This document shows positions 1-64,000 of a stretch of 64,000 nucleotides of DNA, piece after piece; within the stretch, counting starts at the first letter, position 1, and each line of letters opens with the position of its first letter. The notes under the pieces were generated by a model. That model was not told where the DNA came from. It was given only the letters and a program-made list of their open reading frames with translations, and ran no database searches. The DNA is from an uncultured virus (IMG/VR IMGVR_UViG_3300008259_004339). Its lineage: Duplodnaviria; Heunggongvirae; Uroviricota; Caudoviricetes. Both the position numbers and the translations under genes were made by a program. Location: the IMG/VR virus record IMGVR_UViG_3300008259_004339, positions 1 through 64,000 of that record, one strand, 5' to 3'.

Positions 1-250
1 TCTTACGATCACCATTCGAAGATGTAACTATCTTATAAAATCGTTTACCAATTGAACGAATTAGTGTTGGGTTGATAAGTGTTTGAAATTGACTAAAATC
101 AAACTTATCGCCTGGTTGTGGTTCGTATACAGCATATTCAGCTGGGGTAATTTCTCTACTAGTACCATTCGATGAAGTAACAATAACTTTAGCTTCAGTT
201 TCAAAAAGTGTATCATCCAAATCGAAAATGCGTAATTTCTTTGTTTTCAT
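1..250 (-). CDS. HAD-superfamily hydrolase-like phage protein (runs off window start)
   Basis: Manual translation from ATG at 250: MKTKKLRIFDLDDTLFETEAKV..., with HAD motif I (FDLDDTL); ATGA overlap with the upstream gene's stop. Confidence 0.7.
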   Translation of the reverse strand, partial: MKTKKLRIFDLDDTLFETEAKVIVTSSNGTSREITPAEYAVYEPQPGDKFDFSQFQTLINPTLIRSIGKRFYKIVTSSNGDRK

Positions 251-1731
251 CCTCTTAATGCCTTTAATAGTTTCTTATATAACGATTCTTTCTTAACCAA
301 TTGATCCAATGGCACATTTCTATACTTTTGTCTTATTTGTGCAATAGGCATACCATATTGCTTTTCAGCTTGGGCTATCAAACTATATCTATCTTGTTTT
401 TCTTTTGACATGGCGTGTAGTTTGCGTTGAATAGATTTAGCAACCACATCTTTTACATTATCTGTATAGTTTTTTATACCAGCATTCAATAGATCGTTTA
501 GTATCTTGATTTCAATTTCCAAACTATCTACTTCTTTTTCTAAATTTTGTTTTTCCGTTGGAGTAAATGTAGCACCCGTTGAATGTAGTTTACCTCGTTT
601 TTCAACAAACTCTTGAGTCTTATCATCAACTACTTTCTCAATCGTCTCACCTTGAGTTCTTTTATCAAGTTCCAAAGCAGATGGCGGAAAACTAAAACTT
701 ACACCTACAGGCATAAGAGGAATATCAGACTGATTTATTTTAACAATAATAGTATTTCCATCAATAAATTTTATTTCACCATATGTGTCATAACCTTTGT
801 ATTTTACTTTATCACCCACTTTAAATTCTGTATTATTAATGACAACAGGTTCCAAAAACCAAGAAGAAAACGTTTTTTCAGAACCAACACTAACACCTTC
901 AACATCTGTATCCGTTATTCTTATAGTAATTTTATCTCCGGCAATAGATACAACCACTCCAGAAGTCTTCATTCCTCTAACTTTCACATTATCACCCACT
1001 TTGAAACTGACTGGATTACCTCCAGTTTGTAAGTTCCTAGAAGTAGTATCAGTAGTATTTGAAGTGGTAGTTCGTGAAGGTTTTTCCGATATTGATGGAC
1101 CATCGTTGTAAAAGTTATCATATGTATAAAAATTCATACTTGGTTCATACAAACATTCTTTGGGGTCATATCCATTGAACTCTATAACCTTATCATATTG
1201 ATCTTTATACTTAATTATTCTATCTCTTTTAGAATCCCAGAATGTTACAATAATACCTTTGCCACTTGGTATTGTAGTTTCAATCTTTAAATGAGAATCA
1301 TCAACCACATCTTTAGCATCATCTACCTCAAATATTCTACCCTTCAAAAGTGGATCAGCATAAATACCAAATCTACCTATACCTTTTAAAAGATTTTCTA
1401 TATCTAAATGACCTCCCCCACTATTACTGTTCTTTAAGTTAGTTATTGCTCTTTGTCCCCAATAATCAAGCTGATTATCAGAATTCATACTTGTATCCAA
1501 TTTGAGACTTGGCTGTTTGGATAGTTCGTCTACATCCTTTAAAACTTCGGGGTCATCACAATAAAATTCTTTTTTAACAAGACTATATCCAAATATAGCA
1601 TTTTTACCACTCTTTTCATCTTTATATACAAGAAAAGCACATTTGTTCGCTGGGCTACGATAACTATATGTCTTTTTCTTATAATATACAGTATCTGGAT
1701 TTTCTAACAGTAAGTCTCTAAATAGCTTCAT
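247..1731 (-). CDS. Hypothetical protein with two SH3/KOW-like repeats
   Basis: 494-aa ORF; repeats FKVGDNVKVRG...and FKVGDKVKYKG...; preceded by ATATTTATA motif. Confidence 0.7.
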   Translation of the reverse strand: MKLFRDLLLENPDTVYYKKKTYSYRSPANKCAFLVYKDEKSGKNAIFGYSLVKKEFYCDDPEVLKDVDELSKQPSLKLDTSMNSDNQLDYWGQRAITNLKNSNSGGGHLDIENLLKGIGRFGIYADPLLKGRIFEVDDAKDVVDDSHLKIETTIPSGKGIIVTFWDSKRDRIIKYKDQYDKVIEFNGYDPKECLYEPSMNFYTYDNFYNDGPSISEKPSRTTTSNTTDTTSRNLQTGGNPVSFKVGDNVKVRGMKTSGVVVSIAGDKITIRITDTDVEGVSVGSEKTFSSWFLEPVVINNTEFKVGDKVKYKGYDTYGEIKFIDGNTIIVKINQSDIPLMPVGVSFSFPPSALELDKRTQGETIEKVVDDKTQEFVEKRGKLHSTGATFTPTEKQNLEKEVDSLEIEIKILNDLLNAGIKNYTDNVKDVVAKSIQRKLHAMSKEKQDRYSLIAQAEKQYGMPIAQIRQKYRNVPLDQLVKKESLYKKLLKALRG

Positions 1732-1745
1732 AGTAGTTATAAATA

Positions 1746-1919
1746 TTAATCAAATCTACTCTTATGCTTACTTTTAAAGTGTTTTAACCGTTCCATTATC
1801 TCATCACGTTGTTTATCACTATAAAATGACCACTCTCGCAACTCTTCCCAAGTACGACCACATCCTTCACATAGTTTAGCATCCACAACCACACAGATTC
1901 TTTTACACGGAGTTTTCAT
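1746..1919 (-). CDS. DUF1289-family small Cys-rich (putative Fe-S) protein
   Basis: Manual translation MKTPCKRICVVVDAKLCEGCGRTWEELREW... (57 aa); pattern PC-x3-C...CxGCGRT-x2-E-x3-W. Confidence 0.75.
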   Translation of the reverse strand: MKTPCKRICVVVDAKLCEGCGRTWEELREWSFYSDKQRDEIMERLKHFKSKHKSRFD

Positions 1920-1934
1920 ATTATTTTATTACAC

Positions 1935-1961
1935 AAAAAAACCCGTCATTTACGACGGGTT
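1935..1961 (-). terminator. Rho-independent terminator
   Basis: AACCCGTC-ATTTAC-GACGGGTT hairpin followed by a U-run on the minus strand, just downstream of the ORF ending at 1969. Confidence 0.8.
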
Positions 1962-1968
1962 AAATAAT

Positions 1969-2727
1969 TTAAATGTTTTTTGCTTTTTCTATAATTTCTT
2001 TTAACTTTTTACTGGTCTTAGCATCCATTGCTGCTTTCTTCATTGGTTCTTTCTTATTACCATCTTTATCTAAATCTAAGAAATCAGGTTTTGCACCTTC
2101 TTCGTAACATTCATCACATTCCATTTCTCCCATCATCTTATCAATATCAGCTTCTTCTAATCTTCTGCCAACATATGGAGTAAGAATTTTCTTGATTTTA
2201 CCAAATAATTCAGCATCACCCTTGTCACCAGCAAATTTGTTCTTATCACCGTGTTTGTCAATTGTCTTGACAAATGACTTGGTAATCTTGCTTGGATCTT
2301 CTGCTTTTGGAGCTTCAGCAGCTTTCTTCACAGGTGCTTTAGGAGCTTTAGGAGCTTCTTTCTTTGGTTCTTCCTTAGCAGCACCTTTTTTCTTGGTTTC
2401 TGCCATTTCTTCTTCGTAGACTTCTTGAATTAGTTGTTTTAGATCTTCTTTTCTCAATCCATCATACCATTTTCTACCAGTCTCACTAAACCTATAATCC
2501 CATTTTAATGTATACCTACTCTGTAGTTCTTTAACCAACGCCGTAGCATACCCTCTACGACGATGTTCATATCGTATGTTTATGAATTCTATACACACAA
2601 TTTCATCATAACTATTATTTTTATAATATTTACAAAAACCCACCGAGTTTTTCTTGTTATTTAATATTTCACAGTTATACTCGTCTCGGTTATTATTGTA
2701 ACCCAAATATGTGTGAATAAACTCCAT
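1969..2727 (-). CDS. Apparent fusion of a GNAT acetyltransferase-like N-terminus and a Lys/Ala-rich virion-type protein
   Basis: N-terminal HRRRGYATALV (GNAT motif A); abrupt switch to RKEDLKQLIQEV, a K/A/P-rich linker and KPDFLDLDKDGNKKEPMKKAA; may be two genes joined by a deletion. Confidence 0.55.
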   Translation of the reverse strand: MEFIHTYLGYNNNRDEYNCEILNNKKNSVGFCKYYKNNSYDEIVCIEFINIRYEHRRRGYATALVKELQSRYTLKWDYRFSETGRKWYDGLRKEDLKQLIQEVYEEEMAETKKKGAAKEEPKKEAPKAPKAPVKKAAEAPKAEDPSKITKSFVKTIDKHGDKNKFAGDKGDAELFGKIKKILTPYVGRRLEEADIDKMMGEMECDECYEEGAKPDFLDLDKDGNKKEPMKKAAMDAKTSKKLKEIIEKAKNI

Positions 2728-2730
2728 ATA

Positions 2731-3423
2731 TTAACCGTGACATAACCACGCCTGTATGTTGAATCTCTTGTTTTCCCAAGCCAAATCCTTTGGAGCAGTA
2801 ATTTCACTACAAGCGTGAAACACTGTGGATGGAAAGATTGCTAACTGATTGCTTGTAAGTGGCAATCTGTATGTATGGTTTTTATACATAAAGTATTGTT
2901 CTCCACCCTTCATCACACTTGGATCTTTAACCAAAGTAAGTGCAAATGTAAATGCATTTTGTTTGTTTACATCTACACCATCCCAAGTCATTCCACTAAC
3001 TGACAAATCTCGGTGCCAGTTATAATAACCACCATCACCATAATTAATGATGTGGTACTTATACAAGTATCTGTACTTAGCATAAGCAGTGAGTTCTTCA
3101 TTTTTAGCGTGGGTTAAAAAATCTAATATACCCTGATGAAAGATATATTTGCTTAGATTTGATACATAATAACCCAAATCTTTGTTCTTTTCAGCTTGAT
3201 CATTGTTAAATGGAAGCCAAACATCTTGTCCAGTACACAATGGACTCAATGGTTCATCTGGATTATAAGCAGCACCATCATTGTAACCACCACTCCAATG
3301 TGGTACACCAAAATGTGGCTTTAACTTGACAAAATCTTCATACAATTTAGTAACATAATCTCGGGGAAGAAAATTATCAATTACTACAAGTGGAATGTGT
3401 TCGTGTTCTACAGGAATATACAT
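2731..3423 (-). CDS. 2OG-Fe(II) oxygenase
   Basis: VVIDNFL start, HRD motif, GGE, IFPSTVFH distal His, conserved R in KRFNIQAW. Confidence 0.85.
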   Translation of the reverse strand: MYIPVEHEHIPLVVIDNFLPRDYVTKLYEDFVKLKPHFGVPHWSGGYNDGAAYNPDEPLSPLCTGQDVWLPFNNDQAEKNKDLGYYVSNLSKYIFHQGILDFLTHAKNEELTAYAKYRYLYKYHIINYGDGGYYNWHRDLSVSGMTWDGVDVNKQNAFTFALTLVKDPSVMKGGEQYFMYKNHTYRLPLTSNQLAIFPSTVFHACSEITAPKDLAWENKRFNIQAWLCHG

Positions 3424-3437
3424 AACAATTTATTTTA

Positions 3438-4142
3438 TTAATTATACCAACCAGATACGCTTATTCTTTCTTTGTTTGAGTTATTAACAACCTGTGTTAC
3501 ACAATGTGGTGCTACTCCAGCTGTTACTTCAAAAATTACCAATTTATTAAAAGATGGATTGATCGCTCTGATATTGTTTTTGTCTCTCAAATCAAAATAT
3601 AACCCACCAAAATCAGGATTCCAATCTTTGGTCAAATGACACACAAATGCCAATTTACCGTTAACATCATCTGTATGATTGCTCAAAAAGCAGTTTTCAG
3701 CATAACGACTCACAAAGGTTTTGTCTCCCATCGTAATTTCCAAATCAGTTACACTATTAATAAACTCAATCATTTCTTTACCGTTAAAGAAAGCCATTGT
3801 TTCTTCATAAACAACGGATTTAGCCTTTTCCATAACACCTGGCATAGTTTTATAGAAAAAATAACTGAATAAATTGTTATCTCTAGCGTTACAAGCGTGT
3901 TGATAAGCTTGTTCCATAACATATCTATTACCCGGAATATTTTGCCACCACTCCCAATCACCTTCATATCTAAGTGACGGCATATATGTAGCAGACCAAT
4001 ATTCTTTGTTCATTTCGGTTGTATAGTACTTATACAACTTTTCAGCATATTCTTCTGTCAAAAAGTTATCTATTACAACTCGTCTGTTTTTAACAAACTC
4101 TTCTTTATAAGCAGAAACATTGATATTCTTTATATTAATCAT
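3438..4142 (-). CDS. 2OG-Fe(II) oxygenase (prolyl-hydroxylase-like)
   Basis: VVIDNFL, HTD motif, LTKDWNPDFGG, FNKLVIF, PHCV, ERISVSGWY. Confidence 0.88.
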   Translation of the reverse strand: MINIKNINVSAYKEEFVKNRRVVIDNFLTEEYAEKLYKYYTTEMNKEYWSATYMPSLRYEGDWEWWQNIPGNRYVMEQAYQHACNARDNNLFSYFFYKTMPGVMEKAKSVVYEETMAFFNGKEMIEFINSVTDLEITMGDKTFVSRYAENCFLSNHTDDVNGKLAFVCHLTKDWNPDFGGLYFDLRDKNNIRAINPSFNKLVIFEVTAGVAPHCVTQVVNNSNKERISVSGWYN

Positions 4143-4145
4143 ATA

Positions 4146-4376
4146 TTAACCGTTTAAAACGTTTTTAACGCAACCCTTTGATAGATGCAGAATTTCATCC
4201 AATGTTTCTTTTACACGAATACCAGCACCATTATGCGCTGTAATAATCGCTGTGTGTTTACCACTTACACTGGGTTCCATACTAATGGCCCTATCCAAAT
4301 TAAATAGAATAGGAACATAAGTGCGTGTATTATCGTGATTGAGATCCAACTGATTTAGTTTAATTAAATGTGCCAT
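4146..4376 (-). CDS. FlbD-like small protein
   Basis: LIKL...ILFNLDRAISME...VKETLDEIL resembles the FlbD family pattern. Confidence 0.55.
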   Translation of the reverse strand: MAHLIKLNQLDLNHDNTRTYVPILFNLDRAISMEPSVSGKHTAIITAHNGAGIRVKETLDEILHLSKGCVKNVLNG

Positions 4377-4447
4377 ATTATCTACTATAATATATCAAAT
4401 ATTTGTGGCGGTCAAGTAAAATATGAAAATATAATAACTACTTATAG

Positions 4448-4846
4448 TTGATGTCAGTTACTAATACATTTGCGTCAGTTTGTGATACGTGGAGTTCATA
4501 TTGTTTCACTTGGGGAGACTGTATAGCAGGTGCTTTAGAAGCAACACAAGGAGGAGCACGCAATCCACAAGAATGGGGTGATCATCCTTTTGACAATTAT
4601 GAAGACCAACAAAAAGCACTGTTGGATTATCAAATAAAAAATCCTGTTAAAAGAGCTAGATTAGTTGATATACTATTGCAGTGTCAAAATAAAAAATATA
4701 AGAAAACTATTGAAATACCCGACAAAAAGATATTTATAAAAGTAAATGACGTTAACTTCATTCTTAATACATTAAATGAGGTAGGAGTTGACATTAAAAA
4801 TATAAGAAAGTACAAAGACGATGAGCTACAAAATTTACTTGGATAA
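4448..4846 (+). CDS. Hypothetical protein
   Basis: 132-aa ORF, first of a plus-strand trio; TACTTATA upstream. Confidence 0.65.
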   Translation: MMSVTNTFASVCDTWSSYCFTWGDCIAGALEATQGGARNPQEWGDHPFDNYEDQQKALLDYQIKNPVKRARLVDILLQCQNKKYKKTIEIPDKKIFIKVNDVNFILNTLNEVGVDIKNIRKYKDDELQNLLG

Positions 4847-5333
4847 AGAAGAAACATTTGAATGTGAAGCTAGTATTAAAAATGCTTCTTACAAAAATAG
4901 CTCAGCTCGATTGATCATTGAAAGTGAAGATGTTAACTTAGTATTCTTTGGCAGCGTAGATAAAAATACTATCACTGTACCCATCAAGAGTCTCAAAAAG
5001 TACTTTACTGAAAGTGATACTGCCAAGATTAAATTGGAAGTCATTGTAGAAAATCAATTGGTTACCCCGTGGGAAAGTGAAGTACAATTTGATAATTATA
5101 ATAAGGTGGAAATCAAAGAAATCAAAAATATCAAACAATCACCACTTGTAGAAATTAAACTCAAAGAAGAACAAAAAGAAGTTGTTGTAGAAAAATCACA
5201 ATCAGTAGAAAATGCAAAACAAAATCTATTGAGAAATCTTAATGAGGAAATCAAAAAGATAAAATCAAACGGTAAATTAAATAAAGAGGCAAAAAAAGAA
5301 TTAATTAAAAATCTACTACAAAAAGATTTATAA
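4821..5333 (+). CDS. Hypothetical protein
   Basis: 170-aa ORF overlapping the previous gene. Confidence 0.7.
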   Translation: MSYKIYLDKEETFECEASIKNASYKNSSARLIIESEDVNLVFFGSVDKNTITVPIKSLKKYFTESDTAKIKLEVIVENQLVTPWESEVQFDNYNKVEIKEIKNIKQSPLVEIKLKEEQKEVVVEKSQSVENAKQNLLRNLNEEIKKIKSNGKLNKEAKKELIKNLLQKDL

Positions 5334-5348
5334 TTAATATAATATGAT

Positions 5349-6962
5349 ATGCCTCAGTTTCCATCTCAAAATCTAAATACACAAAAAATTTGTGAGTCAT
5401 ATCCCAGATTACTCCAAATCTACAGTAGTAGCTTAGTCCTCAATGGCACAGGCAGCCAAATTCAACTTTTAAATGTAACATCAAGCAATTCTTTAAGCGC
5501 TAGTTACGCACCTTGTAGTTGCCCCATAATGCAAACTGGTAGCACCTACCCAATCACATCCAGTTGGGCACTTTATACAGTCACAGCAAGCTATATACAA
5601 ATAACAAATGTAAGCTATCCTGTTAAAAAAATATTTAATAACTATACAATATCATATACTACCGATTATACAATCTTATGCGATGCTACAAGTGGATCAT
5701 TTGATGTCAAATTACCAAATCCAGTGGGTAATACTAACATCTATAATATAAAGAAAATAGATACTAGTGGACACCGCGTTAATGTCACAGTCTCAAACGC
5801 TTCATTTATAGACTACGATCTAACTCAAAGTATCTCTCATAAAGGAACAAATATGGTAGTTTTTGATATCAAAACAGTAGGAAGTGCTACTGTAACTTGG
5901 AATAGTGGTAGTGCTCAAAGCACATTTAGAGTTACACAAACAAGTGGTAGTAGAGCTATAAAACAAACCAAACGAATATTTGTTTATCAACCGGGTAAAA
6001 GTCAGCAAGTCATTTGCACAAGTAAATTTGGTACGGGAGTAGACGGTATAAAAAAGAGCATAGGTAGCTTTGATGATGATGATGGATACTTCTTTCAGAG
6101 TAGTGGCAGTAGCTTTGGCATTGTACTTAGAAAAACTATTAATAAGATCAAAACTGATACTTTTGTCAGTCAAAGTAGTTGGAACCTAGATAAAATGAAT
6201 GGATCAGGTCCAAGCGGTAACATATTAGATACCAATAAAGCACAAATTTATACAATAGATTATGAATGGTTAGGCGTGGGTAGAGTAAGATATGGCGTGG
6301 TACAAAAAGGTATAGTAATTTATGTACACGAAATAAATAACTACAATAGTTTAGAAACAGTGTATCTACGTAATCCCAATTTGCCTATTAGATTCGAAAT
6401 AACTACCCACAAAAATACTACAACTGGCAGCTTACTGACACAAATATGTAGTACAGTCATAAGCGAAGGCGGTTTTCAAAACACCGGAAAAAGAGTAGTA
6501 GCAGCAAATTATGCAGGAGCTGCAATTGCTTCAGCAGAATACGATGGCGTATTATTTTTAAGATACAATAGCATCTCTTCAAAATGCGCTCAAATAATAC
6601 CAGAACAATTGGATTTTTTAGCAGAACCAGGCAATAATAGTCCTTTTAGTGGTAGATGGGATTTGCTAGTTAATCCAACTGTTACAGACCCTTTAACTTG
6701 GCTCAATGTCACAGGATCAGTAGTCACACAAATAGCCACAACCAATACAGGTAATGTCATTATAAATCCTGGTACAGTCATAGCAACAGGATACTTTTCC
6801 GGCACAGGCGGAGCAGGCGTTGGTGATAAAGTAGCACTGGATCCATATTATGGGTTGGGTAGAAAAATAGATAATACAAGCGACATATTAGCCATTGGTA
6901 TAAAAACCTATAATAATACTTACACAATATACCCAGCACTCGTTATAAGAGAACTAACTTAA
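5349..6962 (+). CDS. Putative virion structural / tail-associated protein (possibly two fused genes)
   Basis: S/T/G-rich beta character, SASYA/TSSWA/TASY motifs, DYTILCDATSG...LP...IKKID module; abrupt change near 5860. Confidence 0.6.
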   Translation: MPQFPSQNLNTQKICESYPRLLQIYSSSLVLNGTGSQIQLLNVTSSNSLSASYAPCSCPIMQTGSTYPITSSWALYTVTASYIQITNVSYPVKKIFNNYTISYTTDYTILCDATSGSFDVKLPNPVGNTNIYNIKKIDTSGHRVNVTVSNASFIDYDLTQSISHKGTNMVVFDIKTVGSATVTWNSGSAQSTFRVTQTSGSRAIKQTKRIFVYQPGKSQQVICTSKFGTGVDGIKKSIGSFDDDDGYFFQSSGSSFGIVLRKTINKIKTDTFVSQSSWNLDKMNGSGPSGNILDTNKAQIYTIDYEWLGVGRVRYGVVQKGIVIYVHEINNYNSLETVYLRNPNLPIRFEITTHKNTTTGSLLTQICSTVISEGGFQNTGKRVVAANYAGAAIASAEYDGVLFLRYNSISSKCAQIIPEQLDFLAEPGNNSPFSGRWDLLVNPTVTDPLTWLNVTGSVVTQIATTNTGNVIINPGTVIATGYFSGTGGAGVGDKVALDPYYGLGRKIDNTSDILAIGIKTYNNTYTIYPALVIRELT

Positions 6963-6965
6963 ATT

Positions 6966-7041
6966 TGGTGGGTCAAACCGGACTTGAACCGATAACCAAA
7001 GAATTATGAGTTCTACGCTCTAACCATTGAGCTATTGACCC
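6966..7041 (-). tRNA. tRNA with CAT anticodon, Ile2-type (lysidine) more likely than Met
   Basis: GGGTCAATAGCTCAATGGTTAGAGCGTAGAACT-CAT-AATTCTTTGGTTATCGGTTCAAGTCCGGTTTGACCCACCA; canonical cloverleaf resembling bacterial tRNA-Ile2. Confidence 0.9.
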
Positions 7042-7064
7042 GTAAATACTTTTACTTTAAAAAA

Positions 7065-7157
7065 TGGTGGCTCCGTAGGGAATTGAACCCTATCAGCACC
7101 CAAATCTAGGGATTATACAGATTATAAGTCTGCCCATGCACCATACATCACAGAGCC
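7065..7157 (-). tRNA. tRNA with TAT anticodon (Ile) and long variable arm
   Basis: GGCTCTG/CGGAGCC acceptor, GCAGA-CT-TAT-AA-TCTGT anticodon arm, 24-nt variable region, TAGGG-TTCAATT-CCCTA T arm, ACCA end. Confidence 0.85.
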
Positions 7158-7170
7158 ATTTTAAAAAAAC

Positions 7171-7243
7171 TGGAGCGGGTCCGAACTTTGCATTTCGCCT
7201 TCTGATCTGGTAGACCAGCGTGCCCTCTTTACACTTGACCCGC
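7171..7243 (-). tRNA. tRNA-Gly(ACC), atypical T arm
   Basis: GCGGGTC/GACCCGC acceptor with U73 (Gly identity), CTGGT-CT-ACC-AG-ATCAG anticodon arm, T loop TGCAAA, TCCA end. Confidence 0.75.
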
Positions 7244-7253
7244 ATTTAAATTC

Positions 7254-7540
7254 AAATAGGAAGGACTAATGATTACCTCCAAGTTTCACAATATGCACCG
7301 TTATTCATCCACAATCCATAAAGTTAATTACTCTCTATGTTAACGATTGATGGGATTGGTTTCCCACAACGACCTACGATATATCATTTATTTTAGCTAC
7401 GATGTCGTTACGCTTGAATTATAGGTTGTACGACCCACAATCCGCCATAGACTTACACTGCACATTATTACTCCAACCAATAATGATTCTTCACCACTAT
7501 TGTGCGTTACCCCTATACAAAGGTTGTTCCGCCACTATCT
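7254..7540 (-). ncRNA. Candidate ~287-nt highly structured ncRNA
   Basis: ORF-free spacer between tRNAs; closing stem AGATAG/CTATTT, nested helices CACAATA/TATTGTG and GGATTGTGGGT/ACCTATAATTC, several hairpins; boxA motif directly upstream. Confidence 0.65.
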
Positions 7541-7541
7541 T

Positions 7542-7557
7542 AAATTGTTAAAGAACT
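7542..7557 (-). promoter_or_regulatory. rrn-type boxA antitermination motif
   Basis: AGTTCTTTAACAATTT versus E. coli rrn boxA TGCTCTTTAACAATTT; recurs before several RNA genes. Confidence 0.65.
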
Positions 7558-7566
7558 ATCAAAAAA

Positions 7567-7642
7567 TGGTGCCTATGACTGGATTCGAACCAGTACTACC
7601 GAAATTTTAAGTTTCGTGACTCTGCCGTTGGTCTACATAGGC
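7567..7642 (-). tRNA. tRNA-Leu(TAA) with short variable loop
   Basis: GCCTATG/CATAGGC acceptor, CGAAA-CT-TAA-AA-TTTCG, 5-nt variable loop, TTCGAAT T loop, ACCA end. Confidence 0.9.
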
Positions 7643-7644
7643 AT

Positions 7645-7660
7645 AAATTGTTTAAAGAAC
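7645..7660 (-). promoter_or_regulatory. boxA-like motif
   Basis: GTTCTTTAAACAATTT between the promoter at 7680-7707 and tRNA-Leu(TAA). Confidence 0.6.
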
Positions 7661-7679
7661 CATCACTTACTACTCTTTT

Positions 7680-7707
7680 ATCTTACCACATCATCTTCTG
7701 ATGTCAA
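7680..7707 (-). promoter_or_regulatory. Sigma70-type promoter
   Basis: TTGACA-N16-TAAGAT with GTGG immediately before the -10. Confidence 0.75.
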
Positions 7708-7723
7708 CTGCTTTTTCAAAAAA

Positions 7724-7800
7724 TGGTAGCTAGGGTCAGATTCGAACTGACACTGTACACTTTTTGAGAGTGCTGCCTCCTGCCTTTGGGCTACCTAGCC
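7724..7800 (-). tRNA. tRNA-Leu(CAA) with short variable loop
   Basis: GGCTAGG/CCTAGCT acceptor, GCACT-CT-CAA-AA-AGTGT, 5-nt variable loop, GTCAG-TTCGAAT-CTGAC, ACCA end. Confidence 0.9.
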
Positions 7801-7809
7801 ATTTAAAAT

Positions 7810-7918
7810 TGTTCTTCCAATGGATTTGCACCATCATTTACGATATGGAAGAGTTACCGTTAGACTTTCACGAATAGTAGAGTCATTATTAATGTTTCTC
7901 TACGCACGATATAGTTCC
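7810..7918 (-). ncRNA. Candidate small RNA ending in a tRNA-like minihelix
   Basis: GTAGAG/CTCTAC hairpin, then TCTTCCA/TGGAAGA acceptor-like stem enclosing ATGG-TGCAAAT-CCAT T-arm-like hairpin, ending ACAA. Confidence 0.45.
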
Positions 7919-7924
7919 TAAATT

Positions 7925-8018
7925 TGGTGGTTCCGCCCGGATTCGAACCGAGACCGTGCTCAAATCTAGAGCTTATCAACGTTATAAGCGTTGCGTTCTA
8001 CCGTTAAACTACGGAACC
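7925..8018 (-). tRNA. tRNA with TAT anticodon (Ile) and long variable arm, second copy
   Basis: GGTTCCG/CGGAACC acceptor, CAACG-CT-TAT-AA-CGTTG, 24-nt variable region with GCTC-TAGATTT-GAGC hairpin, TTCGAAT T loop, ACCA end. Confidence 0.88.
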
Positions 8019-8024
8019 ACTAAA

Positions 8025-8101
8025 TGGTAGCGGGGGAGTGAATTGAACACTCTACCTTCCGGTTATGAGCCGGACGATCTATTCCGTTGATCTACCCCGC
8101 A
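8025..8101 (-). tRNA. Initiator-like tRNA-fMet(CAT)
   Basis: TGCGGGG/CCCCGCT with 1:72 mismatch, TCCGG-CT-CAT-AA-CCGGA, overall similarity to bacterial fMet tRNA, ACCA end. Confidence 0.85.
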
Positions 8102-8124
8102 AATTTTTAAAAGAACATCAAATC

Positions 8125-8767
8125 TTATATCTTAGCTTTGTCTCTATCTCTTTCATATCCTTTAACTTCAATAAAGACATTATCATAATCTAATAATTTA
8201 AAGTCTGGAAAATATCTGTGGTAAGATTCATTCCAATAATATTGGAAATTTTCTTCAATCTTATTTGACCATCTTATATTATTTTTGTTTAAATAATCTA
8301 TTACCAATAATTCCCATTTACCAAGACAACTAGTTTCATTACCTAAACTATCTATAGTCTTAATTGTTTTAACTCTACCACAAACATTTTTACTAGAATA
8401 AGATTCTGGATTATCATCCACTGCTTTCTTCATTTTCAATGAATGTTCCAACCTTTTTTCTTTAGTCCAAACTTTCTTCTGTACTTAACTTAAAGTTTCT
8501 ACCTCTATAAATAGCCGCACATTTATTGCCACAAAAATATACTTTTTTTCGTTTTCTTTTTTTAGAAAACAAAATTATCTGATTACATTCACAGCATTTT
8601 AATGGATTTTTTTCATAATCATCAATAGAGAGTATAGTCCTTGATTTTGCAAAACATTGCAAACTACAATATTTTCTATTTCTTTCTCTAGCTCTAGAAT
8701 TGTATTTTATTATAGAACTACAAACATTACATTTATTTGGATTTAACAAGTATTCTTCTTCTGTCAT
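8125..8767 (-). mobile_element. Homing-endonuclease-like gene (Cys-rich N-terminus plus PD-(D/E)XK nuclease), split by a frameshift near 8455-8475
   Basis: ORF 8462-8767 has CxxC/YCS/FCGNKC zinc motifs; ORF 8125-8451 has KWE...YFPDF...FIEVKG; the second frame reads through as KVWTKEKRLEHSLKMKK. Confidence 0.65.
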
Positions 8768-8842
8768 ATCTAATATATATTAGAGAGCCAAACAAGAATA
8801 CATTTTATTTACACAAAAGTTAAAATTTCAAGGAACAATAAA

Positions 8843-8914
8843 TGGTAGCTGGTATGAGTGCTGCCCTCATTAAAGATTCCGTATGAAAGAATCTTGCTTG
8901 CTGAAGCCCCAGCC
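8843..8914 (-). tRNA. Atypical tRNA-like gene, CAT anticodon, extended anticodon stem
   Basis: GGCTGG/CCAGCT acceptor, GCTT-CAGC-AAGC mini D arm, 8-bp AAGATTCT/GGAATCTT stem with TT-CAT-AC loop, ATGAG-GGCAGCA-CTCAT T arm, ACCA end. Confidence 0.65.
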
Positions 8915-8922
8915 ATTACAAA

Positions 8923-8997
8923 TGGTCGCTCGCCTAAGAATCTCACTTAGTTACCAATGGTTATGAGCCATCGTCAAATAATAACCTGCCGCCAGCT
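8923..8997 (-). tRNA. Atypical tRNA-like gene, CAT anticodon (degenerate fMet-like)
   Basis: AGCTGGC/GCGAGCG acceptor with mismatches, CAGGT-TATT-ATTTG D arm, GATGG-CT-CAT-AA-CCATT, CTAAG-TGAGATT-CTTAG, ACCA end. Confidence 0.6.
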
Positions 8998-9128
8998 GTT
9001 TAAATTGTTTATAAAGAACTATCCTAAAAATTATGTTGGGTGTATCTATTGAATACTCTATCCACCCAACAAACAGAGTATACCATGCGCTAACCCCGCA
9101 ACCAAGAAGTTTTCAACCAAACATCAAA

Positions 9129-9204
9129 TGGTAGAGCCACAGAGAATCGAACTCTGATCTATTCCGTGAAAGGGAATTATCCTAAACCGTTAGACGATGA
9201 CTCC
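9129..9204 (-). tRNA. tRNA-Glu(TTC)
   Basis: GGAGTCATCGTCTAACGGTTTAGGATAATTCCCT-TTC-ACGGAATAGATCAGAGTTCGATTCTCTGTGGCTCTACCA. Confidence 0.92.
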
Positions 9205-9212
9205 GTTAAATG

Positions 9213-9426
9213 AACTGGTAATATTCATTGAGTTACTTATCTACGTAAGCATCGCTGTGTAGCGGACATTTTTCAGCACAGCACACAGTTGTGTTTGGGT
9301 TAATCATTTAATATGTTTAATGATGAAAGTCAAATTCTACACGGAAAAAATGCTTTCGTAATCAATCACGATACTTAAAAGTGTAGTTGTCCCACAATAT
9401 ATGATTTACTTCGTTTATTACCAGTT
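9213..9426 (-). ncRNA. Candidate ~214-nt structured ncRNA
   Basis: Fills the Lys-Glu tRNA spacer; perfect 11-bp terminal stem AACTGGTAATA/TATTACCAGTT; inner helices CTACAC/GTGTAG, CATATATTGTG/CACAACTGTGTG, TCGTGAT/ATTACGA. Confidence 0.6.
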
Positions 9427-9430
9427 AAAA

Positions 9431-9507
9431 TGGTGGCCCCGGTGGGACTCGAACCCACGACCAAAAGCTTAAAAGGCTTCTGCTACTACCAACTGAGCTA
9501 CAAGGCC
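9431..9507 (-). tRNA. tRNA-Lys(TTT)
   Basis: GGCCTTGTAGCTCAGTTGGTAGTAGCAGAAGCCT-TTT-AAGCTTTTGGTCGTGGGTTCGAGTCCCACCGGGGCCACCA. Confidence 0.93.
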
Positions 9508-9510
9508 ATT

Positions 9511-9528
9511 AAAATTTGTTAAAGAACT
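9511..9528 (-). promoter_or_regulatory. boxA-like motif in the tRNA operon leader
   Basis: AGTTCTTTAACAAATTTT directly upstream of tRNA-Lys, downstream of a GGGAG-AAGCA-CTCCT hairpin. Confidence 0.6.
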
Positions 9529-9598
9529 ATTACTTACAGATGTTCTAGAGGAGTGCTTCTCCCACCACGCTGAAAGAACAAATACTTACTACTTCTTT

Positions 9599-9626
9599 AT
9601 CTTACCACTAAGTTTTCAAAGATCAA
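9599..9626 (-). promoter_or_regulatory. Sigma70-type promoter of the tRNA operon
   Basis: TTGATC-N16-TAAGAT with GTGG; downstream sequence nearly identical to that of the 7680 promoter. Confidence 0.7.
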
Positions 9627-9743
9627 CTTCTTTTTTCAAGAAGTTTTGAGGTAAATTATAAATATATACAAATATTCGTAAAATTACCAAAAAGATTATT
9701 TTTTAAACTTCTAAGTTATACTTATAAGTAAATAACTTTTATT

Positions 9744-10469
9744 ATGACATTAGAAGATCAAAATAATAAATATAAAAATTGGTATTATCGTATAATACAT
9801 CATCGTTTAAACAATCCGGTTTTAAACCAATATACAGAAACACATCATATAATTCCAAAGTGTTTAGGTGGGTTAAATTGTTCATCGAATTTAGTTGAAC
9901 TGACTGCTAGAGAACATTATATATGTCACCTTTTATTAACTTCTGTATTTCCATCTTCTTCCGTAGAATATAAGAAAATGTGGAAAGCGTTTGCTTCAAT
10001 GGCTTGGTATAAAAGCGAAAATCAACTTAGAGAATACAAAATAAATAATAGAATTTATCAAAAATTAAAAATCGAATTCAGTAAAATTCAATCACAACAT
10101 CAATCCGGCACATCTAATAGTGGTTATGGAAAAAAATGGTATCACAATGTAGAATTAAAATTAAGCAATAAATTTTATCCAAACAAAGTTCCTAATGGAT
10201 GGGTTTCTGGTAGGGTTATTAACTGGGATAAGTATTTCCTTCCAAAATTCGATTCAAAAGAAACAGAATGTATTCGTTGTAAAAAAATATTTTTACCTAG
10301 AACTTCTGTTCACAAATACTGTACAACTACGTGTGCCGATAAACATCTTTATAATTCCGATACAAAGAAAATTATTATTGAAAAGAACGGTATTACTAAA
10401 TTGACCAAACGAGAAAATTTACATATGTATAAAAAATATGGATGGAATTTAATAGATAGGCTTTATTAA
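9744..10469 (+). mobile_element. HNH homing endonuclease
   Basis: YTETHHIIPKCLGG...NLVELTAREHYICHLLL; antisense insertion in the tRNA array. Confidence 0.88.
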
Positions 10470-10471
10470 AA

Positions 10472-10552
10472 TGGCGCTCCGGGAGGGACTTGAACCCCCA
10501 TTTTCATCCATTTATGCACTTAGGGCTTAGAAGACCCCGCCAGTACCGGAGC
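10472..10552 (-). tRNA. D-armless tRNA-Arg(TCT) with long variable region
   Basis: GCTCCGG/CCGGAGC acceptor, only TACTGGC in place of the D arm, GGGGT-CT-TCT-AA-GCCCT, 22-nt variable region, GGGGG-TTCAAGT-CCCTC, GCCA end. Confidence 0.75.
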
Positions 10553-10564
10553 ATTATGGTATAA

Positions 10565-10897
10565 TTACTTACCGTCGCCCAGTTCGTTACGAACAGCTTT
10601 ACCAAGTTCAGTTAGCTGAAACAGTGGTTCGCCATCTTCGTTGTGACCAGATACATATAATAGACCCTCTGCTACCATCTTGTCAACTGTTTCTTTAACT
10701 TCTGCCAAAGCAATTTCATTATAAATGACTTCAGCTTCAGCTTCATCACATTCAAGTTCTTTCATAATTACTTGAATACAGGCTTCTTTTTCTTCAGCTT
10801 TGACTTGTTCTTCTACTTTTGATGTATCTAGATTGGAACAATGATTTAGTAGATCGTCAATTGACCCGGTGAAATTATCGGTAATGTACTTGTTCAT
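10565..10897 (-). CDS. Hypothetical protein (acidic, possible winged-helix C-terminus)
   Basis: 110-aa ORF; C-terminal MVAEGLL...FQLTELGK. Confidence 0.7.
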   Translation of the reverse strand: MNKYITDNFTGSIDDLLNHCSNLDTSKVEEQVKAEEKEACIQVIMKELECDEAEAEVIYNEIALAEVKETVDKMVAEGLLYVSGHNEDGEPLFQLTELGKAVRNELGDGK

Positions 10898-10914
10898 TTT
10901 TATAAATAGTTGAA

Positions 10915-11202
10915 TTAAATACCGTAGACGGGAACATTCTTGTAATAGCGAACGGATCGATCAATCATCTTATTTAGAATCTTGGCGGTAGATACAGGTA
11001 CATTTGTTTTTGGACCCCAACCATTTTCAGCTCGACCTAGAGCAATAGTGAGTGCCTTGCACTTATCAAAACGATCACCTGCTTTTGTATTGGTGTGACT
11101 CCAACCAAATCGGATGGCGCCATCAATTACTGTGGCAACAACCATACCACGGGGTTGACCCTTGCGGTCACGTACCAACTGCTTGAGTGTAGTGTCTTTC
11201 AT
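10915..11202 (-). CDS. Phage hypothetical protein
   Basis: 95-aa ORF, GWS...GDRFDKCKALTIALGRA motif. Confidence 0.7.
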   Translation of the reverse strand: MKDTTLKQLVRDRKGQPRGMVVATVIDGAIRFGWSHTNTKAGDRFDKCKALTIALGRAENGWGPKTNVPVSTAKILNKMIDRSVRYYKNVPVYGI

Positions 11203-11226
11203 ATAACCTTTATTTAAATATTTAGT

Positions 11227-11409
11227 TTACTTTCCCTCGACGTAACGTAGTAGATCACGATTTGGTTCAGTGCCAATCTTTTCATCTACTGTCTGCTTAA
11301 TAGCAGCCTTATAATAATATTCTGCGTATAGATCTGTTAGATGCAACTTTCGTTCTGCGATTTTTGATTTGAGATTGTTAATAACTGTTTGAGTTGTCTT
11401 CGTCTTCAT
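11227..11409 (-). CDS. Hypothetical protein
   Basis: 60-aa ORF co-oriented in the gene run. Confidence 0.55.
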   Translation of the reverse strand: MKTKTTQTVINNLKSKIAERKLHLTDLYAEYYYKAAIKQTVDEKIGTEPNRDLLRYVEGK

Positions 11410-11533
11410 ATTTTGAATTGTAACGTGATGGTTTTACGTCAGTGGCTTGCCACTTCTTGTTAACCTTTTTATTTGATTTGTTGCGCCAATTTCCTTCGTT
11501 GCGTGAACGACGATCTTTGAATGACTTTCCCAT
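11378..11533 (-). CDS. Small basic hypothetical protein
   Basis: Manual translation MGKSFKDRRSRNEGNWRNKSNKK...(51 aa). Confidence 0.55.
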   Translation of the reverse strand: MGKSFKDRRSRNEGNWRNKSNKKVNKKWQATDVKPSRYNSKYEDEDNSNSY

Positions 11534-11610
11534 ATACTACTTTTAAAAATAAATAGTTTAAGAAAAGGGATTAACAAGCTTTTTTTATTAACCCCAATTC
11601 TTAATACCGT

Positions 11611-11880
11611 TTAATTTGCAGAAGTCTGAGTAGGTTCAGCAGTGGTGGTTGTGGCAACAGTGGGAGTTGTGTCGTATGTATATACGATACTTGGCTTACC
11701 ACGCTTACCAGTCTTCTGTGAACCACTGATCTTGTATCGTCCAGCGGTTACACTACGCTTAACGTGCATCCGAATTGTAGGAGCCTTAACGTTAGTGTTG
11801 ATGTTGATCAGATCAACAATGGTGAAATTGCGATCAGTGATTTCGTTTACTGCGGTTGCCTTACGGCCTGTCTTGTTCAT
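11611..11880 (-). CDS. Putative small DNA-binding (winged-helix-like) protein
   Basis: FTIVDL...KAPTIRMHVKR...TGKRGKPSIVY; own promoter at 11920-11947. Confidence 0.6.
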   Translation of the reverse strand: MNKTGRKATAVNEITDRNFTIVDLININTNVKAPTIRMHVKRSVTAGRYKISGSQKTGKRGKPSIVYTYDTTPTVATTTTAEPTQTSAN

Positions 11881-11919
11881 ATTTTTTGTTTTTTGTTAAT
11901 GTTAACCGACTACAAATTT

Positions 11920-11947
11920 ATCTTACCACGCTTTTAGAAAATGTCAA
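11920..11947 (-). promoter_or_regulatory. Sigma70-type promoter
   Basis: TTGACA-N16-TAAGAT with GTGG before the -10. Confidence 0.75.
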
Positions 11948-11957
11948 CGTTCTTTTT

Positions 11958-12142
11958 TTAATTCTTTCGAGCAGCCTCAAAAACCAGAGCATTGGTCAAA
12001 TCGCCAAAGCCATAACGCTTGCCATTGCGGTCAAACGTAGTGTCAGTGCTTTTTTGGTAATAACCAACGTTCTCACCATTGGGACCGTGTGCGTAAATTA
12101 CGCTGCCACTATCCTTTACATATCCAATTCGTGTGCTTTTAC
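11958..12142 (-). CDS. C-terminal fragment of a hypothetical protein (5' part lost in gap)
   Basis: KSTRIGYVKDSG...TFDRNGKRYGFGDLT; unrelated to the SpoU part on the other side of the gap. Confidence 0.5.
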
Positions 12143-12175
12143 NNNNNNNNNNNNNNNNNNNNNNNNNNNNNNNNN
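12143..12175. other. Assembly gap (33 N)
   Basis: Run of N. Confidence 1.
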
Positions 12176-12446
12176 TTACATAAGCAACAAAATCTTCTTC
12201 AGTCTTAATATGGTTAAGATCCGTATAATGATGTGTTCCTACAGTACCACGACGATCCCACTGCTTGCTTCCGCCTACATACATGGCTTCTTTGAAGCCA
12301 AAGAAGTTTGCATTGCGTACCAAAGTGGAGAGATTAAAATCTCCATTAACGTGCATCATAGCAACACCTGCTTCGATACAACTATTTTTACAGTAAGACT
12401 TAATATCGTCCACTGTCTTGCTCTTCAGATGATCCAAAACGTTCAT
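12176..12446 (-). CDS. SpoU/TrmH-family RNA 2'-O-methyltransferase, N-terminal part
   Basis: VAMMHVNGDFNLSTLVRNANFFG matches SPOUT motif 1 (N-x-G/S-x-x-x-R-x-A-x-x-F-G); truncated by gap. Confidence 0.7.
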
Positions 12447-12455
12447 AACAAAACT

Positions 12456-12484
12456 ACTATACCACGTAGTTTATAATAAGTCAA
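12456..12484 (-). promoter_or_regulatory. Sigma70-type promoter
   Basis: TTGACT-N17-TATAGT with GTGG before the -10. Confidence 0.65.
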
Positions 12485-12732
12485 ATCTTTTTCTTAATAG
12501 TCTTCTTGACCTTATTTTCCAAAGTTTTCTTTGGTTCCACTGGAACGGTTGTTACATTTGGTTTGGAGTTAGCGTATTCTTTTTCAGCTTCTTCAATTAC
12601 AGCTTTAATAAACTCAGTGAGTAGACCGCTCCAATTATTTCGTTCACTATCTTCTACGATTGCCAGCTTTTTCCAACGTGGCAATTCTTCAAACTTGCGT
12701 TGATATACTGTTTTATAGAATGATGCAGTCAT
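12481..12732 (-). CDS. Hypothetical protein
   Basis: 83-aa ORF with ATATTTATA upstream. Confidence 0.65.
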   Translation of the reverse strand: MTASFYKTVYQRKFEELPRWKKLAIVEDSERNNWSGLLTEFIKAVIEEAEKEYANSKPNVTTVPVEPKKTLENKVKKTIKKKI

Positions 12733-12744
12733 ATATTATAAATA

Positions 12745-12996
12745 TTAGAATGAAGTGCTCAAACGGCTAGCATATGCCATATTACTGGCTTTTCCCTTAC
12801 GGTACGATACTTTGGAGTAATTGTCAAATGCTTTTTTTGAAGTGATCACAATGCTGCCAGCAGTTTTGTGTCCAAAATGAAGATAACCATACTTTTGGTT
12901 ACGTTTAGCACTGTTTTCGCCACAAGACAAACAAATCTTGTAACCAAGTTCATAACGTTCAGGATGAATTTCGTTTCCACAACCACATTTGATCAT
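12745..12996 (-). CDS. DksA/TraR-type C4 zinc-finger protein
   Basis: CGCGNEIHPERYELGYKICLSCG resembles the DksA/TraR zinc finger. Confidence 0.6.
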   Translation of the reverse strand: MIKCGCGNEIHPERYELGYKICLSCGENSAKRNQKYGYLHFGHKTAGSIVITSKKAFDNYSKVSYRKGKASNMAYASRLSTSF

Positions 12997-13034
12997 ATAT
13001 AAAAAGTATACACGATGATGTGGTTGTGGTCAAT

Positions 13035-13061
13035 AAAAAAAGCGTACCGAGTGGTACGCTT
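13035..13061 (-). terminator. Rho-independent terminator
   Basis: AAGCGTACC-GAGT-GGTACGCTT hairpin with U-run on the minus strand. Confidence 0.8.
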
Positions 13062-13067
13062 GATGTT

Positions 13068-13586
13068 TTAGTTAGTTGGTTCGTGGGGATAGTCCGATCT
13101 TAGATGCTCTAATCTTAACTCCATATTAACAAGTTCTCGTTTAGTGTTTCTCAGTTCACTTTCAAGTTCAGTGATTTTTCTGAGTCTTGCATCAAGAATG
13201 TAATCTGGATCTGAATGTTCTCTATTTTTGATATCTTCTTCTAATGCACATCCAATGTGGTTTGTACCAAAAAGATATTCAACATCATCATTATAGGTAT
13301 TTTTACCGCAATAATTGCATATCCACTTTTCTTTTCGTTCGTTTGTAATAATCTTTTCTAATCTGGTTAGAGTCTCTACTACTTCAGTATTAGATTCGGC
13401 ATTAATAATATCATATGCCCAGTTTAAAGCATTATCTTCACGATCTTTCAACTCAGGAAAGAGTGTAATTAATTCATTCTCAATTAGTCCAATATATGGA
13501 TCGATTTGTTCTTTTTGAACATTTCGGATTTTACGTGCGTAAGTAAGAATGATATTTTTACTTACTGTGTCTATTTCTGTTTTCAT
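13068..13586 (-). CDS. Hypothetical protein with CxxC motif and coiled coil
   Basis: 172-aa ORF; WICNYCGK...HIGC. Confidence 0.65.
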   Translation of the reverse strand: MKTEIDTVSKNIILTYARKIRNVQKEQIDPYIGLIENELITLFPELKDREDNALNWAYDIINAESNTEVVETLTRLEKIITNERKEKWICNYCGKNTYNDDVEYLFGTNHIGCALEEDIKNREHSDPDYILDARLRKITELESELRNTKRELVNMELRLEHLRSDYPHEPTN

Positions 13587-13590
13587 ATGT

Positions 13591-13749
13591 TTATTTAGTG
13601 TTTGTTAAATATTTAAGCACTTCTTTTAGTGTGAAATAAAAGAAAAATGGTATCAATACCGCAAAGAAAATCATCAACACCAATATCAATGCTATTGCAA
13701 ATATACTACCAAATATTAATCCAACCGTCAAATTTATAATTTTACTCAT
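13591..13749 (-). CDS. Small membrane protein
   Basis: Manual translation MSKIINLTVGLIFGSIFAIALILVLMIFFAVLIPFFFYF...(52 aa). Confidence 0.6.
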   Translation of the reverse strand: MSKIINLTVGLIFGSIFAIALILVLMIFFAVLIPFFFYFTLKEVLKYLTNTK

Positions 13750-14017
13750 TTTTTAAAAATTTATTGTAAATCAATTTGCCTAAATTAGCTGCAAATTTAC
13801 GAGCTTTCTTTTCTGGTAAATCATACAAATGTGCGTGAAATACTTCTTCAATCAATACATTGAGTTGTCTACGAGTTAGTAACGTTGGATCTACATGAAT
13901 TTGTGGATTTTTAATATTAGGATTATCACACAAACCAGATGTCGGCCGATTGTGCCATAACGCCGGTTTGTTATAATTTACAGTGTACTCCACACCTTCA
14001 AAATTCTTAAATTTCAT
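13742..14017 (-). CDS. Zincin-like small protein
   Basis: GLCD...IHVDP...LIEEVFHAH (degenerate HExxH). Confidence 0.55.
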   Translation of the reverse strand: MKFKNFEGVEYTVNYNKPALWHNRPTSGLCDNPNIKNPQIHVDPTLLTRRQLNVLIEEVFHAHLYDLPEKKARKFAANLGKLIYNKFLKNE

Positions 14018-14259
14018 TTTAAAAAATCTTTTAGTTGTTTTTGATTTTCTGTATTTAGAATTATATAATCAGACCAAGGTTTACCATGTCGTAATATTTG
14101 CCAACACCATCTTAGTCTTTCTCGCCATGGCAGAATTCTACCACTAAGACCTCTTTCAAACAAGCTCAAAGATACTTCTTCTTCATCTTTAAATTTTTCA
14201 ACAAGAAGTCCGTGTTCAAAACAATCACAAATTAGAAATATTGATTCTTGATCTTTCAT
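14014..14259 (-). CDS. Hypothetical protein
   Basis: 81-aa ORF with 4-nt overlaps to neighbours. Confidence 0.65.
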   Translation of the reverse strand: MKDQESIFLICDCFEHGLLVEKFKDEEEVSLSLFERGLSGRILPWRERLRWCWQILRHGKPWSDYIILNTENQKQLKDFLK

Positions 14260-14840
14260 ATAATTAGTTTACGTTCCAATTTCCAAACATTAGCAATCAA
14301 AAATGAACCAGTAGAATACAACAATCTACAGATAAACCTAATAATTTTATTATATGGTTTGATAACTAATTTATAAAGATTAGTAGATTCAAACTCCTTG
14401 TTCTTTTTAAGTACTTCAATATGAAGTTTATAGTCTTCTTTTCTTTTAGAGTTATCAGTAGCTTCAAACTTAATTAGTTTAATCTTGTCAATAACTCCGT
14501 CAATAAATACAATTTCAAATTCAACCCAATAGTCATATGGTCCATCATTATAATTGTTATAATCATACATATGTATGGTTGTGGTTGTTTTTACATGCGT
14601 CCACCAATCTTTGGTTACTTTTACCATCCCATACTTTTCAAAGAATGTTTTACCGTTTGGATCGCCTTCAATATATTCTCGCTCACATTCATGCAACCAT
14701 AGTGTGCCATCTTCACGGATTTCATAACAATCCAAAGCATTGTCCAAATCTTTGGTTTGAAATCCATTAGGAATATATCCCTTAGTATCTTCTGGTAAAG
14801 GAAGAGGGTATTTACATACTATGTCATCATACATACCCAT
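14256..14840 (-). CDS. Phage hypothetical protein
   Basis: MGMYDDIVC...FQTKDLDNALDCYEIREDG motif. Confidence 0.7.
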   Translation of the reverse strand: MGMYDDIVCKYPLPLPEDTKGYIPNGFQTKDLDNALDCYEIREDGTLWLHECEREYIEGDPNGKTFFEKYGMVKVTKDWWTHVKTTTTIHMYDYNNYNDGPYDYWVEFEIVFIDGVIDKIKLIKFEATDNSKRKEDYKLHIEVLKKNKEFESTNLYKLVIKPYNKIIRFICRLLYSTGSFLIANVWKLERKLII

Positions 14841-14843
14841 AAA

Positions 14844-15077
14844 TTAATTACCTCCATTCTTGTATTCTTGAACATCATATAGAAAACTACGAAATGCTTG
14901 ATAGTCTTCAACATCAGCTTGTAATTCTCCTTCGGTCTTGTAATCCTTGATATATTCACACAACGAATCAATGTAATACCTTGGAATAGTGATGTTTTTA
15001 CCATCAAACTTCAAGTCATCGTGTTGAATAATGATTGGATTGATTACTTTGTCTTTAATTGTTAGTTCCGTTTCCAT
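14844..15077 (-). CDS. Hypothetical protein
   Basis: 77-aa ORF downstream of a TTGACA promoter-like site. Confidence 0.6.
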   Translation of the reverse strand: METELTIKDKVINPIIIQHDDLKFDGKNITIPRYYIDSLCEYIKDYKTEGELQADVEDYQAFRSFLYDVQEYKNGGN

Positions 15078-15154
15078 AGTAGTATTCTATATCTAACTAT
15101 CAAACTTTGTCAATATAAAAAATTATTTCGAAATATAAAAAATAGATATAGATA

Positions 15155-15997
15155 ATGAAAGGGATTATTTTAGCTGGAGGTACCGGTAGTAGATTATATC
15201 CATTAACCAGTACAATAAATAAACAATTGTTGCCTGTTTATGACAAGCCAATGATTTATTATCCATTTTGCACATTATTGTCGTGTGGTATTAAAGATTT
15301 TTGCATTATTTCTTCTCCTGAATATTTGCCTTCTTATGAAAAGCTATTTGGAGATGGCACTCAATTGGGAGTTAAGCTTACTTATAAAGTGCAATATAAG
15401 CCAAGAGGCATAGCTGAAAGTTTTATTATAGCCGAAGACTTTATTGGTGACGATAATGTTGCTCTTATACTAGGAGACAATATATTCCACGGAATGCCCA
15501 GAGTCAAGCCTTTACTTGAAGGTGCAATTATTTTTGGTTATGAAGTTAATGATCCTAGAGCTTATGGCGTTATTGAATTTGACAGTGAAAACAACGTAAT
15601 AAGCATAGAAGAAAAACCAGTTGAACCCAAAAGTAATTATGCGGTACCAGGCTTATATTTTTATGATAAAAGAGTAGTTCAGTATGCTAAATCACTTAAG
15701 CCTTCGAACAGAGGTGAAATTGAAATAACTGATTTGAACTTAATATATCTTGACAAAGCGCAGCTTACTGCTGTAAAATTTGCTAAAGGCACAGCGTGGT
15801 TAGATGCTGGAAGTGCTGAAACATTATTTGAAAGTAGTGCTTATATACAAGCTATTCAATCAAGACAGGGAATTAAAATAGGATGTATAGAAGAAGAGTG
15901 CTACAAGCGCAAATATATAAGCAAAGAGCAGCTTAAAGCGCTTATAGAAAAATTACCAAACAGTGAGTATAAAAAATATTTAAATAAATTATTATGA
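15155..15997 (+). CDS. rmlA: Glucose-1-phosphate thymidylyltransferase
   Basis: MKGIILAGGTGSRLYPLT, KQLLPVYDKPMIYYP, LILGDNIF, EEKP, RGEIEITD, WLDAG. Confidence 0.96.
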   Translation: MKGIILAGGTGSRLYPLTSTINKQLLPVYDKPMIYYPFCTLLSCGIKDFCIISSPEYLPSYEKLFGDGTQLGVKLTYKVQYKPRGIAESFIIAEDFIGDDNVALILGDNIFHGMPRVKPLLEGAIIFGYEVNDPRAYGVIEFDSENNVISIEEKPVEPKSNYAVPGLYFYDKRVVQYAKSLKPSNRGEIEITDLNLIYLDKAQLTAVKFAKGTAWLDAGSAETLFESSAYIQAIQSRQGIKIGCIEEECYKRKYISKEQLKALIEKLPNSEYKKYLNKLL

Positions 15998-16860
15998 TTA
16001 TATTATTCGGATCAATCGGTTATATTGGAAGTGAATTCAAAAAGCAATTAGCTGAATTAAAGCTACCTGTTTTTCTTTGGCCAAATGCGCATAAAACCAC
16101 TTTTGCAGATTTGGAAAAGTGGTATGATGAAGCTGGATACCCACTCATAGGCGCTGTAATAAATGCAGCGGGATATACTGGTAAACCTAATGTGGATGCA
16201 TGTGAATTAAACAAAGAAGCTACTATTCACGGCAATATTGTATGGCCGCAAATATTAACTGATTGGTGTATGTTAAATGATATACCCTTAGCGCATGTTT
16301 CCAGTGGTTGTATATATGAAGGTAAAAGAGCCGATGGCAATCCTTTTACTGAAGAAGATGTACCAAACTTTAGTTTTGCGCAAAATAACTGTAGTTTCTA
16401 CAGTGGTACCAAAGTAATAGGTGAACAAGTAGTAAAGAAGTGGGAAAAGCACTATATTTGGAGATTACGAATTCCATTTGAAGAGTTTGATAATTCTAGA
16501 AATTATATAAGCAAAATATTAAAGTATGAAAGACTGTTAGATGCTGAAAATAGTGTAAGCAACAAACAAGAATTTGTAAGTGCTTGTATTCAAACTATTA
16601 CCAAAGAAGTTCCATATGGTACATATAATGTGACCAATGGTGGTTATATCACGACCAAGGGTGTAGTAGAAAAGTTTAAGAATACAATTGCAAAAGGCAA
16701 AACCTTTACATTTGTGGAAGAAGATGAATTTTATAAAAATGTAGTCAAAACACCCCGATCAAATTGTGTGATGAGCAACGAAAAATTATTGTCAACTGGA
16801 ATCAAAATGAGAACAGCAGACGAAGCCTTTGACTATTGCATTAACAATTGGACCATATGA
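15994..16860 (+). CDS. rmlD: dTDP-4-dehydrorhamnose reductase-like SDR (possibly bifunctional epimerase/reductase)
   Basis: GSIGYIG, NAAGYTGKPNVDACE, SSGCIY, YSGTK, PRSNC. Confidence 0.8.
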   Translation: MIILFGSIGYIGSEFKKQLAELKLPVFLWPNAHKTTFADLEKWYDEAGYPLIGAVINAAGYTGKPNVDACELNKEATIHGNIVWPQILTDWCMLNDIPLAHVSSGCIYEGKRADGNPFTEEDVPNFSFAQNNCSFYSGTKVIGEQVVKKWEKHYIWRLRIPFEEFDNSRNYISKILKYERLLDAENSVSNKQEFVSACIQTITKEVPYGTYNVTNGGYITTKGVVEKFKNTIAKGKTFTFVEEDEFYKNVVKTPRSNCVMSNEKLLSTGIKMRTADEAFDYCINNWTI

Positions 16861-17813
16861 ATATATTAGTAACAGGAGCATGTGGATTTATTGGAAGTCA
16901 CTTTATAGAAGAAATTCTAAAAAGGGATGATGTTGTTATGGTTTATAACATTGATTGTGGTACTTATGCTGCAAACAAAAAACTTCCCTTTCAAAAAGAT
17001 CCTAGATATCACAGATTATCAATGAACATTGCTGCGCCTTATTTTCCAGATCAAAAGAAATATATTGATTCATTAAATTTAGATTATGTGATTCATTTTG
17101 CAGCAGAATCGCACGTGGATAACTCTATCAAGGGACCAAAAAGATTTATTGAAACAAACATTATTGGTACTTTTAATCTGTTAGAAATGCTTAAGGGTAC
17201 AAACATAAAGAAGTTTATCCACGTATCCACCGATGAAGTGTATGGATCATTGAATCACAAAGAAGGATCTTTTACTACAGACAGTCCTTATAGAGCAAAT
17301 AATCCATATTCAGCTACTAAAGCTGCCAGCGATCTACTGGTTAGAAGTTATAACAAAACTTATAATTTCCCAGCGATTATTACCAATTGCAGCAACAACT
17401 TTGGGTCCAGACAATATACCGAAAAGATGATTCCAGTATGTATTCAGAAACTTCTCAACAAAGAAACCATACCTTTATATGGTAATGGGTCGAATGTAAG
17501 AGATTGGATCTATGTCAAAGACCACGTTAATGCACTTATATGCGTTCTATTAGATGGTAAAATAGGAAAACAGTATTTGATAGGGTCTGACAACGAACTA
17601 TCTAACTATGAGCTTATACACGTGATTAAAGAGGTATATAGTACCATAACTGGAATAGAAGTAGACTGGGAGTGGTTTAAATATGTTGAAGACCGTAAAG
17701 GACACGATAGTAGATACAGCATTGACAATCGTGACTTCAAGATGGAGTTTCCTCAATTTAACACAACTAAATTTGATATTGCTATTTTGGAAACGGTTAA
17801 ATCATATTTATAA
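16857..17813 (+). CDS. rmlB: dTDP-glucose 4,6-dehydratase
   Basis: TGACGFIGS, HFAAESHVDNSI, HVSTDEVYG, PYSATKA, RDWIYVKDH, DRKGHD. Confidence 0.95.
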   Translation: MNILVTGACGFIGSHFIEEILKRDDVVMVYNIDCGTYAANKKLPFQKDPRYHRLSMNIAAPYFPDQKKYIDSLNLDYVIHFAAESHVDNSIKGPKRFIETNIIGTFNLLEMLKGTNIKKFIHVSTDEVYGSLNHKEGSFTTDSPYRANNPYSATKAASDLLVRSYNKTYNFPAIITNCSNNFGSRQYTEKMIPVCIQKLLNKETIPLYGNGSNVRDWIYVKDHVNALICVLLDGKIGKQYLIGSDNELSNYELIHVIKEVYSTITGIEVDWEWFKYVEDRKGHDSRYSIDNRDFKMEFPQFNTTKFDIAILETVKSYL

Positions 17814-17816
17814 TAT

Positions 17817-18203
17817 GTGCCCGTTAGAATTTATTCTAAAGAAGCCAAGGACTTAACTCTCTTTGAAGAAAAGAGTTGTGGAAAGCTGATATCTTCTGGA
17901 TCGATTTATTCGGTGTATGTTGAGTGTTGTACCCCAGATAAAAAAATACCAAATAGAGTGTTTTTAGCCAAGGACAATGGTAAGATTGTAGGGTGGTCCA
18001 TTATACGACTAAAGAAAAAAATGGGAGTTAATGGATACTTTGAGTTTATGGTTTATATCAAACGTCTTTATAGACGTAAAGGTATAGCTACAAAGATGTA
18101 CAAAAGATCTCGCAAATACTTCAACTTGGAAGATGACGATATAAAGGTATACAAAACAGACAGAGCCAATATTAGTTTCTTTGACTCTGTTATGGAGTCA
18201 TAG
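17817..18203 (+). CDS. GNAT-family acetyltransferase
   Basis: VYIKRLYRRKGIATKM acetyl-CoA motif. Confidence 0.7.
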   Translation: MPVRIYSKEAKDLTLFEEKSCGKLISSGSIYSVYVECCTPDKKIPNRVFLAKDNGKIVGWSIIRLKKKMGVNGYFEFMVYIKRLYRRKGIATKMYKRSRKYFNLEDDDIKVYKTDRANISFFDSVMES

Positions 18204-18566
18204 ATTCTTATTGTAGATAGCCAATTTTGGATTTGCATATCCAAACTTTTTTACCAATTGACCAGCTACACTATTTGCTTCATCTTCAATTTCGCCACCT
18301 ATGTCTTGGGTAGGTTCATTTAACTTACCAGTCTCATTTTGTTGGTGGTGAATTAGTTCGTGCGCTATACTACGTAAAACATCGGCTAAACCTCTATCTT
18401 TGCAATAGACCTTAACATCGCCATTTGTTTGATTGTAATAAGCATATGTTCTTAAATCGTCGTCTCGTTGTTTTACCAACTTGACTTTGAATGGTCGATT
18501 TAAAGTCAATTCATCGCTGACAAATTTGATGAATTTAAGAATTGTGTATTTACTCAATTTATCCAT
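18198..18566 (-). CDS. HExxH zincin metallopeptidase-like protein
   Basis: RSIAHELIHHQQ...EDEANSVAG. Confidence 0.75.
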   Translation of the reverse strand: MDKLSKYTILKFIKFVSDELTLNRPFKVKLVKQRDDDLRTYAYYNQTNGDVKVYCKDRGLADVLRSIAHELIHHQQNETGKLNEPTQDIGGEIEDEANSVAGQLVKKFGYANPKLAIYNKNL

Positions 18567-18567
18567 A

Positions 18568-19020
18568 TTAGAGTCCTGCTTCTTTATAAGACATCTTTAT
18601 TTTACCCGAGTCGATCAAACGCTTGCGGTTTTGTAAATGAAGATTCTTTACGTTGTCTTTGTTTTCCCCAAGATATTTTACAGCAAAACCCTCTTCAACG
18701 AGAGAAACATTCAACACTTCTTTAGATTCAGGATTGATAATTTCACCCAACAGTCTGCCAAACTTTTCACTATCATCGCTTTTGTGAGTGCGTAAAATTA
18801 TTTGTTTTTTACAATTCTCAACAAATTCTTTAGCATATTCTTTGCTTGCTAATCCAAATACCTTTTCAATTTTATCACTGGTGCGACTTTCTGGGGTATC
18901 AACTCCCAATAATCTTACACTTTGATTAGATAGTACCACATTGAACCCCAAGTCAATGTCAACAACAATTGTGTCACCATCTACAACATTTATAACCTTA
19001 GCGTGATATTCGTATGGCAT
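18568..19020 (-). CDS. Thermonuclease (staphylococcal nuclease-like)
   Basis: VVDGDTI...VRLLGVDTPESR...EKFGRLLG. Confidence 0.9.
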   Translation of the reverse strand: MPYEYHAKVINVVDGDTIVVDIDLGFNVVLSNQSVRLLGVDTPESRTSDKIEKVFGLASKEYAKEFVENCKKQIILRTHKSDDSEKFGRLLGEIINPESKEVLNVSLVEEGFAVKYLGENKDNVKNLHLQNRKRLIDSGKIKMSYKEAGL

Positions 19021-19021
19021 A

Positions 19022-19381
19022 TTATGATAGTGTTAACAAATACTTTAGTTTGTTTAACTGCGCTAACATTTCATCTCTGATATTAAACAGATCAGTATCA
19101 GACTTTTCTAAAGACTTTGGCAATTCGTTTACCAAATAGTCAACATATTTATCCGCAAAATCTGTCGGAGATATATCTTTGTAGTTTTCTAATTCTATTT
19201 TAAATCCGTTACTACTTTCAATTCTTCCGTATTTACCCATAAAGACTTCAATGAATTCATCGATTAAACCAGAAAATTCGTCGTATGCTTCACCCAAAGC
19301 TTGATGTTCTGCATTGCTTTTAGTTTGCCAATGATGTATTTTTAACTGGTTATGTAATGTCAAAAGATTGGTTACTATCAT
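19022..19381 (-). CDS. Ferritin/Dps-like four-helix protein
   Basis: KIHHWQTKSNAEHQALGEAYD...DEFIEVFMG...NIRDEMLAQLNKLKYLLTL. Confidence 0.8.
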   Translation of the reverse strand: MIVTNLLTLHNQLKIHHWQTKSNAEHQALGEAYDEFSGLIDEFIEVFMGKYGRIESSNGFKIELENYKDISPTDFADKYVDYLVNELPKSLEKSDTDLFNIRDEMLAQLNKLKYLLTLS

Positions 19382-19448
19382 AATAGATATAAATATCATA
19401 TTCATAATAAAATAACCAAAACAAAAATAAATCGATTATTTATACTCA

Positions 19449-19784
19449 ATGAAAGCAGTTATATATTTTGTCTTTAATGACAACGAAGAAAATTACATAG
19501 AAGATATTCAAAAAAAACTAACTTATGATGTCAAACAATTTGTTATAACCGATATAAGTAACCCAAACAAATCAATATATAGTAAAATTGAAAACATATT
19601 TTATTTCAAAGATATGACATCGTGCTTAAATAACTTGACTGTAATATTAACTTATCTTGAAATATTCAATTATAAAGAAATAATGTTGTTTAACGTAAAC
19701 AAAACTTACAATTGTGATCAAATAGTTTATAAAGATATATTAAAAGTTAAAAAAGAGTTCTCCGTTGTAAATAGCATTTTGTGA
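19449..19784 (+). CDS. Hypothetical protein
   Basis: 111-aa ORF. Confidence 0.5.
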   Translation: MKAVIYFVFNDNEENYIEDIQKKLTYDVKQFVITDISNPNKSIYSKIENIFYFKDMTSCLNNLTVILTYLEIFNYKEIMLFNVNKTYNCDQIVYKDILKVKKEFSVVNSIL

Positions 19785-20759
19785 TGCGTCAAAAGTTTTG
19801 ACCAATGTGTCATTTATTACAATCTTTGTATTTTCAATTAAATTTGAATCTACATACGAATAGTACCAGCATCCAGGATAAACTATCGTGTCTTCGTGAC
19901 AGATATTTCCTACATAAATCTTCAGACGTACAGGTTCTGACAATAAAACACTTGAATAATAAAAAACGGGTTTATTATTGATTATATCATAAATAAAATT
20001 ACACCTAGCATCGTCAATTAAACTTCTATAAGAATATACTTGATTTAAATCTGAATACTTAAAAATTTCAGATAAGTGTCTAGTTTCTTCTAATATATTA
20101 CATTCCGACGATTTGTATTTTTTAACTAACTTGGTAAAAACTGTTTCAAAAAATTGACCATAAGTATCTACGTCACTATTCTTATATTCGTATTCGGTAT
20201 AAGCGGCATTTTTTACAATATCGAACATTGTGTTAACTTTGCCAAAATTGAAATATGTTGAATATACTTGTTCGTTGCTTGTTAATAATCTTTGAAAACA
20301 AAAAGTAATTAGATCGTATTCACTTAATTTTTCAAAATATTTTCTTACATTTTGTAAATCGTGGTTATGAATATAATGATCGTCTTCAATATAAAAATAA
20401 TTATCATATCCAAGACAATTAGCATAACTTATCAATGAACGATAATTACGAAGTAAAGATGGAAAATGTGTATCGTGGTAAAACATTACTTTATGATGTG
20501 AATTTATATCATACATAAAATAACCACCACCTGATGCTTTGTAGTAATTATAATAAAACTTCTTATCACATTTGTGACTAGTATAGTCATAAATCAGATG
20601 TTTTGACTTTTCCACAATATAAGAAGGTAAAAAATCAGTTGTAGATAGTGTTATTATATCATAACCCAAATTTAAAAGTTGTTTGAAATTCTTCAAACAC
20701 ATTTTTGATCTATTAACTGAATTGGGACTGGTTAAAAATAATATAACATTTTTAGACAT
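19740..20759 (-). CDS. Hypothetical protein, possible GT-A-like fold
   Basis: 339-aa ORF; LGYDNYFYIEDD DxD-like motif. Confidence 0.55.
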   Translation of the reverse strand: MSKNVILFLTSPNSVNRSKMCLKNFKQLLNLGYDIITLSTTDFLPSYIVEKSKHLIYDYTSHKCDKKFYYNYYKASGGGYFMYDINSHHKVMFYHDTHFPSLLRNYRSLISYANCLGYDNYFYIEDDHYIHNHDLQNVRKYFEKLSEYDLITFCFQRLLTSNEQVYSTYFNFGKVNTMFDIVKNAAYTEYEYKNSDVDTYGQFFETVFTKLVKKYKSSECNILEETRHLSEIFKYSDLNQVYSYRSLIDDARCNFIYDIINNKPVFYYSSVLLSEPVRLKIYVGNICHEDTIVYPGCWYYSYVDSNLIENTKIVINDTLVKTFDASQNAIYNGELFFNF

Positions 20760-20762
20760 AAC

Positions 20763-20960
20763 CTAAGTAACTACTTCAACTTTACATTTAGTCTTATTAA
20801 AGAATCCTTCGTCAATTAAATACTTAACTGTCAGATCACAACGATTTTTAAAATCATAAAAAGCAATCTCAGAAGGTTTCCAGATACGGATAGTGCTGGC
20901 ATCTTTTATTTCAAATTTTATACCATTTACATATCCGCTCTTTTTAGTACTACTGAACAT
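20763..20960 (-). CDS. Hypothetical protein
   Basis: ORF with ATATTTATT upstream; VKYLIDEGF. Confidence 0.6.
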   Translation of the reverse strand: MFSSTKKSGYVNGIKFEIKDASTIRIWKPSEIAFYDFKNRCDLTVKYLIDEGFFNKTKCKVEVVT

Positions 20961-21067
20961 TATTAATAAATATATCAGTGTATTCAAAGGATATTAAAAT
21001 ATAGTCGGCACACAAATATAAAAATTTTGACAGATGAAAAGTATAATTAACAAACTATGTATTGAAA

Positions 21068-21535
21068 ATGAAAATTGAGTTACAATGTTATTTAAAGAAA
21101 AAGTTCCCAGAAATGTATCCGGATAATTTGTCATTCGATTGCGATGATGGTTGGTTTAGACTTTTGTTGTGGTTGAGTCGATATCTTGAAATGTATATCA
21201 CTCAACAAAATGAAATGGCAAAATCAAATCCACAACATTATCTGCCAGTAAAACAAATTGTTGCTAAACAAGTAAAACAAAAGTTTGGCACATTAAGATT
21301 TTATTATGAGGGTGGAAATCAACACACCGAATCAATAATTGAATATACAACATTTATATCAGGTTATATTTGTGAACAAACAGGCACCACTATGGATGTT
21401 GGTTATAACCACAATGGATTTGTACAAGTACTACACAAAGATTTAGCCAGAAACAAAAATGATTTTAACTTCGTTGATGACGAAGAGTTACGAACAATAC
21501 TAAAAACATATGACCAAAAAACTAACGCTCAATAA
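21068..21535 (+). CDS. Phage hypothetical protein
   Basis: CDDGWFRLL...QVKQKFGTLRFYY...ICEQTG. Confidence 0.75.
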   Translation: MKIELQCYLKKKFPEMYPDNLSFDCDDGWFRLLLWLSRYLEMYITQQNEMAKSNPQHYLPVKQIVAKQVKQKFGTLRFYYEGGNQHTESIIEYTTFISGYICEQTGTTMDVGYNHNGFVQVLHKDLARNKNDFNFVDDEELRTILKTYDQKTNAQ

Positions 21536-22109
21536 TGATGATATATCCGATGTATCTCAAGATAAACAAAAATTCGTATCTGTCATTGACAACAACGAGT
21601 TATACTTTTACAACGATGTAAATACAGAATCAGCACTTGTAGTAAACAAAACTCTAAGTGATCTAGCTAGACAACTACTAATAGCACAAATTACATTTGA
21701 TCTACAAGAAACTCCCCACATCAAATTACACATCAATAGTGATGGTGGTGAAGTATTTGGTGCATTGAGTATAGTAGATAGAATTCAAGCATCCAAAGTA
21801 CCTGTACATTCATATGCAGAAGGATTAGTAGCAAGCGCTAGCACACTAATCAGTGTAAGTTGTCACAAACGTTATATACGTAAAAACACTATCTTATTGA
21901 TTCATCAAGTAAGAAGTTGGTTTGAAGGTACATACGAAGACTTCAATGACGAAAAACAAAATATGGATTTGATAATGAAAGTTGTCAAAGACATATATTT
22001 GAAACATACAAAGTTTACTGAAGACGAATTAAATACACTGTTAAAACGTGACATTTATTTGAACGCAGAAGACGCAATCAAATACGGATTAGCTGATGAA
22101 ATCGTCTAG
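21510..22109 (+). CDS. clpP: ClpP-family protease
   Basis: LHINSDGGEV, GLVASAST (catalytic Ser), LLIHQ (His), RDIYLNAEDAIKYGLADEI. Confidence 0.9.
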   Translation: MTKKLTLNNDDISDVSQDKQKFVSVIDNNELYFYNDVNTESALVVNKTLSDLARQLLIAQITFDLQETPHIKLHINSDGGEVFGALSIVDRIQASKVPVHSYAEGLVASASTLISVSCHKRYIRKNTILLIHQVRSWFEGTYEDFNDEKQNMDLIMKVVKDIYLKHTKFTEDELNTLLKRDIYLNAEDAIKYGLADEIV

Positions 22110-22428
22110 AGATAAAGAAGGATACGTATATATCATCAGTAATTGTAACTTTCCTGGTTATTACAAAGTGGGAGTCACTAATGATATAAAGTCAAGATTA
22201 CGTACATATCAAACAGCATCTCCACTGCGTAACTATAAAATTGAATATTATGTTCAACACCCAGATTGTTATGAAGCGGAGAAGAAAATAGCTGAAAAGT
22301 TAAGATATTTTGCTACCGAAATCAAAAATGAATGGTTCAAATGTGACTTGGAATTGGTCAAGGGAAGACTAGATGAAAGTTTAGAACCCGAAGAAAATGT
22401 GTTGACTTTTATAAAAAGAGGTGTATAG
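22096..22428 (+). CDS. GIY-YIG (T5orf172-like) nuclease
   Basis: GYVYII...YKVGVT...SRLRTYQT...EKKI...NEWF. Confidence 0.85.
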   Translation: MKSSRDKEGYVYIISNCNFPGYYKVGVTNDIKSRLRTYQTASPLRNYKIEYYVQHPDCYEAEKKIAEKLRYFATEIKNEWFKCDLELVKGRLDESLEPEENVLTFIKRGV

Positions 22429-22429
22429 T
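22402..22429 (+). promoter_or_regulatory. Sigma70-type promoter
   Basis: TTGACT-N16-TATAGT. Confidence 0.55.
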
Positions 22430-22441
22430 TATAATATAGTT

Positions 22442-22918
22442 ATGAATACAATAGCTAATAAATTGATCTGTTTGAACCTAAGTTGGACCGAATGGTTGAA
22501 ACTACCTATTCGCTCCTGGGACTTGGTAATCAATTCAGCTCATATGTCTGTACGTGTACCAACTGTTATCATCGCTGTTAATTTCAGCAAAATGCCTGTA
22601 AAGTCATTTAAGGGAAAACCCAGCAAAGATGCAATTTACAATCGTGATAATGGTATCTGTCAGTACACAGGCAAGAAGATTGATCGTCACTCAGCTACTG
22701 TAGATCATATTCTACCTCGTAGTAAAGGTGGAGAAGACAGTTGGACCAATCTGGTACTGTGTTCACGGGATATCAATTCTAAAAAAGGTAATAGGTTGAA
22801 TACAGAAGCTGGTTTGAAGTTGATCAAACAACCTAGTATTCCACAACCAATTCCAGTGTCAGCTTTGATTAAAGAAGCAAAACACAAAGATTGGGAACAC
22901 TTTTTGATGGGTGTTTAA
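22442..22918 (+). CDS. HNH endonuclease (probably with an internal in-frame deletion)
   Basis: IYNRDNGICQYTG...TVDHILPRSKGG..SWTNLVLC..INSKKGN. Confidence 0.85.
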   Translation: MNTIANKLICLNLSWTEWLKLPIRSWDLVINSAHMSVRVPTVIIAVNFSKMPVKSFKGKPSKDAIYNRDNGICQYTGKKIDRHSATVDHILPRSKGGEDSWTNLVLCSRDINSKKGNRLNTEAGLKLIKQPSIPQPIPVSALIKEAKHKDWEHFLMGV

Positions 22919-22946
22919 ACAAATATTAACTAATTGTAAAATATAC

Positions 22947-22981
22947 AAATATATAATCTTAACCGATTATATATTTTTTTT
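22947..22981 (+). terminator. Probable terminator hairpin
   Basis: AAATATATAATC-TTAACC-GATTATATATTT followed by T-run. Confidence 0.55.
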
Positions 22982-22989
22982 GCGCCTGT

Positions 22990-23166
22990 ATGAAAAAGAA
23001 CAAAAGCATCACCGTCAATATCAATGGAAACGAAGTGGTTTTGGATGAAACGGAAATCAAATTTTACCTATCCGAAACCAAAAAGAAAAAGGTCAACAAA
23101 TCTAAAATAGAAAAATTCTTTACAAACTTAGGTAACATTTTTAATAAAAATAACGAATCTAATTGA
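22990..23166 (+). CDS. Small hypothetical protein
   Basis: Manual translation MKKNKSITVNINGNEVVLDETEIKFYL...(58 aa). Confidence 0.55.
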   Translation: MKKNKSITVNINGNEVVLDETEIKFYLSETKKKKVNKSKIEKFFTNLGNIFNKNNESN

Positions 23167-23177
23167 TATTTATTGTT

Positions 23178-23765
23178 GTGAATCAATACGACAAATTCTT
23201 ATTAGAAGCCTATAAAGGTGGATTACGTGCGTGGTTTGGTAAAGGACCAGTGGGTAGTAGCAGTGGGGGTGGGTGGGATCGATATGATAGTACAGGCAAA
23301 AAAGCGGGTAAATGTGGTGATGCTAAACAAGGAAGTAGTTACAGTGCCTGTTTAGGTAAAAAGTATGCTGCGAGACTAAGAGCTAAAGGTGGTAAAAAAG
23401 CAATTGCTAATTGGGTAAAGAGAAAGAAGTCTGCACAAAGATCAGCTGGTAGAGGAGAAAAAGGTAGTGGTGGCAAAGGACAATCTCCTGTAAGAGTAAG
23501 TTATAAAGAAGAATTAAGTGAAATATTTGTAATTTCACAAAAACAAAATCTTAAAAAAGATTTAATTAATTTTTTACGTGGTGAATTTCAAAATGGTCGT
23601 TTAAAACCAGTACACGGTGGAGTAAGTACAACAGAATTTAAAACTGATGATTGGTTGGAAAACATCGCAGATCATACAATCAACCATTTGATTAATTATT
23701 TTGAAACAATACGTAATTCAACAGAACGTAATATTTACTCAACTGTACCTATATCTTCTAACTAA
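23178..23765 (+). CDS. Basic, Gly-rich putative virion-internal protein
   Basis: FLLEAYKGGLRAWFGKG...GGWDRY...GKCG...ACL; ATATTTATT upstream of GTG. Confidence 0.65.
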   Translation: MNQYDKFLLEAYKGGLRAWFGKGPVGSSSGGGWDRYDSTGKKAGKCGDAKQGSSYSACLGKKYAARLRAKGGKKAIANWVKRKKSAQRSAGRGEKGSGGKGQSPVRVSYKEELSEIFVISQKQNLKKDLINFLRGEFQNGRLKPVHGGVSTTEFKTDDWLENIADHTINHLINYFETIRNSTERNIYSTVPISSN

Positions 23766-23825
23766 GATTATAATATTAAATAGTATTGAAAGTTAGATAG
23801 TTATATAGTAAACTATAAGAAATAT

Positions 23826-24125
23826 ATGAGTTACTATATCAAAGACACAACGATAAATAAGGTCGTAACATTTAACGATCTAAATGAGGTAGTTAATTAC
23901 CTAGAAAATTTATGCATCAAGAAAAATGGTAAACGTCGTAAAGACTTTATGTTTGATATGTCTGAACTTGGACATGGTTATGATGATCCACAGGGTATAA
24001 ATTTTACCAATTTGATGAGTGATTCTTTTGAAGTTGGCGCATTAAAGAAAGATGGTAGATTGGTGCGTACCAACATTCACGAATTGGCTAGAAATAACAA
24101 GTACCGTAGTGAAATGGGTGATTGA
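23826..24125 (+). CDS. Hypothetical protein
   Basis: 99-aa ORF. Confidence 0.65.
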   Translation: MSYYIKDTTINKVVTFNDLNEVVNYLENLCIKKNGKRRKDFMFDMSELGHGYDDPQGINFTNLMSDSFEVGALKKDGRLVRTNIHELARNNKYRSEMGD

Positions 24126-24128
24126 TTT

Positions 24129-25736
24129 ATGATTAACTTGGATATCAAGTGGTCTGATCCAGTTCAAGTAGAAAAAAACGGAGACGTAACGTTTCAACGT
24201 GAATGGGTAATTACCCCATCTTACCTCAATCAGTTCTTTGCTTATTGGAAGGTAAATAAATTAATGTTGAAAAGCAAAGGTTACGGAGTCGTTAAAAGAG
24301 AACAAGACTGGATTCTTACACAGACCAATGATAATCCAACATTATTCAAAGATCCAAAAAAACCCAAACAAAAGGTAGATGAAGCTCTACCCTTATATGA
24401 AGTCAAAACTCCAGATGGATTGCGTCCTTGGCAAGTTGGTGCGGTAAGTAAGATAGTATCTTCAATTAAAAAATGGGGTGCTGCCGTTGATGGTAGTGAC
24501 GTAGGCATCGGCAAGACTTACACAGCAACAGCTGTAGCTAGAGAATTGAATATGGACATTATGATTGTATGTCCTAAAGCGGTTAAAGAAAGTTGGAAAC
24601 GGGTTATTAAAAATCACTTTAAGATGTGGGGTAAATGTGTAGGTATTACCAACTATGAAGCTCTACGTACTGGTAAATCGGATAATATGTTTGCATCATA
24701 TGTAAAACGTAGAGATACCCACCGTAAAGAATTCGTCTGGAAAGTTCCCAAAAATACTTTAATCGTTTGGGACGAAGCACAAAAACTAAAGAATGCCAAG
24801 ACCAAGAATAGTGAAATGTGTATGGCAGCTCTCAAACAAGGTTACAAGATGTTGTTTTGTAGTGCTACTATGGCTACCAATCCACTTGAACTACGCACAG
24901 TAGGACAATGTATTCAACTGTTCAAGAACAATAAACAATATTACGAATGGGCTTATGCACACGGTGTTACTAGAGGTAGATTTGGATTAGAATTTCGTGG
25001 TAATGTGGATGCTCTAAAGAAACTAAGCAATGACATATTTGTTAATAGAGGTATTCGTCTCAATCGCGATTCCATTCCTAACTTCCCAGAAAGTCAGATT
25101 ATTGCTGAATGTTATGAAATGGAAAAAGAAGACCAAGACAAAATCAATTCAGCATACGAAGAAATGCAACTTGAATTGTTGAAGATCGAAAAACTACTAA
25201 AAAAAGATAAAAGGAGTAGTGAACTTACAGCAATACTAAGAGCTAGACAAAGAGTAGAAATGATCAAAGTTCCACTTTTCGTTGAAATGGTGGAAGAAGC
25301 TCTAGAAAACAATATGAGTGTTGTTGTATTTCTAAACTTCTCAGAGACTATTGAGGCACTTAGTCAAAGGTTAAATACTAAATGTATTGTTAACGGTGAA
25401 GCTAAATATGCAAAAGCTCGTCAACAAAACATCGATGATTTTCAAGCAGATAAACAAAGGGTTATATTAATAAATCTCGCCGCTGGTGGTGCTGGTTTGA
25501 GTTTACACGATGTTACTGGTAAGTATCCTCGTTTGGCTTTGATCAGTCCATCTTACTCGGCTGTCAATATGAGACAGGCAACGGGTAGAGTATGGCGTGA
25601 CAGTGCAAAAAGTAAAAGTATACAAAAGATTGTGTTTGTGTCAGGCACAGTCGAAGAAAAAGTATGTAACAGTGTAAATCAAAAGTTAGCTAACTTGGAT
25701 TTACTTAACGATGGAGATATGAACTATGTTAAATAA
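24129..25736 (+). CDS. Superfamily 2 (SNF2-like) helicase
   Basis: LRPWQ, DVGIGKT (Walker A), WDEAQ, SAT, AGGAGLSL, QATGRVWR. Confidence 0.9.
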   Translation: MINLDIKWSDPVQVEKNGDVTFQREWVITPSYLNQFFAYWKVNKLMLKSKGYGVVKREQDWILTQTNDNPTLFKDPKKPKQKVDEALPLYEVKTPDGLRPWQVGAVSKIVSSIKKWGAAVDGSDVGIGKTYTATAVARELNMDIMIVCPKAVKESWKRVIKNHFKMWGKCVGITNYEALRTGKSDNMFASYVKRRDTHRKEFVWKVPKNTLIVWDEAQKLKNAKTKNSEMCMAALKQGYKMLFCSATMATNPLELRTVGQCIQLFKNNKQYYEWAYAHGVTRGRFGLEFRGNVDALKKLSNDIFVNRGIRLNRDSIPNFPESQIIAECYEMEKEDQDKINSAYEEMQLELLKIEKLLKKDKRSSELTAILRARQRVEMIKVPLFVEMVEEALENNMSVVVFLNFSETIEALSQRLNTKCIVNGEAKYAKARQQNIDDFQADKQRVILINLAAGGAGLSLHDVTGKYPRLALISPSYSAVNMRQATGRVWRDSAKSKSIQKIVFVSGTVEEKVCNSVNQKLANLDLLNDGDMNYVK

Positions 25737-26061
25737 AAATAATTACTTGGTTAAATCCGCAAACTGGTCTATGACGATATCAATTGACGAAACTATATTT
25801 GATGATCCTCATATAGAAGCTTGTACACGATGCATTGAAGATAAAATTAAAACTTTAAAAGAAGACGATGACTTTTTAGTTAATCCTATAATGGTTGTTA
25901 AATCATTAAAAAGGAAAAATAGCAAAGAAAAAATAGTAAATACATACAAAGTACTTTTGAATGCATCATTTCCATTTAGAGCGGAAACTCTACGTAGAGT
26001 ATTTTACAATAGCACTGAAATAGATTTAGCTAAAGAACCAATATCATCATCTAAATACTAA
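25726..26061 (+). CDS. Hypothetical protein
   Basis: 111-aa ORF overlapping the helicase end. Confidence 0.65.
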   Translation: MLNKNNYLVKSANWSMTISIDETIFDDPHIEACTRCIEDKIKTLKEDDDFLVNPIMVVKSLKRKNSKEKIVNTYKVLLNASFPFRAETLRRVFYNSTEIDLAKEPISSSKY

Positions 26062-26804
26062 TGAACAATATATTTGATAACGAAGAAATAACTCGAAAGT
26101 TAAAAGAACTTGAAGACCTTAAAATTAAAGTTGAGAAATTATTGTCATTGAGTGAAATTGGAGAAGACGTAAAACTTGAAATTGAACAAATAAGAATATT
26201 GCAGGGAAAAGGCATTACTATTCCCCACTTAGAAAACCAATATGCAGATCAGCTTTATCCAAAGCGTCCTACAGATGGTAAAAAAAGAAAACCAATTACC
26301 GAATCTGAAATATTAGAAGCAATCGAACGAACTGTTTCAGCTAGAAAAGCAGCAAAGTTTTTGGGAGTAAGTTATCCTACGTTTAAAATGTATGCTAAAA
26401 AATATGGCGTACACAAAACTAAAGGATGGCCTATTGTAAAAACTTCTCGTCCGCGTGGTCCAATTAATCCATATAGAGGAAAATATCCTATTAATGATAT
26501 ATTGGATGGTAAACATCCTGAGTTTCCAGTACATAGACTAAAAGATAAGTTGATTAGATCAGGCATCAAAAAAGCAGAATGTGAACAGTGTGAATTTAGA
26601 GAAAGACGTATACTTGATGGTAAGTTACCATTATTGTTAAATTTTGAAGACGGTAACAACAAGAATCATAAAATAGAAAATATGAGACTGCTTTGTTACA
26701 ATTGTACATTTACGAGTGGTAAAGGTTATATCAGCAAAGGACCAAAAATATTTGATCCTGATATACTACAAGATAGTAAAAAGATTTTGCGTCAGAGATT
26801 TTAA
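26061..26804 (+). CDS. HTH plus degenerate HNH nuclease-like protein
   Basis: SARKAAKFLGVSYPTFKMYAK (HTH); CEQCE...LLNFEDGNNKNHKIENMRLLCYNC. Confidence 0.75.
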   Translation: MNNIFDNEEITRKLKELEDLKIKVEKLLSLSEIGEDVKLEIEQIRILQGKGITIPHLENQYADQLYPKRPTDGKKRKPITESEILEAIERTVSARKAAKFLGVSYPTFKMYAKKYGVHKTKGWPIVKTSRPRGPINPYRGKYPINDILDGKHPEFPVHRLKDKLIRSGIKKAECEQCEFRERRILDGKLPLLLNFEDGNNKNHKIENMRLLCYNCTFTSGKGYISKGPKIFDPDILQDSKKILRQRF

Positions 26805-26824
26805 CAACTATACATAATATTACA

Positions 26825-27298
26825 ATGAATAATATAAATCATCTATTATCTCAAAATGGCATACTATCATCATTCAATATATGTAAAAAAGTAAGTCCCA
26901 CAAAAGTAAAGAATATAAAAAATAAGTTGTTGAAAAATGGTGTACCCGAAAATAAAATTGAAGATGAAGTGTATAAACATATTATAAATAATCACATAGA
27001 TGATTCAATAATTGATGATATACCAGGAATAATATTAGAAGGTGCGCCACCTAAAATCAAAATTTCTCCAGCAGTTCAAAAGAAAATAGCATCGGCATCA
27101 AATGAGATTAGTGAATATTTCAAAAAGAATAAATTTACAAAGGAAGAAATAATATTGTATATACAAGCTGTATTTTTTCTTTGTAGTATCACAAATGATG
27201 ATGTTGCGGATTTTAAAGAAAAATATAATATTAATAACAGAGAAGATGAAGACTATTTAGATGAAGAGGACGAAGACGAAGAATCAGGTTTTGAATGA
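26825..27298 (+). CDS. Hypothetical protein, acidic tail
   Basis: 157-aa ORF. Confidence 0.65.
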   Translation: MNNINHLLSQNGILSSFNICKKVSPTKVKNIKNKLLKNGVPENKIEDEVYKHIINNHIDDSIIDDIPGIILEGAPPKIKISPAVQKKIASASNEISEYFKKNKFTKEEIILYIQAVFFLCSITNDDVADFKEKYNINNREDEDYLDEEDEDEESGFE

Positions 27299-28410
27299 AA
27301 TATCTTATGGAAATATATAATATTAATGATGTTGTTCCGTTTATGGAAAACAAAAAAGTTGCATTTGTTACAGGTGTGACTGGTCAAGATGGCAGCTTTA
27401 TGGTAGATTATCTGTTGAAAAACACAGACTATTTCATCGTGGGGGGTGCTAGAAGACTAAGTATCAAAAATCACGAAAACATTAGACACTTAGAAAACAA
27501 CCCCAGATTTAAATTAGTTAACTTTGATTTGAGTGATGCACATAGTATTAGCAAAATTGTAGAAAAGTTAAAACCAGAGTACTTTATTAATTTGGCAGCA
27601 CAGACATTTGTTGGTAGTAGCTGGGACTTTCCAGCTCAAACTTGGGAATGTAATACTACTGGGGTAATTCACATCCTAGAAGCTATTCGTCAACATAAAC
27701 CAACTTGTAGATTCTATAACGCTGGTTCATCCGAAGAATATGGCAACGTCGCTTATGTGCCGCAAGATGAAAATCATCCATCCAAACCTCGTAGTCCATA
27801 TGGAGCAAGCAAATCAGCTGCTAGACAACTGGTTAAAGTGTATAGAGAAAGTTACAATTTGTATGCGGTACAAGGTTTGTTGTTTAATCACGAAGGTACC
27901 AGAAGAGGAGAAGAGTTTGTTACCCGTAAGATTACCAAGGGGGTAGCTAGAATTAAAAAAGCAATATCTGAAGGTAAATCGTTTCAACCAATTGAATTGG
28001 GTAATGTTAAAGCTAAAAGAGATTGGAGTGATGCCGAGGACTTTGTTGATGGTATTTGGAAAATGTTAAATCAAGAGACACCAAATGAATATGTACTTTC
28101 AAGCAATGAAACACATACTATTGCTGAGTTTGTATGGTATGCATTTAAAGCGGCTGATATTGATGGTGGGTGGCATGGAGAGGCTGAATCTGCTGAGTTT
28201 AGTATTACTACACAAGATGCAATAAAATATGAACCTGTATCTTCTGTATTAGTCAAGATCAATCCTAAATTTTATAGACCAGCGGAAGTGGATTTGTTGT
28301 TAGGAGACAGTACCAAAGCTAGAAACGAATTAAAGTGGGAACCAAAAACTTCATTTGAACAACTTGTTGATAAGATGGTTAAAAACGATCTTAAACAAAT
28401 CGGACTATGA
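27295..28410 (+). CDS. gmd: GDP-mannose 4,6-dehydratase
   Basis: VTGVTGQDGS, NLAAQ, PRSPYGASK, LFNHEG, FVTRKIT, RDW, FYRPAEVDLLLGD. Confidence 0.95.
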   Translation: MKYLMEIYNINDVVPFMENKKVAFVTGVTGQDGSFMVDYLLKNTDYFIVGGARRLSIKNHENIRHLENNPRFKLVNFDLSDAHSISKIVEKLKPEYFINLAAQTFVGSSWDFPAQTWECNTTGVIHILEAIRQHKPTCRFYNAGSSEEYGNVAYVPQDENHPSKPRSPYGASKSAARQLVKVYRESYNLYAVQGLLFNHEGTRRGEEFVTRKITKGVARIKKAISEGKSFQPIELGNVKAKRDWSDAEDFVDGIWKMLNQETPNEYVLSSNETHTIAEFVWYAFKAADIDGGWHGEAESAEFSITTQDAIKYEPVSSVLVKINPKFYRPAEVDLLLGDSTKARNELKWEPKTSFEQLVDKMVKNDLKQIGL

Positions 28411-28805
28411 GTGAATCCTATACATTATATAACGAAACAGTAATGGATCATTTTATAAACCCACGTAATATGGGTGATATAAAAGAAGCCGATGCTGTTG
28501 GCGAAGTTGGCGCAGCTGCTTGTGGAGACATAATGAAAATTAGTCTCAAAATAGATGAAACAACCAATCGTGTAATTGATGCTAGATTCAAGACGTTTGG
28601 TTGTGGTAGTGCTATAGCAGCTTCATCTATGGCTACAGAATTAATAAAAGGTAGAACAATAGAAGAACTTGAAAAAAACTTTAGTAATGATAATATAGTA
28701 GAAGCATTGGGTGGTTTACCACCAGTAAAAATTCATTGTTCGGTATTAGCACACGAAGCACTTAACGCAGCGTTAGAAGATTACAAAAAAAGAAAAGGAA
28801 TATAA
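28407..28805 (+). CDS. iscU: Fe-S cluster scaffold protein IscU/NifU
   Basis: DHFINPRNMG, ACGD, FKTFGCGSAIA, LPPVKIHCS. Confidence 0.95.
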   Translation: MSESYTLYNETVMDHFINPRNMGDIKEADAVGEVGAAACGDIMKISLKIDETTNRVIDARFKTFGCGSAIAASSMATELIKGRTIEELEKNFSNDNIVEALGGLPPVKIHCSVLAHEALNAALEDYKKRKGI

Positions 28806-28808
28806 ATT

Positions 28809-29069
28809 ATGTTTAATAACAAAATACAAGGAATGAATCAAACCCCAAATGTTAATTTTGGATTGAAAGATACACAATCGGTACAATGTACTGAATGTCA
28901 AGGCGCTGTTTTTCAAAACGGTGTTATGTTTAGAAAAGTAAGTAAAATCCTAGCTGGTACAGATAAAGACGCATTGGTACCAATTAATATACCATACTGT
29001 GTCAACTGTCTGGAACCATTGGATGAACTATTACCATCCGAATTGAGAAAACAAAAGTTCAGTCTTTAA
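28809..29069 (+). CDS. Small zinc-ribbon protein
   Basis: CTEC...RKVSKIL...YCVNC. Confidence 0.7.
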   Translation: MFNNKIQGMNQTPNVNFGLKDTQSVQCTECQGAVFQNGVMFRKVSKILAGTDKDALVPINIPYCVNCLEPLDELLPSELRKQKFSL

Positions 29070-29072
29070 AAC

Positions 29073-29096
29073 AAAACCCCCGAAAGGGGGTTTTTT
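29073..29096. terminator. Bidirectional Rho-independent terminator
   Basis: AAAACCCCC-GAAA-GGGGGTTTTTT between convergent genes. Confidence 0.9.
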
Positions 29097-30484
29097 CATT
29101 TATAATTGTATTTTTGTTTGATGGTTTTTGGATAGTACCGTAAAACATCCAAAACGTCTTTGTCATTATATGTTGCCCATTTTTGTCTATCATCATTATA
29201 CCAATTATGATACACCTCCATATTAAATGGAGATTCTAATGTGTAATTTATTAATGAATCGGTAATAGACAAAAATTCTTTTTCTGCGCCAAATTTACCG
29301 CATATGATTTTGTTACCAATCTTTTTAGCGGTATATGTACACAAACCAAACCCCTCACCTCTATTTAGAGTAAAATAAACATCTCCAAATTCGTGTATTA
29401 AGTTTATTTCATCGTCATTTAAGTCATCAAAGCAAAATATAATTGGTGGGATATTATCATACGTATTGAGAAGTTCTGCAAATTTATACTTCAACATTTC
29501 TTTTTGAGAAATGGTAAATTCTTTGAAATATGTTTTGATAAACAAACATACATTATCATCAGCTGTGAATTTTTTACAAAAAGTAGAAACAACTTGATTC
29601 AGGTTTTTTCGTTCGTTATACTGACTTATGTTATAATAAACGGTATTATTATCCAATATTGTTTTAATAAAAGAATCTGATTGAACATATCGGTTGTCTT
29701 GATATAAATAAAATTTATTTAAAACGTTGGATACATTTAAATCTTTATTGTTTACAAAGCTAAACACATCGTGATACCATATATTAATCTTTTTATTAAT
29801 ACCACTTTCTGTAAATGTCTTTTTATTAAAATGTGATGGCACAATTACTTCGTGTACAACACTAGAATTGATAAATTTCACCCAATCTTCGTGTAAGTGT
29901 GTTGTTTCCCAGGTTGTAAGGCCGTACACTTTTTTTGCAATTCTAAAATATTTTCCAACATCGTCCCACCCACTGGGGATGTTATGTACTATTATCGAAT
30001 CGTAAACTATATTAGGATCGTATTTATTTTCGCAGTTAAAAACTTCCAACTCCTCATCATTACACGGTTTATATGTAGAAGTTCCAAATAAATTATTTAT
30101 CCAATGAACTTTAAAATCGTTTTGTAATAATTGAAATATATAATTTCTAGCAGAATAGCTATATCCACTGTAATTATTTTGGGAAATATAAAGAACATTT
30201 TTTCCGTTTATAAAACTAAAATTTTTGAAAAGATGTGTAAATATTACTTCGTATGTATCAAGTCTTATTATTTTGAATATGATGTCATTTTTGAAAAAAT
30301 CTATACCTTTATTTAATCCCGAATAATATCCAGAATTAGCGTGTAGTTTTATAACTTCACTGTGTTGTGGTATTTTTGTAATATAATCCTCCCACAAAAA
30401 TAATGCTGGTACATTATCAATATCAGAATCAACCAAAACTTCAAGATTAAGAGGGGAGTTTTTAGCATTAATTAACTTTACCAT
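29096..30484 (-). CDS. GT-B (GT4-like) glycosyltransferase
   Basis: SGYSYSAR, TTWET, VIVPSHFNK, NERKN, RGEGFGL. Confidence 0.85.
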   Translation of the reverse strand: MVKLINAKNSPLNLEVLVDSDIDNVPALFLWEDYITKIPQHSEVIKLHANSGYYSGLNKGIDFFKNDIIFKIIRLDTYEVIFTHLFKNFSFINGKNVLYISQNNYSGYSYSARNYIFQLLQNDFKVHWINNLFGTSTYKPCNDEELEVFNCENKYDPNIVYDSIIVHNIPSGWDDVGKYFRIAKKVYGLTTWETTHLHEDWVKFINSSVVHEVIVPSHFNKKTFTESGINKKINIWYHDVFSFVNNKDLNVSNVLNKFYLYQDNRYVQSDSFIKTILDNNTVYYNISQYNERKNLNQVVSTFCKKFTADDNVCLFIKTYFKEFTISQKEMLKYKFAELLNTYDNIPPIIFCFDDLNDDEINLIHEFGDVYFTLNRGEGFGLCTYTAKKIGNKIICGKFGAEKEFLSITDSLINYTLESPFNMEVYHNWYNDDRQKWATYNDKDVLDVLRYYPKTIKQKYNYK

Positions 30485-30505
30485 AACAAAAATAACTATC
30501 TTAAA

Positions 30506-30841
30506 CTAGTCAAGTAACATTTTTTTATTATTTACTTTTTCTACGATTCCCATTTTATTCTTCAACATTCGTAATGTTGACTTAGGATTCATTTTACCAA
30601 AGTTAAATCCCATTATACCATATTGTTGACAAAACTCTTCCAATGCTTCTATATCTTTAGGATCATACTGTTCTACTTCGGCATTAATATAACCATTATC
30701 ATCTGATGTATTTGATTGTTTACGTCTCAACATAGCTTGATATGGGTCAAAAGCATTAATAGATGATACAGGCGCACTCTGTTGACGCATTACCATCATA
30801 GCTTGTAAGTTACCCATTGGTACTGTTGGCCATTCATTCAT
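30506..30841 (-). CDS. Hypothetical protein
   Basis: 111-aa ORF. Confidence 0.65.
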   Translation of the reverse strand: MNEWPTVPMGNLQAMMVMRQQSAPVSSINAFDPYQAMLRRKQSNTSDDNGYINAEVEQYDPKDIEALEEFCQQYGIMGFNFGKMNPKSTLRMLKNKMGIVEKVNNKKMLLD

Positions 30842-30844
30842 AAC

Positions 30845-32401
30845 TTAGAAATAAGTTGTAAAACCAAAGTATTCTCCGAGAGGCTTTAACGATTCTAATT
30901 TAAGAAACCGATGTCTGCCTATATCAGCGACAACTTTATCTTTACTATACCAAGATGGTAATTTACCGCCGGATCGTTGTTGTGTGGTTACATTTAAAAA
31001 ATGATTTGCACCTTTAGTAATGTCTTTTAAAGAACCACTTTTTGCTTTATTAACTAAATCGAGTGCGAGTTTAAATCTTGTATGACTCTTCTTTGAATCG
31101 ATATATTTTTTAATATCATTGATATCTTTTTTATTAACTTTATTCCATCCGCTAAATTGATATGGTTTTAAACATTGCATCGATGCTTTTCTAATGTCTC
31201 CGTTAACACGATTCATAATTACATTTAAAACAGCTTGCATACCCTCGTAAGCATTCTTTTCTCCACCAGCTTCGTCTACGATTGTAGCAGCAATAACATC
31301 TTCAACTGTGTATGGTTGATTCTGAGAAGGTTTTTGAACATTTTGAGTTACTGTAGCTTGATTTGCGGGTTTTATTTTAGCCGCATCAACATCTCCAGAC
31401 ATTGCACCCAATCCAATTGCTCCTGCAGCAACCCAGTCTTTCCAACCTTCTTCAAGATTATGCGCAATTTTCACTTCATCAAACTTTCTGCCTTGTGGAC
31501 CAAAATGGTCTAGATGATGATAAACATCATCCAAATATTCACCGGCTAAGTTTAACTTAGCTTTTACCCAATCCTCCAACTCAGAGTTTGGTTGTAACAT
31601 TGTTTCCAATTCTTTAGCATCACTGTTAAGTTGTTTCAAAGCACCCATAGCCATACTGCTATTGAATTCTTTTAACATATGACGTACAACCGCTTCATAT
31701 ATTTCTTTTACTGGTTTACTCTTTGTCTTTTTACCCATCTGTCTTAGTCTTCTAGCTTTACAATGTGCCTTTTGACTAAAACCTTTGGGGTTGTTACAAT
31801 TTATACGCTTTTTATACTTATTTGTCCATTTTTCATCTATCTGATCGTCAGAAGTACCAGCTTCTTTTTCATCCCGATAAAACTTCAAATAATCACGTAC
31901 CGTAGCCACATAATCGCATGCGTGATTTAACTTGGCTTTTACCCAATCTTCCAAGTTATCATTTACATCAAACATCGATTGTAGTTTTTCACTATAATCA
32001 ATAATTTTAGTAACATCACTTTGAGCCATTTCTGCGTTTTCCGACTTTAAATTATTAACTTGATGTTTAATACGATTTATTTCAGACATAATTTCATTTA
32101 AAGATCGATCTTCCCAATTATTAAGATCTATTTTACCTGTTTGATGTAACTTAACTAAATCACTATGATTGAACGAATGCTTTAACAAACCTTTTAATTT
32201 GGTTGTCAATTCTGGAAATCTATCACCCAAACCAACAATAACAGACCCAACAGAACTTTGCGTAACAATGTCGCCAGTAGGTATTTTACCTTTTCCAATT
32301 GCTTTTATTTTTTCAAGTTTTGAAATCATTTTTAAAGCATAATCTTTATACTTTTGAAATGCTTTATAATTTGCTAACGCTGAATTGTCTGTTTCGTTCA
32401 T
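30845..32401 (-). CDS. Modular virion-type protein with duplicated LEDWVKAKL domain and C-terminal SleB-like cell wall hydrolase
   Basis: Two LEDWVKAKLN modules, KWTNKYKKRINCNNPKGFSQKAHC module, IAATIVDEAGGE...VLNVIMNR...QFSGWN...KGANHF...IGRHRF. Confidence 0.8.
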   Translation of the reverse strand: MNETDNSALANYKAFQKYKDYALKMISKLEKIKAIGKGKIPTGDIVTQSSVGSVIVGLGDRFPELTTKLKGLLKHSFNHSDLVKLHQTGKIDLNNWEDRSLNEIMSEINRIKHQVNNLKSENAEMAQSDVTKIIDYSEKLQSMFDVNDNLEDWVKAKLNHACDYVATVRDYLKFYRDEKEAGTSDDQIDEKWTNKYKKRINCNNPKGFSQKAHCKARRLRQMGKKTKSKPVKEIYEAVVRHMLKEFNSSMAMGALKQLNSDAKELETMLQPNSELEDWVKAKLNLAGEYLDDVYHHLDHFGPQGRKFDEVKIAHNLEEGWKDWVAAGAIGLGAMSGDVDAAKIKPANQATVTQNVQKPSQNQPYTVEDVIAATIVDEAGGEKNAYEGMQAVLNVIMNRVNGDIRKASMQCLKPYQFSGWNKVNKKDINDIKKYIDSKKSHTRFKLALDLVNKAKSGSLKDITKGANHFLNVTTQQRSGGKLPSWYSKDKVVADIGRHRFLKLESLKPLGEYFGFTTYF

Positions 32402-32418
32402 AGATCTTAATTTGAATA

Positions 32419-33675
32419 TTATTCTAGACTTTCTTTTAACTTACGAAGTGTTTTAGCCAATCTTGCTCTTTGGCCCATTTTTCCACCTTTTTTTGCAGCT
32501 GCGGCTAATTTTTTAGCTGGAATCTTTTCTCCAGCTGGAACGTGTAACGCTTTCTTCAAAGCGCCTGGTTTGCTAATGGCTTTTTGTATCCATTGTTTTT
32601 TAGCTTCATCCATTGAATCGGATTCGTCGGATGTAACATCATCAACAGATTCACCACTTTCGCCACCAGCCTTAATTGGCAATTGATCGCTGCTCATATT
32701 ATCAGCTTTAGCTTCCACATCATCTTCAGCGGGTACTACGGCATTTGCATCTTCTGGTCCAGCTGGAGTTTGTTCTGCATCTTCTCCCGCAGGAGTTAAT
32801 TGTGTCATTAATAAATCGTGTAGTTTTTGAGCAAGTTCACGATCCAATGTAATAGTTACAGATTCTTTTTCTGCATCTACATTAACATCATCTTGTTCCA
32901 TTTCACGAATCATTTTTTTGATAGCTTCTTTTAGTTGTTGTTTATTCATAGTTTGTTTGCTTTCTGCATATCCGACAAAATCATATCCACTGCCATTTGT
33001 ACCAGATCCAGTCATTGTTGCATCTGATGGAAATGGACTTTCCATAGCTTGAGCTGGATAAGATTCACTCATTCTCCAACCGCCGCCTTTTCTCTTGTAC
33101 CATTTAGCGGCCCAACCATTAGCATAAGCTGAAGGATAAACATCAAATTTAGATCTTGCTGCGGATTTGGCTCTAGACCATAAAGCAGGATTGGTTGGCT
33201 TCGGTTTTCTTTTACCTTTGCCTTTCTTTCTTCTTTTCTTTTCGTCCAATAAAGCTTCTTCTAAGCTATTAAAAGTTTGACCTTCCAATTCGATGTCAAT
33301 AGTCTTATTTACAATGGGTTTACTGCGTCTTCCATCAACTTCTCCATTTGACGTACCACCAATAGATCCACCCATATTTCCTTTTTTTAATCCACCCATA
33401 CCAATTCTTGCTGGATCATTTAAACTTGAATTGGGGTCACCAAATCCAGAACTAGTACCTGCTTGAAATTCCTTAGCCAATCCAGCATTAACTAATTTTG
33501 TATAATACTTAGGATCTTCGGTTAAATGATCCACAGCAATTTCTTTAGCAATTTCTACATCATTGGTATGTTCCATCTCAATTTGTATACCGGTACTTAG
33601 TTGAGTAGGATCAACTTGATCTGGTGGTGTACTGTCACCTTCTCCTCCTGGTAATTTTAATAAATTATTAATCAT
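32419..33675 (-). CDS. Modular putative virion-internal protein
   Basis: Modules GIQIEMEHT...DHLTEDPKYYTKL; PTNPALWSRAK...YPSAYANGWAAKWYK; WIQKAISKPGALK...RARLAKTL separated by L/M-x-E linkers. Confidence 0.75.
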   Translation of the reverse strand: MINNLLKLPGGEGDSTPPDQVDPTQLSTGIQIEMEHTNDVEIAKEIAVDHLTEDPKYYTKLVNAGLAKEFQAGTSSGFGDPNSSLNDPARIGMGGLKKGNMGGSIGGTSNGEVDGRRSKPIVNKTIDIELEGQTFNSLEEALLDEKKRRKKGKGKRKPKPTNPALWSRAKSAARSKFDVYPSAYANGWAAKWYKRKGGGWRMSESYPAQAMESPFPSDATMTGSGTNGSGYDFVGYAESKQTMNKQQLKEAIKKMIREMEQDDVNVDAEKESVTITLDRELAQKLHDLLMTQLTPAGEDAEQTPAGPEDANAVVPAEDDVEAKADNMSSDQLPIKAGGESGESVDDVTSDESDSMDEAKKQWIQKAISKPGALKKALHVPAGEKIPAKKLAAAAKKGGKMGQRARLAKTLRKLKESLE

Positions 33676-33868
33676 TCTTTAGTCCTTGTTGAAATTTTGA
33701 AAAGCTTTTACCACTACCAGCTCCTGGATCAATCATCCATCTACGACCTCTCATTGGATCGCTACCAACACTTGGATCGTGAAATCTGCCGTCGCCAATA
33801 TAGTGCCAACCTTTGTGAAGTGGATCGGCCTTACGGTATGTGGGTTTATCTTTAGCAAAGTTAGCCAT
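33668..33868 (-). CDS. Small hypothetical protein
   Basis: 66-aa ORF tightly packed between neighbours. Confidence 0.6.
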   Translation of the reverse strand: MANFAKDKPTYRKADPLHKGWHYIGDGRFHDPSVGSDPMRGRRWMIDPGAGSGKSFSKFQQGLKND

Positions 33869-33869
33869 A

Positions 33870-34403
33870 TTAGTTCCAGTTTCTACGTTGTTTTTTTGCT
33901 TCGTGCAAATTTCTCATTATTTCAGCTATAGCTTTTTCTTGTGGGGTACGATAATCTGTTTCATCTATCTTTTCAGGTTCATCTGTTATATCCAACATAT
34001 GAAGTTTACTGTAGTATTGAGGATCTTTCTTTAGATTATTCACAACATTTTGTTTAGCCACTTGTTTATCTTTTAGCACAAGTTTCTTCATTTCATAATC
34101 AATACCCATAATAACTTCATCAGGAGTTACTTTGTATTTGATTTTTTCAACATCTCCCACATAATCTCTAGGATTTTGACCAGTATATGGACCAAATGGA
34201 GTTACTTTTGACATTGAATCTTTAGCACTAACTGTAATTTTACTTTTATCTGTCAGTGTGCCAAAATGATTTGGATCTTGAGATACGTCGGGACTCGCAA
34301 AGGTAGATAAATCAGAAGCACCAGAAACAGCTCCTCCTTGAGCGAAAGGTAAACCTTGCATCATTCTGTCGCCGAGATCCCCCAATTCTTGTAGTTTAGA
34401 CAT
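33870..34403 (-). CDS. Hypothetical protein with module paralogous to the 32419-33675 N-terminus
   Basis: GIDYEMKK...NLKKDPQYYSKL; ATATTTATA upstream. Confidence 0.7.
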   Translation of the reverse strand: MSKLQELGDLGDRMMQGLPFAQGGAVSGASDLSTFASPDVSQDPNHFGTLTDKSKITVSAKDSMSKVTPFGPYTGQNPRDYVGDVEKIKYKVTPDEVIMGIDYEMKKLVLKDKQVAKQNVVNNLKKDPQYYSKLHMLDITDEPEKIDETDYRTPQEKAIAEIMRNLHEAKKQRRNWN

Positions 34404-34510
34404 ATACTTATAAATATATCAAAAAAGATTAATGTGTTAATTGATTTATATGTAATATATTTTTACTTACAGTGAATTGATTTATATTAAAATTATATAT
34501 ATAAGATGTT

Positions 34511-35119
34511 ATGACAAGAATTGTAAATGAATTATATGTAACTGAGTGTATTACGTTTCCTAGATGTGGACACACGTGGTTAAGTAGAATATTAAAGTAT
34601 TATTTTAAAAACGATCTTAATTACTGCGAAATGTACAATAATCCGGAATTGATGATTGATGTAAATGAAAATACGAACTTACAAAAAAATCACGATATTC
34701 ATTTATACACCCCAGTTAAAAATGATAGAAAATATCTTATACAAATAAGAGGTGCCGAAAATTGTCTAAACTCTTACTATAAATTAGAAGTGGAAAACAT
34801 AGATAATAATTATTTTAAAAAAGAAATGGGTTCAACGGATTTAATAAACTTTCAAGAATATAGACGCTATAACGATTGGATTGAAGAAAAGAAAATTTTC
34901 TATAATCATTTTTTGAATAAATGGGTTTTCAAATATATACCCAATTCAAAAATTGTTATATATGAACATTTAAAAGACAATACTATTGAAGAAGTATTGT
35001 CTATAATAAAGTTTATGACTGATAAAGATGGTGATAGAGAAAAATTATTAATTGCAATAGAGAACTCAAATGAACCACATTTAGTAAATGAACAATTCAA
35101 AGAAAAATATATTGTGTGA
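34511..35119 (+). CDS. Sulfotransferase-like protein
   Basis: ITFPRCGHTWL (5'-PSB loop-like), KNHD, IR...SYY, IVIYEHL. Confidence 0.7.
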   Translation: MTRIVNELYVTECITFPRCGHTWLSRILKYYFKNDLNYCEMYNNPELMIDVNENTNLQKNHDIHLYTPVKNDRKYLIQIRGAENCLNSYYKLEVENIDNNYFKKEMGSTDLINFQEYRRYNDWIEEKKIFYNHFLNKWVFKYIPNSKIVIYEHLKDNTIEEVLSIIKFMTDKDGDREKLLIAIENSNEPHLVNEQFKEKYIV

Positions 35120-35120
35120 A

Positions 35121-37829
35121 TTATATATATTTATATTGATGCATAATTACTTTTAAATTGGTTTCTAACATATTCAATCTTTGTTTTTCATTATAACAAA
35201 AATCTCCACAACCTGAATAAGACGACGGCAACCATCCTACTCTTTTAAAAGAATCTTCTTTAAGTTTATTATAAATACGAATTCCAAGACCAAAATCCCA
35301 AGGACCAACTTCGTCTACGTGTTCGCTTTTATTTAAAATAGTACCGTATAATTCTTTATTAAAAAACTCACACATTTTTTCTGTATTATAAAATGTAAGT
35401 GCGCCATTTGTATATATTGATATAGGTGAAGCGTGATCAATATTTATTGATACTTTACATTCTTTTGAATAGTTGTATACATAATCTTGAATACTTTGAA
35501 AAAAATTACCTATTGCTAGTTTAGGCATTCTAATTGCTGGTGTTCCTGTAATAATTGGTTCATATGGCCAAGCTAAATGTTCTTGCCATAATATATCAAA
35601 CCAATAATCCTTAGATATTAAACAGTCCCATTCGTAACAAAAGAAATAATCCCAACCTTTTTCTTTAGCAATTCGTATACCTTCTACAAATGCCCAGAAT
35701 GCATATTTATCACATTTTCTATATAAACCAGCTTGCATTTCTTCCATTTTGTTAAATTTAACAAAATTAACAGCATCTAAATTGCTATCCGAATACACAA
35801 CAAATGGAATATTATATTTTGATAATTTATAATCATTTATATTATCAATACATTTTTTAATACCATCGTTCATTTGGTGAACATAAAAAATGATACCGAC
35901 CTTTAAATTGTTTTTAATATGTAAACTTTTTACCTTAGAATAAATTTTTATAAAATTGCTATCAACTATTTTTTTTCTGTTAATATCAATTTGAGTAGCG
36001 CTAGAATCGTGACTTATACATTTAACGCATTTTTCTTGAAAAAATAAGAACAAATTATCTGAATTCTTAGTAAAATGCGACCAAATGTATATATCGTTTC
36101 CCACAACGAATGATGGACGTTCATAAAAAAATTTATCATTTCCGTGAGTTTGTTCCCATTCAATCAAACAAGAAAGAAGTTTATCAGTTGGAAAAATTCC
36201 ATGAATAGGCGATAAAGAATATCCCTGTCTAATAATGTAATCTTTTATTACGTCTACTTTGTACACCCCAGTTTTTAACTCTATATCCAAAGTTGAATTT
36301 AACTCGGTTTTTTTAGTAATGAAATTTTCTACCGATCCTTTCCAAACTCCAAATGCGCAATTTTCGTTCATTAAATTTACTGCATTTTTAACTTCGGATA
36401 AGATGATGTCATCATCGTGAAGAATAGTAACCCAATTTGTAGTTACATTTTTTAATCCTTCAATCCAACATAAATTATTATTTCGTTCATCTTCTATGAT
36501 AACTACTTTATGTTTTTTGGATAACTGTTTTGCCCAATTAACATATTCAAAATTAAATCCTGACACTACTATTACTATATTGGTGATACCAGCGTCAATA
36601 ATAGATTGATAAGCTTTTTTTCCAAATGAAAGTCTATCTCCGTGACACGTTAATAGTACTGTATAATTATCTAAATTAGATGAATGTTGGACTTTTGGAA
36701 ATTGAAAAAATTTATCTGTGTGAGTTTCAATATAAGATAATTTTTTATATGAAATGTCGTCTTTATAATAAAAGATAGCGTTCATACCAATAAAGTTTGA
36801 TACTTCATTTTTCCACATCGTAAATCCATTTACTCTAATTCCCAATTTTCTATTGTCTTGACTTTTTGGATCAATATCACTTGGGGTAAATGTACTAGAT
36901 TCACATCTTATTTCCACTACATTATTTAATGGAATCTTAACAAACAACTTTTTATCTTTTTCAGCACTAACTGTTGTAAACAACTGGTAATCATCACTAT
37001 CTTTATATTTTGTATAAAACTTTACAGTTGCTGCGTATGGTAAGTTGGCAGATTCAATCGAAATGAAATCGTAATTAAAATTGTTTATTTGTACAAAAAA
37101 CAATTCAGATGTCCATCTCCAGCACAATTCATCTGTTCCTTCTAAATTATGCCATCCACGACCAAGAACTATTTCCACAGAATCATCTATATCTATTATA
37201 GAATTCGATGGTTTATTTACAATATATAAACAAGAAAAATGGTCATTTGGATCTCCGTATACATTAAACTCTTGATTGTCAGTTCTTTTATTAGAAACAG
37301 GCACATAATTGTTTTTTTGTAAAATTTCCCAAGTATTTTTATAAATGCCATTTACCGATTCATCATTAAACCTGCGTCCTGACACAAGCAACTTATCGGT
37401 CATATTTCTAATATCATTAAGATAAACGGTTAAATCGTCCTCATTAATATGTTGAAAAACTAAAGTAGCAAATATAAAGTCAAATTTTATATTTTTTATA
37501 AATGCCCAATCAGAAATAAGTTGAACATTTTTATACTCTTCTAATTTTTTATTATATCTCCTTAAAGAGTATTCTTCAACACGTGATAACATTGAACTAT
37601 TGTCATATCCAATAATAGTTACATTTGGAAATTTATTAGCAATATCAAGTGTATTTCTACCAATACCACAACCAAAATCCAATATCGTAAAATTTACATC
37701 TGTAGGTATGTAATTATACAATAATTTATCTGAATTAATGTTATCTACAGACTTATCCGTTATAATTAACGAAGCTAATTTGTCGATAGAAATTTTACTA
37801 ACAACATCCCAATTATTAAATTTAAACAT
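35121..37829 (-). CDS. Multidomain protein: SAM methyltransferase plus beta-sandwich plus GT2-like glycosyltransferase domains
   Basis: ILDFGCGIGR...LVFQHI; GWHNLEG...WRWT...DNRKLGI; WVTILHDDD; FCYEWDC. Confidence 0.75.
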   Translation of the reverse strand: MFKFNNWDVVSKISIDKLASLIITDKSVDNINSDKLLYNYIPTDVNFTILDFGCGIGRNTLDIANKFPNVTIIGYDNSSMLSRVEEYSLRRYNKKLEEYKNVQLISDWAFIKNIKFDFIFATLVFQHINEDDLTVYLNDIRNMTDKLLVSGRRFNDESVNGIYKNTWEILQKNNYVPVSNKRTDNQEFNVYGDPNDHFSCLYIVNKPSNSIIDIDDSVEIVLGRGWHNLEGTDELCWRWTSELFFVQINNFNYDFISIESANLPYAATVKFYTKYKDSDDYQLFTTVSAEKDKKLFVKIPLNNVVEIRCESSTFTPSDIDPKSQDNRKLGIRVNGFTMWKNEVSNFIGMNAIFYYKDDISYKKLSYIETHTDKFFQFPKVQHSSNLDNYTVLLTCHGDRLSFGKKAYQSIIDAGITNIVIVVSGFNFEYVNWAKQLSKKHKVVIIEDERNNNLCWIEGLKNVTTNWVTILHDDDIILSEVKNAVNLMNENCAFGVWKGSVENFITKKTELNSTLDIELKTGVYKVDVIKDYIIRQGYSLSPIHGIFPTDKLLSCLIEWEQTHGNDKFFYERPSFVVGNDIYIWSHFTKNSDNLFLFFQEKCVKCISHDSSATQIDINRKKIVDSNFIKIYSKVKSLHIKNNLKVGIIFYVHQMNDGIKKCIDNINDYKLSKYNIPFVVYSDSNLDAVNFVKFNKMEEMQAGLYRKCDKYAFWAFVEGIRIAKEKGWDYFFCYEWDCLISKDYWFDILWQEHLAWPYEPIITGTPAIRMPKLAIGNFFQSIQDYVYNYSKECKVSINIDHASPISIYTNGALTFYNTEKMCEFFNKELYGTILNKSEHVDEVGPWDFGLGIRIYNKLKEDSFKRVGWLPSSYSGCGDFCYNEKQRLNMLETNLKVIMHQYKYI

Positions 37830-37831
37830 AA

Positions 37832-38833
37832 TTAAAAATTTTTAATTTGATTATAAATCCATTCGTAGGTATTTTTTATACCTATATCCAGTGGTTGCGT
37901 AGGTGACCAATTCATTTTTTCTTTATATAAACAATTGTTTGAATTTCTACCACGTACACCCGTAGGACATTTAAAACCATATTTTTTATAAAATTCTTCT
38001 CCCGCAATATTACTTATTTTAAGATTTTTACCAGACAATTTAATTGCCATTTGAGCTAAATCGTTTATTGATACCATCTGTTCAGACCCAATATTTACGG
38101 GTCCAATAAAACTATCTTGTCGCATAAGTCTCAAAATACCTTCTATACATTCGTCTATATAAAGAAATGAACGAGTTTGCAATCCATCTCCCCATACTTC
38201 AAACGTAGAATTGTTTTCCGATTCAATCGCTTTGCGACACATAGCGGCAGGCGCTTTTTCTTTGCCACCTTTATATGTTCCGCATGGACCAAATATATTG
38301 TGAAACCTAGCAATTCTAACGTCTAACTTATAATTTCTATTATAGGCTAAATATAATCTTTCACTAAATAATTTTTCCCAACCATATTCACTGTCTGGTT
38401 CAGCTGGATAAGCATCTTTTTCCGCACATTTTGGATTGTTCGGATCCATCTGATTATATTCAGGATATACACAGGCACTAGATGAATAAAATACTTTCTT
38501 TACCTTTTTCTTAACACATTGATGTACTACATTAAGATTAATTAATGCAGAATTATGCATTACATTTGCATCATTCTGACCTGTAAAAATATACAAAGCG
38601 CCACCCATATCAGCCGCTAATTGATACACCTCATCGATGTTTTCTGAAATTACAGATTCTACAATGTTAGAATCGGTTAAATCTCCTAAAATAAATTCGT
38701 CGGCATAATTATGATATTCATTATTTTTGATATCAACTCCACGGACCCAATAACCCTCTTCTTTTAGTTTTTTAACCAAATGTCCACCTATAAAACCACC
38801 AGCGCCTAATACTATAGCTCTTTTTTGAAACAT
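37832..38833 (-). CDS. GDP-mannose 3,5-epimerase-like NAD-dependent epimerase
   Basis: GAGGFIG, YQLAADMGG, YSSSACVYP, YGWEKL, KEKAPAAMCRK, GVRGRNS. Confidence 0.88.
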   Translation of the reverse strand: MFQKRAIVLGAGGFIGGHLVKKLKEEGYWVRGVDIKNNEYHNYADEFILGDLTDSNIVESVISENIDEVYQLAADMGGALYIFTGQNDANVMHNSALINLNVVHQCVKKKVKKVFYSSSACVYPEYNQMDPNNPKCAEKDAYPAEPDSEYGWEKLFSERLYLAYNRNYKLDVRIARFHNIFGPCGTYKGGKEKAPAAMCRKAIESENNSTFEVWGDGLQTRSFLYIDECIEGILRLMRQDSFIGPVNIGSEQMVSINDLAQMAIKLSGKNLKISNIAGEEFYKKYGFKCPTGVRGRNSNNCLYKEKMNWSPTQPLDIGIKNTYEWIYNQIKNF

Positions 38834-38834
38834 A

Positions 38835-39791
38835 TTATTTATTAATTGATTTGATAATTTTAGCAACACATGCCATAAACGTAATTTCCTTGTCTACGAC
38901 CATACTGCTCTGATATACATATTCTGCGATTTCTATAATAATTAATGTTTCTTTACCAACTGCATATTCGTCAATCCTAGAATATAGTTCTGTATAAAGT
39001 TCTTCAAAATTACGGGTACCCGCATCATTAATCAATTGGCGAATTTCATTAAATGACTTGCCATTGGTCTTAGCAGACTTTAATAAGTCAATTAACTTGT
39101 TCTTCAAATCAAAGCTAGCACCTTGACTTTGCAAGATCTTCAATTTACCATCCGAAGAACTCTGTTGAATAAAATTGATGATCTTACGAACGTCAGGATA
39201 AAAATCCTGAACAATCTTCTTTAGATCCACCAATTCATACTTGATAGATTCTTTATCCAAAATATTCTTGATATGTACAGCTACATCTTTTAATGAAGGT
39301 GGTTCAAGTTTAAATACCTGACTACGACTACACAACGGATCAATAATCTTTTCAACATAATTACACGTTAAAATGAACCTGGTAGTACTACTATAAGTCT
39401 CCATCAAGTTACGCAAAGATGCCTGACTGCTAGCTGACAAAAAGTCAGCTTCATCCAAAATAACAACTTTCAATGGATTGAAACCAGTTGAAGCTGCAAA
39501 TGGCTTAATAGTTTCACGAATAAACTCCACCTTGGTATTATCACTAGCATTAACATACATAACATCACATTCAATGTTACTTGTTAGAATTTTTGCCAAT
39601 GTAGTCTTACCAGTTCCAGCACCACCGTGTAAAAGTATATGTGGAATGTGTTTCTTATTAATAAAATCTTGAAAAACTGCTCTGATACTGTCAGAGCAGA
39701 TATAATTGTCTAGTTTCGATGGACGATATTTTTCAGCCCAAAGACTATGTTGTTCCACACCATCTGACTTTTCTTCAACAAAGAAACTCAT
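38835..39791 (-). CDS. Clamp loader AAA+ subunit (T4 gp44/RFC-like)
   Basis: LWAEKYRP, GGAGTGKTT, NASD, ILDEAD, FILTCNY, SR. Confidence 0.93.
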   Translation of the reverse strand: MSFFVEEKSDGVEQHSLWAEKYRPSKLDNYICSDSIRAVFQDFINKKHIPHILLHGGAGTGKTTLAKILTSNIECDVMYVNASDNTKVEFIRETIKPFAASTGFNPLKVVILDEADFLSASSQASLRNLMETYSSTTRFILTCNYVEKIIDPLCSRSQVFKLEPPSLKDVAVHIKNILDKESIKYELVDLKKIVQDFYPDVRKIINFIQQSSSDGKLKILQSQGASFDLKNKLIDLLKSAKTNGKSFNEIRQLINDAGTRNFEELYTELYSRIDEYAVGKETLIIIEIAEYVYQSSMVVDKEITFMACVAKIIKSINK

Positions 39792-39799
39792 AATTAGTA

Positions 39800-40537
39800 T
39801 TAATCTACGCTCTTGATGTCAATTAGATAATAAGAACTATTGAATAGATCGTTATTAAACTCAACGTGAGCAATACCAGCATCACTGATCTTCAATACTG
39901 CATTTTCACAATCACTATTGCTAGTCAAAATCTCTTTTAGATACTTAGCACTAAAGTGAATAGTCTTACCAAGAGTATCTTTACCTTCTGTTGGCTTGAT
40001 ATCGATATTAATACGATTGCTATTAACACTGCTATATCCAATAGTTAACTTGATCTTATCCTTTTTATCTTTGATAAAAGTCATTGTATCAACATCACTC
40101 AAAGCACTCTTAGCTTTAACGAATGTAGTAACAAACTCCTTCGTAAGAGGAATCTCTAAATTGAACGGAGGCAACTTTTTGAGATCTGGAACCTTTGGAA
40201 TCACAGTCAAATCAGCAGTAACGTACTGTACATCAGTACCTTCACTGTTCAATGATAGTGAAACAATCTTCTCTTCACGCTTGTTATATGAGATGTTAAC
40301 GTCCTCCGTTAGAACATTCAACAACTTCTTTAGCTTGGTAGTATCATTGATACCAATCTCAGAATCAGTCAAACCCGCGTCATCTTTAATCACAACATAA
40401 CTGATAACGTTTTTATCATCACTAATTGATGCTGTTTTGATTTGTTTGTTGCTGTTGTCAACGATCCATTTAACACTTTCAATGGTACCGTTGAGTGAAT
40501 ATTTGTCGATAAATGTAGTTAATATTTGTTTCTTCAT
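39800..40537 (-). CDS. Sliding clamp (T4 gp45/PCNA-like)
   Basis: 245 aa, two-domain beta-rich pattern, between clamp loader and PolB, ends SSYYL. Confidence 0.75.
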   Translation of the reverse strand: MKKQILTTFIDKYSLNGTIESVKWIVDNSNKQIKTASISDDKNVISYVVIKDDAGLTDSEIGINDTTKLKKLLNVLTEDVNISYNKREEKIVSLSLNSEGTDVQYVTADLTVIPKVPDLKKLPPFNLEIPLTKEFVTTFVKAKSALSDVDTMTFIKDKKDKIKLTIGYSSVNSNRINIDIKPTEGKDTLGKTIHFSAKYLKEILTSNSDCENAVLKISDAGIAHVEFNNDLFNSSYYLIDIKSVD

Positions 40538-40570
40538 ACTCTATAATGTTAACCGATGTCGATTTGTTTG

Positions 40571-40978
40571 TCAATTGTTGAATTCAAAAAATAATCCCAC
40601 GTTTTCATTGCTGTGATTCTTTTCAGAAAGACACTTTATACCCTCACTGTATAAATCACTTGGTGATACATAAAAGCAACCAATTTTATAATCTGCATAT
40701 GCGACTGTTCTCATTTGATAATATACCTTCACATTGCTACTATCATTGGTTCTAAACTCAATATAGTAAACCTTTGGGTCACTTAGTCTATATAATTGAT
40801 TTTTAGGAATAAACAGTTTATCACACAGCATTTGATTGGGTGTAAATTCTACATATGGACCCCGTTGACCAATTACCACACGTTCATATTTACGAGCAAT
40901 AACTGTATCATAACTGGTTTTCAACTCTAACGACGATCCCTCTTCAGGAATAGTCAATAACTCACTATATTTTTTCAT
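40571..40978 (-). CDS. Hypothetical protein in the replication operon
   Basis: YERVVIGQRGPYVEF...KVYYQMRTVAYADYKIG. Confidence 0.7.
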   Translation of the reverse strand: MKKYSELLTIPEEGSSLELKTSYDTVIARKYERVVIGQRGPYVEFTPNQMLCDKLFIPKNQLYRLSDPKVYYIEFRTNDSSNVKVYYQMRTVAYADYKIGCFYVSPSDLYSEGIKCLSEKNHSNENVGLFFEFNN

Positions 40979-40984
40979 AACTTT

Positions 40985-43636
40985 TTAAAAACTAAAAAAC
41001 TCTTCCAATTTAACATCTGTCTCATTTGGATAACTCCAATTCAACACATTATAAAAGTCTAACAACTTGCCTTTAAGTTCTTGTTCATACATAGCATTTC
41101 TGTCTACATATTGTTCAATGAACTCCATAATACGATCAGGATCAGTACCATCAGCTTTCATAGCAATACCCTCAATACCATATTGGTTTTGTTTTAGATA
41201 TACCCACTTGATCTTTTGACCGTGGAAAATCTCAGGTACATCTTTGTCTAACTTCCAAGTCTTCAACAAATCATTATAAGCCAAAGCAGCTTTAGCTTGT
41301 GCTGGAGTACCATCCATAAACTGAAATGGATGTCTGGTCTTTGGATTATAATCATTATCTCCATTTTGACTCTTAAACTTTACACTAGTATTCTTTGCAA
41401 TCTCAATAACTGGATAAGTAGACATCTTATCTTTAAATTCAAGAATACTAGCATCAATTTGATCTTTTGGGAGTTTACGTAACATATCATCCAAGAACTT
41501 TTGCATAAACTTACGAAATCGAATTGGAAAGCTGGTACGAACTACGTCAATACCCTTTACTTCCATTTCATCACACTCAATACCAGCTTTGTTGATAATA
41601 AACTGAGCATATCGTTTCTTAGCCAACCAGAAACTGGTCTTAGCAATAACTTCTTGTTTTGCATCAAAACGATGTTTCTCAATGTTGAAGTAACGTTTTG
41701 CCATTACATCATAAAACTTATTGACAAACGATTGTACATCGCCAGTTACTTTCAAAATAGCCTCAGTCATTGCCTTTTCATCATTTAGATCGATATCAGG
41801 CATATTCTTTTTAATGATAGGTAATGCACTAGCAAAACAACTATCTGTATCTGTATAGATAACCCAATCTCCTTCTTTCTCATTCAATGAACGTTTGAAA
41901 CACTCATTGATAGCTTTACCAGTAGATTTGATAATATCTTGACCAGTTATGGTAACAGCGCTCGCATTATCCTTGTCATAAAATCTAAAGATCGGTAGAC
42001 CCAATACACCATAGATTGAATTAAGTAATACTTTTTGTACTTTTTGACGACCATCATAAAATTCATATTTTTCCCATTCTTTTAAATCCGCATGCTTCTT
42101 AGCAAGTTTACGAAGATCTTTACGTTCATCGAACCACTTTACTAGAATTTCTGGAATAACCCCAGTCTTGTCTTTCTTACACATTACACCATTACTAGCC
42201 ACACTCAAATTGCTTTGGACAACCAATTGTTTAAATTCATCATTGGTATAAACTGTAGATCCAACGTGATACTTGCCAATCTTGTCTTGAGCAAACAATC
42301 TAGCATTAAATGCGTACAATCGTTGTTCAAGATATTGAGCAAATGGAGTCTTCTTTTGAGCACTATCACCTAGATTCTCATAATCCTCACGAATTTCTTT
42401 GGTACGATCTTCTACATAAGAATTATCATATTCAATCTTATTAATTACTGCTACTTTAGTTTCAGGCGATAAGTTAAGACTGATGATGATATTCGGATAC
42501 ATTGATGTAAGGTCCAAGTCAAAGACCCAATCATAACGACCGGGAGTAGGAGCTTTAACATAAGCACCTTCAAAACCTTGTTCATTATCTTCCATTTGAG
42601 TTTCATATTCATCACGACCATCCAATGATTTATTTTTAGCGACTTGTCCTTTACGACGTAGATACATAAGAATAGCACCTTCAATGAAACGAGAACTCAT
42701 TTCATACCATTCATATGGAACGTGACCTTTGTGACAAATAGCCCTTGCCAATTCAATAAACTGTAACTTCTTTTCTAGTGCTACAATGATTTGTACGTCG
42801 TTCAAGTTATATTCAATATACTTGTTGATATCAGCTTTGTACAAATCATCCAAACTACCTTTATAGGCAATCTTTTCCATACCCACGATCTTTTTACCAA
42901 TAGCACCAAGAGCATAACTAGCTTCTTGTTTAATATTAAGCTTCTTGTAAAGAGTCATATAATCCAAATGAGTTACCCCAGCTACAATAACTTTCTTATT
43001 CCAGTCATTGATATAAGCAACTTGAATTGGACTCAAACGTTTTGCATTGTTTGGACCAACGATATTTTTCATACGACGGAATAGATACGGCATGTCGAAG
43101 TTATCACTGTTCCAACCAGTACTAATAGTAGGTTGAATTTCTTCCCATTTGGTAAGAAAGTGCATCAATAGACTATCTTCATCTGTAAAACTACGTACTT
43201 CTACATTTTCTTTAACGAAGTCCTGTAGCTTATGTTCTTTATCCAAAATGAAAGCTGTATATTTAGATGTACAACTATCATAAATAGCAATAGCTGTAAT
43301 TTCTTTATCAGCTTCTTCTACGTTTGGAAAGCCACCTTCGGTACTAACCTCAATGTCAAGATATACAACACGATGTCCTTCAGAAGGTTCGTCACTGTCC
43401 TCGTAAGCATCAATCAAGATGCGAGTTTCTGCTGGAACATCACTTTCAAATAAACTTGGGTCTTTTGGATTGAATTTGTATACCTTTTCCAATTCGTCTC
43501 CATAAATACTACGATACATTCCACCTTCACGCTTTCGATAAGCATATGGACGATACGGAACCGTTACATATCCTTTTTTATCATCCCACAAGTGAATAAT
43601 GTTATCTTTCTTTGAAACAAATATATTTTGATACAT
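40985..43636 (-). CDS. polB: Family B DNA polymerase
   Basis: Exo motifs DIE, GWNSDNFD, YNLND; DLTSMYPNII, KVLLNSIYG, YTDTDS, KKRY. Confidence 0.97.
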   Translation of the reverse strand: MYQNIFVSKKDNIIHLWDDKKGYVTVPYRPYAYRKREGGMYRSIYGDELEKVYKFNPKDPSLFESDVPAETRILIDAYEDSDEPSEGHRVVYLDIEVSTEGGFPNVEEADKEITAIAIYDSCTSKYTAFILDKEHKLQDFVKENVEVRSFTDEDSLLMHFLTKWEEIQPTISTGWNSDNFDMPYLFRRMKNIVGPNNAKRLSPIQVAYINDWNKKVIVAGVTHLDYMTLYKKLNIKQEASYALGAIGKKIVGMEKIAYKGSLDDLYKADINKYIEYNLNDVQIIVALEKKLQFIELARAICHKGHVPYEWYEMSSRFIEGAILMYLRRKGQVAKNKSLDGRDEYETQMEDNEQGFEGAYVKAPTPGRYDWVFDLDLTSMYPNIIISLNLSPETKVAVINKIEYDNSYVEDRTKEIREDYENLGDSAQKKTPFAQYLEQRLYAFNARLFAQDKIGKYHVGSTVYTNDEFKQLVVQSNLSVASNGVMCKKDKTGVIPEILVKWFDERKDLRKLAKKHADLKEWEKYEFYDGRQKVQKVLLNSIYGVLGLPIFRFYDKDNASAVTITGQDIIKSTGKAINECFKRSLNEKEGDWVIYTDTDSCFASALPIIKKNMPDIDLNDEKAMTEAILKVTGDVQSFVNKFYDVMAKRYFNIEKHRFDAKQEVIAKTSFWLAKKRYAQFIINKAGIECDEMEVKGIDVVRTSFPIRFRKFMQKFLDDMLRKLPKDQIDASILEFKDKMSTYPVIEIAKNTSVKFKSQNGDNDYNPKTRHPFQFMDGTPAQAKAALAYNDLLKTWKLDKDVPEIFHGQKIKWVYLKQNQYGIEGIAMKADGTDPDRIMEFIEQYVDRNAMYEQELKGKLLDFYNVLNWSYPNETDVKLEEFFSF

Positions 43637-43643
43637 ACAACCA

Positions 43644-43871
43644 CTATACCTTCAATTTAGCAACAAGTCCAGTGAAAACTGCGTGATGTTCTTCTTTTAC
43701 GTGTTGCGCACATTGTAATATTCTATCCATCAACCGTTTATGTTTAATTGAAACGAATAAACACGGTTCAAGTTCTTCTCCGCTTAACACAGGTGGATTA
43801 ATTTTATTAATACAGAACCATAACATTGCTAATTCGTCTTCTGTGAGAGACTCTAGATGATCTAATTTCAT
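43644..43871 (-). CDS. Hypothetical protein
   Basis: 75-aa ORF in operon. Confidence 0.6.
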   Translation of the reverse strand: MKLDHLESLTEDELAMLWFCINKINPPVLSGEELEPCLFVSIKHKRLMDRILQCAQHVKEEHHAVFTGLVAKLKV

Positions 43872-44602
43872 TTTAATTTAAAACCAAAAATATTTTGTCC
43901 GTAGTTTACAAATAAAGTATTGTCTAATTTTACCTTCAAAGTTTGAATAGATTTGCTATGAGCATCTTTTTCTTCATCTTCTACTTCTTTGATACTGAAA
44001 CTGTTGCCCATCTTGGTAACAGTTGCTTCTCTAGCATTTAATATAACTTGGGGAGTAACAACCAAATAATCTCCCTCTTTTAAATCTTTCTTCTTCTTTG
44101 ATTTACTATCCAATACAGTTGCGTTACCACCAACAACATATATCTGTGTATATTTATCACCTGACTTTATAAAGAAACTTGTTTTATTGAATACAACCGA
44201 ACATAAAGAAGTTAGAATTGTATTTGTAGTAGCACTTTCACTGACACAGTATAACTCACCATTACTCGTAAAGTTAAACATTGCGTCTTTTACTTTAACA
44301 ACCTCAGGCAATTTGAAATTATTATCATATTCAGTACTTGTTTGATTGAAGTATGTACTGGTGCTTTCACGTTGGTGTATAGCAATTCTATATGGAAACA
44401 CATATGTAGCGGTACTATTGGTTTGGGTGTTTATATTCAAACTGTTAGTAAGTGTAAAGGTATTATTAATTTGGGCGTTTAACACACTAAGTTTATTGTT
44501 AATAACCTCGGTTATTTCAATTTGTTCATTTGTGTCATATAGATACAGATCATTGGCGACAAGATTTAGAGACATTAATAGAAGTAATAGTATTTTTTTC
44601 AT
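43868..44602 (-). CDS. Secreted FecR-like beta protein
   Basis: Signal peptide MKKILLLLLMSLNLVA; TQIYVVGGNATV...LKEGD. Confidence 0.55.
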   Translation of the reverse strand: MKKILLLLLMSLNLVANDLYLYDTNEQIEITEVINNKLSVLNAQINNTFTLTNSLNINTQTNSTATYVFPYRIAIHQRESTSTYFNQTSTEYDNNFKLPEVVKVKDAMFNFTSNGELYCVSESATTNTILTSLCSVVFNKTSFFIKSGDKYTQIYVVGGNATVLDSKSKKKKDLKEGDYLVVTPQVILNAREATVTKMGNSFSIKEVEDEEKDAHSKSIQTLKVKLDNTLFVNYGQNIFGFKLK

Positions 44603-44625
44603 ATACAATATATAGTTTTTATAAG

Positions 44626-44653
44626 TTGACTATTTTAAATTATAGTGTAAGAT
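44626..44653 (+). promoter_or_regulatory. Sigma70-type promoter
   Basis: TTGACT-N16-TAAGAT, 6 nt before the ATG at 44660. Confidence 0.65.
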
Positions 44654-44659
44654 AATGTA

Positions 44660-45547
44660 ATGTCAACTGAAGAAATTAAAGAAATAAAAAAGAAACGAGT
44701 CAGTTTTAGCCAATATTCTACATTTCTAAAATGTCCCCAAAAGTGGTATTTGGATTATGTTAAGAATCTTCGTGTTAAAGATGATAATATTAATACCACG
44801 TTTGGAACTGCCATTCATCATGCATTTCAAACCTATCTTACATCCTTATATAAGGAAGGGGTAGGTATTGCAGACTCGTTGGATGTAAAGAAGTTATTCT
44901 TAGATAAGTTTAATGAGGAAATCAAAAAGGTAAAAGATGTAAAAGAAGAAGAATTTACCGACTTCATTTTTGATGGTAATGATATTATAGATACATTCTG
45001 TAAATCTGCTAATAGACTCAAATACTTCTCTACCAAAGACTATGAATTGGTTGGTATCGAAATTCCACTAGAAATACCCATTAAAAATAATGTTGAGTTC
45101 GTTGGTTTCATTGATTTGGTATTAAAAGAAAAAAATAAAGAATACTATAAAATCATTGATTTCAAGACATCTAGTAGCGGATGGAACAGTTATATGAAGG
45201 AAGATCCTACTAAGTTAGCGCAATTGCACCTGTATAAAAGTGTTTATAGTAAAAAGTTTAATGTGCCCCTCAATTCAATTGAAGTAGAATTTTTCATTGT
45301 TAAACGTAAACTCTATGAAAACGTATCATTTCCACAAAGTAGAATTCAAGTATTTAAACCAGCTGCCGGACCTGTAATCATAAAGGAATCCATTAACTCT
45401 TTTATTGAATTCTTAGATATTGGATTTAATTCTGATGGAACTTATAACACATCCATAGAATATCCCAAAATCCCAGGCAAAGCCAAGAAAAATTGTAAAT
45501 ATTGCATTCACCACAAAACAAACTGTGATGCCAAGGCTTCTAAATGA
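44660..45547 (+). CDS. PD-(D/E)XK (RecB/Cas4-like) exonuclease
   Basis: SFSQY..FLKCP, FGTAIH, GFIDL, IIDFKTS, QLHLY, C-terminal CKYC...C. Confidence 0.9.
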   Translation: MSTEEIKEIKKKRVSFSQYSTFLKCPQKWYLDYVKNLRVKDDNINTTFGTAIHHAFQTYLTSLYKEGVGIADSLDVKKLFLDKFNEEIKKVKDVKEEEFTDFIFDGNDIIDTFCKSANRLKYFSTKDYELVGIEIPLEIPIKNNVEFVGFIDLVLKEKNKEYYKIIDFKTSSSGWNSYMKEDPTKLAQLHLYKSVYSKKFNVPLNSIEVEFFIVKRKLYENVSFPQSRIQVFKPAAGPVIIKESINSFIEFLDIGFNSDGTYNTSIEYPKIPGKAKKNCKYCIHHKTNCDAKASK

Positions 45548-46542
45548 AAATAGGAATATTTTTAGATAAGTTTTTAAACAATCAACTTCCGAGTTTTTAT
45601 GTTAAAGGCAATGAGTCGTTTTATTTAAAAAATGACAAATTAATGGAAAATACTTTTAAAGTCAAAGAAGCATGGTTTTCTTGGACTGATTGGTGTCAAG
45701 GAATTTTTATAAATTTATCAGAATTTAATTCAGTACCAAAATTTGACTTAGATATTATATTTGTTTGTTTAGAATGGCATACTGATAAAATAGACGAAAT
45801 AAGAAAAGCTTATCCAAATGCTTTAATTTGCGCAATTATAAAAGAACTATATTTTATCTCATCGATTGAAGATCGTATAAAATTTTTTAATAAATGTGAT
45901 CGAATTTTATCAATGTACAAAAATATTAACGTGTCAATGAATTATTCATACAAATTTAATAAAAACGTAGATTGGTTGCCTTGTCCAATTGATGTTTATA
46001 CCTATGAAAAGTTATTTTCAAAACAAAAAAAAGAAGATAAGATTGTAATATATTTGCCTAAATGTACATGGAGACAAGGAGATGCCGAAAAATTCGGTAA
46101 GTTTTTATCGAAAAAATATAATATTGATTATATTAAGTTAGAAACTTCTTCTATGTACGATTTTTTAGATTTAGTATCAAAATATAAATATATCTTGAAT
46201 ATGGATCCTGAACCCCAATTAGGACAACAAACAATATACAACGCGATATTCAAAAATATGACTATTGGCGGATTAAATGATGCAAATAAAATTTTATATC
46301 CAGAGACATCAACCAATGATGTTAATATATTAGAGAATATATTTTGTAAATCTTTAAATGACATTAATTATTTTGATGTTATAGTAAATAAATCGTACAA
46401 ATCAGTAATTGAAACATATTCTTATGAATCAGTCACAAATAGATTTACTAATATTTTAAAGACTTCAAACGAAAAACCTAAAATCAAAACTAATATTAGG
46501 CCTTTAATTTTAAATACGCACGTTACAATAAAAACAATTTAA
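45544..46542 (+). CDS. GT-B-like glycosyltransferase
   Basis: WLPCPIDV, LGQQ motif, similarity to 54503-55450. Confidence 0.55.
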   Translation: MKIGIFLDKFLNNQLPSFYVKGNESFYLKNDKLMENTFKVKEAWFSWTDWCQGIFINLSEFNSVPKFDLDIIFVCLEWHTDKIDEIRKAYPNALICAIIKELYFISSIEDRIKFFNKCDRILSMYKNINVSMNYSYKFNKNVDWLPCPIDVYTYEKLFSKQKKEDKIVIYLPKCTWRQGDAEKFGKFLSKKYNIDYIKLETSSMYDFLDLVSKYKYILNMDPEPQLGQQTIYNAIFKNMTIGGLNDANKILYPETSTNDVNILENIFCKSLNDINYFDVIVNKSYKSVIETYSYESVTNRFTNILKTSNEKPKIKTNIRPLILNTHVTIKTI

Positions 46543-46554
46543 AATAATACAAAA

Positions 46555-46586
46555 ACATATGTACATATATACATATACACATATGT
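46555..46586 (+). repeat. Four tandem 8-bp repeats (ACATATRY), putative operator
   Basis: ACATATGT-ACATATAT-ACATATAC-ACATATGT ending 1 nt before the ATG of the RHH gene. Confidence 0.8.
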
Positions 46587-46587
46587 T

Positions 46588-46806
46588 ATGGACCAAGTTG
46601 TTACTACAGTAAAACTCAATCAAGAGTTATATAATCAATTTAAAGAGCTTAATATTCGTGGTAGAATATCATTTCAAGACTTTGTAAATAAGTGTTTGGA
46701 AAGATATTTGACCGATTCGAATTTTCAAACAGAAATAAGCGAAAGCGTTTGTCAAAAATTAAGTTATAATCAACCATTTCAACTATCTACAAAGGAATCT
46801 AAATGA
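46588..46806 (+). CDS. Ribbon-helix-helix transcriptional regulator
   Basis: TTVKLNQELYNQFKEL...ISFQDFVNKCLERYL, beta-strand plus two helices. Confidence 0.75.
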   Translation: MDQVVTTVKLNQELYNQFKELNIRGRISFQDFVNKCLERYLTDSNFQTEISESVCQKLSYNQPFQLSTKESK

Positions 46807-47357
46807 AGAAGAAAAAAATATTATTATTGAGCGACGATCTAAGAATGCATAGTGGTATCGCAACAATGTCAAGGGAACTTGTCTTAGGCACCGTACAGCA
46901 TTACGATTGGGTGCAAATAGCTGGTGCCATTAAACACCCTGAACAAGGTAAAATCGTTGATATGAAAGAAGCTGTTGATAAACTCAATGGACGAAATGAT
47001 AACTATCTCAGATTATATCCTGTAGATGGTTATGGTGATGAAGAAATTCTATTTCAAATCATGTCTCTAGAAAAACCAGATGCAATTATGCACTTTACAG
47101 ATCCACGTTTCTGGGGATGGTTGTACAATATTGAAAATCAGATTCGTTCTAAAATTCCTCTAACCTACTTAGACATTTGGGACGATCTACCATATCCTAT
47201 GTGGAACAAACCATTTTACAAATGTTGTGACGCATTGTTCGCTATTAGCAAACAAACAGACAATATTAACAAATGGGTACTAGGACCAGAAAATTGTACC
47301 AGTATCTTTGGAGACTTTGACAACAACGGAAACATTATAAAGAAGGAGAACCTATAA
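46803..47357 (+). CDS. GT4-like glycosyltransferase, N-terminal half
   Basis: KILLLSDDLRMHSGIATM, FTDPRFW, IWDDLPYP. Confidence 0.8.
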   Translation: MKKKKILLLSDDLRMHSGIATMSRELVLGTVQHYDWVQIAGAIKHPEQGKIVDMKEAVDKLNGRNDNYLRLYPVDGYGDEEILFQIMSLEKPDAIMHFTDPRFWGWLYNIENQIRSKIPLTYLDIWDDLPYPMWNKPFYKCCDALFAISKQTDNINKWVLGPENCTSIFGDFDNNGNIIKKENL

Positions 47358-47358
47358 T

Positions 47359-48330
47359 ATGCCAGTAAACGGAAAACATCTATTGCATTTGGTGCCACAC
47401 GGTATTAACAGCAATGAATTTAGAGTATTGGAAAAGAATAATCCAGCTGTTCAAAAAATTAAAAAAGAATTGTTGGGTGACGGCGATTATAATTTCATTG
47501 TAGCATTTAATAGTCGAAATGCACATCGTAAACACCCCGCCAATCTTATTCTAGCATTTAGAACATTTTGTGATTCTTTGACAAAAGAAGAAGCTAGTAA
47601 ATGTGCATTGGTAATGCATACTGATAAAGTATGTGAAGCTGGTACAGATTTGGTTGCAACGATTGCGTCGATTTGTCCAGAATACAAGGTCGTATTAAAC
47701 GAATCTCGTTGGTCACCAGACGAAATGTGTGCTTTTTATAACTTAGCCGATGTGTTGTCAAATGTAAGTTCTAATGAAGGATTTGGTTTGAGTGTTGCAG
47801 AAGCTATTATGTGTGGTACACCTGTCATAGCTACTGTAACAGGTGGTCTACAAGATCAACTAGGTATCGTAGATGATAATGGTAATGCAATTGAATTTAA
47901 TTTGGAATTTGGTACAAATGCATCTGGAAAATATACAAATCACGGCAAATGGGCTAAACCAGTATGGCCCAAAGTACAAAATATGCAAGGTAGTCCACCT
48001 ACCCCATATATTATGGATGATTTAACAAATTATTCAGACATTGCAGATGCAATTATGTATTGGTATCTAGCCGGTTCCGAAAAGCGTGAAGAATGTGGAT
48101 TGGAAGGTAGATTGTGGGCAATGAATGAAGGTGGTATTAATGCAAAGAATATGTGCGATCAATTCATCAAAGCAATGGATTTCACTATTGAAAATTTTAA
48201 ACCAACTAAAAAGTTTGATATTTTCACTGAGTATGGTTATGATATTAAGAGTCAACCCAATGGAAAGATGGGTATAGATTTGCATAAAATTAATATTGAT
48301 AAGATCAAACAAGAAGTATCGGCTCTATGA
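47359..48330 (+). CDS. GT4-like glycosyltransferase, C-terminal half
   Basis: VPHGIN, NSRNAHRK, YNLADV, SSNEGFGLSVAEA..CGTPVIATVTGGL. Confidence 0.85.
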   Translation: MPVNGKHLLHLVPHGINSNEFRVLEKNNPAVQKIKKELLGDGDYNFIVAFNSRNAHRKHPANLILAFRTFCDSLTKEEASKCALVMHTDKVCEAGTDLVATIASICPEYKVVLNESRWSPDEMCAFYNLADVLSNVSSNEGFGLSVAEAIMCGTPVIATVTGGLQDQLGIVDDNGNAIEFNLEFGTNASGKYTNHGKWAKPVWPKVQNMQGSPPTPYIMDDLTNYSDIADAIMYWYLAGSEKREECGLEGRLWAMNEGGINAKNMCDQFIKAMDFTIENFKPTKKFDIFTEYGYDIKSQPNGKMGIDLHKINIDKIKQEVSAL

Positions 48331-49019
48331 AGATTCAAGTATTAAAGAACGAAGATTATAAAGAAACAAGTAATTTGCCAAAGAAAGGTACTGATAGAGC
48401 TACTGGTTTTGATGTAATTGTTACAAGTGGCCCAGAGATAATTGGGGAAACATATGATAACGGTGCATACAAACGAGTAGATTATATTCAGTATAAGACC
48501 AATCTTAAACTAGCTGTACAAAAAGAAAAAGTGTTTAGTAATTTTGGTCATACCGATTTAGACTATGACATTCTAGCATTTCCTCGTAGTAGCGTTAGTA
48601 AATATAATTTAGTATTGGCTAATTGTATTGGATTGATCGATGCAGATTATCGTGGAGAAGTATTACTTCGTTTTAAATATCAATGGCAACCAGAAGACTA
48701 TAAAATTAGAACCGATAATCTATTAGAAGGAACTGTAAATTATAGTAAACTCTACAACAAAGGTGATAAGGTTTGTCAACTTAAAGTAACCAAAGTTGAA
48801 AATGTAGAATTTATTCTGGTAGACGAATTAGATTCTACAGATAGAGGTGATGGAGGATTTGGCAGCACCGATGTTAAAAAAAAAGATAACGTAGTGTCTG
48901 AGTCAAGTAGTCCCAATACAATTGAATCATTATATGCAAATTTAAATAAATCGGAAACACCGAAAAAATATAGTCAGTTAATCGCAGAAAGAGACAACAA
49001 TCAATTTAATCAAAAATAA
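48327..49019 (+). CDS. dut: dUTPase
   Basis: ATGFD, PRSS, GLIDADYRGE, DKVCQL, RGDGGFGST. Confidence 0.92.
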   Translation: MKIQVLKNEDYKETSNLPKKGTDRATGFDVIVTSGPEIIGETYDNGAYKRVDYIQYKTNLKLAVQKEKVFSNFGHTDLDYDILAFPRSSVSKYNLVLANCIGLIDADYRGEVLLRFKYQWQPEDYKIRTDNLLEGTVNYSKLYNKGDKVCQLKVTKVENVEFILVDELDSTDRGDGGFGSTDVKKKDNVVSESSSPNTIESLYANLNKSETPKKYSQLIAERDNNQFNQK

Positions 49020-49020
49020 T

Positions 49021-50364
49021 ATGAGCAAACCATTATGTTTAATTTCAGGTCCAGTATTTAATCGAAGTGGATATGGCGATTGGGCTACGACAGTAGCCAA
49101 GAGCTTAATTCGTCAGAACAAATACGATGTTAAAATTGCGCCCACTAGATGGGGAGCGTGTCCAAGCAAACGATTCTTGGAAGATCTAACAGATCCAGAA
49201 GATAAGTTGGTAGCTAATTGCATTCTACAAGGAAACTTGAATAAGCAACCAGAATTGTTTATTCAATTGACCATCCCCGAAGAATTCCAACAAGTTGGAA
49301 AGTACAATATTGGTATGACAGCTGGTATTGAAACAACAATTTCACCTGGAAGTTGGATCGAGGGTATCAATAGAATGGACCTTACAATTGGTCTATCAGA
49401 ACACGTTAAAAAGGTATTCGTGGATACCAAGATGGTCAAGCAACACGAAAATGGTCAAAAAGAACAAATTCAAGTAAATAAACCAATTGAAGTTTGTTTC
49501 TGGGGGGTAGATACCAATGTTTATAAGAAAACCGATCAAACCGTAGAAACTGTCAATGAATCTCTAAGTAAGATTCCAGAAAAGAACGCATTTCTATTTG
49601 TTGGTCAATGGACTCACGGCGGACTATACAATGATCGTAAAGATATTGGAAATCTAATCAAAACATTCTGCACAGCATTCAAGAATAATAATCCAAATGA
49701 TAGACCTTGTTTGATTGTAAAAACAAGTGGCAGTGGATATAGCACAGTTGATCGTTTTGATATGTTGGACAAGATCAAAAGAATCAAAAGTGCATTTGGA
49801 GACAATTGTCCAAACGTATATCTATTGCACGGCGAACTAAGTGACGTTGAAATGAATGCATTGTTAAATCACGAAAAGATTTTAGCGCACGTATCATTTA
49901 CTCACGGTGAAGGATTTGGTCATCCAATGTTACTATCTACATTAAGTGGAAAACCACTACTAGCTCCAAATTGGAGTGGTCAATTGGATTATCTAAATGA
50001 GAAATATGCTAATTTATTGCCAGGTACACTAGTAGATGTAGATCCTAAGTCTGTTAACCAATGGATTCTAAAAGAAAGTAAGTGGTTTAAAGTTTCTTAT
50101 TCTCTAGCAGAAGACAAATTTAAACAATTGTATTTTGCTCGTAAGAGTGATAAGTTTACTAAACCAGCCGAATTACTTCGTGCTGAAAATGAAGAAAAAT
50201 TCAGTTTACAATCGATGGATCAAAAGTTGTGGGGTATACTTGATAAGTATGTACCGAAGTTTGCTACAGAAAATTCATTTGTATTACCCAAATTAAAATC
50301 ACTTAATACATCAGAAAACAAAGAAGAACAAAAGATTGTTCTGCCAAAACTAAAGATGCTATAA
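49021..50364 (+). CDS. GT4-like glycosyltransferase
   Basis: RSGYG, TAGIET, FVGQW...DRKD, THGEGFGHP, WSGQLDY. Confidence 0.85.
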   Translation: MSKPLCLISGPVFNRSGYGDWATTVAKSLIRQNKYDVKIAPTRWGACPSKRFLEDLTDPEDKLVANCILQGNLNKQPELFIQLTIPEEFQQVGKYNIGMTAGIETTISPGSWIEGINRMDLTIGLSEHVKKVFVDTKMVKQHENGQKEQIQVNKPIEVCFWGVDTNVYKKTDQTVETVNESLSKIPEKNAFLFVGQWTHGGLYNDRKDIGNLIKTFCTAFKNNNPNDRPCLIVKTSGSGYSTVDRFDMLDKIKRIKSAFGDNCPNVYLLHGELSDVEMNALLNHEKILAHVSFTHGEGFGHPMLLSTLSGKPLLAPNWSGQLDYLNEKYANLLPGTLVDVDPKSVNQWILKESKWFKVSYSLAEDKFKQLYFARKSDKFTKPAELLRAENEEKFSLQSMDQKLWGILDKYVPKFATENSFVLPKLKSLNTSENKEEQKIVLPKLKML

Positions 50365-50365
50365 T

Positions 50366-51013
50366 ATGTTTCTATCATATCTAGTCACAACGCATAATGA
50401 AACTGATTGTTTGGACGCATTATTGTCTAAATTGACCAGTACTAAAAAAACTAACCACGAAATTGTTTTATTGGATGATTATTCTGATAATCCAACTACA
50501 ATTTCCATTATTGAGAAGTATAAGTCATCTATTAATTTTCAACAAAAGAAATTACAGAATGATTATGGTGCTCATAAAAACTATGGCATTAGTTTATGTA
50601 AAGGTGAATGGATATTTCAAATTGATGCGGATGAATTGCCAACCGATGTTCTTCTTGAAAATATAGATGTATTATTACAATCTAACGCAAACAATGAAAC
50701 ATTGTGGTTACCCCGACTCAACTATTTTGTTGGGGTAACACAAACAGATATTGAAATGTGGGGTTGGAATTATCACGATGGTATGATTAACTTTCCTGAT
50801 TACCAATCCCGTCTTTATAAAAATCTTCCTCATATTAGATACGAACGTAGATTACACGAAAAGGTTGAGGGATATAAGTCTTATGCCTTTATACCTCCTC
50901 AAAAAGATATTGCTTTGATTCATAACAAAACAATTGAAAAACAAAGAGAAACAAATATGAAATATAACAAAAACTTTAGCCTTAATGAAAACAAAGGTTA
51001 TGCTGTAAAATAA
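50366..51013 (+). CDS. GT2 glycosyltransferase
   Basis: VTTHNE, LDDYS, KNYG...WIFQIDADE, FPDYQ.R...LHE. Confidence 0.88.
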   Translation: MFLSYLVTTHNETDCLDALLSKLTSTKKTNHEIVLLDDYSDNPTTISIIEKYKSSINFQQKKLQNDYGAHKNYGISLCKGEWIFQIDADELPTDVLLENIDVLLQSNANNETLWLPRLNYFVGVTQTDIEMWGWNYHDGMINFPDYQSRLYKNLPHIRYERRLHEKVEGYKSYAFIPPQKDIALIHNKTIEKQRETNMKYNKNFSLNENKGYAVK

Positions 51014-51014
51014 T

Positions 51015-51590
51015 ATGACTATTGACGAACTTTTAAAAGATATACCAGATAAATTTGAACATAGTACAACTACAAGTCATAAATTTAAACGTGATGTGTT
51101 TGAGTTTTTTGATAAGCCTGAATTTAAACAAAGTGTTTGTTTGGAAATAGGAGCTAATTTAGGATACTCTACTAGAATTTTAAGCTATTTGTTTAAAGAG
51201 GTAGTAGGTTTTAATTTGGAAAGTGCTAAAGAAGCTATAGAGTTCAATAAACATCGTACAAATGTAAGATATTATACACAAGACGTATATAATACCCAGT
51301 TGCCATTAGATTATGGAGATGTCTTTTTTATCGATGCACAACACACTTATTTTGCAGTTATAGATGATACAATTAGATCTCTTAAATTTAAATCTACAAA
51401 CGGATTAAAGAAGTATTTTATTTATGACGATATTGGAGGATTTCCAGAATTAAAACAGGCTATGGATGATTTGGTTAAAAATGAATACATTAAAATAGTA
51501 AAACCAATTGGTTATAGTCCTGATGAAACTTTTATTAGTAAACTCCCCAAATTAAGTGCTTATGAGGGATATATTTGCGTTGAGGTATAA
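51015..51590 (+). CDS. Class I SAM methyltransferase
   Basis: LEIGANLGYST, FFIDAQHTY..V..D, IYDD. Confidence 0.8.
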   Translation: MTIDELLKDIPDKFEHSTTTSHKFKRDVFEFFDKPEFKQSVCLEIGANLGYSTRILSYLFKEVVGFNLESAKEAIEFNKHRTNVRYYTQDVYNTQLPLDYGDVFFIDAQHTYFAVIDDTIRSLKFKSTNGLKKYFIYDDIGGFPELKQAMDDLVKNEYIKIVKPIGYSPDETFISKLPKLSAYEGYICVEV

Positions 51591-51593
51591 TTT

Positions 51594-52241
51594 ATGAATA
51601 ACATTGAACTAAGAAAAAAATACGGAGATCATCCAGAAAACCCGATATACACCTATCCAGATCATTATTTTGCTAATAAAGATGGATTCACTATTCACAT
51701 CACAAATTGGTTGACATTTTTATCAAAATTTGAAAATGCTCCCAATCTTCAATTTTTAGAAATAGGCACTGGAAACGGTAGATCCGCCGTGTGGACTTTG
51801 GAAAATATTTTAACACATCCAACTTCCAAATTAACAACTGTTGATATAACAGAAAATCTACATTACAAAAAAGGTGCTTCGTTTAAAGGAATGGTATTGG
51901 AAGAAGACATACTGGTATCGGTTAGACAAAATTTACAGCCTTATATAGATCAAAATAAATGTGAATATGTTTTGGAAGATTCAAAATTATTTTTAAAAAA
52001 ATTCAATCCAAATGTGGATAAAATTCTAGATTTTGTTTATATTGATGGCAGTCACGAACCAGATCACGTAATTTATGAATCTTGTCTGTGTTTTGAAATG
52101 TTAAAGCCAGGAGGATATATGTTATTTGATGATTATGGTTGGGGAAATTGTAGATATGGAATAGAATCTTTCTTATTGTGTTATCAAAACAAAATAAAAG
52201 TATTACATAAAAACTGGCAAGTACTGGTAGAAAAATTATAA
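51594..52241 (+). CDS. Class I SAM methyltransferase
   Basis: LEIGTGNGRSA, FVYIDGSH, LKPGGYMLFDDY. Confidence 0.88.
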   Translation: MNNIELRKKYGDHPENPIYTYPDHYFANKDGFTIHITNWLTFLSKFENAPNLQFLEIGTGNGRSAVWTLENILTHPTSKLTTVDITENLHYKKGASFKGMVLEEDILVSVRQNLQPYIDQNKCEYVLEDSKLFLKKFNPNVDKILDFVYIDGSHEPDHVIYESCLCFEMLKPGGYMLFDDYGWGNCRYGIESFLLCYQNKIKVLHKNWQVLVEKL

Positions 52242-52245
52242 TGTT

Positions 52246-52803
52246 ATGAGTAAATATGGATTATTAGACCCAGGAACATGCATACCAGTATTAGAAGTTG
52301 CATTTGCAGTATACCAAATAAATTCGGTATTGGAATTTGGATGTGGTATATGGAGTACTGGTTGTTTTGTTAGAAATAGCAAACAGACCACATCTATCGA
52401 AAATGTAGAAGAATGGGTGAAATTTGTAAAACAAGAATACAGTCACAAAAATAATTTGGATGTTGTTCATTATACAAAACCAATGAATGAATACTTCAAT
52501 GAAACTAAAGAAAATTATGATCTAATTTTTATAGATGGAAATGACCGAAAAGAATGTTTACAATCCGCATTTTATAGAAGTCCAATAATTGTTTGTCACG
52601 ATATGCATACCAACGAATTCAAATGGCAATCAGTTAAGGTTCCAAGTGATTATAATCTGATGTTATATACAGGATGTGAACCTTATATAACAGGCATATT
52701 TGGACATAAAGATATATTCTTAAAAGAAAATTTACTGAATAGAAAAAATTATAAACACAAAAACACATATATCGACGAATCTTTTTGGGTAATGGGAAAT
52801 TAA
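52246..52803 (+). CDS. Class I SAM methyltransferase-like protein
   Basis: VLEFGCGIWST, YDLIFIDG, VCHD. Confidence 0.75.
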   Translation: MSKYGLLDPGTCIPVLEVAFAVYQINSVLEFGCGIWSTGCFVRNSKQTTSIENVEEWVKFVKQEYSHKNNLDVVHYTKPMNEYFNETKENYDLIFIDGNDRKECLQSAFYRSPIIVCHDMHTNEFKWQSVKVPSDYNLMLYTGCEPYITGIFGHKDIFLKENLLNRKNYKHKNTYIDESFWVMGN

Positions 52804-52809
52804 AAATAT

Positions 52810-53532
52810 ATGAAAAACGTAATAATATTTCAAGATTTCGTTGACACTATCACATATGGTAGAAATTATAAAATTGAAGAGTTGTATAAATACTTTCGTG
52901 CGCAAATTGATAATAGTTTAAGATTTGGTTGGAGTCCCAGTGATATCGTAGTTGTTACCAATTTGGACTTCTCTTATAAAGATGTCACTATTATCAAAAC
53001 AAATAGATTGTGTAGATACAATAGATATTTTAATAAACAATATGGAATTTGTGAATTATTAGAAGAAAACTTAATTGATGATGATTTTTGGTTTCACGAT
53101 TTTGATGATTGGCAAATTAACAAATTTGAATTTCCAAAATTTGACGGTGTAATTGGTATGGCAAAGTATATAAATAACACACAGTGGAACACAGGATCAA
53201 TTTTTATAAAAAAGTCAAGTGTTAATATTTGGAGACTAATTGTTGATTTTATGGATGCCAATAAAGATCTTCTCAAAAATCACGGAGATGAAAACATAGT
53301 TAATTATGTTTATGGTCAATATTTTAACGAACTCAGTCCATTCTTTTCTCATCTAAATACCAAATACAATGTTGGTGTAACCGGATTTCAGTATAGATAT
53401 GATATGGCAGAAAAACCAGTGTGTATATTGGCATTTAAACCAGACGATTCTGTTGGGTATAATTTAATGTTAAATAATAACTTGATTGATACCGAATTAC
53501 AGAGTATATTTGTTGAACATAAACTAGTATGA
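52810..53532 (+). CDS. GT-A (GT8-like) glycosyltransferase
   Basis: WFHDFDDW, WNTGSIF, DE, LNTKYNV. Confidence 0.6.
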   Translation: MKNVIIFQDFVDTITYGRNYKIEELYKYFRAQIDNSLRFGWSPSDIVVVTNLDFSYKDVTIIKTNRLCRYNRYFNKQYGICELLEENLIDDDFWFHDFDDWQINKFEFPKFDGVIGMAKYINNTQWNTGSIFIKKSSVNIWRLIVDFMDANKDLLKNHGDENIVNYVYGQYFNELSPFFSHLNTKYNVGVTGFQYRYDMAEKPVCILAFKPDDSVGYNLMLNNNLIDTELQSIFVEHKLV

Positions 53533-54506
53533 TCGTTCAGAATAAATATGCAATCGGTGTACACGTAATGTTCTATGAGATAGAAATGTTGTCTTCATAT
53601 GTGGATGGATTATTGAATCTATTGTCAACTGTAGATAATAAAGAAAATGTTTTAATAGACTTTGCATTTAATGTTTCACAATTCTTCGAAACTATTGATA
53701 CCTCTAAAATAACAAAAGAAGAATTGATAAATAAATTCACAATTCAAGTAAATAGAGTAAAAAACGCTACATTTACTATAGTAGATAATGATGATTCATT
53801 TTATACTCAGACTAACTACCGTAGAGAATTTAATACCAAGTATAGTTACTTAGTTGATTATTTAATCTGGGGAGAAACTGATAGTTTATTTCCAAAAGAA
53901 GCTATTGTATCTTTGGAACAACTAACACCTGTAGTTAGAAAACAAGGATTATATAGATTTATAGCTTGTTTTGCTGATAGAAAACTATGGGACAACAGTT
54001 GGGATGTTACTGTACATCCTAAATTTATAAATCATAAATATGATGATAAAGATGTAGATAATATCAATCAGGCCAAATCTTGTATGTCAATCGAACAAAT
54101 GAATTTGATTAATTCAGAAATAAAAGAAATTGATGTACAAACTATTAATTATCCAAAGATTGATGGTTCTTGTTTGGTGCTAACATCAGATTTAATTAAG
54201 AGCGGTGTTAATATACCACCTTGCTTTATTCATAATGACGATGAAAGTTTATCAATGATGGCACAAAAAATACTAGGAACAAATTATTTACAAATAGTAT
54301 TTAAAAACGTCTTGAAGGTTCACGCTCGTAGACATCCAAATAAACGTATGTATATTGCGAATGAAAACAACCCCAGAGGATTTTGTGGAAAAGAAAAGGG
54401 AGATTGGTGGCAAGTTTTTAAGCAAATGTCACAGCACAATCTAAATACGCTTTTTAATAATACCGGCAAGTTTTATACATACGAAGACTTTAAGAAGAAT
54501 ATATGA
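53529..54506 (+). CDS. GT-A-like glycosyltransferase
   Basis: YRREFN...IWGETDS, DGSCLV, HNDD. Confidence 0.6.
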   Translation: MIVQNKYAIGVHVMFYEIEMLSSYVDGLLNLLSTVDNKENVLIDFAFNVSQFFETIDTSKITKEELINKFTIQVNRVKNATFTIVDNDDSFYTQTNYRREFNTKYSYLVDYLIWGETDSLFPKEAIVSLEQLTPVVRKQGLYRFIACFADRKLWDNSWDVTVHPKFINHKYDDKDVDNINQAKSCMSIEQMNLINSEIKEIDVQTINYPKIDGSCLVLTSDLIKSGVNIPPCFIHNDDESLSMMAQKILGTNYLQIVFKNVLKVHARRHPNKRMYIANENNPRGFCGKEKGDWWQVFKQMSQHNLNTLFNNTGKFYTYEDFKKNI

Positions 54507-55450
54507 ATATTTGTTTTATCAGTCAAAACGGACACATCGGTAAAATACCACGAAACTTTTCAAACTGCCGTACAGAATTTGCTTGGCAAATTGCGTTAAA
54601 TGCAGATCATCTATCATTTGATTATATATGTAAAAATAAAGTACCTACGTATGATCTAGCTATTGTAATACTGCCAAAAAAACTAGAAATTATTGATACA
54701 AACTTGGTACTAGATGTTTGTAAATCGATTGGTAAAAAAGTAGCAGTAATGCAAGAAGGCCCGGCTTGGTATTATCAAGATTACAAATATGTAGATCAAG
54801 TTAATTATATTAACTTTTTAAGTGAGATGGATTTCTTGTTGGTCCATAATAAAAGTGATATTTCATATTTTAAGGGTATATTTAAAAAACCTACTTTTAA
54901 TCTTCAATCGTTAATGATAGAAGATATTGTTAAAAATATACCCCGTGAAAATAATGGTATGCCTATTATAGGCGGTAACTTTTGTAGTTGGTATGGAGGC
55001 GTAGATAGTTATTTTGTAGCACAAAACTTTAATAAACCTATCTTTATTCCAAGTATGGGTCGTAAGATAGAAAATGAAGATCAGTTTCCAAGTTTACATC
55101 ATCTACCATATTTGATGTGGAATGAGTGGATTAAAACACTTGCCAATTTTAATGTGGGCATACACTTAATGCGTACACACGCCGCCGGTACATTCGCTCT
55201 CAACTGTGCTTATCTGGGTATACCTTGCATTGGATATAAAGGATTAGATACACAGGAAACCTTACATCCTGAATTAAGCGTTAATATAGGTGATGTTCAA
55301 AAAGCAAACGAATTAGCAATTAAATTACGAGACGATAAATCTTTTTATAATCACTGTGCAACATCATCTAGAGATTTATATCAAATATATTATACAGAAG
55401 AAAAATGGTTGAGTAATTGGAATACAATTTATGAGCAAATTAAAAACTAA
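54503..55450 (+). CDS. GT-B-like glycosyltransferase
   Basis: HLMRTHAAGTFALNCAYLGIPCIG. Confidence 0.7.
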   Translation: MNICFISQNGHIGKIPRNFSNCRTEFAWQIALNADHLSFDYICKNKVPTYDLAIVILPKKLEIIDTNLVLDVCKSIGKKVAVMQEGPAWYYQDYKYVDQVNYINFLSEMDFLLVHNKSDISYFKGIFKKPTFNLQSLMIEDIVKNIPRENNGMPIIGGNFCSWYGGVDSYFVAQNFNKPIFIPSMGRKIENEDQFPSLHHLPYLMWNEWIKTLANFNVGIHLMRTHAAGTFALNCAYLGIPCIGYKGLDTQETLHPELSVNIGDVQKANELAIKLRDDKSFYNHCATSSRDLYQIYYTEEKWLSNWNTIYEQIKN

Positions 55451-56234
55451 GATTGGAATTGTTGGTAATGGATATGTAGGTAAAGCATTCTACAATTTTT
55501 TTAAGAACCACTATGATGTTTTTATATATGATCCTGCGTATGAATTATCAAATACCAAAGATGACATTAATAAGTGCGATTTAGCAGTAGTTTGCGTTCC
55601 TACCCCAGAAAATGAGGATGGTAGTTGCAATACCACTATCGTTGAAGAAAGTATAAGTTGGATTCAAACTCCTCTAATTCTTTTAAAATCAACAGTTGAA
55701 GTTGGTACCACTGATAGATTAATTGAGAAATTTAAAAAGAATATTGTATTTAGTCCTGAATTTGCAGGTGAATCCAAACACTGGACTCCTGAATCTTTCA
55801 CAAACGATGTTAAACAAACTCCTTTCTTTATTTTCGGTGGTAAAAAAGAACTTTGTTATAAAATCATTGAAATTTATACGCCAATTACGGGTCCAAGCAA
55901 AACCTATAGAGTCACCGATCCAATAAACGCAGAATTGGCAAAGTATATGGTCAATACTCATTTAGCATTGAAAGTTGCTTTTTGTAATGAGATATATGAT
56001 CTATGTCAAAAACTCGGTACAAATTACTACGAAGTTAGAGACTTGTGGTTATTGGATCCTCGTACAACAAAATCGCACACAGCTGTATTCACAGGTGAAC
56101 GAGGATTTGGTGGCAAATGTTTTCCAAAAGATACTAAGGCTCTGGTTAAACTAGGGGACAAAGTTAATATGGATCTGTCTATACTAAAGTCCGCTATTGA
56201 AAGCAATGAAAAAATGTTGAAATTGAATGAATAA
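55431..56234 (+). CDS. UDP-glucose/GDP-mannose dehydrogenase family protein (short form)
   Basis: GIVGNGYVG, VCVPTP, KSTV..GTT, FSPEF, AELAKY..N, GFGGKCFPKD. Confidence 0.9.
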   Translation: MSKLKTKIGIVGNGYVGKAFYNFFKNHYDVFIYDPAYELSNTKDDINKCDLAVVCVPTPENEDGSCNTTIVEESISWIQTPLILLKSTVEVGTTDRLIEKFKKNIVFSPEFAGESKHWTPESFTNDVKQTPFFIFGGKKELCYKIIEIYTPITGPSKTYRVTDPINAELAKYMVNTHLALKVAFCNEIYDLCQKLGTNYYEVRDLWLLDPRTTKSHTAVFTGERGFGGKCFPKDTKALVKLGDKVNMDLSILKSAIESNEKMLKLNE

Positions 56235-56991
56235 AAATTGTATAGTAATGGTAGCAATTCAGGACGAAGGTTCTAAGTTTGATCATCAGAAATATTTCAA
56301 TGTATCAAAACAATGTTGGCAAGCTTATTGCAAAAAAAACAATATCGATTTTATCGTAATAGATAAAAAATTACCAGATGTAAAATTCTGTGTCTGGCAT
56401 AAAGAATTTGTGTTTGACTTTATAGGCGACAAATATGACAAAATAGCATTGGTTGATTTTGATACATTAGTACATTGGAATGCGCCAAATTTCTTTGACT
56501 TGTACGAAAATGAATTCGGTGGAGTACTAGAAAATGAAAATCTATTCTGGATAGATAATAGCCTAAGAGCATTCAAGTCGAGTTTTTCAGAATTAAAAGA
56601 TGTAGATATTAAATTATCAGAATATATCAATGGGGGAGTTTTATTCTTCAACAAATCACACAAAGGATTTTTTGATAAGCTCAAAGACTTTTATTTGAGA
56701 AATAAATCTACATTCGATAATTGGAATGTTCCGCACACAGGAAAAGAACAAACGATATTGAATTTATATCTTAAAAAAGAAAACATTAATAAAAAATACT
56801 TTGATTTTAGATTCAACACAATGAGGTTAATTAAAAATGACTGGTTACAATATAACTGGCAATTAAAAGAAGACCAAACACCTTTTTTCATAAAGTACTC
56901 TTATATCTGGCATTTTACAGGCTGTTCTATAGAAGAAAGAAGTTCATTGATGTTAAGCATTTGGGAACAAACAAAGCATCTTTACGTATGA
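56227..56991 (+). CDS. GT8/GT34-like glycosyltransferase
   Basis: WHK, LVDFDT, YINGGV, EQTILN, IWHF. Confidence 0.8.
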   Translation: MNKNCIVMVAIQDEGSKFDHQKYFNVSKQCWQAYCKKNNIDFIVIDKKLPDVKFCVWHKEFVFDFIGDKYDKIALVDFDTLVHWNAPNFFDLYENEFGGVLENENLFWIDNSLRAFKSSFSELKDVDIKLSEYINGGVLFFNKSHKGFFDKLKDFYLRNKSTFDNWNVPHTGKEQTILNLYLKKENINKKYFDFRFNTMRLIKNDWLQYNWQLKEDQTPFFIKYSYIWHFTGCSIEERSSLMLSIWEQTKHLYV

Positions 56992-57743
56992 ATGTAGTTT
57001 ATATAATCAACATTGCTACCGATAAAAAACCCGGTAGAACAGTTCCATATAAATTTGGAATTGAATCTTGGAAACGATATTGCAATAAACACAATGCTAA
57101 ATTAGTTGTTTTGGATGAGCCAATTCTTCCGTATGACGATCTACGTCCTAACTGGCACAAAGTCTTTATCTTTGATTTGTTAGAACAATCAAATATTGAT
57201 GTAGATAAAATTTTAATCGTGGATGCTGATACTATTGTTCATCCAGATGCTCCCAATTTCTTTGATATTGCGGAAGATAAATTTTGCGTAGTAAATAATA
57301 TAGGATCGTATGATTGGTTATTTAGAAGTGTTGAAAATTACAAAAAATACATATTTGGCAATTACGAATTCGATATAACCAAGTACTTTAACTCTGGGGT
57401 ATTAATTTTAAATAAAAACCACAAAGACTTTTTCAACAAAGTTAAAGACTTCTATTTCGCAAATAAAGACAATTTGGTAAAAATGCAAGAAACATTTTTC
57501 ACAGGTACCGATCAACCAGTGTTGAACTTTATGTGTCAAATTGAAAATATCAATATGAAATTTTTACCATATGAATATAATATGCAAGATTTATATCGTA
57601 GAGAAGCACTAAATGAAAATATGCCCTATTTGGATATGGGTTATATATTCCATTTTAATGCTATACCAAATAATGGCGATAACTCCAAAACTATGTATTG
57701 GATGGAAACCACATTTAATAAATTATATGCAACAAATAAGTAA
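56988..57743 (+). CDS. GT8/GT34-like glycosyltransferase (paralog of previous gene)
   Basis: WHK, IVDADT, YFNSGV, DQPVLN, IFHF. Confidence 0.82.
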   Translation: MNVVYIINIATDKKPGRTVPYKFGIESWKRYCNKHNAKLVVLDEPILPYDDLRPNWHKVFIFDLLEQSNIDVDKILIVDADTIVHPDAPNFFDIAEDKFCVVNNIGSYDWLFRSVENYKKYIFGNYEFDITKYFNSGVLILNKNHKDFFNKVKDFYFANKDNLVKMQETFFTGTDQPVLNFMCQIENINMKFLPYEYNMQDLYRREALNENMPYLDMGYIFHFNAIPNNGDNSKTMYWMETTFNKLYATNK

Positions 57744-58284
57744 TAAATATCCAACTCTGATTAAAGGTTCAATTGGAGAAAAAGCTGTTGATCTTATAAG
57801 ATCATTATTGCCTATAAACTCGTCTATTTTAGAATTTGGATGTGGAGTTACTTCGAAATTATTATTAAACTGGTATGATGTATATTCAATAGAACATAAT
57901 ATGAATTGGTTAAATCATCCCAATGCATACCACGTGCCATTGAAACAATATAATGATACCGATTTTAAAACGCCACAAGATATATCGTGTCTTCCATTTT
58001 ATGAAAAACAAGTTGCTTGGTATGATCCAGATAAACTATCTAGTGTATTAAAATTGATACCCAAATATGATTTAATTATTATTGACGGACCAAATGGAAA
58101 CTATGGCAGAGGTGGATTTTATACACACCTAAATTTATTTAATACCGAAGCTCATATGGTCTTTCACGATTTAAACAGACAAGCGGAAATGGAATTGATC
58201 AAAAAGGTATCTGAAAAAGTTGGAAGACCAGCATTTGTTTTGGAAGATGATGAAAAAACAGGAGTTATAAAATCTAACAATTAA
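57727..58284 (+). CDS. Class I SAM methyltransferase-like protein
   Basis: ILEFGCG, SIEHN..W, YDLIIIDGP...GR, VFHD. Confidence 0.75.
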   Translation: MQQISNKYPTLIKGSIGEKAVDLIRSLLPINSSILEFGCGVTSKLLLNWYDVYSIEHNMNWLNHPNAYHVPLKQYNDTDFKTPQDISCLPFYEKQVAWYDPDKLSSVLKLIPKYDLIIIDGPNGNYGRGGFYTHLNLFNTEAHMVFHDLNRQAEMELIKKVSEKVGRPAFVLEDDEKTGVIKSNN

Positions 58285-58325
58285 AAAAAATTTAAAACTT
58301 GGTTTGATAGTATCTATAATAGAGT

Positions 58326-59189
58326 ATGAGAAAATATAACTTCACAAACAAAACATTTTTAGTCACAGGTGGCAGTGGATTTTTAGGTAAACCACTTGTT
58401 AAACGTCTTTTAAACGATGGAGCAAAAGTCCGTGTTTTATCTAGAGACGAGGGCAAATTGATTGATCTAAAACAATCTTTTCCTTCGATTGAGATCTTAA
58501 CAGGTGACGTTTCAGATCCATTTGAAGTTCGTCAAGCTATGCAAAATGTTAATGGTGTATTTCATTTGGCCGCATCCAAACACATTGGCATTGCGGAAAA
58601 ACAAGTACGTGAATGTATCAAATCAAATACACTAGGATCGTTGTACATTTTGGAAGAGTCTCTTAACCATAAATTAGAATTCGTAATTGGTATTAGCACT
58701 GACAAAGCAGCTCAAGTAGCTGGTGTATATGGGGCTTCTAAACTATTGATGGAAAGATTGTTTAAACAATTTGAACAACTCAATCCAAATACAGATTATC
58801 GTATAGTTCGTTATGGTAACGTGTTATACTCAACAGGATCCGTTTTATGCAAATGGAGAGATTTAATCAGTGAGGGCAAAGACTTGATTGTTACCGAGCC
58901 AGATGCTACTAGATTCTTTTGGACAGTTGATCAAGCGATTGATTTAATTTATAACTGTTTGGAAAATTGTACAGATTCCACTCCTTATGTTCCATCTATG
59001 AAAGGAATGAGCATAGGAAATCTACTAGAAGCACTCATTCAAAAGTATGCTCCATCTAATACCAGACCAAATGTAAAAGTTATTGGACTACAACCTGGCG
59101 AAAATAAACACGAAAAAATTCTCGAAAACGGTCCATATAGCAATGAAGTTGATCAATATACTATTGAAGAAATTAAACAACTTATCTAA
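58326..59189 (+). CDS. Nucleotide-sugar 4,6-dehydratase (PseB/CapD-like)
   Basis: TGGSGFLG, SRDEGK, HLAASKH, ISTDKA, YGASK, RYGNV, TRFF, GLQPGENKHE. Confidence 0.88.
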   Translation: MRKYNFTNKTFLVTGGSGFLGKPLVKRLLNDGAKVRVLSRDEGKLIDLKQSFPSIEILTGDVSDPFEVRQAMQNVNGVFHLAASKHIGIAEKQVRECIKSNTLGSLYILEESLNHKLEFVIGISTDKAAQVAGVYGASKLLMERLFKQFEQLNPNTDYRIVRYGNVLYSTGSVLCKWRDLISEGKDLIVTEPDATRFFWTVDQAIDLIYNCLENCTDSTPYVPSMKGMSIGNLLEALIQKYAPSNTRPNVKVIGLQPGENKHEKILENGPYSNEVDQYTIEEIKQLI

Positions 59190-60004
59190 TGAAAATATTA
59201 GTTATAGGCGGTAACCGATTTGTTGGCAAAAAAGTCGCATATGAACTAAGTAAATTAGCCAGTGTAAGTGTACTCAACAGATCTGGAACTGGTCCCGATA
59301 AAGTTAAAGTAATTAAATGGGATCGCAATGAACCATTGACAATTGAAAATGATTATAACGTCATTTTAGACTTTTGTCTTTTTAAACCATCTCAAGCACA
59401 ACATCTTAAAAATTGGTTAAAACCCAACCAAAAATATATCTTTATCAGTAGCGCAGCTGCGTATAAAGATGCAAATTGTTTGTCGTATAACGAAGATATG
59501 CCTATTGGTGGTTTGTCTGGCTTTGGCGATTATGGCGTGGAAAAGGCAGATTGTGAAAATATAGTTAAACAAATAGATACTAACTATATGATTATTAGAC
59601 CGCCATATATTGTTGGTCACGATTGTCCAAGACCCAGAATAAGTTACTATATCAGAAACATAATCAATAATAGACCAGTAGACGTTGCTGGATCTGGAAA
59701 TAAATTATTGAGTTTTATATGGGTCAATGATATTGTTAATACATTGGTGGATATGTCTACTACTAACAAATATAATACTAAAGACAGTTATAATATTGTA
59801 AACGAAGATGTTTATAGTGCCAAAACTCTTATTGAAGAAATAAGTATGTTTTTAAATAAAAAAGCAAATGTTATTGAAAATGGTACCAGTTCTCCGTTTA
59901 TCGATGAACATCTATTGTTATCTCCTTTAAAATTAGGAAGAAAGTTTAGTAGTACCAAACAGAATCTACCTGAATTTCTCGATTATATTAAAAATACGTT
60001 ATGA
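59189..60004 (+). CDS. NAD-dependent epimerase/dehydratase
   Basis: IGGNRFVG, FISSAAAY, YGVEK, IRPPYIVG. Confidence 0.85.
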   Translation: MKILVIGGNRFVGKKVAYELSKLASVSVLNRSGTGPDKVKVIKWDRNEPLTIENDYNVILDFCLFKPSQAQHLKNWLKPNQKYIFISSAAAYKDANCLSYNEDMPIGGLSGFGDYGVEKADCENIVKQIDTNYMIIRPPYIVGHDCPRPRISYYIRNIINNRPVDVAGSGNKLLSFIWVNDIVNTLVDMSTTNKYNTKDSYNIVNEDVYSAKTLIEEISMFLNKKANVIENGTSSPFIDEHLLLSPLKLGRKFSSTKQNLPEFLDYIKNTL

Positions 60005-61143
60005 ATAAATTATCAAGAACAAAGCCTTATATTCCCAAAGAAGACCACAAAGAAATCTTGGATAGAGTTGCTGATATTCTAAATACAGAGTCCCTAGTTC
60101 AGTCAAAGTATGTGTCCGAATTTGAAAACTTGTTCGCAAAGTATTGTGGAACAAAATATGCAGTTGCAACTTGTTCCGGCGGAACTTGTTTGGAAGTAGC
60201 ACTTAGAGCATCTGGTTTGGTTGGCAAAAAGATTATTGTTCCAACTCAAACATTTATAGCAAGTGTAAGTGCAATTGTTCGTTCCAACAATATTCCAGTA
60301 ATCGTAGATATTGATGAAAATACTCATTGTTTAAGTGCAGATGTAATCGAAAGAAGTTTGGACAAAGATGTAGCCGGTGTAATGTTGGTTCATATGGCGG
60401 GATATATTACTCCTGACTATTATAACATTAAAAAACTATGTGACAAACACGGTCTACTATTGTTTGAAGATGCTTCTCACGCAGTAGGAGCTACTATTGA
60501 TAACCTTCACACTGGAAACTTAGGATACGCAGGGTGTTTTTCATTATTTGCTACTAAGATCATAACTACAGGTGAAGGTGGAATAATTACTACCAATGAT
60601 GAAAAATTTGCAGAAACTTGCAAGACATTGAGAAATCACGGAGCTGTTAGAAATCCAACCCCAGTAAACGGTGTAGATTTTGGTGTAAGTTGTGAATTTA
60701 TATCATCCAACTATAAAATGACAGAAATGGTTGCGGCTCTTGGTATCAGTCAGTTGAAACGAGTTAACGAATTTGTTGAGAAAAGAAATATTATAGCAAA
60801 AAGATACAGAGAAAAAATTACAAATCCCAAGATTAAATTTATTGATGTTCCAGATAATATAACCAATACTTGGTGGCACTATATTATAGAATTGCCAAGA
60901 TCTACAACTTTGAATGAAAGATCTGAAATTTGTAAAAAACTATTCTTGGAATATAACATACCCACAGCAAATGCTTATTGGCCAGCTTGTCACCAACAAA
61001 AAGTATTTGAACCATACACTGTAAATCAGTCTTATCAATCAGCAGATGGATTGTTATCTCGACATTTGTCCATCCCTATGTACGTAGAAATGACTATGGA
61101 TCAAGCTGACTATGTTGCGGATGTAATCAATAAAATTGTATGA
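60001..61143 (+). CDS. DegT/DnrJ/EryC1/StrS sugar aminotransferase
   Basis: FE..FA, SGG, VHMAG, EDASHA, FSLFATKIITTGEGG, NYKM. Confidence 0.93.
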   Translation: MNKLSRTKPYIPKEDHKEILDRVADILNTESLVQSKYVSEFENLFAKYCGTKYAVATCSGGTCLEVALRASGLVGKKIIVPTQTFIASVSAIVRSNNIPVIVDIDENTHCLSADVIERSLDKDVAGVMLVHMAGYITPDYYNIKKLCDKHGLLLFEDASHAVGATIDNLHTGNLGYAGCFSLFATKIITTGEGGIITTNDEKFAETCKTLRNHGAVRNPTPVNGVDFGVSCEFISSNYKMTEMVAALGISQLKRVNEFVEKRNIIAKRYREKITNPKIKFIDVPDNITNTWWHYIIELPRSTTLNERSEICKKLFLEYNIPTANAYWPACHQQKVFEPYTVNQSYQSADGLLSRHLSIPMYVEMTMDQADYVADVINKIV

Positions 61144-61829
61144 TCATAAGCATTCATCAGCCAAATTACTTACCTTGGATGGGGTTTTTTGATAAAATAG
61201 CTAGAAGCGATATCTTTGTTATTTTTGATAATGTACAATTTCCCCGAGGTAAACAGCACTTTGGTCATAGAAATTTAATTAAGACAGACGGCGAACCCAA
61301 ATGGTTAACCGTTCCATTAAATGGAAAAAGTGAATTGAAGAACTTTAATGAAATTGAAATCAACCACAACGGATGGAATGATAACCATTTAAATTTGATT
61401 AAAAACTTCTATAAAAAGTCAAAATACTTTAATGTTTATTATGGCGATCTAGAATCAATTCTTAAAGTCAATCATAAAACATTGTCAGATTTAAACAGTG
61501 CTTTAATTAAATATTTCTTAAATGTAATGGATATTAAAACGCAAGTTGTATTTTGCTCGGAAATATGTCCCAATGAGGTTTCTGGCGGAGATCGTATAAT
61601 GTATCTATTAAAAAAATTAAATGCTACAAAATACATTTCTGGTACCGGACCCGGTTCTATGAGATACATTAATGAACAAGAATTTAAGGATAATAACATA
61701 GAATTGATATGGCAACATTATAATCACCCTAAATACACACAGTTATATGGTGACTTCAAACCATATATGTGTATAATAGATTTATTGTTCAATGAAGGTA
61801 CAAATAGCAAAAATATAATTTTAAGTTGA
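61140..61829 (+). CDS. wbqC: WbqC-family protein
   Basis: IHQPNYLPWMGFFDKI, DNVQF...RN.I, WLTVP, YISG, IIDLLFNEG. Confidence 0.9.
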   Translation: MIISIHQPNYLPWMGFFDKIARSDIFVIFDNVQFPRGKQHFGHRNLIKTDGEPKWLTVPLNGKSELKNFNEIEINHNGWNDNHLNLIKNFYKKSKYFNVYYGDLESILKVNHKTLSDLNSALIKYFLNVMDIKTQVVFCSEICPNEVSGGDRIMYLLKKLNATKYISGTGPGSMRYINEQEFKDNNIELIWQHYNHPKYTQLYGDFKPYMCIIDLLFNEGTNSKNIILS

Positions 61830-61830
61830 T

Positions 61831-62481
61831 ATGAAACGTGTAATGGCAATAGGAGCTCATCCTGATGATATTGAATTTGGCTGTGGTGGTACACTATATA
61901 ACCACAAATTAAAAGGCGATTATGTAGTATACGTGTGTATGACCAATACAGAATCTGTAGACGGTACCAATGGAATATTATTGAGAACAGCTGAAGAAAA
62001 TAGATTGGAAACTATTAATGCGGCTAAAGTATTACAATGTGACGATGTAGAGTTTTTACCTTTCAAAGATTTACACGTACCATTTAGTTTTGAGTCAGTA
62101 AGTAAACTTGAGAGTTTAATCAAAAAACATAAAGTAGATACAATCTACACACATTGGGCTGGTGATGCAAATCAAGATCATATTTCAACATTCAAGACCA
62201 CAATGGCAGCTGCTCGATATGTTCCGAATGTATTTTGTTATGAACAAATACCAATTTCAAGAATGACAGAAAATCAAATGGATATTAATTATTACGAAAA
62301 AATAGATAATTCATTTGATAAAAAAATTGAAGCGTCAATGTGTCATAAAAGCCAAATATTAAAGTATGAAAAAGTTGGGTTAAATGTAAAATCTAATTTA
62401 GAGATATTAGCAAGATTTAGAGGTATACAAGGTCAATCTAAGTATGCAGAAGCTTTCAAAATACTCAAAATGGTAAATTAA
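61831..62481 (+). CDS. PIG-L/LmbE-family deacetylase
   Basis: AHPDDIEFGCGG, THW..D..QDH, HKSQ, RG......YAEAF. Confidence 0.9.
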   Translation: MKRVMAIGAHPDDIEFGCGGTLYNHKLKGDYVVYVCMTNTESVDGTNGILLRTAEENRLETINAAKVLQCDDVEFLPFKDLHVPFSFESVSKLESLIKKHKVDTIYTHWAGDANQDHISTFKTTMAAARYVPNVFCYEQIPISRMTENQMDINYYEKIDNSFDKKIEASMCHKSQILKYEKVGLNVKSNLEILARFRGIQGQSKYAEAFKILKMVN

Positions 62482-62483
62482 TT

Positions 62484-63428
62484 ATGATACTCAAAGTAAA
62501 TCCTGAATTTGGTATCGAGCTTGCTCTAGCAATACCATTTGCATACTGGTTACATCAAAATAATCAATTAGACGGTGTAGTTACCAGTAAAGGAATGAAA
62601 CCTTACTATTTCTTCTGCGATAACGTTAAAGAAGAATTTAAAAGCAGAACAATTGATAATGACGCTGCAATGGTTGATGTACCAAATAAATGGATACATC
62701 ACAATGCATTGGCGGTGACAGGCAAAGAATATCAATATCTAACAACCGAAGAACAAGAACAGGTCAATGGTGTATTGGATTATAGTAAGTGGGTGTGTCC
62801 GCCATTCAAAGAATATTATAAAAATGACGAATATAAATTTGATAAACCCGTAGTATTTATCACCAATAAGTATAATATGGAACACGGTGAAATTCCATTG
62901 GGTTATTTTAACATTCCTTGTTTGTATGAGCTATTTGATTATTTTAGAGAAAAGGGATATACTGTAATATACAAGAGAGCTACTAATAAAGAAAAAGAAT
63001 TTACTATAGATCAAAATGAGTATAATTCATTGGAACAAGGTTATCACGATATTACTGCTAATGTGGATGGAATAGGTGTTATAACAGATTTTGAACTATG
63101 TAAGTACTTTGACAATGTGATATTGATAGATGATTTGGTTAAAGAATCAAAGTATAGTTACAATGAAACACAATTAAAAATAATGGCAAATTGTAGTAGA
63201 TTTGTTACAGTTTGTGGCGGAAACTCAATATTATCATCACTTTTCGGTGGCACTGTTATTAGTTATATACACAAGGGAAAAGAATTGCGCCCTAATTACT
63301 TTGGTCCTAATAGTTATTTTCGTAAGCTATCAAATGCTAACATCATTCCTGTAATAGACAATAGTGTTGTGAAAACAGGAATTCACGATTATAGTCAATT
63401 GATGGAACAAGTAAAAATACAGTTTTAA
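62484..63428 (+). CDS. Hypothetical protein, probable glycan-modifying enzyme
   Basis: 314 aa in the glycan operon; EFGIEL, ITNKYN.E, TVCGG. Confidence 0.6.
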   Translation: MILKVNPEFGIELALAIPFAYWLHQNNQLDGVVTSKGMKPYYFFCDNVKEEFKSRTIDNDAAMVDVPNKWIHHNALAVTGKEYQYLTTEEQEQVNGVLDYSKWVCPPFKEYYKNDEYKFDKPVVFITNKYNMEHGEIPLGYFNIPCLYELFDYFREKGYTVIYKRATNKEKEFTIDQNEYNSLEQGYHDITANVDGIGVITDFELCKYFDNVILIDDLVKESKYSYNETQLKIMANCSRFVTVCGGNSILSSLFGGTVISYIHKGKELRPNYFGPNSYFRKLSNANIIPVIDNSVVKTGIHDYSQLMEQVKIQF

Positions 63429-63430
63429 AT

Positions 63431-64000
63431 ATGAAAATTAGTTTTATTCAACCAAGCAGAAACAACCTAAAATATCTTAAATGGAGTTACGAAGCTATTC
63501 GTAAAAATTTAAGTCACAAAGAACATGAAATCTGTGTTGCAGACGACTTTTGGGTCATACAATTTTATATGATCGTCTTATAAACGAAGTTGCTACCAAT
63601 GATGTGGTAATGATCTACCACGCAGATATGTATGCTTGTCCCAACTTCGACAAATATGTAGAAAAGTATATTCAACCAGGTACTATTGTTAGTCTTACCC
63701 GAATTGAACCACCTCTACATCCTCCAGGACCAGAAAAGATCGTACAAGCGTTTGGCACCGAGCCAGAAGAATTTAATGAAGCTGGTTTATTGAAATGGTT
63801 CAATGATACCCGTCTGACAAGAAAAGATAAAACCACAGAAGGAATCTTTGCGCCATGGGCCCTTTATAAGAAGGATTTCCAATCTATTGGAGGTCACGAC
63901 GATCTATACGCACCACAAAGCAAGGAAGACAGTGATATCTTCAATAGATTCTTGTCAAATGGATATAAATTTGTTCAAACGTGGGAAGGATGTGTGTATC
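63431..64000 (+). pseudogene. GT2 glycosyltransferase with frameshift/deletion near 63550, runs off window end
   Basis: MKISFIQPSRNNLKYL...VADDF, then a frame change to LGHTILYD...IYHADM...RIEPPLHP...GGHD..Y.PQSKEDSD. Confidence 0.7.

Follow-up and report, generated by a model that had tools for sequence, protein, structure and literature searches.

Composition of the tRNA island

Why should a phage carry a dozen tRNA-shaped genes, most of which depart from what is normal in bacteria? This question is raised by an uncultured freshwater phage in which positions 6966-10552 of the window (the whole 64,000-nt stretch of DNA that was analysed) contain, on the minus strand, 12 co-oriented tRNA-shaped genes that each end in NCCA. 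According to one report (PMC11551756), every bacterial tRNA known so far is a canonical cloverleaf. The most likely answer is that the twelve-gene block works as a tRNA supply island matched to the phage's codons, with selection acting on the shapes of its genes. The genes are:

6966..7041 (-), canonical tRNA(CAU); ARAGORN default (CAT), Rfam 69.2 bits
7065..7157 (-), tRNA(UAU) type B, 93 nt, 5-nt D-loop, GAU-tipped extra arm; ARAGORN default (TAT), Rfam 39.3 bits
7171..7243 (-), g10, tRNA-Gly-like, anticodon ACC; ARAGORN -mt only
7567..7642 (-), tRNA-Leu(UAA), type I, without intron; ARAGORN default (TAA)
7724..7800 (-), tRNA-Leu(CAA), type I, 5-nt variable loop, 3-bp D stem; ARAGORN default (CAA)
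7925..8018 (-), tRNA(UAU) type A, 94 nt, 7/5 cloverleaf, A73; ARAGORN default (TAT), Rfam 62.5 bits
8025..8101 (-), initiator-like tRNA(CAU), U1.U72 mismatch, A11:U24, boxA-like site ahead at 8104-8116; ARAGORN default (CAT) and Rfam
8844..8915 (-), g05, CAU tRNA of the alternative-elbow class; 84.8 bits with our own covariance model R1
8923..8997 (-), g04, tRNA-shaped, anticodon CAU, 1-72 mismatch, G at T-loop position 55; ARAGORN -mt only
9129..9204 (-), canonical tRNA-Glu(UUC); ARAGORN default (TTC) and Rfam
9431..9507 (-), near-canonical tRNA-Lys(UUU), one D-stem mismatch; ARAGORN default (TTT), Rfam 64.2 bits
10472..10552 (-), g01, tRNA-shaped, anticodon UCU, G73-CCA; Rfam tRNA match

The original prediction, made from the sequence alone, had listed twelve co-oriented genes with encoded CCA, half of them with anticodons for AUG or AUA. 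All twelve were recovered where it had placed them, on the minus strand and ending in NCCA, and six anticodons (four CAU and two UAU) are of that kind. Where it had seen at least eight departures from bacterial norms, manual reading counted nine: two long-arm UAU tRNAs, two type I leucine tRNAs, one UCU gene lacking the D arm, three genes whose D/T loops are odd and a single CAU gene with a 1-72 mismatch.

ARAGORN detected 8 of the 12 genes with default settings. The Rfam tRNA model matched nine, these eight plus 10475-10552 (anticodon UCU), the latter with 31.4 bits against a cut-off of 29 and with the D arm skipped. Even at E<=10 there was no Rfam match to g10, g05 or g04, which were called only by ARAGORN's relaxed or mitochondrial modes. 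Since these modes also give spurious calls in the array region (26 genes at -ps70, two overlapping extras in -mt), the reality of these three genes rests on conservation and compensatory changes.

Codon usage of the phage

In 55 reading frames of the phage (16,551 codons), the two most frequent codons are AAA and GAA; UUA and UUG account for 38% and 28% of leucine codons, AGA for 55% of arginine, GGU for 49% of glycine and AUA for 32% of isoleucine codons. The island anticodons match the preferred codons AAA, GAA, AGA, UUA, UUG, AUA and GGU. We consider the best explanation, with a probability of about two in three, to be a conserved modular RNA-gene island whose anticodons read the most-used codons per family of this AT-rich phage, so that it supplies the phage's own decoding capacity. 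Precursors would be processed into 12 CCA-bearing tRNAs or tRNA-like RNAs, and most members would have remodelled bodies that still fold as cloverleaves under purifying selection, with type I leucine tRNAs, an initiator-like tRNA and a D-armless UCU form kept among them.

Remodelled bodies and compensatory changes

The gene g05 combines a 4-bp D stem, the D-loop CAGC, an 8-bp anticodon stem, a 2-nt variable loop and the T-loop GGCAGCA. We found this alternative-elbow class in 44 stretches (25 unique sequences), with CCA in place in 24 of the 25 and 5-7 of the 7 acceptor pairs formed. It is wide among phages and has at least five anticodons, CAU, CGU, UGU and GUC, to which UUC and CCA are added with another D arm; with a second search pattern, 23 of 26 unique matches were cloverleaf-like, mostly with a UUC loop. 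In an alignment of 19 sequences (A2), 90.1% of cells are paired as against 60.1% after shuffling, a value equalled by 0 of 500 shuffles, while slid controls reach 33-42%; two-sided changes occur in 21 of 24 pairs. In the proposed elbow, A18/G19 of the D-loop would contact G55/C56 of the T-loop. The tertiary pair is G/C 19 times, A/U once and never A/C or G/U among tRNA-like matches, and a second A/U case lies at L285 1739-1818; the covariation of this pair depends on these two A/U cases. The loop motifs do not vary between members with different anticodons or from different phages, and the identity elements fit the anticodons, with G73 in two of two GUC members and G1-C72 plus C2-G71 in three of four CGU/UGU members.

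The CAU gene g04 has 61 copies in 8 unique variants, with two-sided changes in the T stem and the anticodon stem. Both g04 and the gene at 8025-8101 have only two of the three consecutive G-C pairs typical of bacterial initiators; in relatives, the slot of the latter holds variants of 72-87 nt with unchanged acceptor ends. There are 55 copies of g10 (7 unique variants), whose anticodon and acceptor stems show double changes. Its ends are G1-C72, C2-G71, G3-C70 and U73-CCA, acceptor and discriminator bases that we take to be the identity set typical of glycine tRNAs. It also has a 4-bp T stem with an 8-nt loop, complementary bases at 32/38 and 33/37, and an A34 anticodon, which to our knowledge is unknown among bacterial glycine tRNAs. 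With its closable anticodon loop, A34 and 8-nt T-loop, g10 may be non-decoding.

In g01 (24 copies, 4 unique variants, no indels), 4 nt stand in place of the D arm and the 21-nt variable region contains a small hairpin; the missing D-loop is presumably the usual carrier of a main ArgRS identity base. Its acceptor, anticodon and T arms with a 4-nt connector are reminiscent of D-armless mitochondrial tRNAs as outlined in PMC7609411, but g01 belongs to a phage, its T-loop is canonical and its CCA encoded, and its variable region measures 21 nt.

In the type A UAU tRNA, a 24-nt variable region forms a short stem with GAU in its 7-nt loop; the gene is identical in 61 locus copies and has a fully compensated variant in L149. 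GAU occupies extra-arm loop positions 3-5 in six of six unique long-arm sequences. The alignment of the long-arm UAU tRNAs (A3) is 84% paired as compared with 65% in shuffles. These genes share the long variable arm and UAU anticodon with allo-tRNA(UAU) (Mukai et al. 2017, PMC5389517), but the allo-tRNAs described there have 8/4 or 9/3 acceptor/T stems, whereas the island tRNAs have 7/5, A73 and an invariant GAU loop. The arm displays GAU, which is the common anticodon for isoleucine, in its 7-nt loop and may attract the enzyme that charges isoleucine to these AUA-reading tRNAs.

The two leucine tRNAs resemble the Streptomyces coelicolor type I tRNA-Leu (Fan et al. 2019, PMC6614811) in that a leucine anticodon (CAA, UAA) sits on a body whose variable loop is short, and that study describes a bacterial LeuRS able to charge such a tRNA. 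They differ in being phage genes, and in that the same slots in relatives hold 84-/88-nt long-arm or intron-split forms.

Could the odd genes simply be decaying pseudogenes, or chance cloverleaves thrown up by relaxed folding? That three of them are missed by both Rfam and default ARAGORN, and that the relaxed modes make obvious false calls here, would fit this explanation. Nevertheless, each of the four is conserved across many contigs, where double changes compensate each other and indels are absent, and the elbow class keeps its loop motifs and, almost throughout, an in-register CCA; we therefore regard decay or chance as highly improbable. Decay is refuted by the compensated stems of g10, g04, the elbow class and the long-arm UAU tRNAs. 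The original prediction had proposed selection on altered shapes, and this agrees with stems that stay paired via double changes, with no stem-breaking pattern across relatives.

Alternation of forms among relatives

The block is syntenic, with the order of anticodons kept, in the window and in 20 loci from 20 other viral contigs. In each slot the anticodon is constant, while canonical and remodelled versions alternate. The Arg-UCU slot is D-armless in 10 of 21 arrays and canonical (75-77 nt) in 11, and the Glu slot holds either a canonical tRNA or, in L016 and L038, an alternative-elbow Glu tRNA. In the second UAU slot, the 93-nt long-arm form occurs in 9 of 21 arrays and a canonical 77-nt form in 7, with no call in 5; the extra arm is thus not strictly needed, as the canonical tRNAs fill the slot without it. 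The leucine slots hold 76/77-nt genes or longer ones, 84 nt for CAA and 88 nt for UAA. In 4 of 12 loci the UAA gene is interrupted after U34 by a group I intron (Rfam Intron_gpI, 70.7-74.8 bits), a position that we take to be the classic one in tRNA-Leu(UAA). These relatives thereby resemble cyanobacterial and plastid tRNA-Leu(UAA), unlike the intron-free gene of the window, where homology with them breaks at 7609.

The replacement of one form by another, slot by slot, was probably aided by repeated leader sequences and by two homing endonucleases within the array:

8125..8767 (-), two adjacent reading frames (8462-8767, 8125-8451); phrog_15137, E 1.7e-15, second frame
9744..10469 (+), homing endonuclease gene, opposite in orientation to the array; phrog_655, E 3.9e-36

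The first two frames look like one split endonuclease gene, the second of them covering only positions 109-201 of the 236 in the phrog_15137 profile. The DNA of the antisense gene, which is missing from L001 and L002, weakly matches T4-type homing endonuclease genes.

Such alternation is also relevant to a more tentative explanation, which takes up the anti-tRNase or translation-takeover idea of the original prediction, namely that the bodies were remodelled to evade host tRNA-cutting defence enzymes or a phage tRNA-destroying enzyme. It is plausible, and compatible with codon supply, that the island sustains translation once host tRNAs are cut. Constant anticodons on diversifying bodies, with canonical and remodelled alleles in close relatives, are what an arms race predicts, and the altered parts are those used by shape-reading nucleases. 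Lys-UUU and Met-CAU are targets of a bacterial Schlafen (PMC13056530), Lys and fMet are targets of PrrC and VapC (PMC10264068), phage tRNAs are reported to escape retron and other defences (PMC11555353), and the homing endonuclease SegB is associated with phage tRNAs (PMC13096335), much as endonucleases lie within this array. Like phage tRNAs for which resistance to host tRNA nucleases has been proposed or demonstrated (PMC10264068; PMC11555353), the island includes copies of attacked species that depart from host norms. However, those tRNAs are described as having anticodon-loop substitutions (van den Berg et al. 2023; Azam et al. 2024), whereas in the island it is the elbow, variable arm and D arm that differ, and the anticodon loops, including those of the Lys, Glu and initiator-like tRNAs, look ordinary. 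Moreover, the classic targets Lys and Glu are its most canonical members, and a scan of the window's 101 reading frames, with about a third of the genome in view, revealed no tRNA nuclease, RNA-repair enzyme (RNA ligase, kinase-phosphatase) or charging enzyme. Arrays of many unrelated phages have remodelled elbows too, a pattern that may stem from ancestry and not from a local arms race. The anticodon set fits the phage's top codons, a match for which ordinary codon supply already accounts.

Spacer RNAs and leader-like elements

Between the genes of the island lie further elements:

7541-7249 (-), structured ncRNA of ~293 nt closed by a long-range helix, boxA-like site ahead at 7545-7556
7645..7723 (-), second promoter-like module, with boxA-like site 7648-7660; repeat and motif match
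9005..9113 (-), region preceding g04, with a promoter-like site (read by eye only), a hairpin that is conserved and boxA-like site 9005-9019
9205..9423 (-), spacer RNA module of 219 nt, inverted ends, bordered on either side by a 6-nt direct repeat
9573..9642 (-), promoter-like module with -35 and -10 hexamers and an A/T-rich stretch, a 70-nt direct repeat, followed by boxA-like site 9516-9527

Of the ncRNA candidates, promoters and boxA sites predicted earlier, one RNA (7249-7541) has 108 predicted pairs, 13 of them changed on both sides, and a z of -2.57, and a promoter-like module, identified by motif match only, recurs at 7654-7723 and 9573-9642 in copies that are 74% alike. The stretch 9025-9113 is 89-96% identical in seven relatives (L008, L011, L016, L017, L024, L025 and L027). 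The boxA-like motif, a regular expression derived from the window's own sites, has five matches, as against 0.39 on average and at most 3 in 200 first-order Markov runs; all five are on the minus strand, each 3-9 nt upstream of an RNA gene. Transcription would probably be by host RNA polymerase from the repeated strong promoters, with boxA-like sites ahead of RNA genes as in ribosomal RNA operons, whose boxA consensus we assume the sites to resemble. By analogy, strong promoters, a boxA-like 12-mer, stable RNA genes and a long-range helix around an RNA recall rrn leaders, but here five copies of the motif, identified by motif match only, precede tRNA-sized genes within 2 kb of a phage. In rrn operon leaders, boxA antitermination sites bind NusB-NusE, according to PMC2800207.

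RNA evidence comes from assembled metatranscriptome contigs of relatives, 90-100% alike, with depth summed over all contigs and possible DNA carry-over in low-depth parts. These contigs include several array genes. The 293-nt RNA is abundant, with a word depth of 204-288 compared to <30 in most neighbouring bins, and is back-joined at 7541->7249 (X4, X7) and 7539->7246 (X4). The 219-nt module, whose borders are supported by comparing filled and empty sites, is likewise back-joined (circular) in runs X4 and X5 (joint 9423->9205, 219 back), and its 249-nt RNA contigs are linearised at different points. Neither the 293-nt junction nor the joined 32-mer of the 219-nt RNA was present in the DNA sequences searched. 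We rejected a group I intron identity for both, as they have no match to the Rfam group I intron model and no G available at their 3' ends.

These RNAs bear on another, similarly tentative reading, in which g10, g01 and perhaps g04 are non-decoding tRNA-shaped stable RNAs serving as processing signals, non-ribosomal amino-acid carriers or decoys. The 5' end of g10 lies 2-8 nt from the 3' boundary of the 293-nt RNA, the 219-nt RNA terminates at, or <=6 nt from, the 5' end of tRNA-Glu, and the highest summed depth is in bin 7154-7280 over g10 (X4, X5) and in the g01 bin (X5). The closable anticodon loop and non-canonical T-loop of g10 and the missing D arm of g01 point the same way, and the T4 and T5 arrays contain tRNA-like stable RNAs of unknown function. 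On the other hand, the ACC of g10 pairs with GGU, the phage's top glycine codon, on Gly-type acceptor and discriminator bases, and g01 occupies a canonical tRNA-Arg(UCU) slot with its anticodon unchanged.

The arrangement is similar to the phage T4 cluster, which serves AT-rich codons, is co-oriented, has stable RNAs of unknown function between tRNAs and homing endonuclease genes (SegB) inside, and presumably shares Arg-UCU, Leu-UAA and an AUA-reading tRNA with the island. In contrast to T4, the island has other endonuclease families, mostly remodelled bodies, boxA-like sites and circular-appearing spacers. The phage's polymerase shares only 28% identity with enzymes of T4-type cyanophages and 41.8% with that of the nearest cultured phage, and the island would belong to a lineage of uncultured phages distantly related to T4-like phages.

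The canonical tRNA(CAU) at 6966..7041 is either an elongator Met or a lysidine-type Ile2 tRNA. On its antisense strand, the Rfam Plastid-ycf2 leader model gives 56.8 bits, which we read as likeness to plastid trnI-CAU, and its counterpart in L018 and L001 contains a 35-36-nt hairpin within the anticodon loop.

Detection and reality of the twelve tRNA genes

The reading best supported by our analysis is that the island at 6966-10552 is a working, codon-matched tRNA supply whose members have been remodelled yet remain under selection and are exchanged as modules. The twelve genes of the original prediction are all present as it described them, on the minus strand and every one ending in CCA:

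10472-10552, minus strand: UCU gene (g01)
9431-9507, minus strand: Lys-UUU
9129-9204, minus strand: Glu-UUC
8923-8997, minus strand: CAU gene (g04)
8844-8915, minus strand: CAU gene (g05)
8025-8101, minus strand: initiator-like CAU gene
7925-8018, minus strand: UAU gene, type A
7724-7800, minus strand: Leu-CAA
7567-7642, minus strand: Leu-UAA
7171-7243, minus strand: ACC gene (g10)
7065-7157, minus strand: UAU gene, type B
6966-7041, minus strand: last CAU gene

ARAGORN in its default mode recovers 8 of the 12, and nine pass the Rfam tRNA model (RF00005, gathering cut-off 29 bits) with 31.4-69.2 bits, namely ARAGORN's eight and the UCU gene. The latter, matched at 10475-10552, scores 31.4 bits in an alignment that skips the D arm and inserts 19 nt in the variable region. 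The remaining three, g04, g05 and g10, have no Rfam tRNA match even at E<=10, and their cloverleaves appear only in the relaxed or mitochondrial modes of ARAGORN, which also give false calls nearby; judged on this window alone, these three would be doubtful. The genes nevertheless show the four covariation-kept stems and the 3' NCCA of tRNAs, g01 being without a D stem.

Selection on the odd genes

The original prediction attributed the altered shapes to selection rather than decay, and the relatives bear this out, as stem-breaking changes are not what they show. For g10, the 55 copies comprise seven unique variants without indels, with both-side changes at three anticodon-stem pairs and two acceptor pairs. 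Double changes are likewise seen in the T and anticodon stems of g04 (8 variants among 61 copies). In g05 the D-loop CAGC and the T-loop GGCAGCA are invariant, and the D, anticodon and T stems covary. The remaining odd gene, g01, is conserved (4 variants among 24 copies) and offers little variation to test.

Synteny and modular exchange

Relatives were sought in the viral collection with a pattern made from the two UAU tRNAs. This gave 35 stretches and 33 scanned loci, 23 with the same array and 10 representing chance matches without tRNAs; two further contigs were added through a neighbouring protein. Gene order is constant in the window and in 20 loci on 20 contigs: UCU, UUU, UUC, the CAU genes, UAU, CAA, UAA, a structured RNA, ACC, UAU and CAU. 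What fills a given slot, by contrast, alternates. The UCU slot is filled by the D-armless form in 10 arrays and by a canonical tRNA-Arg of 75-77 nt in 11; in the second UAU slot, 9 arrays have a long-arm form of 93 nt and 7 a canonical tRNA of 77 nt, with no call in the other 5. The Leu-CAA gene is 77 or 84 nt long, and the initiator-like CAU gene ranges from 72 to 87 nt among relatives. The Glu slot is canonical, but two loci (L016 and L038) have there a tRNA of the alternative-elbow type described below. The Leu-UAA gene is 76 nt, 88 nt, or interrupted directly after U34 by a group I intron, found in 4 of 12 loci with Rfam scores of 70.7-74.8 bits:

L008 3564-3756: group I intron in tRNA-Leu(UAA) of a relative
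L021 3021-3213: the same, in a second relative
L001 4917-5102: the same, in a third relative
L013 347-539: the same, in a fourth relative

The homology of these relatives to the window breaks at 7609, and the window's own copy is intron-free, with no group I intron match (RF00028) in 6000-11500 at E<=10. Identity to relatives shifts sharply at further recurrent points (9538/9537, 9114/9113, 8131/8130, 7925 and 7166), which makes the island a mosaic of interchangeable modules. Exactly at 8130/8131, a short way upstream of the boxA-like site that precedes the initiator-like tRNA, 107 additional letters are present in several relatives and RNA contigs. The island also contains two homing endonuclease genes:

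9744-10469, plus strand: homing endonuclease gene (phrog_655)
8125-8767, minus strand: second homing endonuclease gene, probably split into two frames, of which only the second matches, to the C-terminal half of phrog_15137

The array's final CAU tRNA has, in two relatives (L018 4075-4190 and L001 6126-6242), a 35-36-nt hairpin insertion in the anticodon loop after C34, which is either a gene-disabling mini-insertion or a novel kind of intervening sequence.

A class of tRNAs with an alternative elbow

The loops of g05 define a class of tRNAs with D-loop CAGC and T-loop GGCAGCA. With 84.8 bits on R1, our covariance model of the class, g05 is its sole member among the window's 12 genes. The class was first searched for in the viral collection with a fixed-spacing pattern of both loops; a loose-spacing pattern was dropped, its matches being mostly due to chance. 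Fixed spacing gave 44 stretches, which reduce to 25 unique sequences (27 with a longer flank), all cloverleaf-like. Their acceptor stems differ widely in sequence yet pair at 5-7 of 7 positions, and NCCA is in register in 24 of the 25. Most anticodons are CAU (19), with two each of CGU, UGU and GUC. Both GUC members have G73, and three of the four CGU/UGU members have G1-C72 and C2-G71, which we take to be identity marks for Asp and Thr, respectively.

Among 19 aligned class sequences, 90.1% of cells are paired compared with 60.1% in shuffled alignments (0 of 500 shuffles as high) and 33-42% when partners are slid, and 21 of the 24 pairs show both-side changes. The usual plan has a 7-bp acceptor, no 8-9 linker, a 4-bp D stem with a 4-nt D-loop, an 8-bp anticodon stem, a 2-nt variable loop and a 5-bp T stem. 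In the GUC members, by contrast, the linker is UA, the D stem has 6 bp and the anticodon stem 5 bp; both plans stack to 12 layers. Searching with R1 added members in which CAGC sits in a larger D arm, with an unchanged T-loop and the anticodons UUC and CCA, and found none in 20 bacterial and archaeal control loci. A second pattern, made for the larger-D-arm plan, gave 26 unique hits, 23 of them cloverleaf-like and most with a UUC loop. When G or A in the D-loop was combined with C or U in the T-loop, the tRNA-like hits numbered 19 for G/C, one for A/U and none for A/C or G/U; a second, unrelated A/U case lies at L285 1739-1818. With these two A/U cases behind it, the pattern fits a retained G19-C56-type pair, with A18 predicted to lie opposite G55.

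In three dense arrays of other phages (L270, L277 and L285) class genes occupy the gaps between Rfam tRNA hits and go unreported at E<=1. A quarter of the genes of our island escape standard tools, and the same blind spot extends to many other phages with dense tRNA arrays. Inventories of phage tRNAs are incomplete as a result, and so are the studies of codon supply and counter-defence that draw on them. When a relative's alternative-elbow array was compared with cultured phages, it matched only an Aeromonas-phage tRNA-Leu and one stretch of a Pelagibacter phage. R1 did not find the elbow in 151 Cyanobacteriota genomes, a weak test in which few candidates were scored, and its exact pattern was not found in 401 + 401 genomes of two other phyla. 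A Pelagibacteraceae genome has a weak R1 match (G003:C1:239518-239585, 24 bits, E 2.5e-4). Two hits of the second pattern, both on one contig from a giant-virus bin (L306 and L307), are alternative-elbow tRNA-Glu-like genes that have 7/7 paired acceptors but lack an encoded CCA; the elbow is perhaps not confined to phages, or else the contig may have been placed in the wrong bin.

UAU tRNAs with a long extra arm

Both UAU tRNAs of the island fold as a 7/5 cloverleaf with A73, the 7-nt anticodon loop CUUAUAA and a variable region of ~24 nt. We aligned six unique sequences, comprising the two window types, variants from L003, L018 and L149, and one from an unrelated array (L276). In this alignment 84% of cells are paired compared with 65% in shuffles, and both-side changes occur in 14 of 25 pairs. 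The core of the extra arm is 3 bp long, with U-A, G-C or C-G as its middle pair, and the 7-nt loop has G-A-U at positions 3-5 in every aligned member. The arm may show the usual isoleucine anticodon (GAU) to the charging enzyme, and the invariance of GAU agrees with this. It is dispensable in some relatives, as canonical UAU tRNAs fill the same slot there. A search for the long-arm UAU pattern in 185,579 species genomes gave 76 stretches, none of them a UAU tRNA. Identification as allo-tRNAs was rejected: the 7/5 helices of the phage tRNAs are paired in 92% and 100% of cells, whereas allo-tRNAs have 8/4 or 9/3 acceptor/T stems (PMC5389517). In the unrelated phage array, the tRNA at L276 1992-2082 unites two peculiarities, having a UAU anticodon and a long extra arm of the GAU type as well as a GGCAGUA T-loop.

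Other members and the match to phage codons

Bacterial initiator tRNAs lack a Watson-Crick 1-72 pair and have A11:U24 and three consecutive G-C pairs. The 1-72 pair is missing in both the CAU gene at 8025-8101 (U1.U72), which also has A11:U24 in its D stem, and g04 (A1.G72). As both genes are one short of the three G-C pairs in a row at the base of the anticodon stem, we call them initiator-like and no more. The last CAU gene, at 6966-7041, is canonical, and its antisense strand scores 56.8 bits on the Rfam plastid leader model, which presumably overlaps trnI-CAU; it may therefore be either a lysidine-type Ile tRNA or an elongator Met tRNA. Both Leu genes (UAA, 76 nt; CAA, 77 nt) have a 3-bp D stem and a 5-nt variable loop, which, with their Leu anticodons, places them among type I tRNA-Leu (variable loop of 4-5 nt). 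Leucine charging would have a precedent in Streptomyces, whose type I tRNA-Leu is charged by Streptomyces LeuRS (PMC6614811).

In 55 reading frames of the phage (16,551 codons, third-position G+C 0.24), AAA and GAA are the two commonest codons. UUA (38%) and UUG (28%) are the top two Leu codons, AGA makes up 55% of Arg, GGU 49% of Gly and AUA 32% of Ile. Each anticodon of the island reads a phage-favoured codon, including ACC for GGU. Judged from phage codons alone, this is the ordinary pattern of codon supply.

A further explanation, put forward by the original prediction, is that the remodelled tRNAs may counter host tRNA nucleases. Such a counter-defence would be compatible with our findings, and some indirect colour comes from recently described defences that recognise the shape of a tRNA or cleave it elsewhere than at the anticodon. 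Cas12a3 engages the T arm, acceptor stem and tail of tRNA (PMC12851939), a bacterial Schlafen cuts Lys-UUU and Met-CAU (PMC13056530) and an anticodon-nuclease hypothesis is presented for phage tRNAs (PMC10264068). However, the Lys and Glu genes, the most often attacked species in the island, are near canonical and the least altered, and the anticodon loops of the Lys, Glu and CAU genes look ordinary.

Putative transcription signals

A 70-nt module, comprising an A/T-rich stretch and -35 and -10 hexamers, is present in two copies that are 74% alike. A third promoter-like site with a hairpin, at ~9030-9113, was read by eye and is conserved in relatives. In addition, a 12-15-nt motif derived from the window, presumably resembling the rrn boxA element, occurs in five copies, all on the minus strand and all within the island (chance expectation: mean 0.39, maximum 3 in 200 simulations). 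The copies lie 3-9 nt upstream of RNA genes (Lys, g04, initiator-like, Leu-UAA and the structured RNA), and the site is unchanged in 10 aligned relatives. From its sequence, the motif would bind NusB-NusE and function in antitermination.

Spacer RNAs that appear circular

The spacer of 300 nt that separates Leu-UAA from g10 is conserved in 10 unique relatives, with 108 predicted pairs of which 13 are changed on both sides. The 293-nt RNA made from this spacer has a long-range helix in which the stretch just after boxA pairs with that just before g10 (fold z -2.57). RNA data came from four metatranscriptome runs (one marine, two riverine and one freshwater) in the form of assembled Logan contigs. 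In three of the runs the 293-nt RNA has a word depth of 204-288, compared with <30 in most neighbouring bins. It is joined back on itself in contigs of 326 and 323 nt, 7541 to 7249 (runs X4 and X7) and 7539 to 7246 (X4), and in run X5 each loose end of a 295-nt contig reads into the other end. A second spacer RNA, the 219 nt from 9423 to 9205 in the Lys-Glu gap, is back-joined in X4 and X5, with 249-nt contigs opened at different points. The joined contigs exceed the unit length by ~30 nt, as would be expected of a closed cycle in a 31-mer graph. Neither junction 32-mer occurs in the window or in any of the 349 DNA loci, the nearest sequence being 9 mismatches off. On these contigs, we read the 293-294-nt and 219-nt spacer RNAs as circles, tandem RNA multimers being less likely. 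To our knowledge, bacterial and phage circular RNAs from outside introns are hardly known.

Both spacer RNAs have a closing helix and direct repeats of 6-7 nt at their borders, so each junction is ambiguous by 2-6 nt. The 219-nt unit is optional, some relatives having Lys and Glu 7 nt apart with one repeat copy. Its 3' border can fall exactly where tRNA-Glu begins, and the 293-nt RNA stops 2-8 nt before g10. By energy the 219-nt RNA is not clearly structured (z -0.80), and its 24-codon reading frame is cut short, as read by eye, in one relative (L012), so that it probably does not code. Neither RNA belongs to an Rfam family (best match manA, 14.2 bits against a cut-off of 55), and among the Rfam models neither group I introns nor small ribozymes matched. 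RNase P RNA, tmRNA, group I intron and permuted intron-exon were rejected by eye, as boundaries misfit and there is no 3' G; so was archaeal bulge-helix-bulge processing, the offset being opposite to that of a bulge-helix-bulge. The 124-nt spacer between the first UAU and Leu-CAA (7801-7924, minus strand) has A/U-rich border motifs like those of both circular RNAs and almost no cover in the four runs.

Summed contig depth, a poor measure, is highest in the bins over g10 (991 in X4, 385 in X5) and g01 (169 in X5), which is a hint of expression only. Some members such as g10 and g01 may be tRNA-shaped RNAs with a non-decoding role. The depth of 0 over the homing endonuclease gene in the four RNA runs proves nothing, because relatives lack this gene.

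A possible parallel tRNA set

Beyond a codon-matched supply, one may speculate on a broader model, which we consider unlikely as a whole, with perhaps one chance in five of being correct. According to this model, certain phages make a parallel tRNA set on a non-standard chassis that is accepted by the ribosome and charging enzymes and not by host tRNA nucleases or modification enzymes that read tRNA shape, and the same island also makes abundant circular spacer RNAs by a cut-and-join route tied to tRNA processing. The chassis may comprise the alternative elbow, the extra arm with a decoy isoleucine anticodon for the charging enzyme, the type I Leu form and the D-armless form. Phage tRNA clusters, type I Leu tRNAs and tRNA-based counter-defence are already known. 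The literature searched, with most subscription journals outside it, holds no description of the CAGC/GGCAGCA elbow class, of a GAU-tipped UAU tRNA, of a D-armless phage form in an Arg-UCU slot, of boxA in phage tRNA arrays or of circular spacer RNAs. With the alternative elbow and the GAU-tipped arm, nature offers experiments that can tell which features of a tRNA are indispensable to the translation machinery, and tRNAs with this elbow or arm could serve as orthogonal scaffolds. If the remodelling is an escape from tRNA-cutting defences, the arms race widens from the anticodon loop to the whole tRNA body.

Phage lineage and gene content

The window is phage DNA from an uncultured lineage. 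Its DNA polymerase, of family B, shares 41.8% identity with the enzyme of Microcystis phage Mel-JY01 and ~28% with T4-type cyanophage and other T4-like enzymes. Megablast with the array found no cultured relative. Blastn gave generic tRNA and homing-endonuclease matches only, leaving the tRNA region without a cultured-phage DNA match, and g04 and g05 together as a DNA query had zero matches. Long blocks of a 171-kb viral contig (L009, L010 and L036) are 100% identical to the window. The G+C content of the 64 kb is ~32%, and other genes encode a clamp-loader ATPase, 2OG-Fe(II) oxygenases (two, at 2731-4142), a virion protein, a head protease and several HNH endonucleases. Sugar-nucleotide and glycosyltransferase genes are numerous; together, genes for sugar-nucleotide synthesis, aminotransferases, methyltransferases and glycosyltransferases take up about one third of the window (15155-17813, 27295-28410, 37832-38869 and 47359-63428).

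Follow-up and report, generated by a model that had tools for sequence, protein, structure and literature searches.

The window, by which we mean the whole 64,000-nt stretch of viral DNA analysed here, holds two tRNA genes with the anticodon UAU, each of which bears, between its anticodon and T stems, a hairpin arm with a 7-nt loop centred on G-A-U. Judged by sequence comparison, these genes are two old branches of one family, and this family is a widespread phage tRNA family; the same comparisons support the view that the arm is a selected module tied to these UAU tRNAs. We consider it very probable that we are dealing with a real family of AUA/Ile-decoding tRNAs whose arm is under selection.

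Two tRNA(UAU) genes share a hairpin-bearing variable arm

ARAGORN, Rfam and a reading of the strand agreed on the two tRNA(UAU) genes (hereafter genes A and B), on their A73 and on the 24-nt variable-arm layout that they share, all of which an earlier note on this DNA had described. That note was thus right about the tRNA genes themselves, but both lie on the minus strand, and its term "twin" overstated their likeness, since genes A and B are only about 60% identical and are therefore old paralogues rather than recent twins. The two genes, their parts and two flanking tRNA genes are as follows.

7065 to 7157 (read from 7157 to 7065), minus strand: gene A, tRNA(UAU), 93 nt, called as tRNA(tat) by ARAGORN and found by Rfam; body with a 3-bp D stem, an extra base after the D stem, A73 and an encoded CCA (ARAGORN)
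7124 to 7126, minus strand: anticodon UAU of gene A, within the loop CUUAUAA (ARAGORN and strand reading)
7093 to 7116, minus strand: variable region of gene A, 24 nt, AUAA-UCCC-UAGAUUU-GGGU-GCUGA (strand reading, family alignment and pair counts)
7102 to 7108, minus strand: arm loop of gene A, UAGAUUU, 7 nt, with G-A-U central (strand reading and family loop counts)
7925 to 8018 (read from 8018 to 7925), minus strand: gene B, tRNA(UAU), 94 nt, called as tRNA(tat) by ARAGORN and found by Rfam; body with a 4-bp D stem, a 7-nt D loop, A73 and an encoded CCA (ARAGORN)
7984 to 7986, minus strand: anticodon UAU of gene B, within the loop CUUAUAA (ARAGORN and strand reading)
7953 to 7976, minus strand: variable region of gene B, 24 nt, AUAA-GCUC-UAGAUUU-GAGC-ACGGU (strand reading, family alignment and pair counts)
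7962 to 7968, minus strand: arm loop of gene B, UAGAUUU, 7 nt, with G-A-U central (strand reading and family loop counts)
6966 to 7041, minus strand: tRNA(CAU), 23 nt downstream of gene A (ARAGORN; Rfam tRNA, 69.2 bits)
8025 to 8101, minus strand: tRNA(CAU) with a U1.U72 mismatch, initiator-like, 6 nt upstream of gene B (ARAGORN drawing)

Against the Rfam tRNA model (RF00005, gathering score 29), gene A scored 39.3 bits and gene B 62.5 bits, and in both, 21 nt of the stretch that separates the anticodon stem from the T stem were treated by the model as an insertion. Both genes have 7-bp acceptor and 5-bp T stems, and gene B has U12-A23 (ARAGORN drawings). Their anticodon loop is a canonical 7-nt loop in which UAU stands with U33 and A37, while their 24-nt, hairpin-bearing variable region departs from the short (4-5 nt) variable loop of bacterial tRNA-Ile. 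The arm stem consists of 3 Watson-Crick pairs and a U.U in gene A and of 4 pairs in gene B, and a single stem position is changed on both sides between the two, C-G versus U-A. Matches to CTAGATTTG numbered 2 in the window, both of them in genes A and B, against a chance expectation of 0.72; because 19 of 100 shuffles reached at least 2, this count proves nothing alone, and the evidence beyond chance comes from relatives.

Both genes occur unspliced in contigs of RNA libraries, although such contigs may contain DNA and are no proof of transcription, and the depth over the tRNAs in RNA runs was low (about 3-12) and unsuited as a measure of expression. We found no joint that skips the arm in the contigs of the 4 RNA runs covering genes A and B, which speaks against removal of the arm as an intron, though such contigs drop rare forms and capture mature tRNA poorly, so that this falls short of proof.

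The arm is conserved across a widespread family

We collected 70 distinct long UAU tRNAs, 67 of which were aligned; their sources were viral and metagenome contigs, 5 contigs from MAGs and one cultured phage, Aeromonas phage 1233. The phages that bear them came from lake, soil, sea and gut samples. Patterns that left the anticodon free returned 38 tRNAs from viral contigs, every one of them UAU, and 18 matches from genome contigs, of which 5 were tRNAs and all five UAU. Since all search patterns demanded AUAA (ATAA in the DNA) and a canonical T loop, more deviant members will have been missed; deviant copies are known from Aeromonas phage 1233 (AUAG) and from record G007 (UUAA). Identical copies of gene A are present in other viral contigs, and in a relative clade gene B is identical at 94 of 94 positions, the remaining tRNAs of that clade being different. 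A blastn search of other isolates with two members yielded only Aeromonas phage 1233, in which the member is unannotated, the two other matches that we opened being ordinary tRNAs. The GenBank phage set contained no phage near-identical to the window, and a distant blastn comparison with the 1.3-kb tRNA region picked up the ordinary tRNAs nearby and nothing else. In the literature we found no published description of a phage UAU tRNA family with a G-A-U-tipped arm.

We counted the loop core without any constraint on the loop, reducing 232 loci to 59 distinct members; the loop-free patterns used had a fixed or narrower gap, the wide-gap version giving mostly chance matches among those listed. 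At the loop centre, G and A were each present in 59 of 59 members and the following U in 57, and the first base was a pyrimidine in all 59. The family loop consensus is Y-A-G-A-U-U-N, in which only the central G-A and the next U are nearly fixed; GAC replaces GAU in two of the 59 and in the G007 copy. Across the 67 aligned sequences, the arm stem was 95.1% paired (compared with 97.9% over the 5 pairs of the T stem), with changes on both sides at 3 of its 4 pairs. The third pair was CG in 17, GC in 16, UA in 16, AU in 9 and UG in 8 sequences, while the second was C-G in 61 of 67. The earlier note's claim of stem covariation stood, but its "invariant" TAGATTT did not. Its proposal that the arm is under selection gains from these results, as the stem covaries and the loop core is kept even in matches that were not constrained to have it, and from the occurrence of the arm only with UAU (38 of 38 viral matches).

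Outside the paired arm, the family has unpaired flanks of 2-4 bases on the 5′ side and 5 bases on the 3′ side. Its T and D elements are canonical, with A73 in 66 of 67 sequences and an encoded CCA in 62; the anticodon loop is CUUAUAA in 38 and CUUAUAC in 27 of the 67, and the D loops, of the form AAYGGUA without G16 or U21, are 5 to 7 nt long. Two pairing schemes for the arm region were rejected. In gene A, but not in gene B, AGAUU of the loop could pair with the anticodon stem, and the notion that AUAA is a codon mimic pairing with UUAU of its own anticodon loop leaves no linker and, in one sub-group, places the AU inside the anticodon stem.

Members sit among full tRNA sets. A 296-kb record has 29 tRNAs, and its sole tRNAs with an Ile anticodon are two members of the family; an array of 29 tRNAs in a MAG has one family member amid a full set. 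This placement, the perfect anticodon loop, A73, CCA and the canonical T and D elements make it highly improbable that we are looking at tRNA-like RNAs that act outside translation, for example as regulators or primers, or at an arm that is a neutral relic or spliced insertion. Odd tRNA-like genes nearby in the cluster would suit such a reading, as would the identity of gene B across clades with differing neighbours, which could reflect recent transfer rather than function. A relic, however, would hardly be kept across very divergent bodies, and the contigs of the RNA runs, with the reservation given above, speak against splicing.

AUA codons evolve as isoleucine codons

The phage is AT-rich (32% G+C), and ATA makes up a third of the Ile codons in the window's ORF set (492 of 1501). 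In comparison with two relatives, ATA at 274 changed positions had been replaced by ATT or ATC in 38% of cases, by Val codons in 20% and by Leu codons in 17%; for ATT, at 440 changed positions, the corresponding figures were 38% Ile, 23% Val and 15% Leu, whereas TTA went to Leu codons in 47%. ATA positions thus evolve like ATT positions, and a further codon-replacement comparison agreed with this one. AUA therefore behaves as an Ile codon and is probably not recoded, although codon replacement does not reveal which tRNA reads it. On these grounds we rejected readings in which AUA stands for Leu, Ser, Tyr, Met or Val, and the earlier suggestion that the arm might signal charging with another amino acid is not supported. 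A residue-level test by way of distant thymidylyltransferase homologues was set aside as circular, all 120 matches listed being 81-97% identical, and the homologues in MAGs were too few.

The same data bear on charging by LeuRS, or by some other synthetase indifferent to the anticodon, which would respond to A73, to a core of the A15-U48 type and to the long arm and would put Leu at AUA. Bacterial Leu identity is given as A73 together with tertiary elements and a large variable region (PMC9976931), and the nematode nev-tRNA-Ile(UAU), which like the phage family combines UAU with a long variable arm and corresponds to a rare codon, is charged only with leucine in vitro (PMC3333845). Gene A, moreover, has a 3-bp D stem and G9, as does a class II tRNA-Leu(CAA) of a relative. 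We nevertheless regard this reading as very improbable: in its exchanges with ATT/ATC and with Val codons, ATA resembles ATT and differs from TTA and CTA, which encode Leu; the D stem of gene B, at 4 bp, is of the class I type, and its D loop has 7 nt; and the unpaired flanks and 7-nt loop of the arm are not typical of Leu arms. The nev-tRNAs themselves are described as derived from tRNA-Leu, confined to nematodes and charged with Leu (PMC3333845), in contrast to a family with a class I-type gene B and a fixed G-A-U that is found in phage and bacterial MAG contigs and accompanies ATA codons evolving as Ile.

In bacteria, AUA is read by a lysidine-modified tRNA-Ile2 or, in rare cases, by a UAU tRNA to which IleRS and the ribosome have adapted. 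The frequency of ATA, its Ile-like evolution and the lack of a TilS in three viral records indirectly favour the TilS-independent decoding of AUA that the earlier note had foreseen; such independence is less than certain for the phage, as the tRNA(CAU) at 6966-7041 is possibly a lysidine-type tRNA-Ile2 and hence a second kind of AUA decoder. The antisense strand of that gene scored 56.8 bits, under the cut-off of 65.7, with the Plastid-ycf2 model, which we take to adjoin plastid trnI-CAU. A search of the three viral records, two of them rated complete, for a class I synthetase core or IleRS, TilS and RtcB found none, so a host partner would be needed. Use of the family by cells whose genomes lack TilS was rejected, a TilS-type PF01171 protein being encoded in each of the 5 MAGs with a member. 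One relative (L150) also encodes a 77-nt class I tRNA(UAU) without the arm, with a CACUC/GGGUG anticodon stem, a G16/UU D loop and an Ile-type body; the occurrence of such a tRNA, once in the same genome as gene B, indicates that the arm is not strictly needed for UAU.

A possible role of the arm in recognition by IleRS

Our preferred reading, which we put forward tentatively and with less than even confidence when taken as a whole, is that the family consists of lysidine-independent AUA/Ile decoders whose arm serves the host IleRS as a surrogate anticodon-type arm. Genes A and B would give rise to working elongator tRNAs that read AUA as Ile and, with a UAU anticodon of the unmodified type, would not need lysidine or TilS. 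The ribosome would read the UAU arm, while the variable arm, with its 4-bp stem (5 bp with an A.R mismatch at the base) and 7-nt loop, would mimic an anticodon arm: its loop has a pyrimidine first and G-A-U in the middle, and the 5-nt linker that follows resembles an ordinary variable loop. So placed, the arm could offer IleRS the determinants G34-A35-U36 and a C-G pair at the equivalent of 29-41, which the real anticodon arm, with U34 and with C29-G41 in just 11 of 67 sequences, does not. That IleRS charges these tRNAs, and that it touches the arm at all, are steps that we infer. The earlier note had offered a decoy for IleRS or for an anticodon nuclease and a curb on AUG misreading as possible roles; to the idea of a link with IleRS, the family comparison adds support at the level of sequence.

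The bacterial Ile identity set is given as A73, C4-G69, U12-A23, G16, U20, U21, C29-G41, C/G34, A35, U36, A37 and A38, with t6A37 as a strong determinant (both PMC9976931); these determinants were defined for E. coli and may not be those of the hosts. The minor E. coli determinants in the body (C29-G41, G16, U20, U21, C4-G69 and U12-A23) do not occur as a full set in the family, C4-G69, for example, being present in 37 of 67 sequences. By the account in PMC3575796, tRNA-Ile(UAU) is charged poorly by E. coli IleRS. The arm loop, for its part, is no copy of an Ile anticodon loop: in place of U33 and A37 it has A at "33" in 53 of 59 members and U at "37" in 43 of 59, and these two bases could pair (A-U in 48, G-C in 3 and G-U in 1 of 67), which would leave a 3-nt loop. 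The variable arm of known class II tRNAs points away from the anticodon, so IleRS could read the arm only through another conformation or a new contact. The specific form of our proposal, in which identity and decoding are split over two tandem anticodon-type arms, UAU facing the ribosome and the G-A-U arm facing IleRS by an arm swap or a new contact, is more doubtful than the general one. In that case the arm may have originated when a tRNA-Ile(GAU) duplicated its anticodon arm.

Alternatively, these tRNAs could be normal AUA/Ile decoders whose arm acts at the ribosome or in folding and not in charging, which we consider rather unlikely. The arm might stiffen or reshape a body whose D loop is very short, so as to let U34 pair with A and not G, placing less Ile at AUG, or it might stabilise the core; the 5- to 7-nt D loops and the restriction of the arm to UAU would fit. 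A UAU tRNA cannot separate AUA from AUG on E. coli ribosomes, as PMC3575796 reports, so that the phage tRNA would need its own fix. What this leaves unexplained is the fixed G-A-U and the one C-G pair amid a freely covarying stem, and the evidence gathered includes no effect of a variable arm on wobble.

Two further roles seem improbable to us. One is that of a handle for a modification enzyme, by which the arm would recruit a modifier of U34 or A37, or repel host modifiers of U34, and so keep the specificity for AUA. Conserved single-stranded bases on a covarying stem do resemble a protein-binding hairpin, and the spread over lake, soil, sea and gut phages points to a partner common to bacteria, but no candidate enzyme emerged, and beyond a generic methyltransferase domain of a 902-aa protein no tRNA-modifying enzyme was recognised in the window. 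The other, of similarly low probability, is that of a decoy or shield against a host nuclease that attacks the GAU anticodon loop of tRNA-Ile, or of a handle for RNA repair. At one MAG locus the family tRNA comes straight after a gene for an RtcB RNA ligase, close to which a GIY-YIG endonuclease is encoded, and phage tRNAs have been proposed to evade tRNA-targeting defences (PMC10264068). A decoy, however, needs neither the restriction to UAU nor A73 and CCA, RtcB is absent from the three viral records, and no Ile-specific defence nuclease was encountered.

Comparison with known UAU and long-armed tRNAs

Class II tRNAs (Leu, Ser and Tyr) likewise have a base-paired arm in this position, typically with a loop that is short and variable in sequence. 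Genes A and B have the long base-paired arm, here with a 4-bp covarying stem, but UAU in place of a Leu, Ser or Tyr anticodon, and their arm differs in its unpaired flanks (2-4 and 5 bases) and conserved 7-nt loop. Closer in anticodon are the allo-tRNAs (Mukai et al. 2017, PMC5389517), a group of irregular tRNAs from bacteria and phages described as having UAU among their predominant anticodons and a long variable arm; their acceptor and T stems are 8/4 or 9/3 and they show serine-type features, whereas the phage family has 7/5 stems and A73. Five phage loci (L301, L314, L317, L323 and L325) contain UAU tRNA-like sequences that share the CUUAUA loop, the AUAA after the stem and a long variable region, and they differ from the family in having no D arm, no G-A-U hairpin and no ARAGORN call.

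Mycoplasma mobile (PMC3575796) and lactic acid bacteria (cited via PMC9976931) have a class I tRNA-Ile2(UAU) that would share UAU, A73 and lysidine-independent reading of AUA as Ile with our family, and the M. mobile tRNA faces the same two problems, recognition of U34 by IleRS and misreading of AUG. There, the IleRS (Arg865) and the ribosome are adapted to it (PMC3575796). These class I tRNAs have an ordinary short variable loop in an adapted cell, while the phage family has a conserved extra arm, is phage-borne and was found with no phage IleRS. As a mobile tRNA cannot adapt the enzymes of its host, a built-in module restricted to UAU would be a third, portable solution to the AUA problem. 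An identity element lying in neither the anticodon nor the acceptor, should the arm prove to be one, would represent a new principle of tRNA recognition, and one of use in genetic-code engineering, where reading by the synthetase could be separated from reading by the ribosome. Were the tandem-arm reading true, phages of many hosts would bring with them a lysidine-independent AUA decoder chargeable by any ordinary IleRS. The presence of a member in the cultured Aeromonas phage 1233 makes the role of the arm directly testable.

Three minor observations concern the genes themselves and their surroundings. Annotation pipelines label the family genes plain tRNA-Ile or miss them; odd tRNA-like genes lie close by in the same cluster as genes A and B; and the pairing of gene B with the initiator-like tRNA(CAU) is also found in relatives.

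Two long-arm tRNA(UAU) genes in a large phage genome

The window forms part of a large AT-rich phage genome (32% G+C) and codes for a T4-type family B DNA polymerase, a clamp loader, a helicase and a prohead protease; it is also rich in homing and HNH endonucleases and in sugar-nucleotide enzymes. By DNA polymerase, the nearest isolate was Microcystis phage Mel-JY01, with an amino-acid identity of just 41.8%, and no record near-identical to the window was found in the GenBank phage set. The DNA runs with this stretch were mostly lake, freshwater and drinking-water metagenomes, with four labelled fungus metagenome, and the nearest isolate and this habitat do no more than hint at a cyanobacterial host. 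A run of 33 N occupies positions 12143-12175.

On the minus strand, from 6966 to about 10552, lies a tRNA cluster in which ARAGORN called eight genes, including the two tRNA(tat) genes listed here with their scores against the Rfam tRNA model (cut-off, 29 bits).

7065-7157, minus strand: gene A, tRNA(tat); ARAGORN; Rfam tRNA 39.3 bits
7925-8018, minus strand: gene B, tRNA(tat); ARAGORN; Rfam tRNA 62.5 bits

Read on the minus strand, both genes carry CUUAUAA as their anticodon loop, have A as discriminator and encode CCA. Their 24-nt variable region begins with AUAA, continues with a hairpin whose stem has 3-4 bp (UCCC/GGGU or GCUC/GAGC) and whose loop is UAGAUUU, and ends in a 5-nt linker; the Rfam model took 21 nt lying between the anticodon stem and the T stem as inserted sequence. 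An earlier note, made from the sequence alone, had described a pair of tRNA(UAU) genes with a long arm, A73 and the loop TAGATTT, and on the minus-strand reading this description was right; the structure stood, but the strand had to be corrected to minus for both genes. Genes A and B share only about 60% identity and have different D arms (a 3-bp stem plus an extra base in gene A, a 4-bp stem with a 7-nt loop in gene B), and both hardly vary inside the window's own phage group. They are two members of an old family. Gene B was identical at 94/94 positions in a relative clade whose neighbouring structural protein is 69% identical, and whose other tRNAs matched those of the window at 61/79 (initiator-like Met), 66/76 (Glu), 55/77 (Lys) and 52/84 (Leu(CAA)) positions; the constancy of gene B would reflect either selection on every base or a recent exchange of this gene alone.

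Conservation of the arm

In IMG/VR contigs, an exact pattern built from genes A and B matched 25 times, and each match was a tRNA(tat) gene of 93-94 nt. Three scans with loop-free patterns, in which the anticodon loop, AUAA and the T loop were fixed and the arm was left open, returned at least 232 loci, representing at least 64 distinct long UAU tRNAs; among the matches listed, 59 of the 64 were family members with a parsable hairpin.

Base composition of the arm loop in the 59 family members among the matches listed
Position 1: pyrimidine, 59/59
Position 2: A 53, G 4, U 2
Position 3: G, 59/59
Position 4: A, 59/59
Position 5: U 57, C 2
Position 6: U 43
Position 7: any base

From these position counts it follows that the loop, which had been proposed to be invariant as TAGATTT, is not so as a whole, and that the central G-A-U, to which the earlier note had drawn attention, is its most conserved part in these 59 members. 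In an alignment of 67 distinct sequences (A2), the four stem pairs were 95.1% paired. The second was nearly fixed (C-G in 61/67), and the third varied widely (CG 17, GC 16, UA 16, AU 9, UG 8). The earlier claim that the stems covary was borne out, with three of the four pairs changed on both sides and a covariation score of 0.623, compared with 0.162 after shuffling and at most 0.174 with the partner columns slid; judged by this alignment, the arm stem is real. Loop positions 2 and 6 would pair as A-U in 48 sequences, G-C in 3 and G-U in 1 (other combinations, 15), which could reduce the loop to a G-A-U triloop; all three G-C cases, however, belong to sequences that are close relatives of one another. 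The first acceptor pair was G1.U72, an unusual wobble there, in 33/67 members.

Distribution of the family

When AUAA, AGAUU and the T loop were fixed and the anticodon arm was left open, all 38 matches in viral contigs (38/38) were long tRNAs with the anticodon UAU. The same pattern, run on one genome per prokaryote species, gave 18 matches. Five were long tRNA(UAU) genes on metagenome-assembled genome (MAG) contigs labelled Hyphomicrobiales, Bacilli (two), Blastocatellia and Terriglobia, four were chance-like, and nine were a conserved element of gut Clostridia that is, by context, unrelated to the tRNA family. This non-tRNA element (MAG loci L258, L259, L260, L262, L266, L268, L269, L270 and L272) has the common sequence ATAA...CAGATTT...GGTTCGAATCC plus a long conserved 5′ part.

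Because every pattern demanded AUAA and GGTTCRANTCC or GGTTC, deviant members were under-sampled, and such members do exist. One, a 93-nt copy with the loop CAGAUUA and the flank AUAG, belongs to a phage in culture, Aeromonas phage 1233 (OR359403.1), and is absent from the record's annotation; at 13008-18099 of this record (L458), ARAGORN called 15 clustered tRNA genes, none of which is annotated. The other, at 61086-61178 of G007 (the viral record behind locus L149), has UUAA for AUAA, the loop CGGACUA and the T loop AGCGUUA, lacks GG in its D loop, and is either a decaying member or a variant with a co-changed elbow. Separately, five tRNA-like genes without a D arm (L301, L314, L317, L323 and L325, on viral contigs) have the anticodon loop CUUAUA, AUAA after the anticodon stem and a long variable region other than that of the family, and received no ARAGORN call; metagenome loci L358 and L431 are similar, but were called as long tRNAs.

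In the full text of papers outside subscription journals, we found no description of a UAU tRNA with this G-A-U hairpin. The family would work as the class I tRNA-Ile(UAU) of M. mobile does, but differs from it in lacking the short variable loop and the Ile-type body. We rejected an assignment to the allo-tRNAs, which have 8/4 or 9/3 stems (PMC5389517), compared with 7/5 in the family.

Meaning of AUA in the phage group

ATA accounted for 492 of the 1501 Ile codons in a greedy ORF set of the window, whose ORFs we aligned codon by codon to relatives. Among close relatives, 407 ATA positions showed 109 changes, including ATT 22, GTA 17, GTT 14, ATC 9, ATG 9, TTA 7 and ACA 7. In two more distant viral records (mean protein identity 53% and 65%), 368 ATA positions showed 274 changes, of which 38% led to ATT/ATC, 20% to codons for Val and 17% to codons for Leu; the 440 changes at ATT went to the same classes in 38%, 23% and 15% of cases, and changes at TTA and CTA went to other Leu codons in 47% and 69%. 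Because its replacement profile matches that of ATT and not those of TTA or CTA, ATA is constrained as an Ile codon in the window's phage group. On codon replacement, recoding of AUA to Leu, Ser, Tyr or Met is rejected for this group. The earlier suggestion that the arm signals charging with another amino acid, for which alignment to homologs had been proposed as the check, gained no support. A rival explanation is charging with leucine, as in the nematode nev-tRNAs (PMC3333845); the family is not one of these.

Partner enzymes, genome context and expression

None of the class I synthetase core (PF00133), a TilS-type domain (PF01171) or RtcB was found in three viral records, two of them rated complete, and we therefore conclude that the charging or modifying partner is a host enzyme; as an alternative role, the arm may be a handle for a modification enzyme. 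All five MAGs with a family member (5/5) have a TilS-type protein, so the family gene is not a substitute for a missing TilS there. Another rival makes the arm a nuclease decoy or a repair handle. At L263, a locus in an uncultured Bacilli MAG with phage-like neighbours, the family member directly follows an RtcB RNA-ligase gene (E 5e-49).

L263:1641-2855: RtcB
L263:1-258: GIY-YIG (SegE-like) endonuclease

The 296-kb viral record G006, a relative, has 29 tRNA genes and a tmRNA gene (190382-190766), and its only Ile anticodons are on two family genes; in the 29-tRNA array of the Blastocatellia MAG, one member stands in a full set with tRNA-Ile(GAU) and two CAU tRNAs. Both contexts are as expected of a working elongator tRNA, the rival here being a non-translational RNA. 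Contigs from four metatranscriptome runs span genes A and B end to end, and no joint skipping the arm was seen in these contigs, which drop rare forms. Since such libraries can hold DNA, this result shows only that unspliced sequence is present in them.

Proposed role of the arm

In PMC9976931, bacterial Ile identity is assigned to A73, C4-G69, U12-A23, G16, U20, U21, C29-G41, C/G34, A35, U36, A37 and A38. The family keeps A73 (66/67) and A35-U36-A37; its body lacks G16 and U21, and C29-G41 is present in just 11/67. A relative (L150) provides a contrast: next to gene B it has an armless 77-nt class I tRNA(UAU) with an Ile-type body, in which the anticodon stem is CACUC/GGGUG and the D loop is of the G16/UU kind. 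E. coli IleRS charges tRNA-Ile(UAU) poorly, and on E. coli ribosomes a UAU tRNA does not distinguish AUA from AUG (PMC3575796). A phage tRNA cannot alter its host and so must bring its own fix, and the arm may supply the Ile determinants absent from the body. G-A-U forms the middle of its 7-nt loop, which in every case opens with a pyrimidine, as at position 32; with the four arm pairs numbered 28-31/39-42, the second (C-G in 61/67) would correspond to 29-41; and the 5 nt after the arm resemble an ordinary variable loop. On these grounds one can view the molecule as a tandem of two anticodon-type arms, of which the first has its proper place with respect to the D arm and the second with respect to the T arm.

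Of the roles offered in the earlier note, that of a second anticodon-like loop read by IleRS is thus, we infer, the single most likely one for the arm. Several objections face it, however. The arm would be expected to project away from the domain that binds the anticodon; arm positions '33' and '37' are A and U instead of U and A; and the triplet is GAC in 2/59 members among the matches listed and in one further copy. UAU tRNAs without the arm also exist. A further rival to the IleRS loop is that the arm serves as a fidelity or folding device.

Neighbouring elements in the window

Between gene A and tRNA(UAA), at 7246-7545 on the minus strand, lies an intergenic RNA gene of about 295 nt. In three metatranscriptome runs it was by far the most deeply covered part of the stretch (word depth about 257-658, versus 3-12 on the tRNAs), and one contig (depth 274) links its 3′ end to its 5′ start (7541 to 7249), a joint that suggests a circular RNA or tandem copies. 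Its folding energy was -77.7 kcal/mol on the minus strand (z -2.9) and -43.2 on the plus strand, and it is about 80% conserved among relatives, with 10 compensatory pairs in three sequences. It had no Rfam match at E up to 1, and homologues found by a 17-nt motif scan were confined to the window's phage group.

At 7160-7243 (minus strand) there is a cloverleaf-like element, called by neither ARAGORN nor Rfam, with a 7-bp stem of acceptor type (GCGGGUC/GACCCGC) and U-CCA after it, a D-type arm of 4 bp, a stem whose loop reads CUACCAG and an odd 4-bp arm replacing the T arm. A tRNA-like gene at 10475-10552 (minus strand; 31.4 bits) has the anticodon loop CUUCUAA (UCU), no D arm, a variable region of about 19-22 nt, discriminator G and an encoded CCA; a relative's cluster includes an ordinary tRNA-Arg(UCU).

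A long arm is the norm for bacterial tRNA-Leu. In the window, the tRNAs bearing the Leu anticodons UAA (7567-7642, 76 nt) and CAA (7724-7800, 77 nt), both on the minus strand, have A73 and variable loops that are short; in the relative clade the place of the short tRNA(CAA) is taken by a class II form of 84 nt, and a MAG tRNA array includes 75-nt tRNAs with the Leu anticodons UAG and UAA. Finally, a tRNA(CAU) at 8025-8101 (minus strand) with a U1.U72 mismatch, resembling the bacterial initiator tRNA, lies 6 nt upstream of gene B, and this pair recurs in relatives.

Follow-up and report, generated by a model that had tools for sequence, protein, structure and literature searches.

The window analysed here, positions 1 to 64,000 of the uncultured Caudoviricetes virus record IMGVR_UViG_3300008259_004339 (IMG/VR), carries a structured RNA on its minus strand whose mature form of about 292 nt (7250..7541) is supported by covariation and by contigs from RNA-labelled runs. 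The helix-closed core spans 7254-7541, with the 5' end at 7541 and the end of the closing helix, P1, at 7254. Upstream lies a tRNA-Leu with anticodon taa (7567..7642, minus strand), and a tRNA-Gly-like gene (7171..7243, minus strand) begins 11 nt after P1. A preliminary description had proposed a structured non-coding RNA within the tRNA operon of a phage. Our analysis bears this out, as no ORF of at least 50 amino acids exists inside 7254-7540 on either strand and the covariation described below lies far above that of slid and shuffled controls. Loop indels among the homologues measure 1, 2 or 3 nt, which shows that the region is non-coding; a small ORF considered in P6-P7 has its frame broken by indels of 1-2 nt.

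A sigma-70-type promoter-like site (TTGACA-16-TAAGAT, with TG before the -10 element; 7680..7707, minus strand) precedes both the tRNA-Leu and the RNA. It has 10 of 12 matches, and sites of this class are not enriched regionally (19 versus 16.2 +/- 3.9 in shuffles). In four relatives (L070, L077, L058 and L096), TTGACA-N16/17-TATACT and a boxA-like string are found directly upstream of the structured RNA itself. In the window, the boxA-like string TTCTTTAAACAATTT (7645..7659, minus strand) ends 3 nt before the tRNA-Leu, and TTCTTTAACAATTT (7542..7555, minus strand) ends exactly at the 5' end of the structured RNA. We presume these strings to be comparable to the boxA of rRNA operons. Their common form, TTCTTTAA(A)CAATTT, occurs only at these two places in the window, against 0.05 occurrences expected by chance, in agreement with the earlier observation that the RNA is preceded by the same motif as the tRNAs. 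Among homologues placed after a tRNA, the string 5' of the RNA is conserved. A group I intron (71-75 bits) is found upstream of the RNA in the relatives L009, L004, L015 and L020, where we infer that it is placed inside the tRNA-Leu; an RNase-P-like string, 'GAGAAAGTCCAGAC', seen in relatives is part of this intron. On the structured RNA itself, ARAGORN and Rfam found no tmRNA, RNase P RNA or group I/II intron, and the preliminary description likewise saw no signatures of these classes.

The gene at 7171-7243 has the acceptor stem GCGGGUC/GACCCGC, U73, an encoded CCA, the anticodon loop CUACCAG and the T loop UGCAA. A canonical T loop (UUCRANY) is lacking, neither ARAGORN nor the Rfam tRNA model (RF00005) at E up to 10 reports the gene, and it therefore counts as tRNA-like and not as a called tRNA. 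A non-canonical gene of this kind lies 3' of the structured RNA in 44 of 46 loci, starting 7-14 nt after it, and the pair is found in several contexts: after tRNA-Leu, after tRNA-Lys and behind its own promoter. All four stems of the cloverleaf consensus of 45 distinct sequences (acceptor, D, anticodon and T) form and show covariation. The T loops carry UGC, UGU or UGA in place of the canonical UUC, and the acceptor stems carry G1-C72, C2-G71, G3-C70 and U73, which we take to be a Gly-type identity set. T-loop UGC or UGU is described as a mark of the non-proteogenic cell-wall tRNA-Gly of staphylococci (PMC7826273), which the phage genes resemble in this respect. Unlike their staphylococcal counterparts, the genes studied here are phage-borne, come from freshwater and vary in loop size, with anticodon loops of 6, 7 or 8 nt (containing ACC or UCC) and some T loops of 13 nt.

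Evidence for expression comes from assembled contigs of RNA-labelled runs, which are silent on strand and level. For a 571-nt stretch, half of which is the structured RNA, thirteen such runs contain 32-51% of its words. Contigs from four of these runs were compared with a 1251-nt stretch. Those of X2 cover 7250-7541 and those of X4 cover 7239-7500, and nothing else; both libraries are small (36 and 10 million letters, respectively). Contigs of X6 cover 7278-7641, and the gaps that X2, X4 and X6 leave in the stretch do not count as absence. A 513-nt contig of X1 covers 7171-7674, and DNA carry-over is a possible source of the X1 and X6 contigs. One X2 contig joins 7541 to 7250 head to tail, with an ambiguity of 1 nt at the joint. 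Together with the contig limits, this joint places the mature ends at 7541 and 7250, so that the 3' end is probably 7250 or 7251. The accumulation of a discrete RNA, as previously proposed, thus finds support in the X2 and X4 contigs, and the RNA appears to be made as an abundant stand-alone molecule rather than as part of a messenger.

Fold and comparative support

The single-sequence fold of the RNA is modest (MFE -76.7 kcal/mol, z = -2.99, with 1 of 200 shuffles folding equally well), and it is the comparative evidence that is decisive. From phage and metagenome contigs we obtained 46 distinct full-length homologues (80 contig loci), with 69-98% identity to the window. In this set, 97.8% of cells pair, versus 40-45% with slid partners, and 26 pairs change on both sides, versus 3-7 when slid; none of 500 shuffles reached the observed score. 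With two more divergent sequences added (48 distinct homologues, 86-pair model), 96.5% of cells pair (36-47% when slid) and 36 pairs change on both sides (5-14 in the slid controls).

All elements of the fold lie on the minus strand. The closing helix P1, AGAUAG/CUAUUU, pairs its 3' strand at 7254..7259 with 7535-7540 and is the equivalent of the closing helix of the manA RNA motif (annotated [[[[[ ]]]]]). Lineages differ on both sides of three of its pairs (L070, L077 and L058, for instance, have CAUG/CAUA), and three sequences show the compensatory change from TAG/CTA to ATG/CAT. The 5' junction (7504..7532) consists of GUGGCGGAACAA, the P2 hairpin (7509-7524) and UAACGCAC, and includes the short helix Pa (7530-7532 with 7504-7506). 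Its parts are invariant or covarying: among the 48 homologues, both strings are unchanged and P2 covaries in three of five pairs. The P3 hairpin that follows (7478..7502) has 8 bp here, where other clades have 14 bp capped by a GAAA tetraloop, and four of its five outer pairs change on both sides across the same 48 sequences.

The centre of the RNA is an expanded domain of about 180 nt (7288..7468), a five-way junction formed by P4-P9. It is closed by a composite long-range helix consisting of P4 (7460-7468/7288-7296), P4a (7455-7457/7299-7301) and P4b (7448-7452/7307-7311), from which the hairpins P5 (7416-7443), P6 (7370-7407), P7 (7350-7367) and P8/P9 (7312-7349) emerge. The 21-nt loop of P6, L6 (UAGCUAAAAUAAAUGAUAUAU, 7379..7399), is conserved. 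The last element is P10 (7260..7280), a hairpin of the form GGAGG-UAAUCAUUAGU-CCUUC with a 5-bp stem and an 11-nt loop, L10. Positions 7383-7388 of L6 (AAUGAU) are complementary to 7268-7273 of L10 (AUCAUU). Five core pairs of this L6/L10 complement are kept in 46-48 of the 48 sequences, and two pairs change on both sides, in lineage L151 only.

Eight of the eleven structural features named in the preliminary description are retained in this model. The proposed closing stem AGATAG/CTATTT is P1, with its compensatory changes; TGCA/TGCA is part of P4; GTCTA/TGGAT pairs as proposed, with the second TGGAT as partner; and the 11-bp hairpin, TAACGAC/GTCGTTG, TGGGA/TCCCA, CATAGAG/CTTTATG and GGAGG/CCTTC correspond to P5, the core of P6, P7, P9 and P10, respectively. 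Two other proposals, CACAATA/TATTGTG as a long-range helix and CATTATT/AATAATG as a hairpin, give way to the covarying P3, which is local, and P4, which is long-range. The suggested GGTT/AACC kissing loop had to be abandoned, since a large clade has AAAACAAAA as its P7 loop.

Three further functions proposed for parts of the fold were considered. Anti-Shine-Dalgarno mimicry by P10 is not general, as the corresponding stem of canonical manA is GUGAG/CUCAC. The idea that UUGGUUGGAG binds the tRNA-like neighbour in the manner of a T-box (GGU/GGA codons, UGGAG against CUCCA) was set aside: the string is invariant, whereas the anticodon loop of the neighbour varies. Palindromic loop hexamers (UAGCUA, UAAUUA) that could act as dimer contacts are a lead only, about 2-3 being estimated by chance in such AT-rich loops.

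The long form of the RNA is found at no fewer than 80 freshwater phage or metagenome contig loci. Some genomes can dispense with the RNA, as two natural deletion variants show: L007 lacks its first ~83 nt, and L046 has only its last ~65 nt. Two copies were seen at none of the 93 loci with an nhmmer match, which serves as a partial check for the head-to-tail joint in DNA. When 50,697 phage records were searched by blastn with the region, only the tRNA-Leu matched, and one short form (see below) had no match in the same records. An additional pattern search yielded a duplicate of L151 as its only new item. Genome contigs scanned with the 3' 20-mer of the RNA gave 0 matches and hence no clue to the host. 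Judged by its DNA polymerase (41.8% identity), Microcystis phage Mel-JY01 is the nearest isolate; we found no manA match and no convincing 5' motif in it.

Likeness to the manA motif

The preliminary description regarded the RNA as belonging to no known family. We depart from it on this point: bridging sequences, a shared architecture, a probable shared pseudoknot and a shared genomic position relate the RNA to manA (RF01745). It is reasonably probable, in our judgement, that the RNA is a divergent and enlarged relative of manA that acts in trans, is cut from a tRNA transcript and probably self-assembles. The manA motif was described by Weinberg et al. in 2010 and proposed as a cis-regulatory riboswitch candidate (PMC2864571).

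Rfam 15 families, including GOLLD, ROOL, OLE and raiA, were searched against 7250-7541 with E up to 10, and only manA matched. The scan, which had been suggested earlier as a check on novelty, returned 14.2 bits, below the cut-off of 55.2 (7340-7550 over model positions 1-192, E 0.23-2.6), whereas the canonical manA RNAs of phages S-CREM1 and P-SSM7, used as positive controls, scored 96.6 and 175.6 bits. The full-length model alignment of the window RNA is weak, yet its register is correct, and P10 has a local match of 9.5 bits (7260-7281 over model positions 161-182).

The two RNAs have in common the closing helix P1, a junction of the form GUG-(2-3 bp helix)-GAAYAA followed by a hairpin and then UAA-(helix), and a last hairpin, of 5-bp stem and ~11-nt loop, directly before the 3' strand of P1. 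The manA consensus GUGaCUGAAUAA...UAAgGug resembles the 5' junction of the window RNA (GUGGCGGAAYAA / UAACGCAC). The terminal hairpin, which follows UUG, reads CUUGGAGG-UAAUCAUUAGU-CCUUC in the window and cuUGugGG-UAuacAguAAU-CCcaC in manA, with 19 of 25 aligned bases identical by hand count. The 2010 manA alignment marks, under SS_cons_2, a pseudoknot between the loop of the long, penultimate hairpin and the last loop, with UaCUguA against uacAgu in the Rfam consensus, and L6/L10 is its probable counterpart. The differences lie in two domains and in size. The first domain of manA, a helix-closed set of three hairpins within which two loops pair (SS_cons_1), has given way to P3 alone in the window RNA, and the long hairpin of manA is replaced by the five-way junction P4-P9. 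The window RNA thus measures 292 nt versus about 190 nt in manA. It comes from freshwater, whereas manA comes from marine samples, and both are carried by T4-like phages of aquatic bacteria.

A search pattern built on the 5' junction retrieved 118 viral stretches, and 66 distinct fetched sequences were compared, 16 of the long form and 50 of a short form (159-201 nt as measured). The short, bridging forms ('GUGGCGGAA' forms) were retrieved with a pattern from the window RNA, so that their 5' likeness to it is by construction. They also share the 3' motif GAAAnUUGnnGGUrA, which is outside the selection pattern; by sequence-only nhmmer, the 3' likeness is weak (E 0.015 to >1). The manA model matched seven of the 12 short forms tested (24.9-47.3 bits, E 1e-9 to 6e-3) and, at E <=0.1, neither the other five nor the two divergent long forms tested. 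Loop-loop complements differ by subclass (AAACA/UGUUU, GCAAGG/CCUUGC, AUCAAG/CUUGAU, GCAAGU/ACUUGC and AUCAUU/AAUGAU), and the loop of the last hairpin is always one partner. With a length of 4-7 nt, this complementarity is not significant in any single sequence, as shuffled loops equal it in 4-97% of trials.

Genomic position provides a further link and bears on the function of the RNA. Of the two canonical manA examples examined, that of Synechococcus phage S-CREM1 is flanked by tRNA-Leu and tRNA-Asn at distances of 0-1 nt, so that it follows a tRNA-Leu within a tRNA cluster as the window RNA does. The cis-regulatory label of manA rests on a 5'-UTR position, and such an arrangement is seen in P-SSM7, where canonical manA lies 39 nt upstream of a CDS, and in the short forms L113, L108 and L117, in which the longest downstream ORF starts within ~30 nt (with a Shine-Dalgarno sequence read in L113). 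The window RNA could then be a riboswitch-like aptamer, a cis-acting leader through which read-through, processing or folding of one or more downstream tRNA-Gly-like genes is controlled, as the close and recurrent pairing with that gene, in more than one context, would also allow. We consider such a role unlikely. Between P1 and the tRNA-like gene there is neither a terminator nor a platform for alternative pairing, the sole terminator-like site in 3.8 kb lying elsewhere, and the RNA is found alone in the small libraries X2 and X4. Moreover, no tRNA-like gene follows the RNA in L138, a divergent long form, and in L046 the tRNA-like gene stands behind the same promoter with the RNA missing. In our sample the long form, unlike manA, is always part of a tRNA cluster or preceded by a promoter of its own and never stands before an ORF; in the window it stands between tRNA-Leu and the tRNA-like gene. 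The in vitro assembly reported for manA needs no ligand (bioRxiv 10.64898/2026.07.01.735769).

An independent class of ornate RNAs that shares only short, convergent motifs with manA, as first envisaged, would account for the lack of an Rfam family at threshold and for P4-P9, the ~180 of 292 nt that have no counterpart in the manA model. We find it improbable, however, given that four separate core elements stand in the same order as in manA (P1, the Pa/P2 strings, P10 with its 11-nt loop, and the putative pseudoknot), that graded intermediates exist and that the position is that of manA in S-CREM1. A non-functional spacer or decaying remnant of an intron or duplicated tRNA region, with apparent structure from AT-rich repeats, might be suspected from the deletion variants and the z-score of only -2.99, but is scarcely credible in view of the 36 compensatory pairs, the long invariant loops, the identity kept over 46 distinct homologues and the presence of the RNA in RNA libraries of several studies.

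Probable release and assembly, and a possible circle

As a trans-acting relative of manA, the RNA would be transcribed from the minus strand together with the tRNAs, from the sigma-70-type promoter and behind the boxA-like element. Host tRNA-processing nucleases and exonucleases may then be stopped by P1 and by the tRNA and tRNA-like structures on either side, leaving a discrete RNA of ~292 nt from 7541 to 7250. Stable RNAs are known to arise from phage or organelle tRNA transcripts in this way, non-tRNA RNA being freed when tRNA-processing enzymes cut the flanking tRNAs or tRNA-like structures; examples are the T4 species 1 and 2 RNAs, tRNA punctuation and the 3'-end formation of MALAT1/mascRNA. 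The likeness to T4 species 1/2 and MALAT1/mascRNA is one of release mode; no relation in sequence is claimed, and the enzymes named for the window locus are presumed ones.

As the covariation shows, the RNA keeps the manA core, consisting of P1, the junction around P2 and the terminal hairpin P10, with P3 in place of the first manA domain and P4-P9 in place of the long hairpin; L6/L10 probably corresponds to the pseudoknot. Cryo-EM of manA RNAs shows decamers, octamers and a 60-mer shell held by kissing loops, according to a preprint that describes these homo-oligomers as pentamer-based, closed, RNA-only assemblies formed in vitro without ligand (bioRxiv 10.64898/2026.07.01.735769). By analogy, the window RNA probably self-assembles, and would be a stable particle working in trans rather than a switch in a 5' UTR. 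Our guess is that the L8-L9' contact of the preprint is the L6-L10 pairing of the window RNA. RNA-only cages formed via kissing loops are also described for GOLLD and ROOL (bioRxiv 10.1101/2024.12.08.627333). These RNAs resemble the window RNA in being phage-encoded, in lying beside tRNA genes and in having many conserved loops, but they measure ~580 to >800 nt versus 292 nt, and the window RNA matches neither Rfam model.

The head-to-tail joint in X2 hints at a circular form, and a fraction of the RNA population may be ligated in this way. P1 would keep the 5' and 3' ends adjacent, as in a nicked duplex. Nicked duplexes are the type of substrate used by Rnl2-family ligases. The contigs of the two relatives examined contain no RtcB; both contain RNA_ligase (PF09414), with scores of 97.9 bits and 24.9 bits, the latter under the cut-off. 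RNA_ligase is frequent in T4-like phages and unlinked to the structured RNA, and so lends little weight to ligation. A bolder, and rather doubtful, extension is that a covalent circle exists in vivo, a nuclease-proof ring that builds an RNA-only shell exceeding the manA 60-mer in size. It would cooperate with the non-decoding, co-transcribed tRNA-Gly-like RNAs, which it might, for instance, hold or present. If true, this would be the first natural circular, cage-forming RNA from a phage tRNA operon. The defined mature ends and the head-to-tail junction make circularisation directly testable.

An orphan riboswitch candidate since 2010, manA was reported to form cages in vitro in 2026 (bioRxiv 10.64898/2026.07.01.735769). 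The locus described here adds a natural variant of much greater size, which escapes current models, and this 'insertion' variant allows structural biologists to test how peripheral domains set cage geometry. The genomic and metatranscriptomic evidence indicates that manA-type RNAs can be stand-alone molecules, punched from tRNA transcripts, rather than messenger leaders. The constant partner of the long form, a tRNA-Gly-like gene with the T-loop mark of a non-ribosomal tRNA-Gly, suggests what such particles might act on.

Homologues and conserved fold

Genes in the window, phage DNA with a G+C content of 32%, include those for virion proteins, many sugar-nucleotide enzymes, a DNA polymerase of family B and an AAA protein resembling clamp loaders. 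Among isolates, Microcystis phage Mel-JY01 has the closest DNA polymerase (41.8% identity), and those of T4-like cyanophages come next at ~28%. Within the tRNA cluster (6966–10552, minus strand), the structured RNA (7250–7541, minus, ~292 nt) occupies a 409-nt gap between tRNA-Leu(taa) (7567–7642, minus, without an intron in the window) and a tRNA of 93 nt (7065–7157, minus) called as Ile(tat) by ARAGORN. A second long tRNA with the same call (7925–8018, minus; the pair measure 93–94 nt) shows a ~21-nt variable-region insertion in the Rfam alignment, and relatives carry the same two long genes. Homing-endonuclease-like genes also occur within the cluster (9744–10469, plus, PHROG 655; 8125–8451, minus, PHROG 15137), and additional genes of the HNH and T5orf172 types are present at 22096–22918.

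The preliminary description had placed a noncoding structured RNA here and proposed covariation among homologues as a check. There are no ORFs of at least 50 aa on either strand of 7254–7540. The single-sequence fold (MFE −76.7 kcal/mol, z −2.99) is moderately better than that of shuffled sequences, and it is the homologues, rather than this fold, that settle that the RNA is real. Three routes led to homologues: a neighbouring virion protein, exact word matches to the RNA in IMG/VR (4 and 19 stretches), and matches to the same word in JGI metagenomes, which gave 61 stretches. By nhmmer, 93 of 99 loci contained the RNA, at most once per locus; 62 hits were distinct, and 46 distinct sequences were full-length, with 69–98% identity to the window. 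In an 83-pair model of these 46 sequences, 97.8% of cells were paired, versus 40–45% with slid partners, and 26 pairs changed on both sides, versus 3–7 when slid; none of 500 shuffles matched the observed score. After addition of the divergent relatives' loci L138 and L151 and of three helical elements, 96.5% of cells paired and two-sided changes were found in 36 pairs, versus 5–14 when slid. Both models exceed their slid controls, and the proposed RNA is borne out. RNAalifold, run on the initial set of 14 sequences, returned largely the same helices.

Numbered from window position 7541, the fold is closed by P1 (2–7 with 283–288). Inside it, the 3-bp helix Pa (10–12 with 36–38) surrounds hairpin P2 (18–33) and is followed by hairpin P3 (40–64), which has 8 bp in the window; in other clades it extends to 14 bp and carries a GAAA tetraloop. 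A composite long-range helix, consisting of P4 (74–82 with 246–254), P4a (85–87 with 241–243) and P4b (90–94 with 231–235), closes a junction that contains P5 (99–126), P6 (135–172, with a conserved 21-nt loop), P7 (175–192) and P8/P9 (193–230). Hairpin P10 (262–282, 11-nt loop) precedes the 3′ strand of P1. Eight of the eleven structural elements proposed earlier are retained, whereas the long-range CACAATA/TATTGTG helix, the CATTATT/AATAATG hairpin and the GGTT/AACC kissing loop are not. Loop L6 (AAUGAU, 154–159) is complementary to L10 (AUCAUU, 269–274). Both are almost invariant and changed in one divergent lineage only (L151 and the identical L234), where A155–U273 became C–G and two more pairs became U–G.

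Relation to manA

No Rfam family matched the RNA at threshold. At E values up to 10, the sole Rfam match was manA (RF01745; Weinberg et al. 2010, PMC2864571), with 14.2 bits against a cut-off of 55.2. A second search pattern, made from the invariant 5′ junction (GTGGCGGAAYAA, 10–22 nt, TAACGCAC), recovered 118 viral stretches, versus 19 by the 3′ word. From 80 of the loci found in this way we compared 66 distinct sequences: 16 of the long form, like the RNA of the window, and 50 of a bridging short form of 159–201 nt. Many short forms sit immediately upstream of ORFs. Among the 12 short forms tested, seven matched manA (24.9–47.3 bits, E 1e-9 to 6e-3); the other five and both divergent long forms did not. 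About 55 nt downstream of one short manA-like RNA, on an IMG/VR contig, lies a match to the Pistol self-cleaving ribozyme (L163:321–397, minus; 51.7 bits, cut-off 34.5).

The manA model may begin with an upstream hairpin and continues with P1, GUGaCUGAAUAA and a hairpin enclosed by a 2-bp helix, then UAAgGug and a helix that closes three hairpins; after these come a long hairpin and a last hairpin (5-bp stem, 11-nt loop) that abuts the 3′ strand of P1. P1, the junction strings, Pa/P2 and the last hairpin are common to manA and the RNA, in the same order. Around P10, 19 of 25 aligned bases, counted by hand, are identical to manA, and a second local Rfam match places window 7260–7281 on model positions 161–182. 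The three-hairpin domain of manA is replaced by P3 only, and its long hairpin by the P4–P9 domain. The 2010 alignment annotates a pseudoknot between the loops of the long and last hairpins (SS_cons_2; supplement file 5, PMC2864571), which the main text labels 'pseudoknot?', and in the Rfam consensus these loops are complementary (UaCUguA with uacAgu). Short-form subclasses have differing complementary loop pairs at equivalent positions. As none is individually significant against shuffled loops, the argument for the pseudoknot rests on the pattern across subclasses, from which we read L6–L10 as the probable counterpart of the manA pseudoknot. Judging from sequence and predicted structure, we take the RNA for a manA-class structural variant. 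Its score lies below the Rfam cut-off and its first domain differs, and both are defining tests of RF01745; the RNA is therefore not filed under that family as now defined. In a limited search of the open-access literature, no paper was found on a long variant of manA, on its processing from tRNA transcripts or on a circular form.

Genomic neighbourhood

Canonical manA also occurs in a tRNA cluster in Synechococcus phage S-CREM1 (10215–10429; 96.6 bits, and 100.6 bits in Table 4 of PMC9964418), between tRNA-Leu (10132–10213) and tRNA-Asn (10429–10501). It thus shares with the RNA of the window its place after tRNA-Leu. Unlike in S-CREM1, manA of Prochlorococcus phage P-SSM7 (175.6 bits) precedes a CDS, at a distance of 39 nt. 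The P-SSM7 tRNA cluster has a CDS annotated 'tRNA ligase' between tRNA-Leu and tRNA-Asn (GU071103.1 117190–118209, L222), the interval that holds manA in S-CREM1; P-SSM7 manA is elsewhere.

In most loci the long form follows tRNA-Leu(taa), and in L029 it follows tRNA-Lys. Four relatives have a group I intron just upstream of the RNA (Rfam Intron_gpI, 71–75 bits; L009:12513–12705, L004:13686–13878, L015:17841–18033, L020:582–767), which we take to sit inside their tRNA-Leu(taa). In five (L070, L077, L058, L096, L151), the long form is preceded by its own promoter-like site (TTGACA-N16/17-TATACT) and a boxA-like string. The window has a promoter-like TTGACA-16-TAAGAT at 7707–7680 and two boxA-like strings (7542–7555 and 7645–7659, minus); the former directly adjoins the mature 5′ end of the RNA (0 nt), and the latter stops 3 nt short of that of tRNA-Leu. 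The string may serve as a signal for processing just as well as for antitermination. Two natural deletions reveal that some genomes can dispense with the RNA. In the 171-kb contig L007 (11981–12700), otherwise identical to the window, the 3′ half of tRNA-Leu and the initial ~83 nt of the RNA are missing, so that the 5′ half of tRNA-Leu(taa) is fused to RNA position ~84; four metagenome contigs break at the same point. L046 retains just the final ~65 nt behind the promoter and boxA-like string, followed by the tRNA-like gene.

Such tRNA-like genes begin 7–14 nt after the RNA in 44 of 46 loci, and in one of the two exceptions the sequence ends 8 nt downstream. There are one or two per locus, and three in one, in tandem (e.g., L034, L003, L070, L060); that of the window is tRNA-Gly-like (7171–7243, minus). 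Neither ARAGORN nor the Rfam tRNA model called these genes. A cloverleaf was derived from 45 distinct sequences, with covarying acceptor and anticodon stems, G1–C72, mostly C2–G71, G3–C70, U73, an encoded CCA, C35–C36, anticodons ACC or UCC, and an anticodon loop of 6, 7 or 8 nt. All T loops, some 13 nt long, start with UG (UGC, UGU or UGA), replacing UUC. By sequence this mark matches that of staphylococcal non-proteogenic tRNA-Gly, described as having UGC or UGU in place of UUC, avoiding EF-Tu and feeding cell-wall synthesis (PMC7826273). A UGC T loop was also seen in an unannotated 124-nt spacer (7801–7924, minus) that separates tRNA-Leu(caa) from the long tRNA and by eye contains a hairpin (GTAGAG...CTCTAC) and a mini acceptor/T-arm-like element (TCTTCCA...ATGG-TGCAAAT-CCAT-TGGAAGA).

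Transcripts and mode of action

Among 10 studies with part of the 7150–7720 stretch, half of which is the RNA, 13 RNA-labelled runs contained 32–51% of its sampled words. Contigs from four of these runs, which show neither strand nor level, were aligned to 6900–8150. Those of X2 (36 million letters) cover only 7250–7541, those of X4 (10 million) only 7239–7500, and those of X6 (396 million) 7278–7641. X1 (1035 million) covers many parts, and its longest contig (513 nt, 7171–7674) begins near the predicted start site and runs to about the CCA end of the tRNA-like gene. One 86-nt X2 contig joins 7541 to 7250, going back 292 nt, with an ambiguity of 1 nt; read as RNA, ...CCUAUUUGAAU at the 3′ end continues into AAGAUAG... 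at the 5′ end. This joint, just outside P1 on both sides, defines the mature ends of the RNA. Its depth is 4, versus ~14 in body contigs, and the three X2 contigs together make up a closed cycle of 292 nt. Such a joint is expected of a circular RNA, and also of a reverse transcriptase that switches templates end to end when a linear RNA is abundant. No tandem copy of the RNA is present in any of the DNA loci. The two relatives' contigs examined each have an Rnl2-type RNA ligase domain (97.9 bits, and 24.9 bits, under the cut-off), and both lack RtcB.

The RNA has a conserved fold with a manA-type core, is located in a tRNA operon and appears as a discrete unit in RNA libraries. We propose that tRNA-processing nucleases would free it, with its ends trimmed back to P1, and that it may act in trans. 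A July 2026 preprint describes manA RNAs as octamers, decamers and a 60-subunit icosahedral-like shell of pentamers, held together by kissing loops L5–L7′ and L8–L9′ (10.64898/2026.07.01.735769). By analogy, the RNA may homo-oligomerise through loop–loop contacts. Overall, we regard it as a novel structural form of an established but functionally unexplained RNA class.
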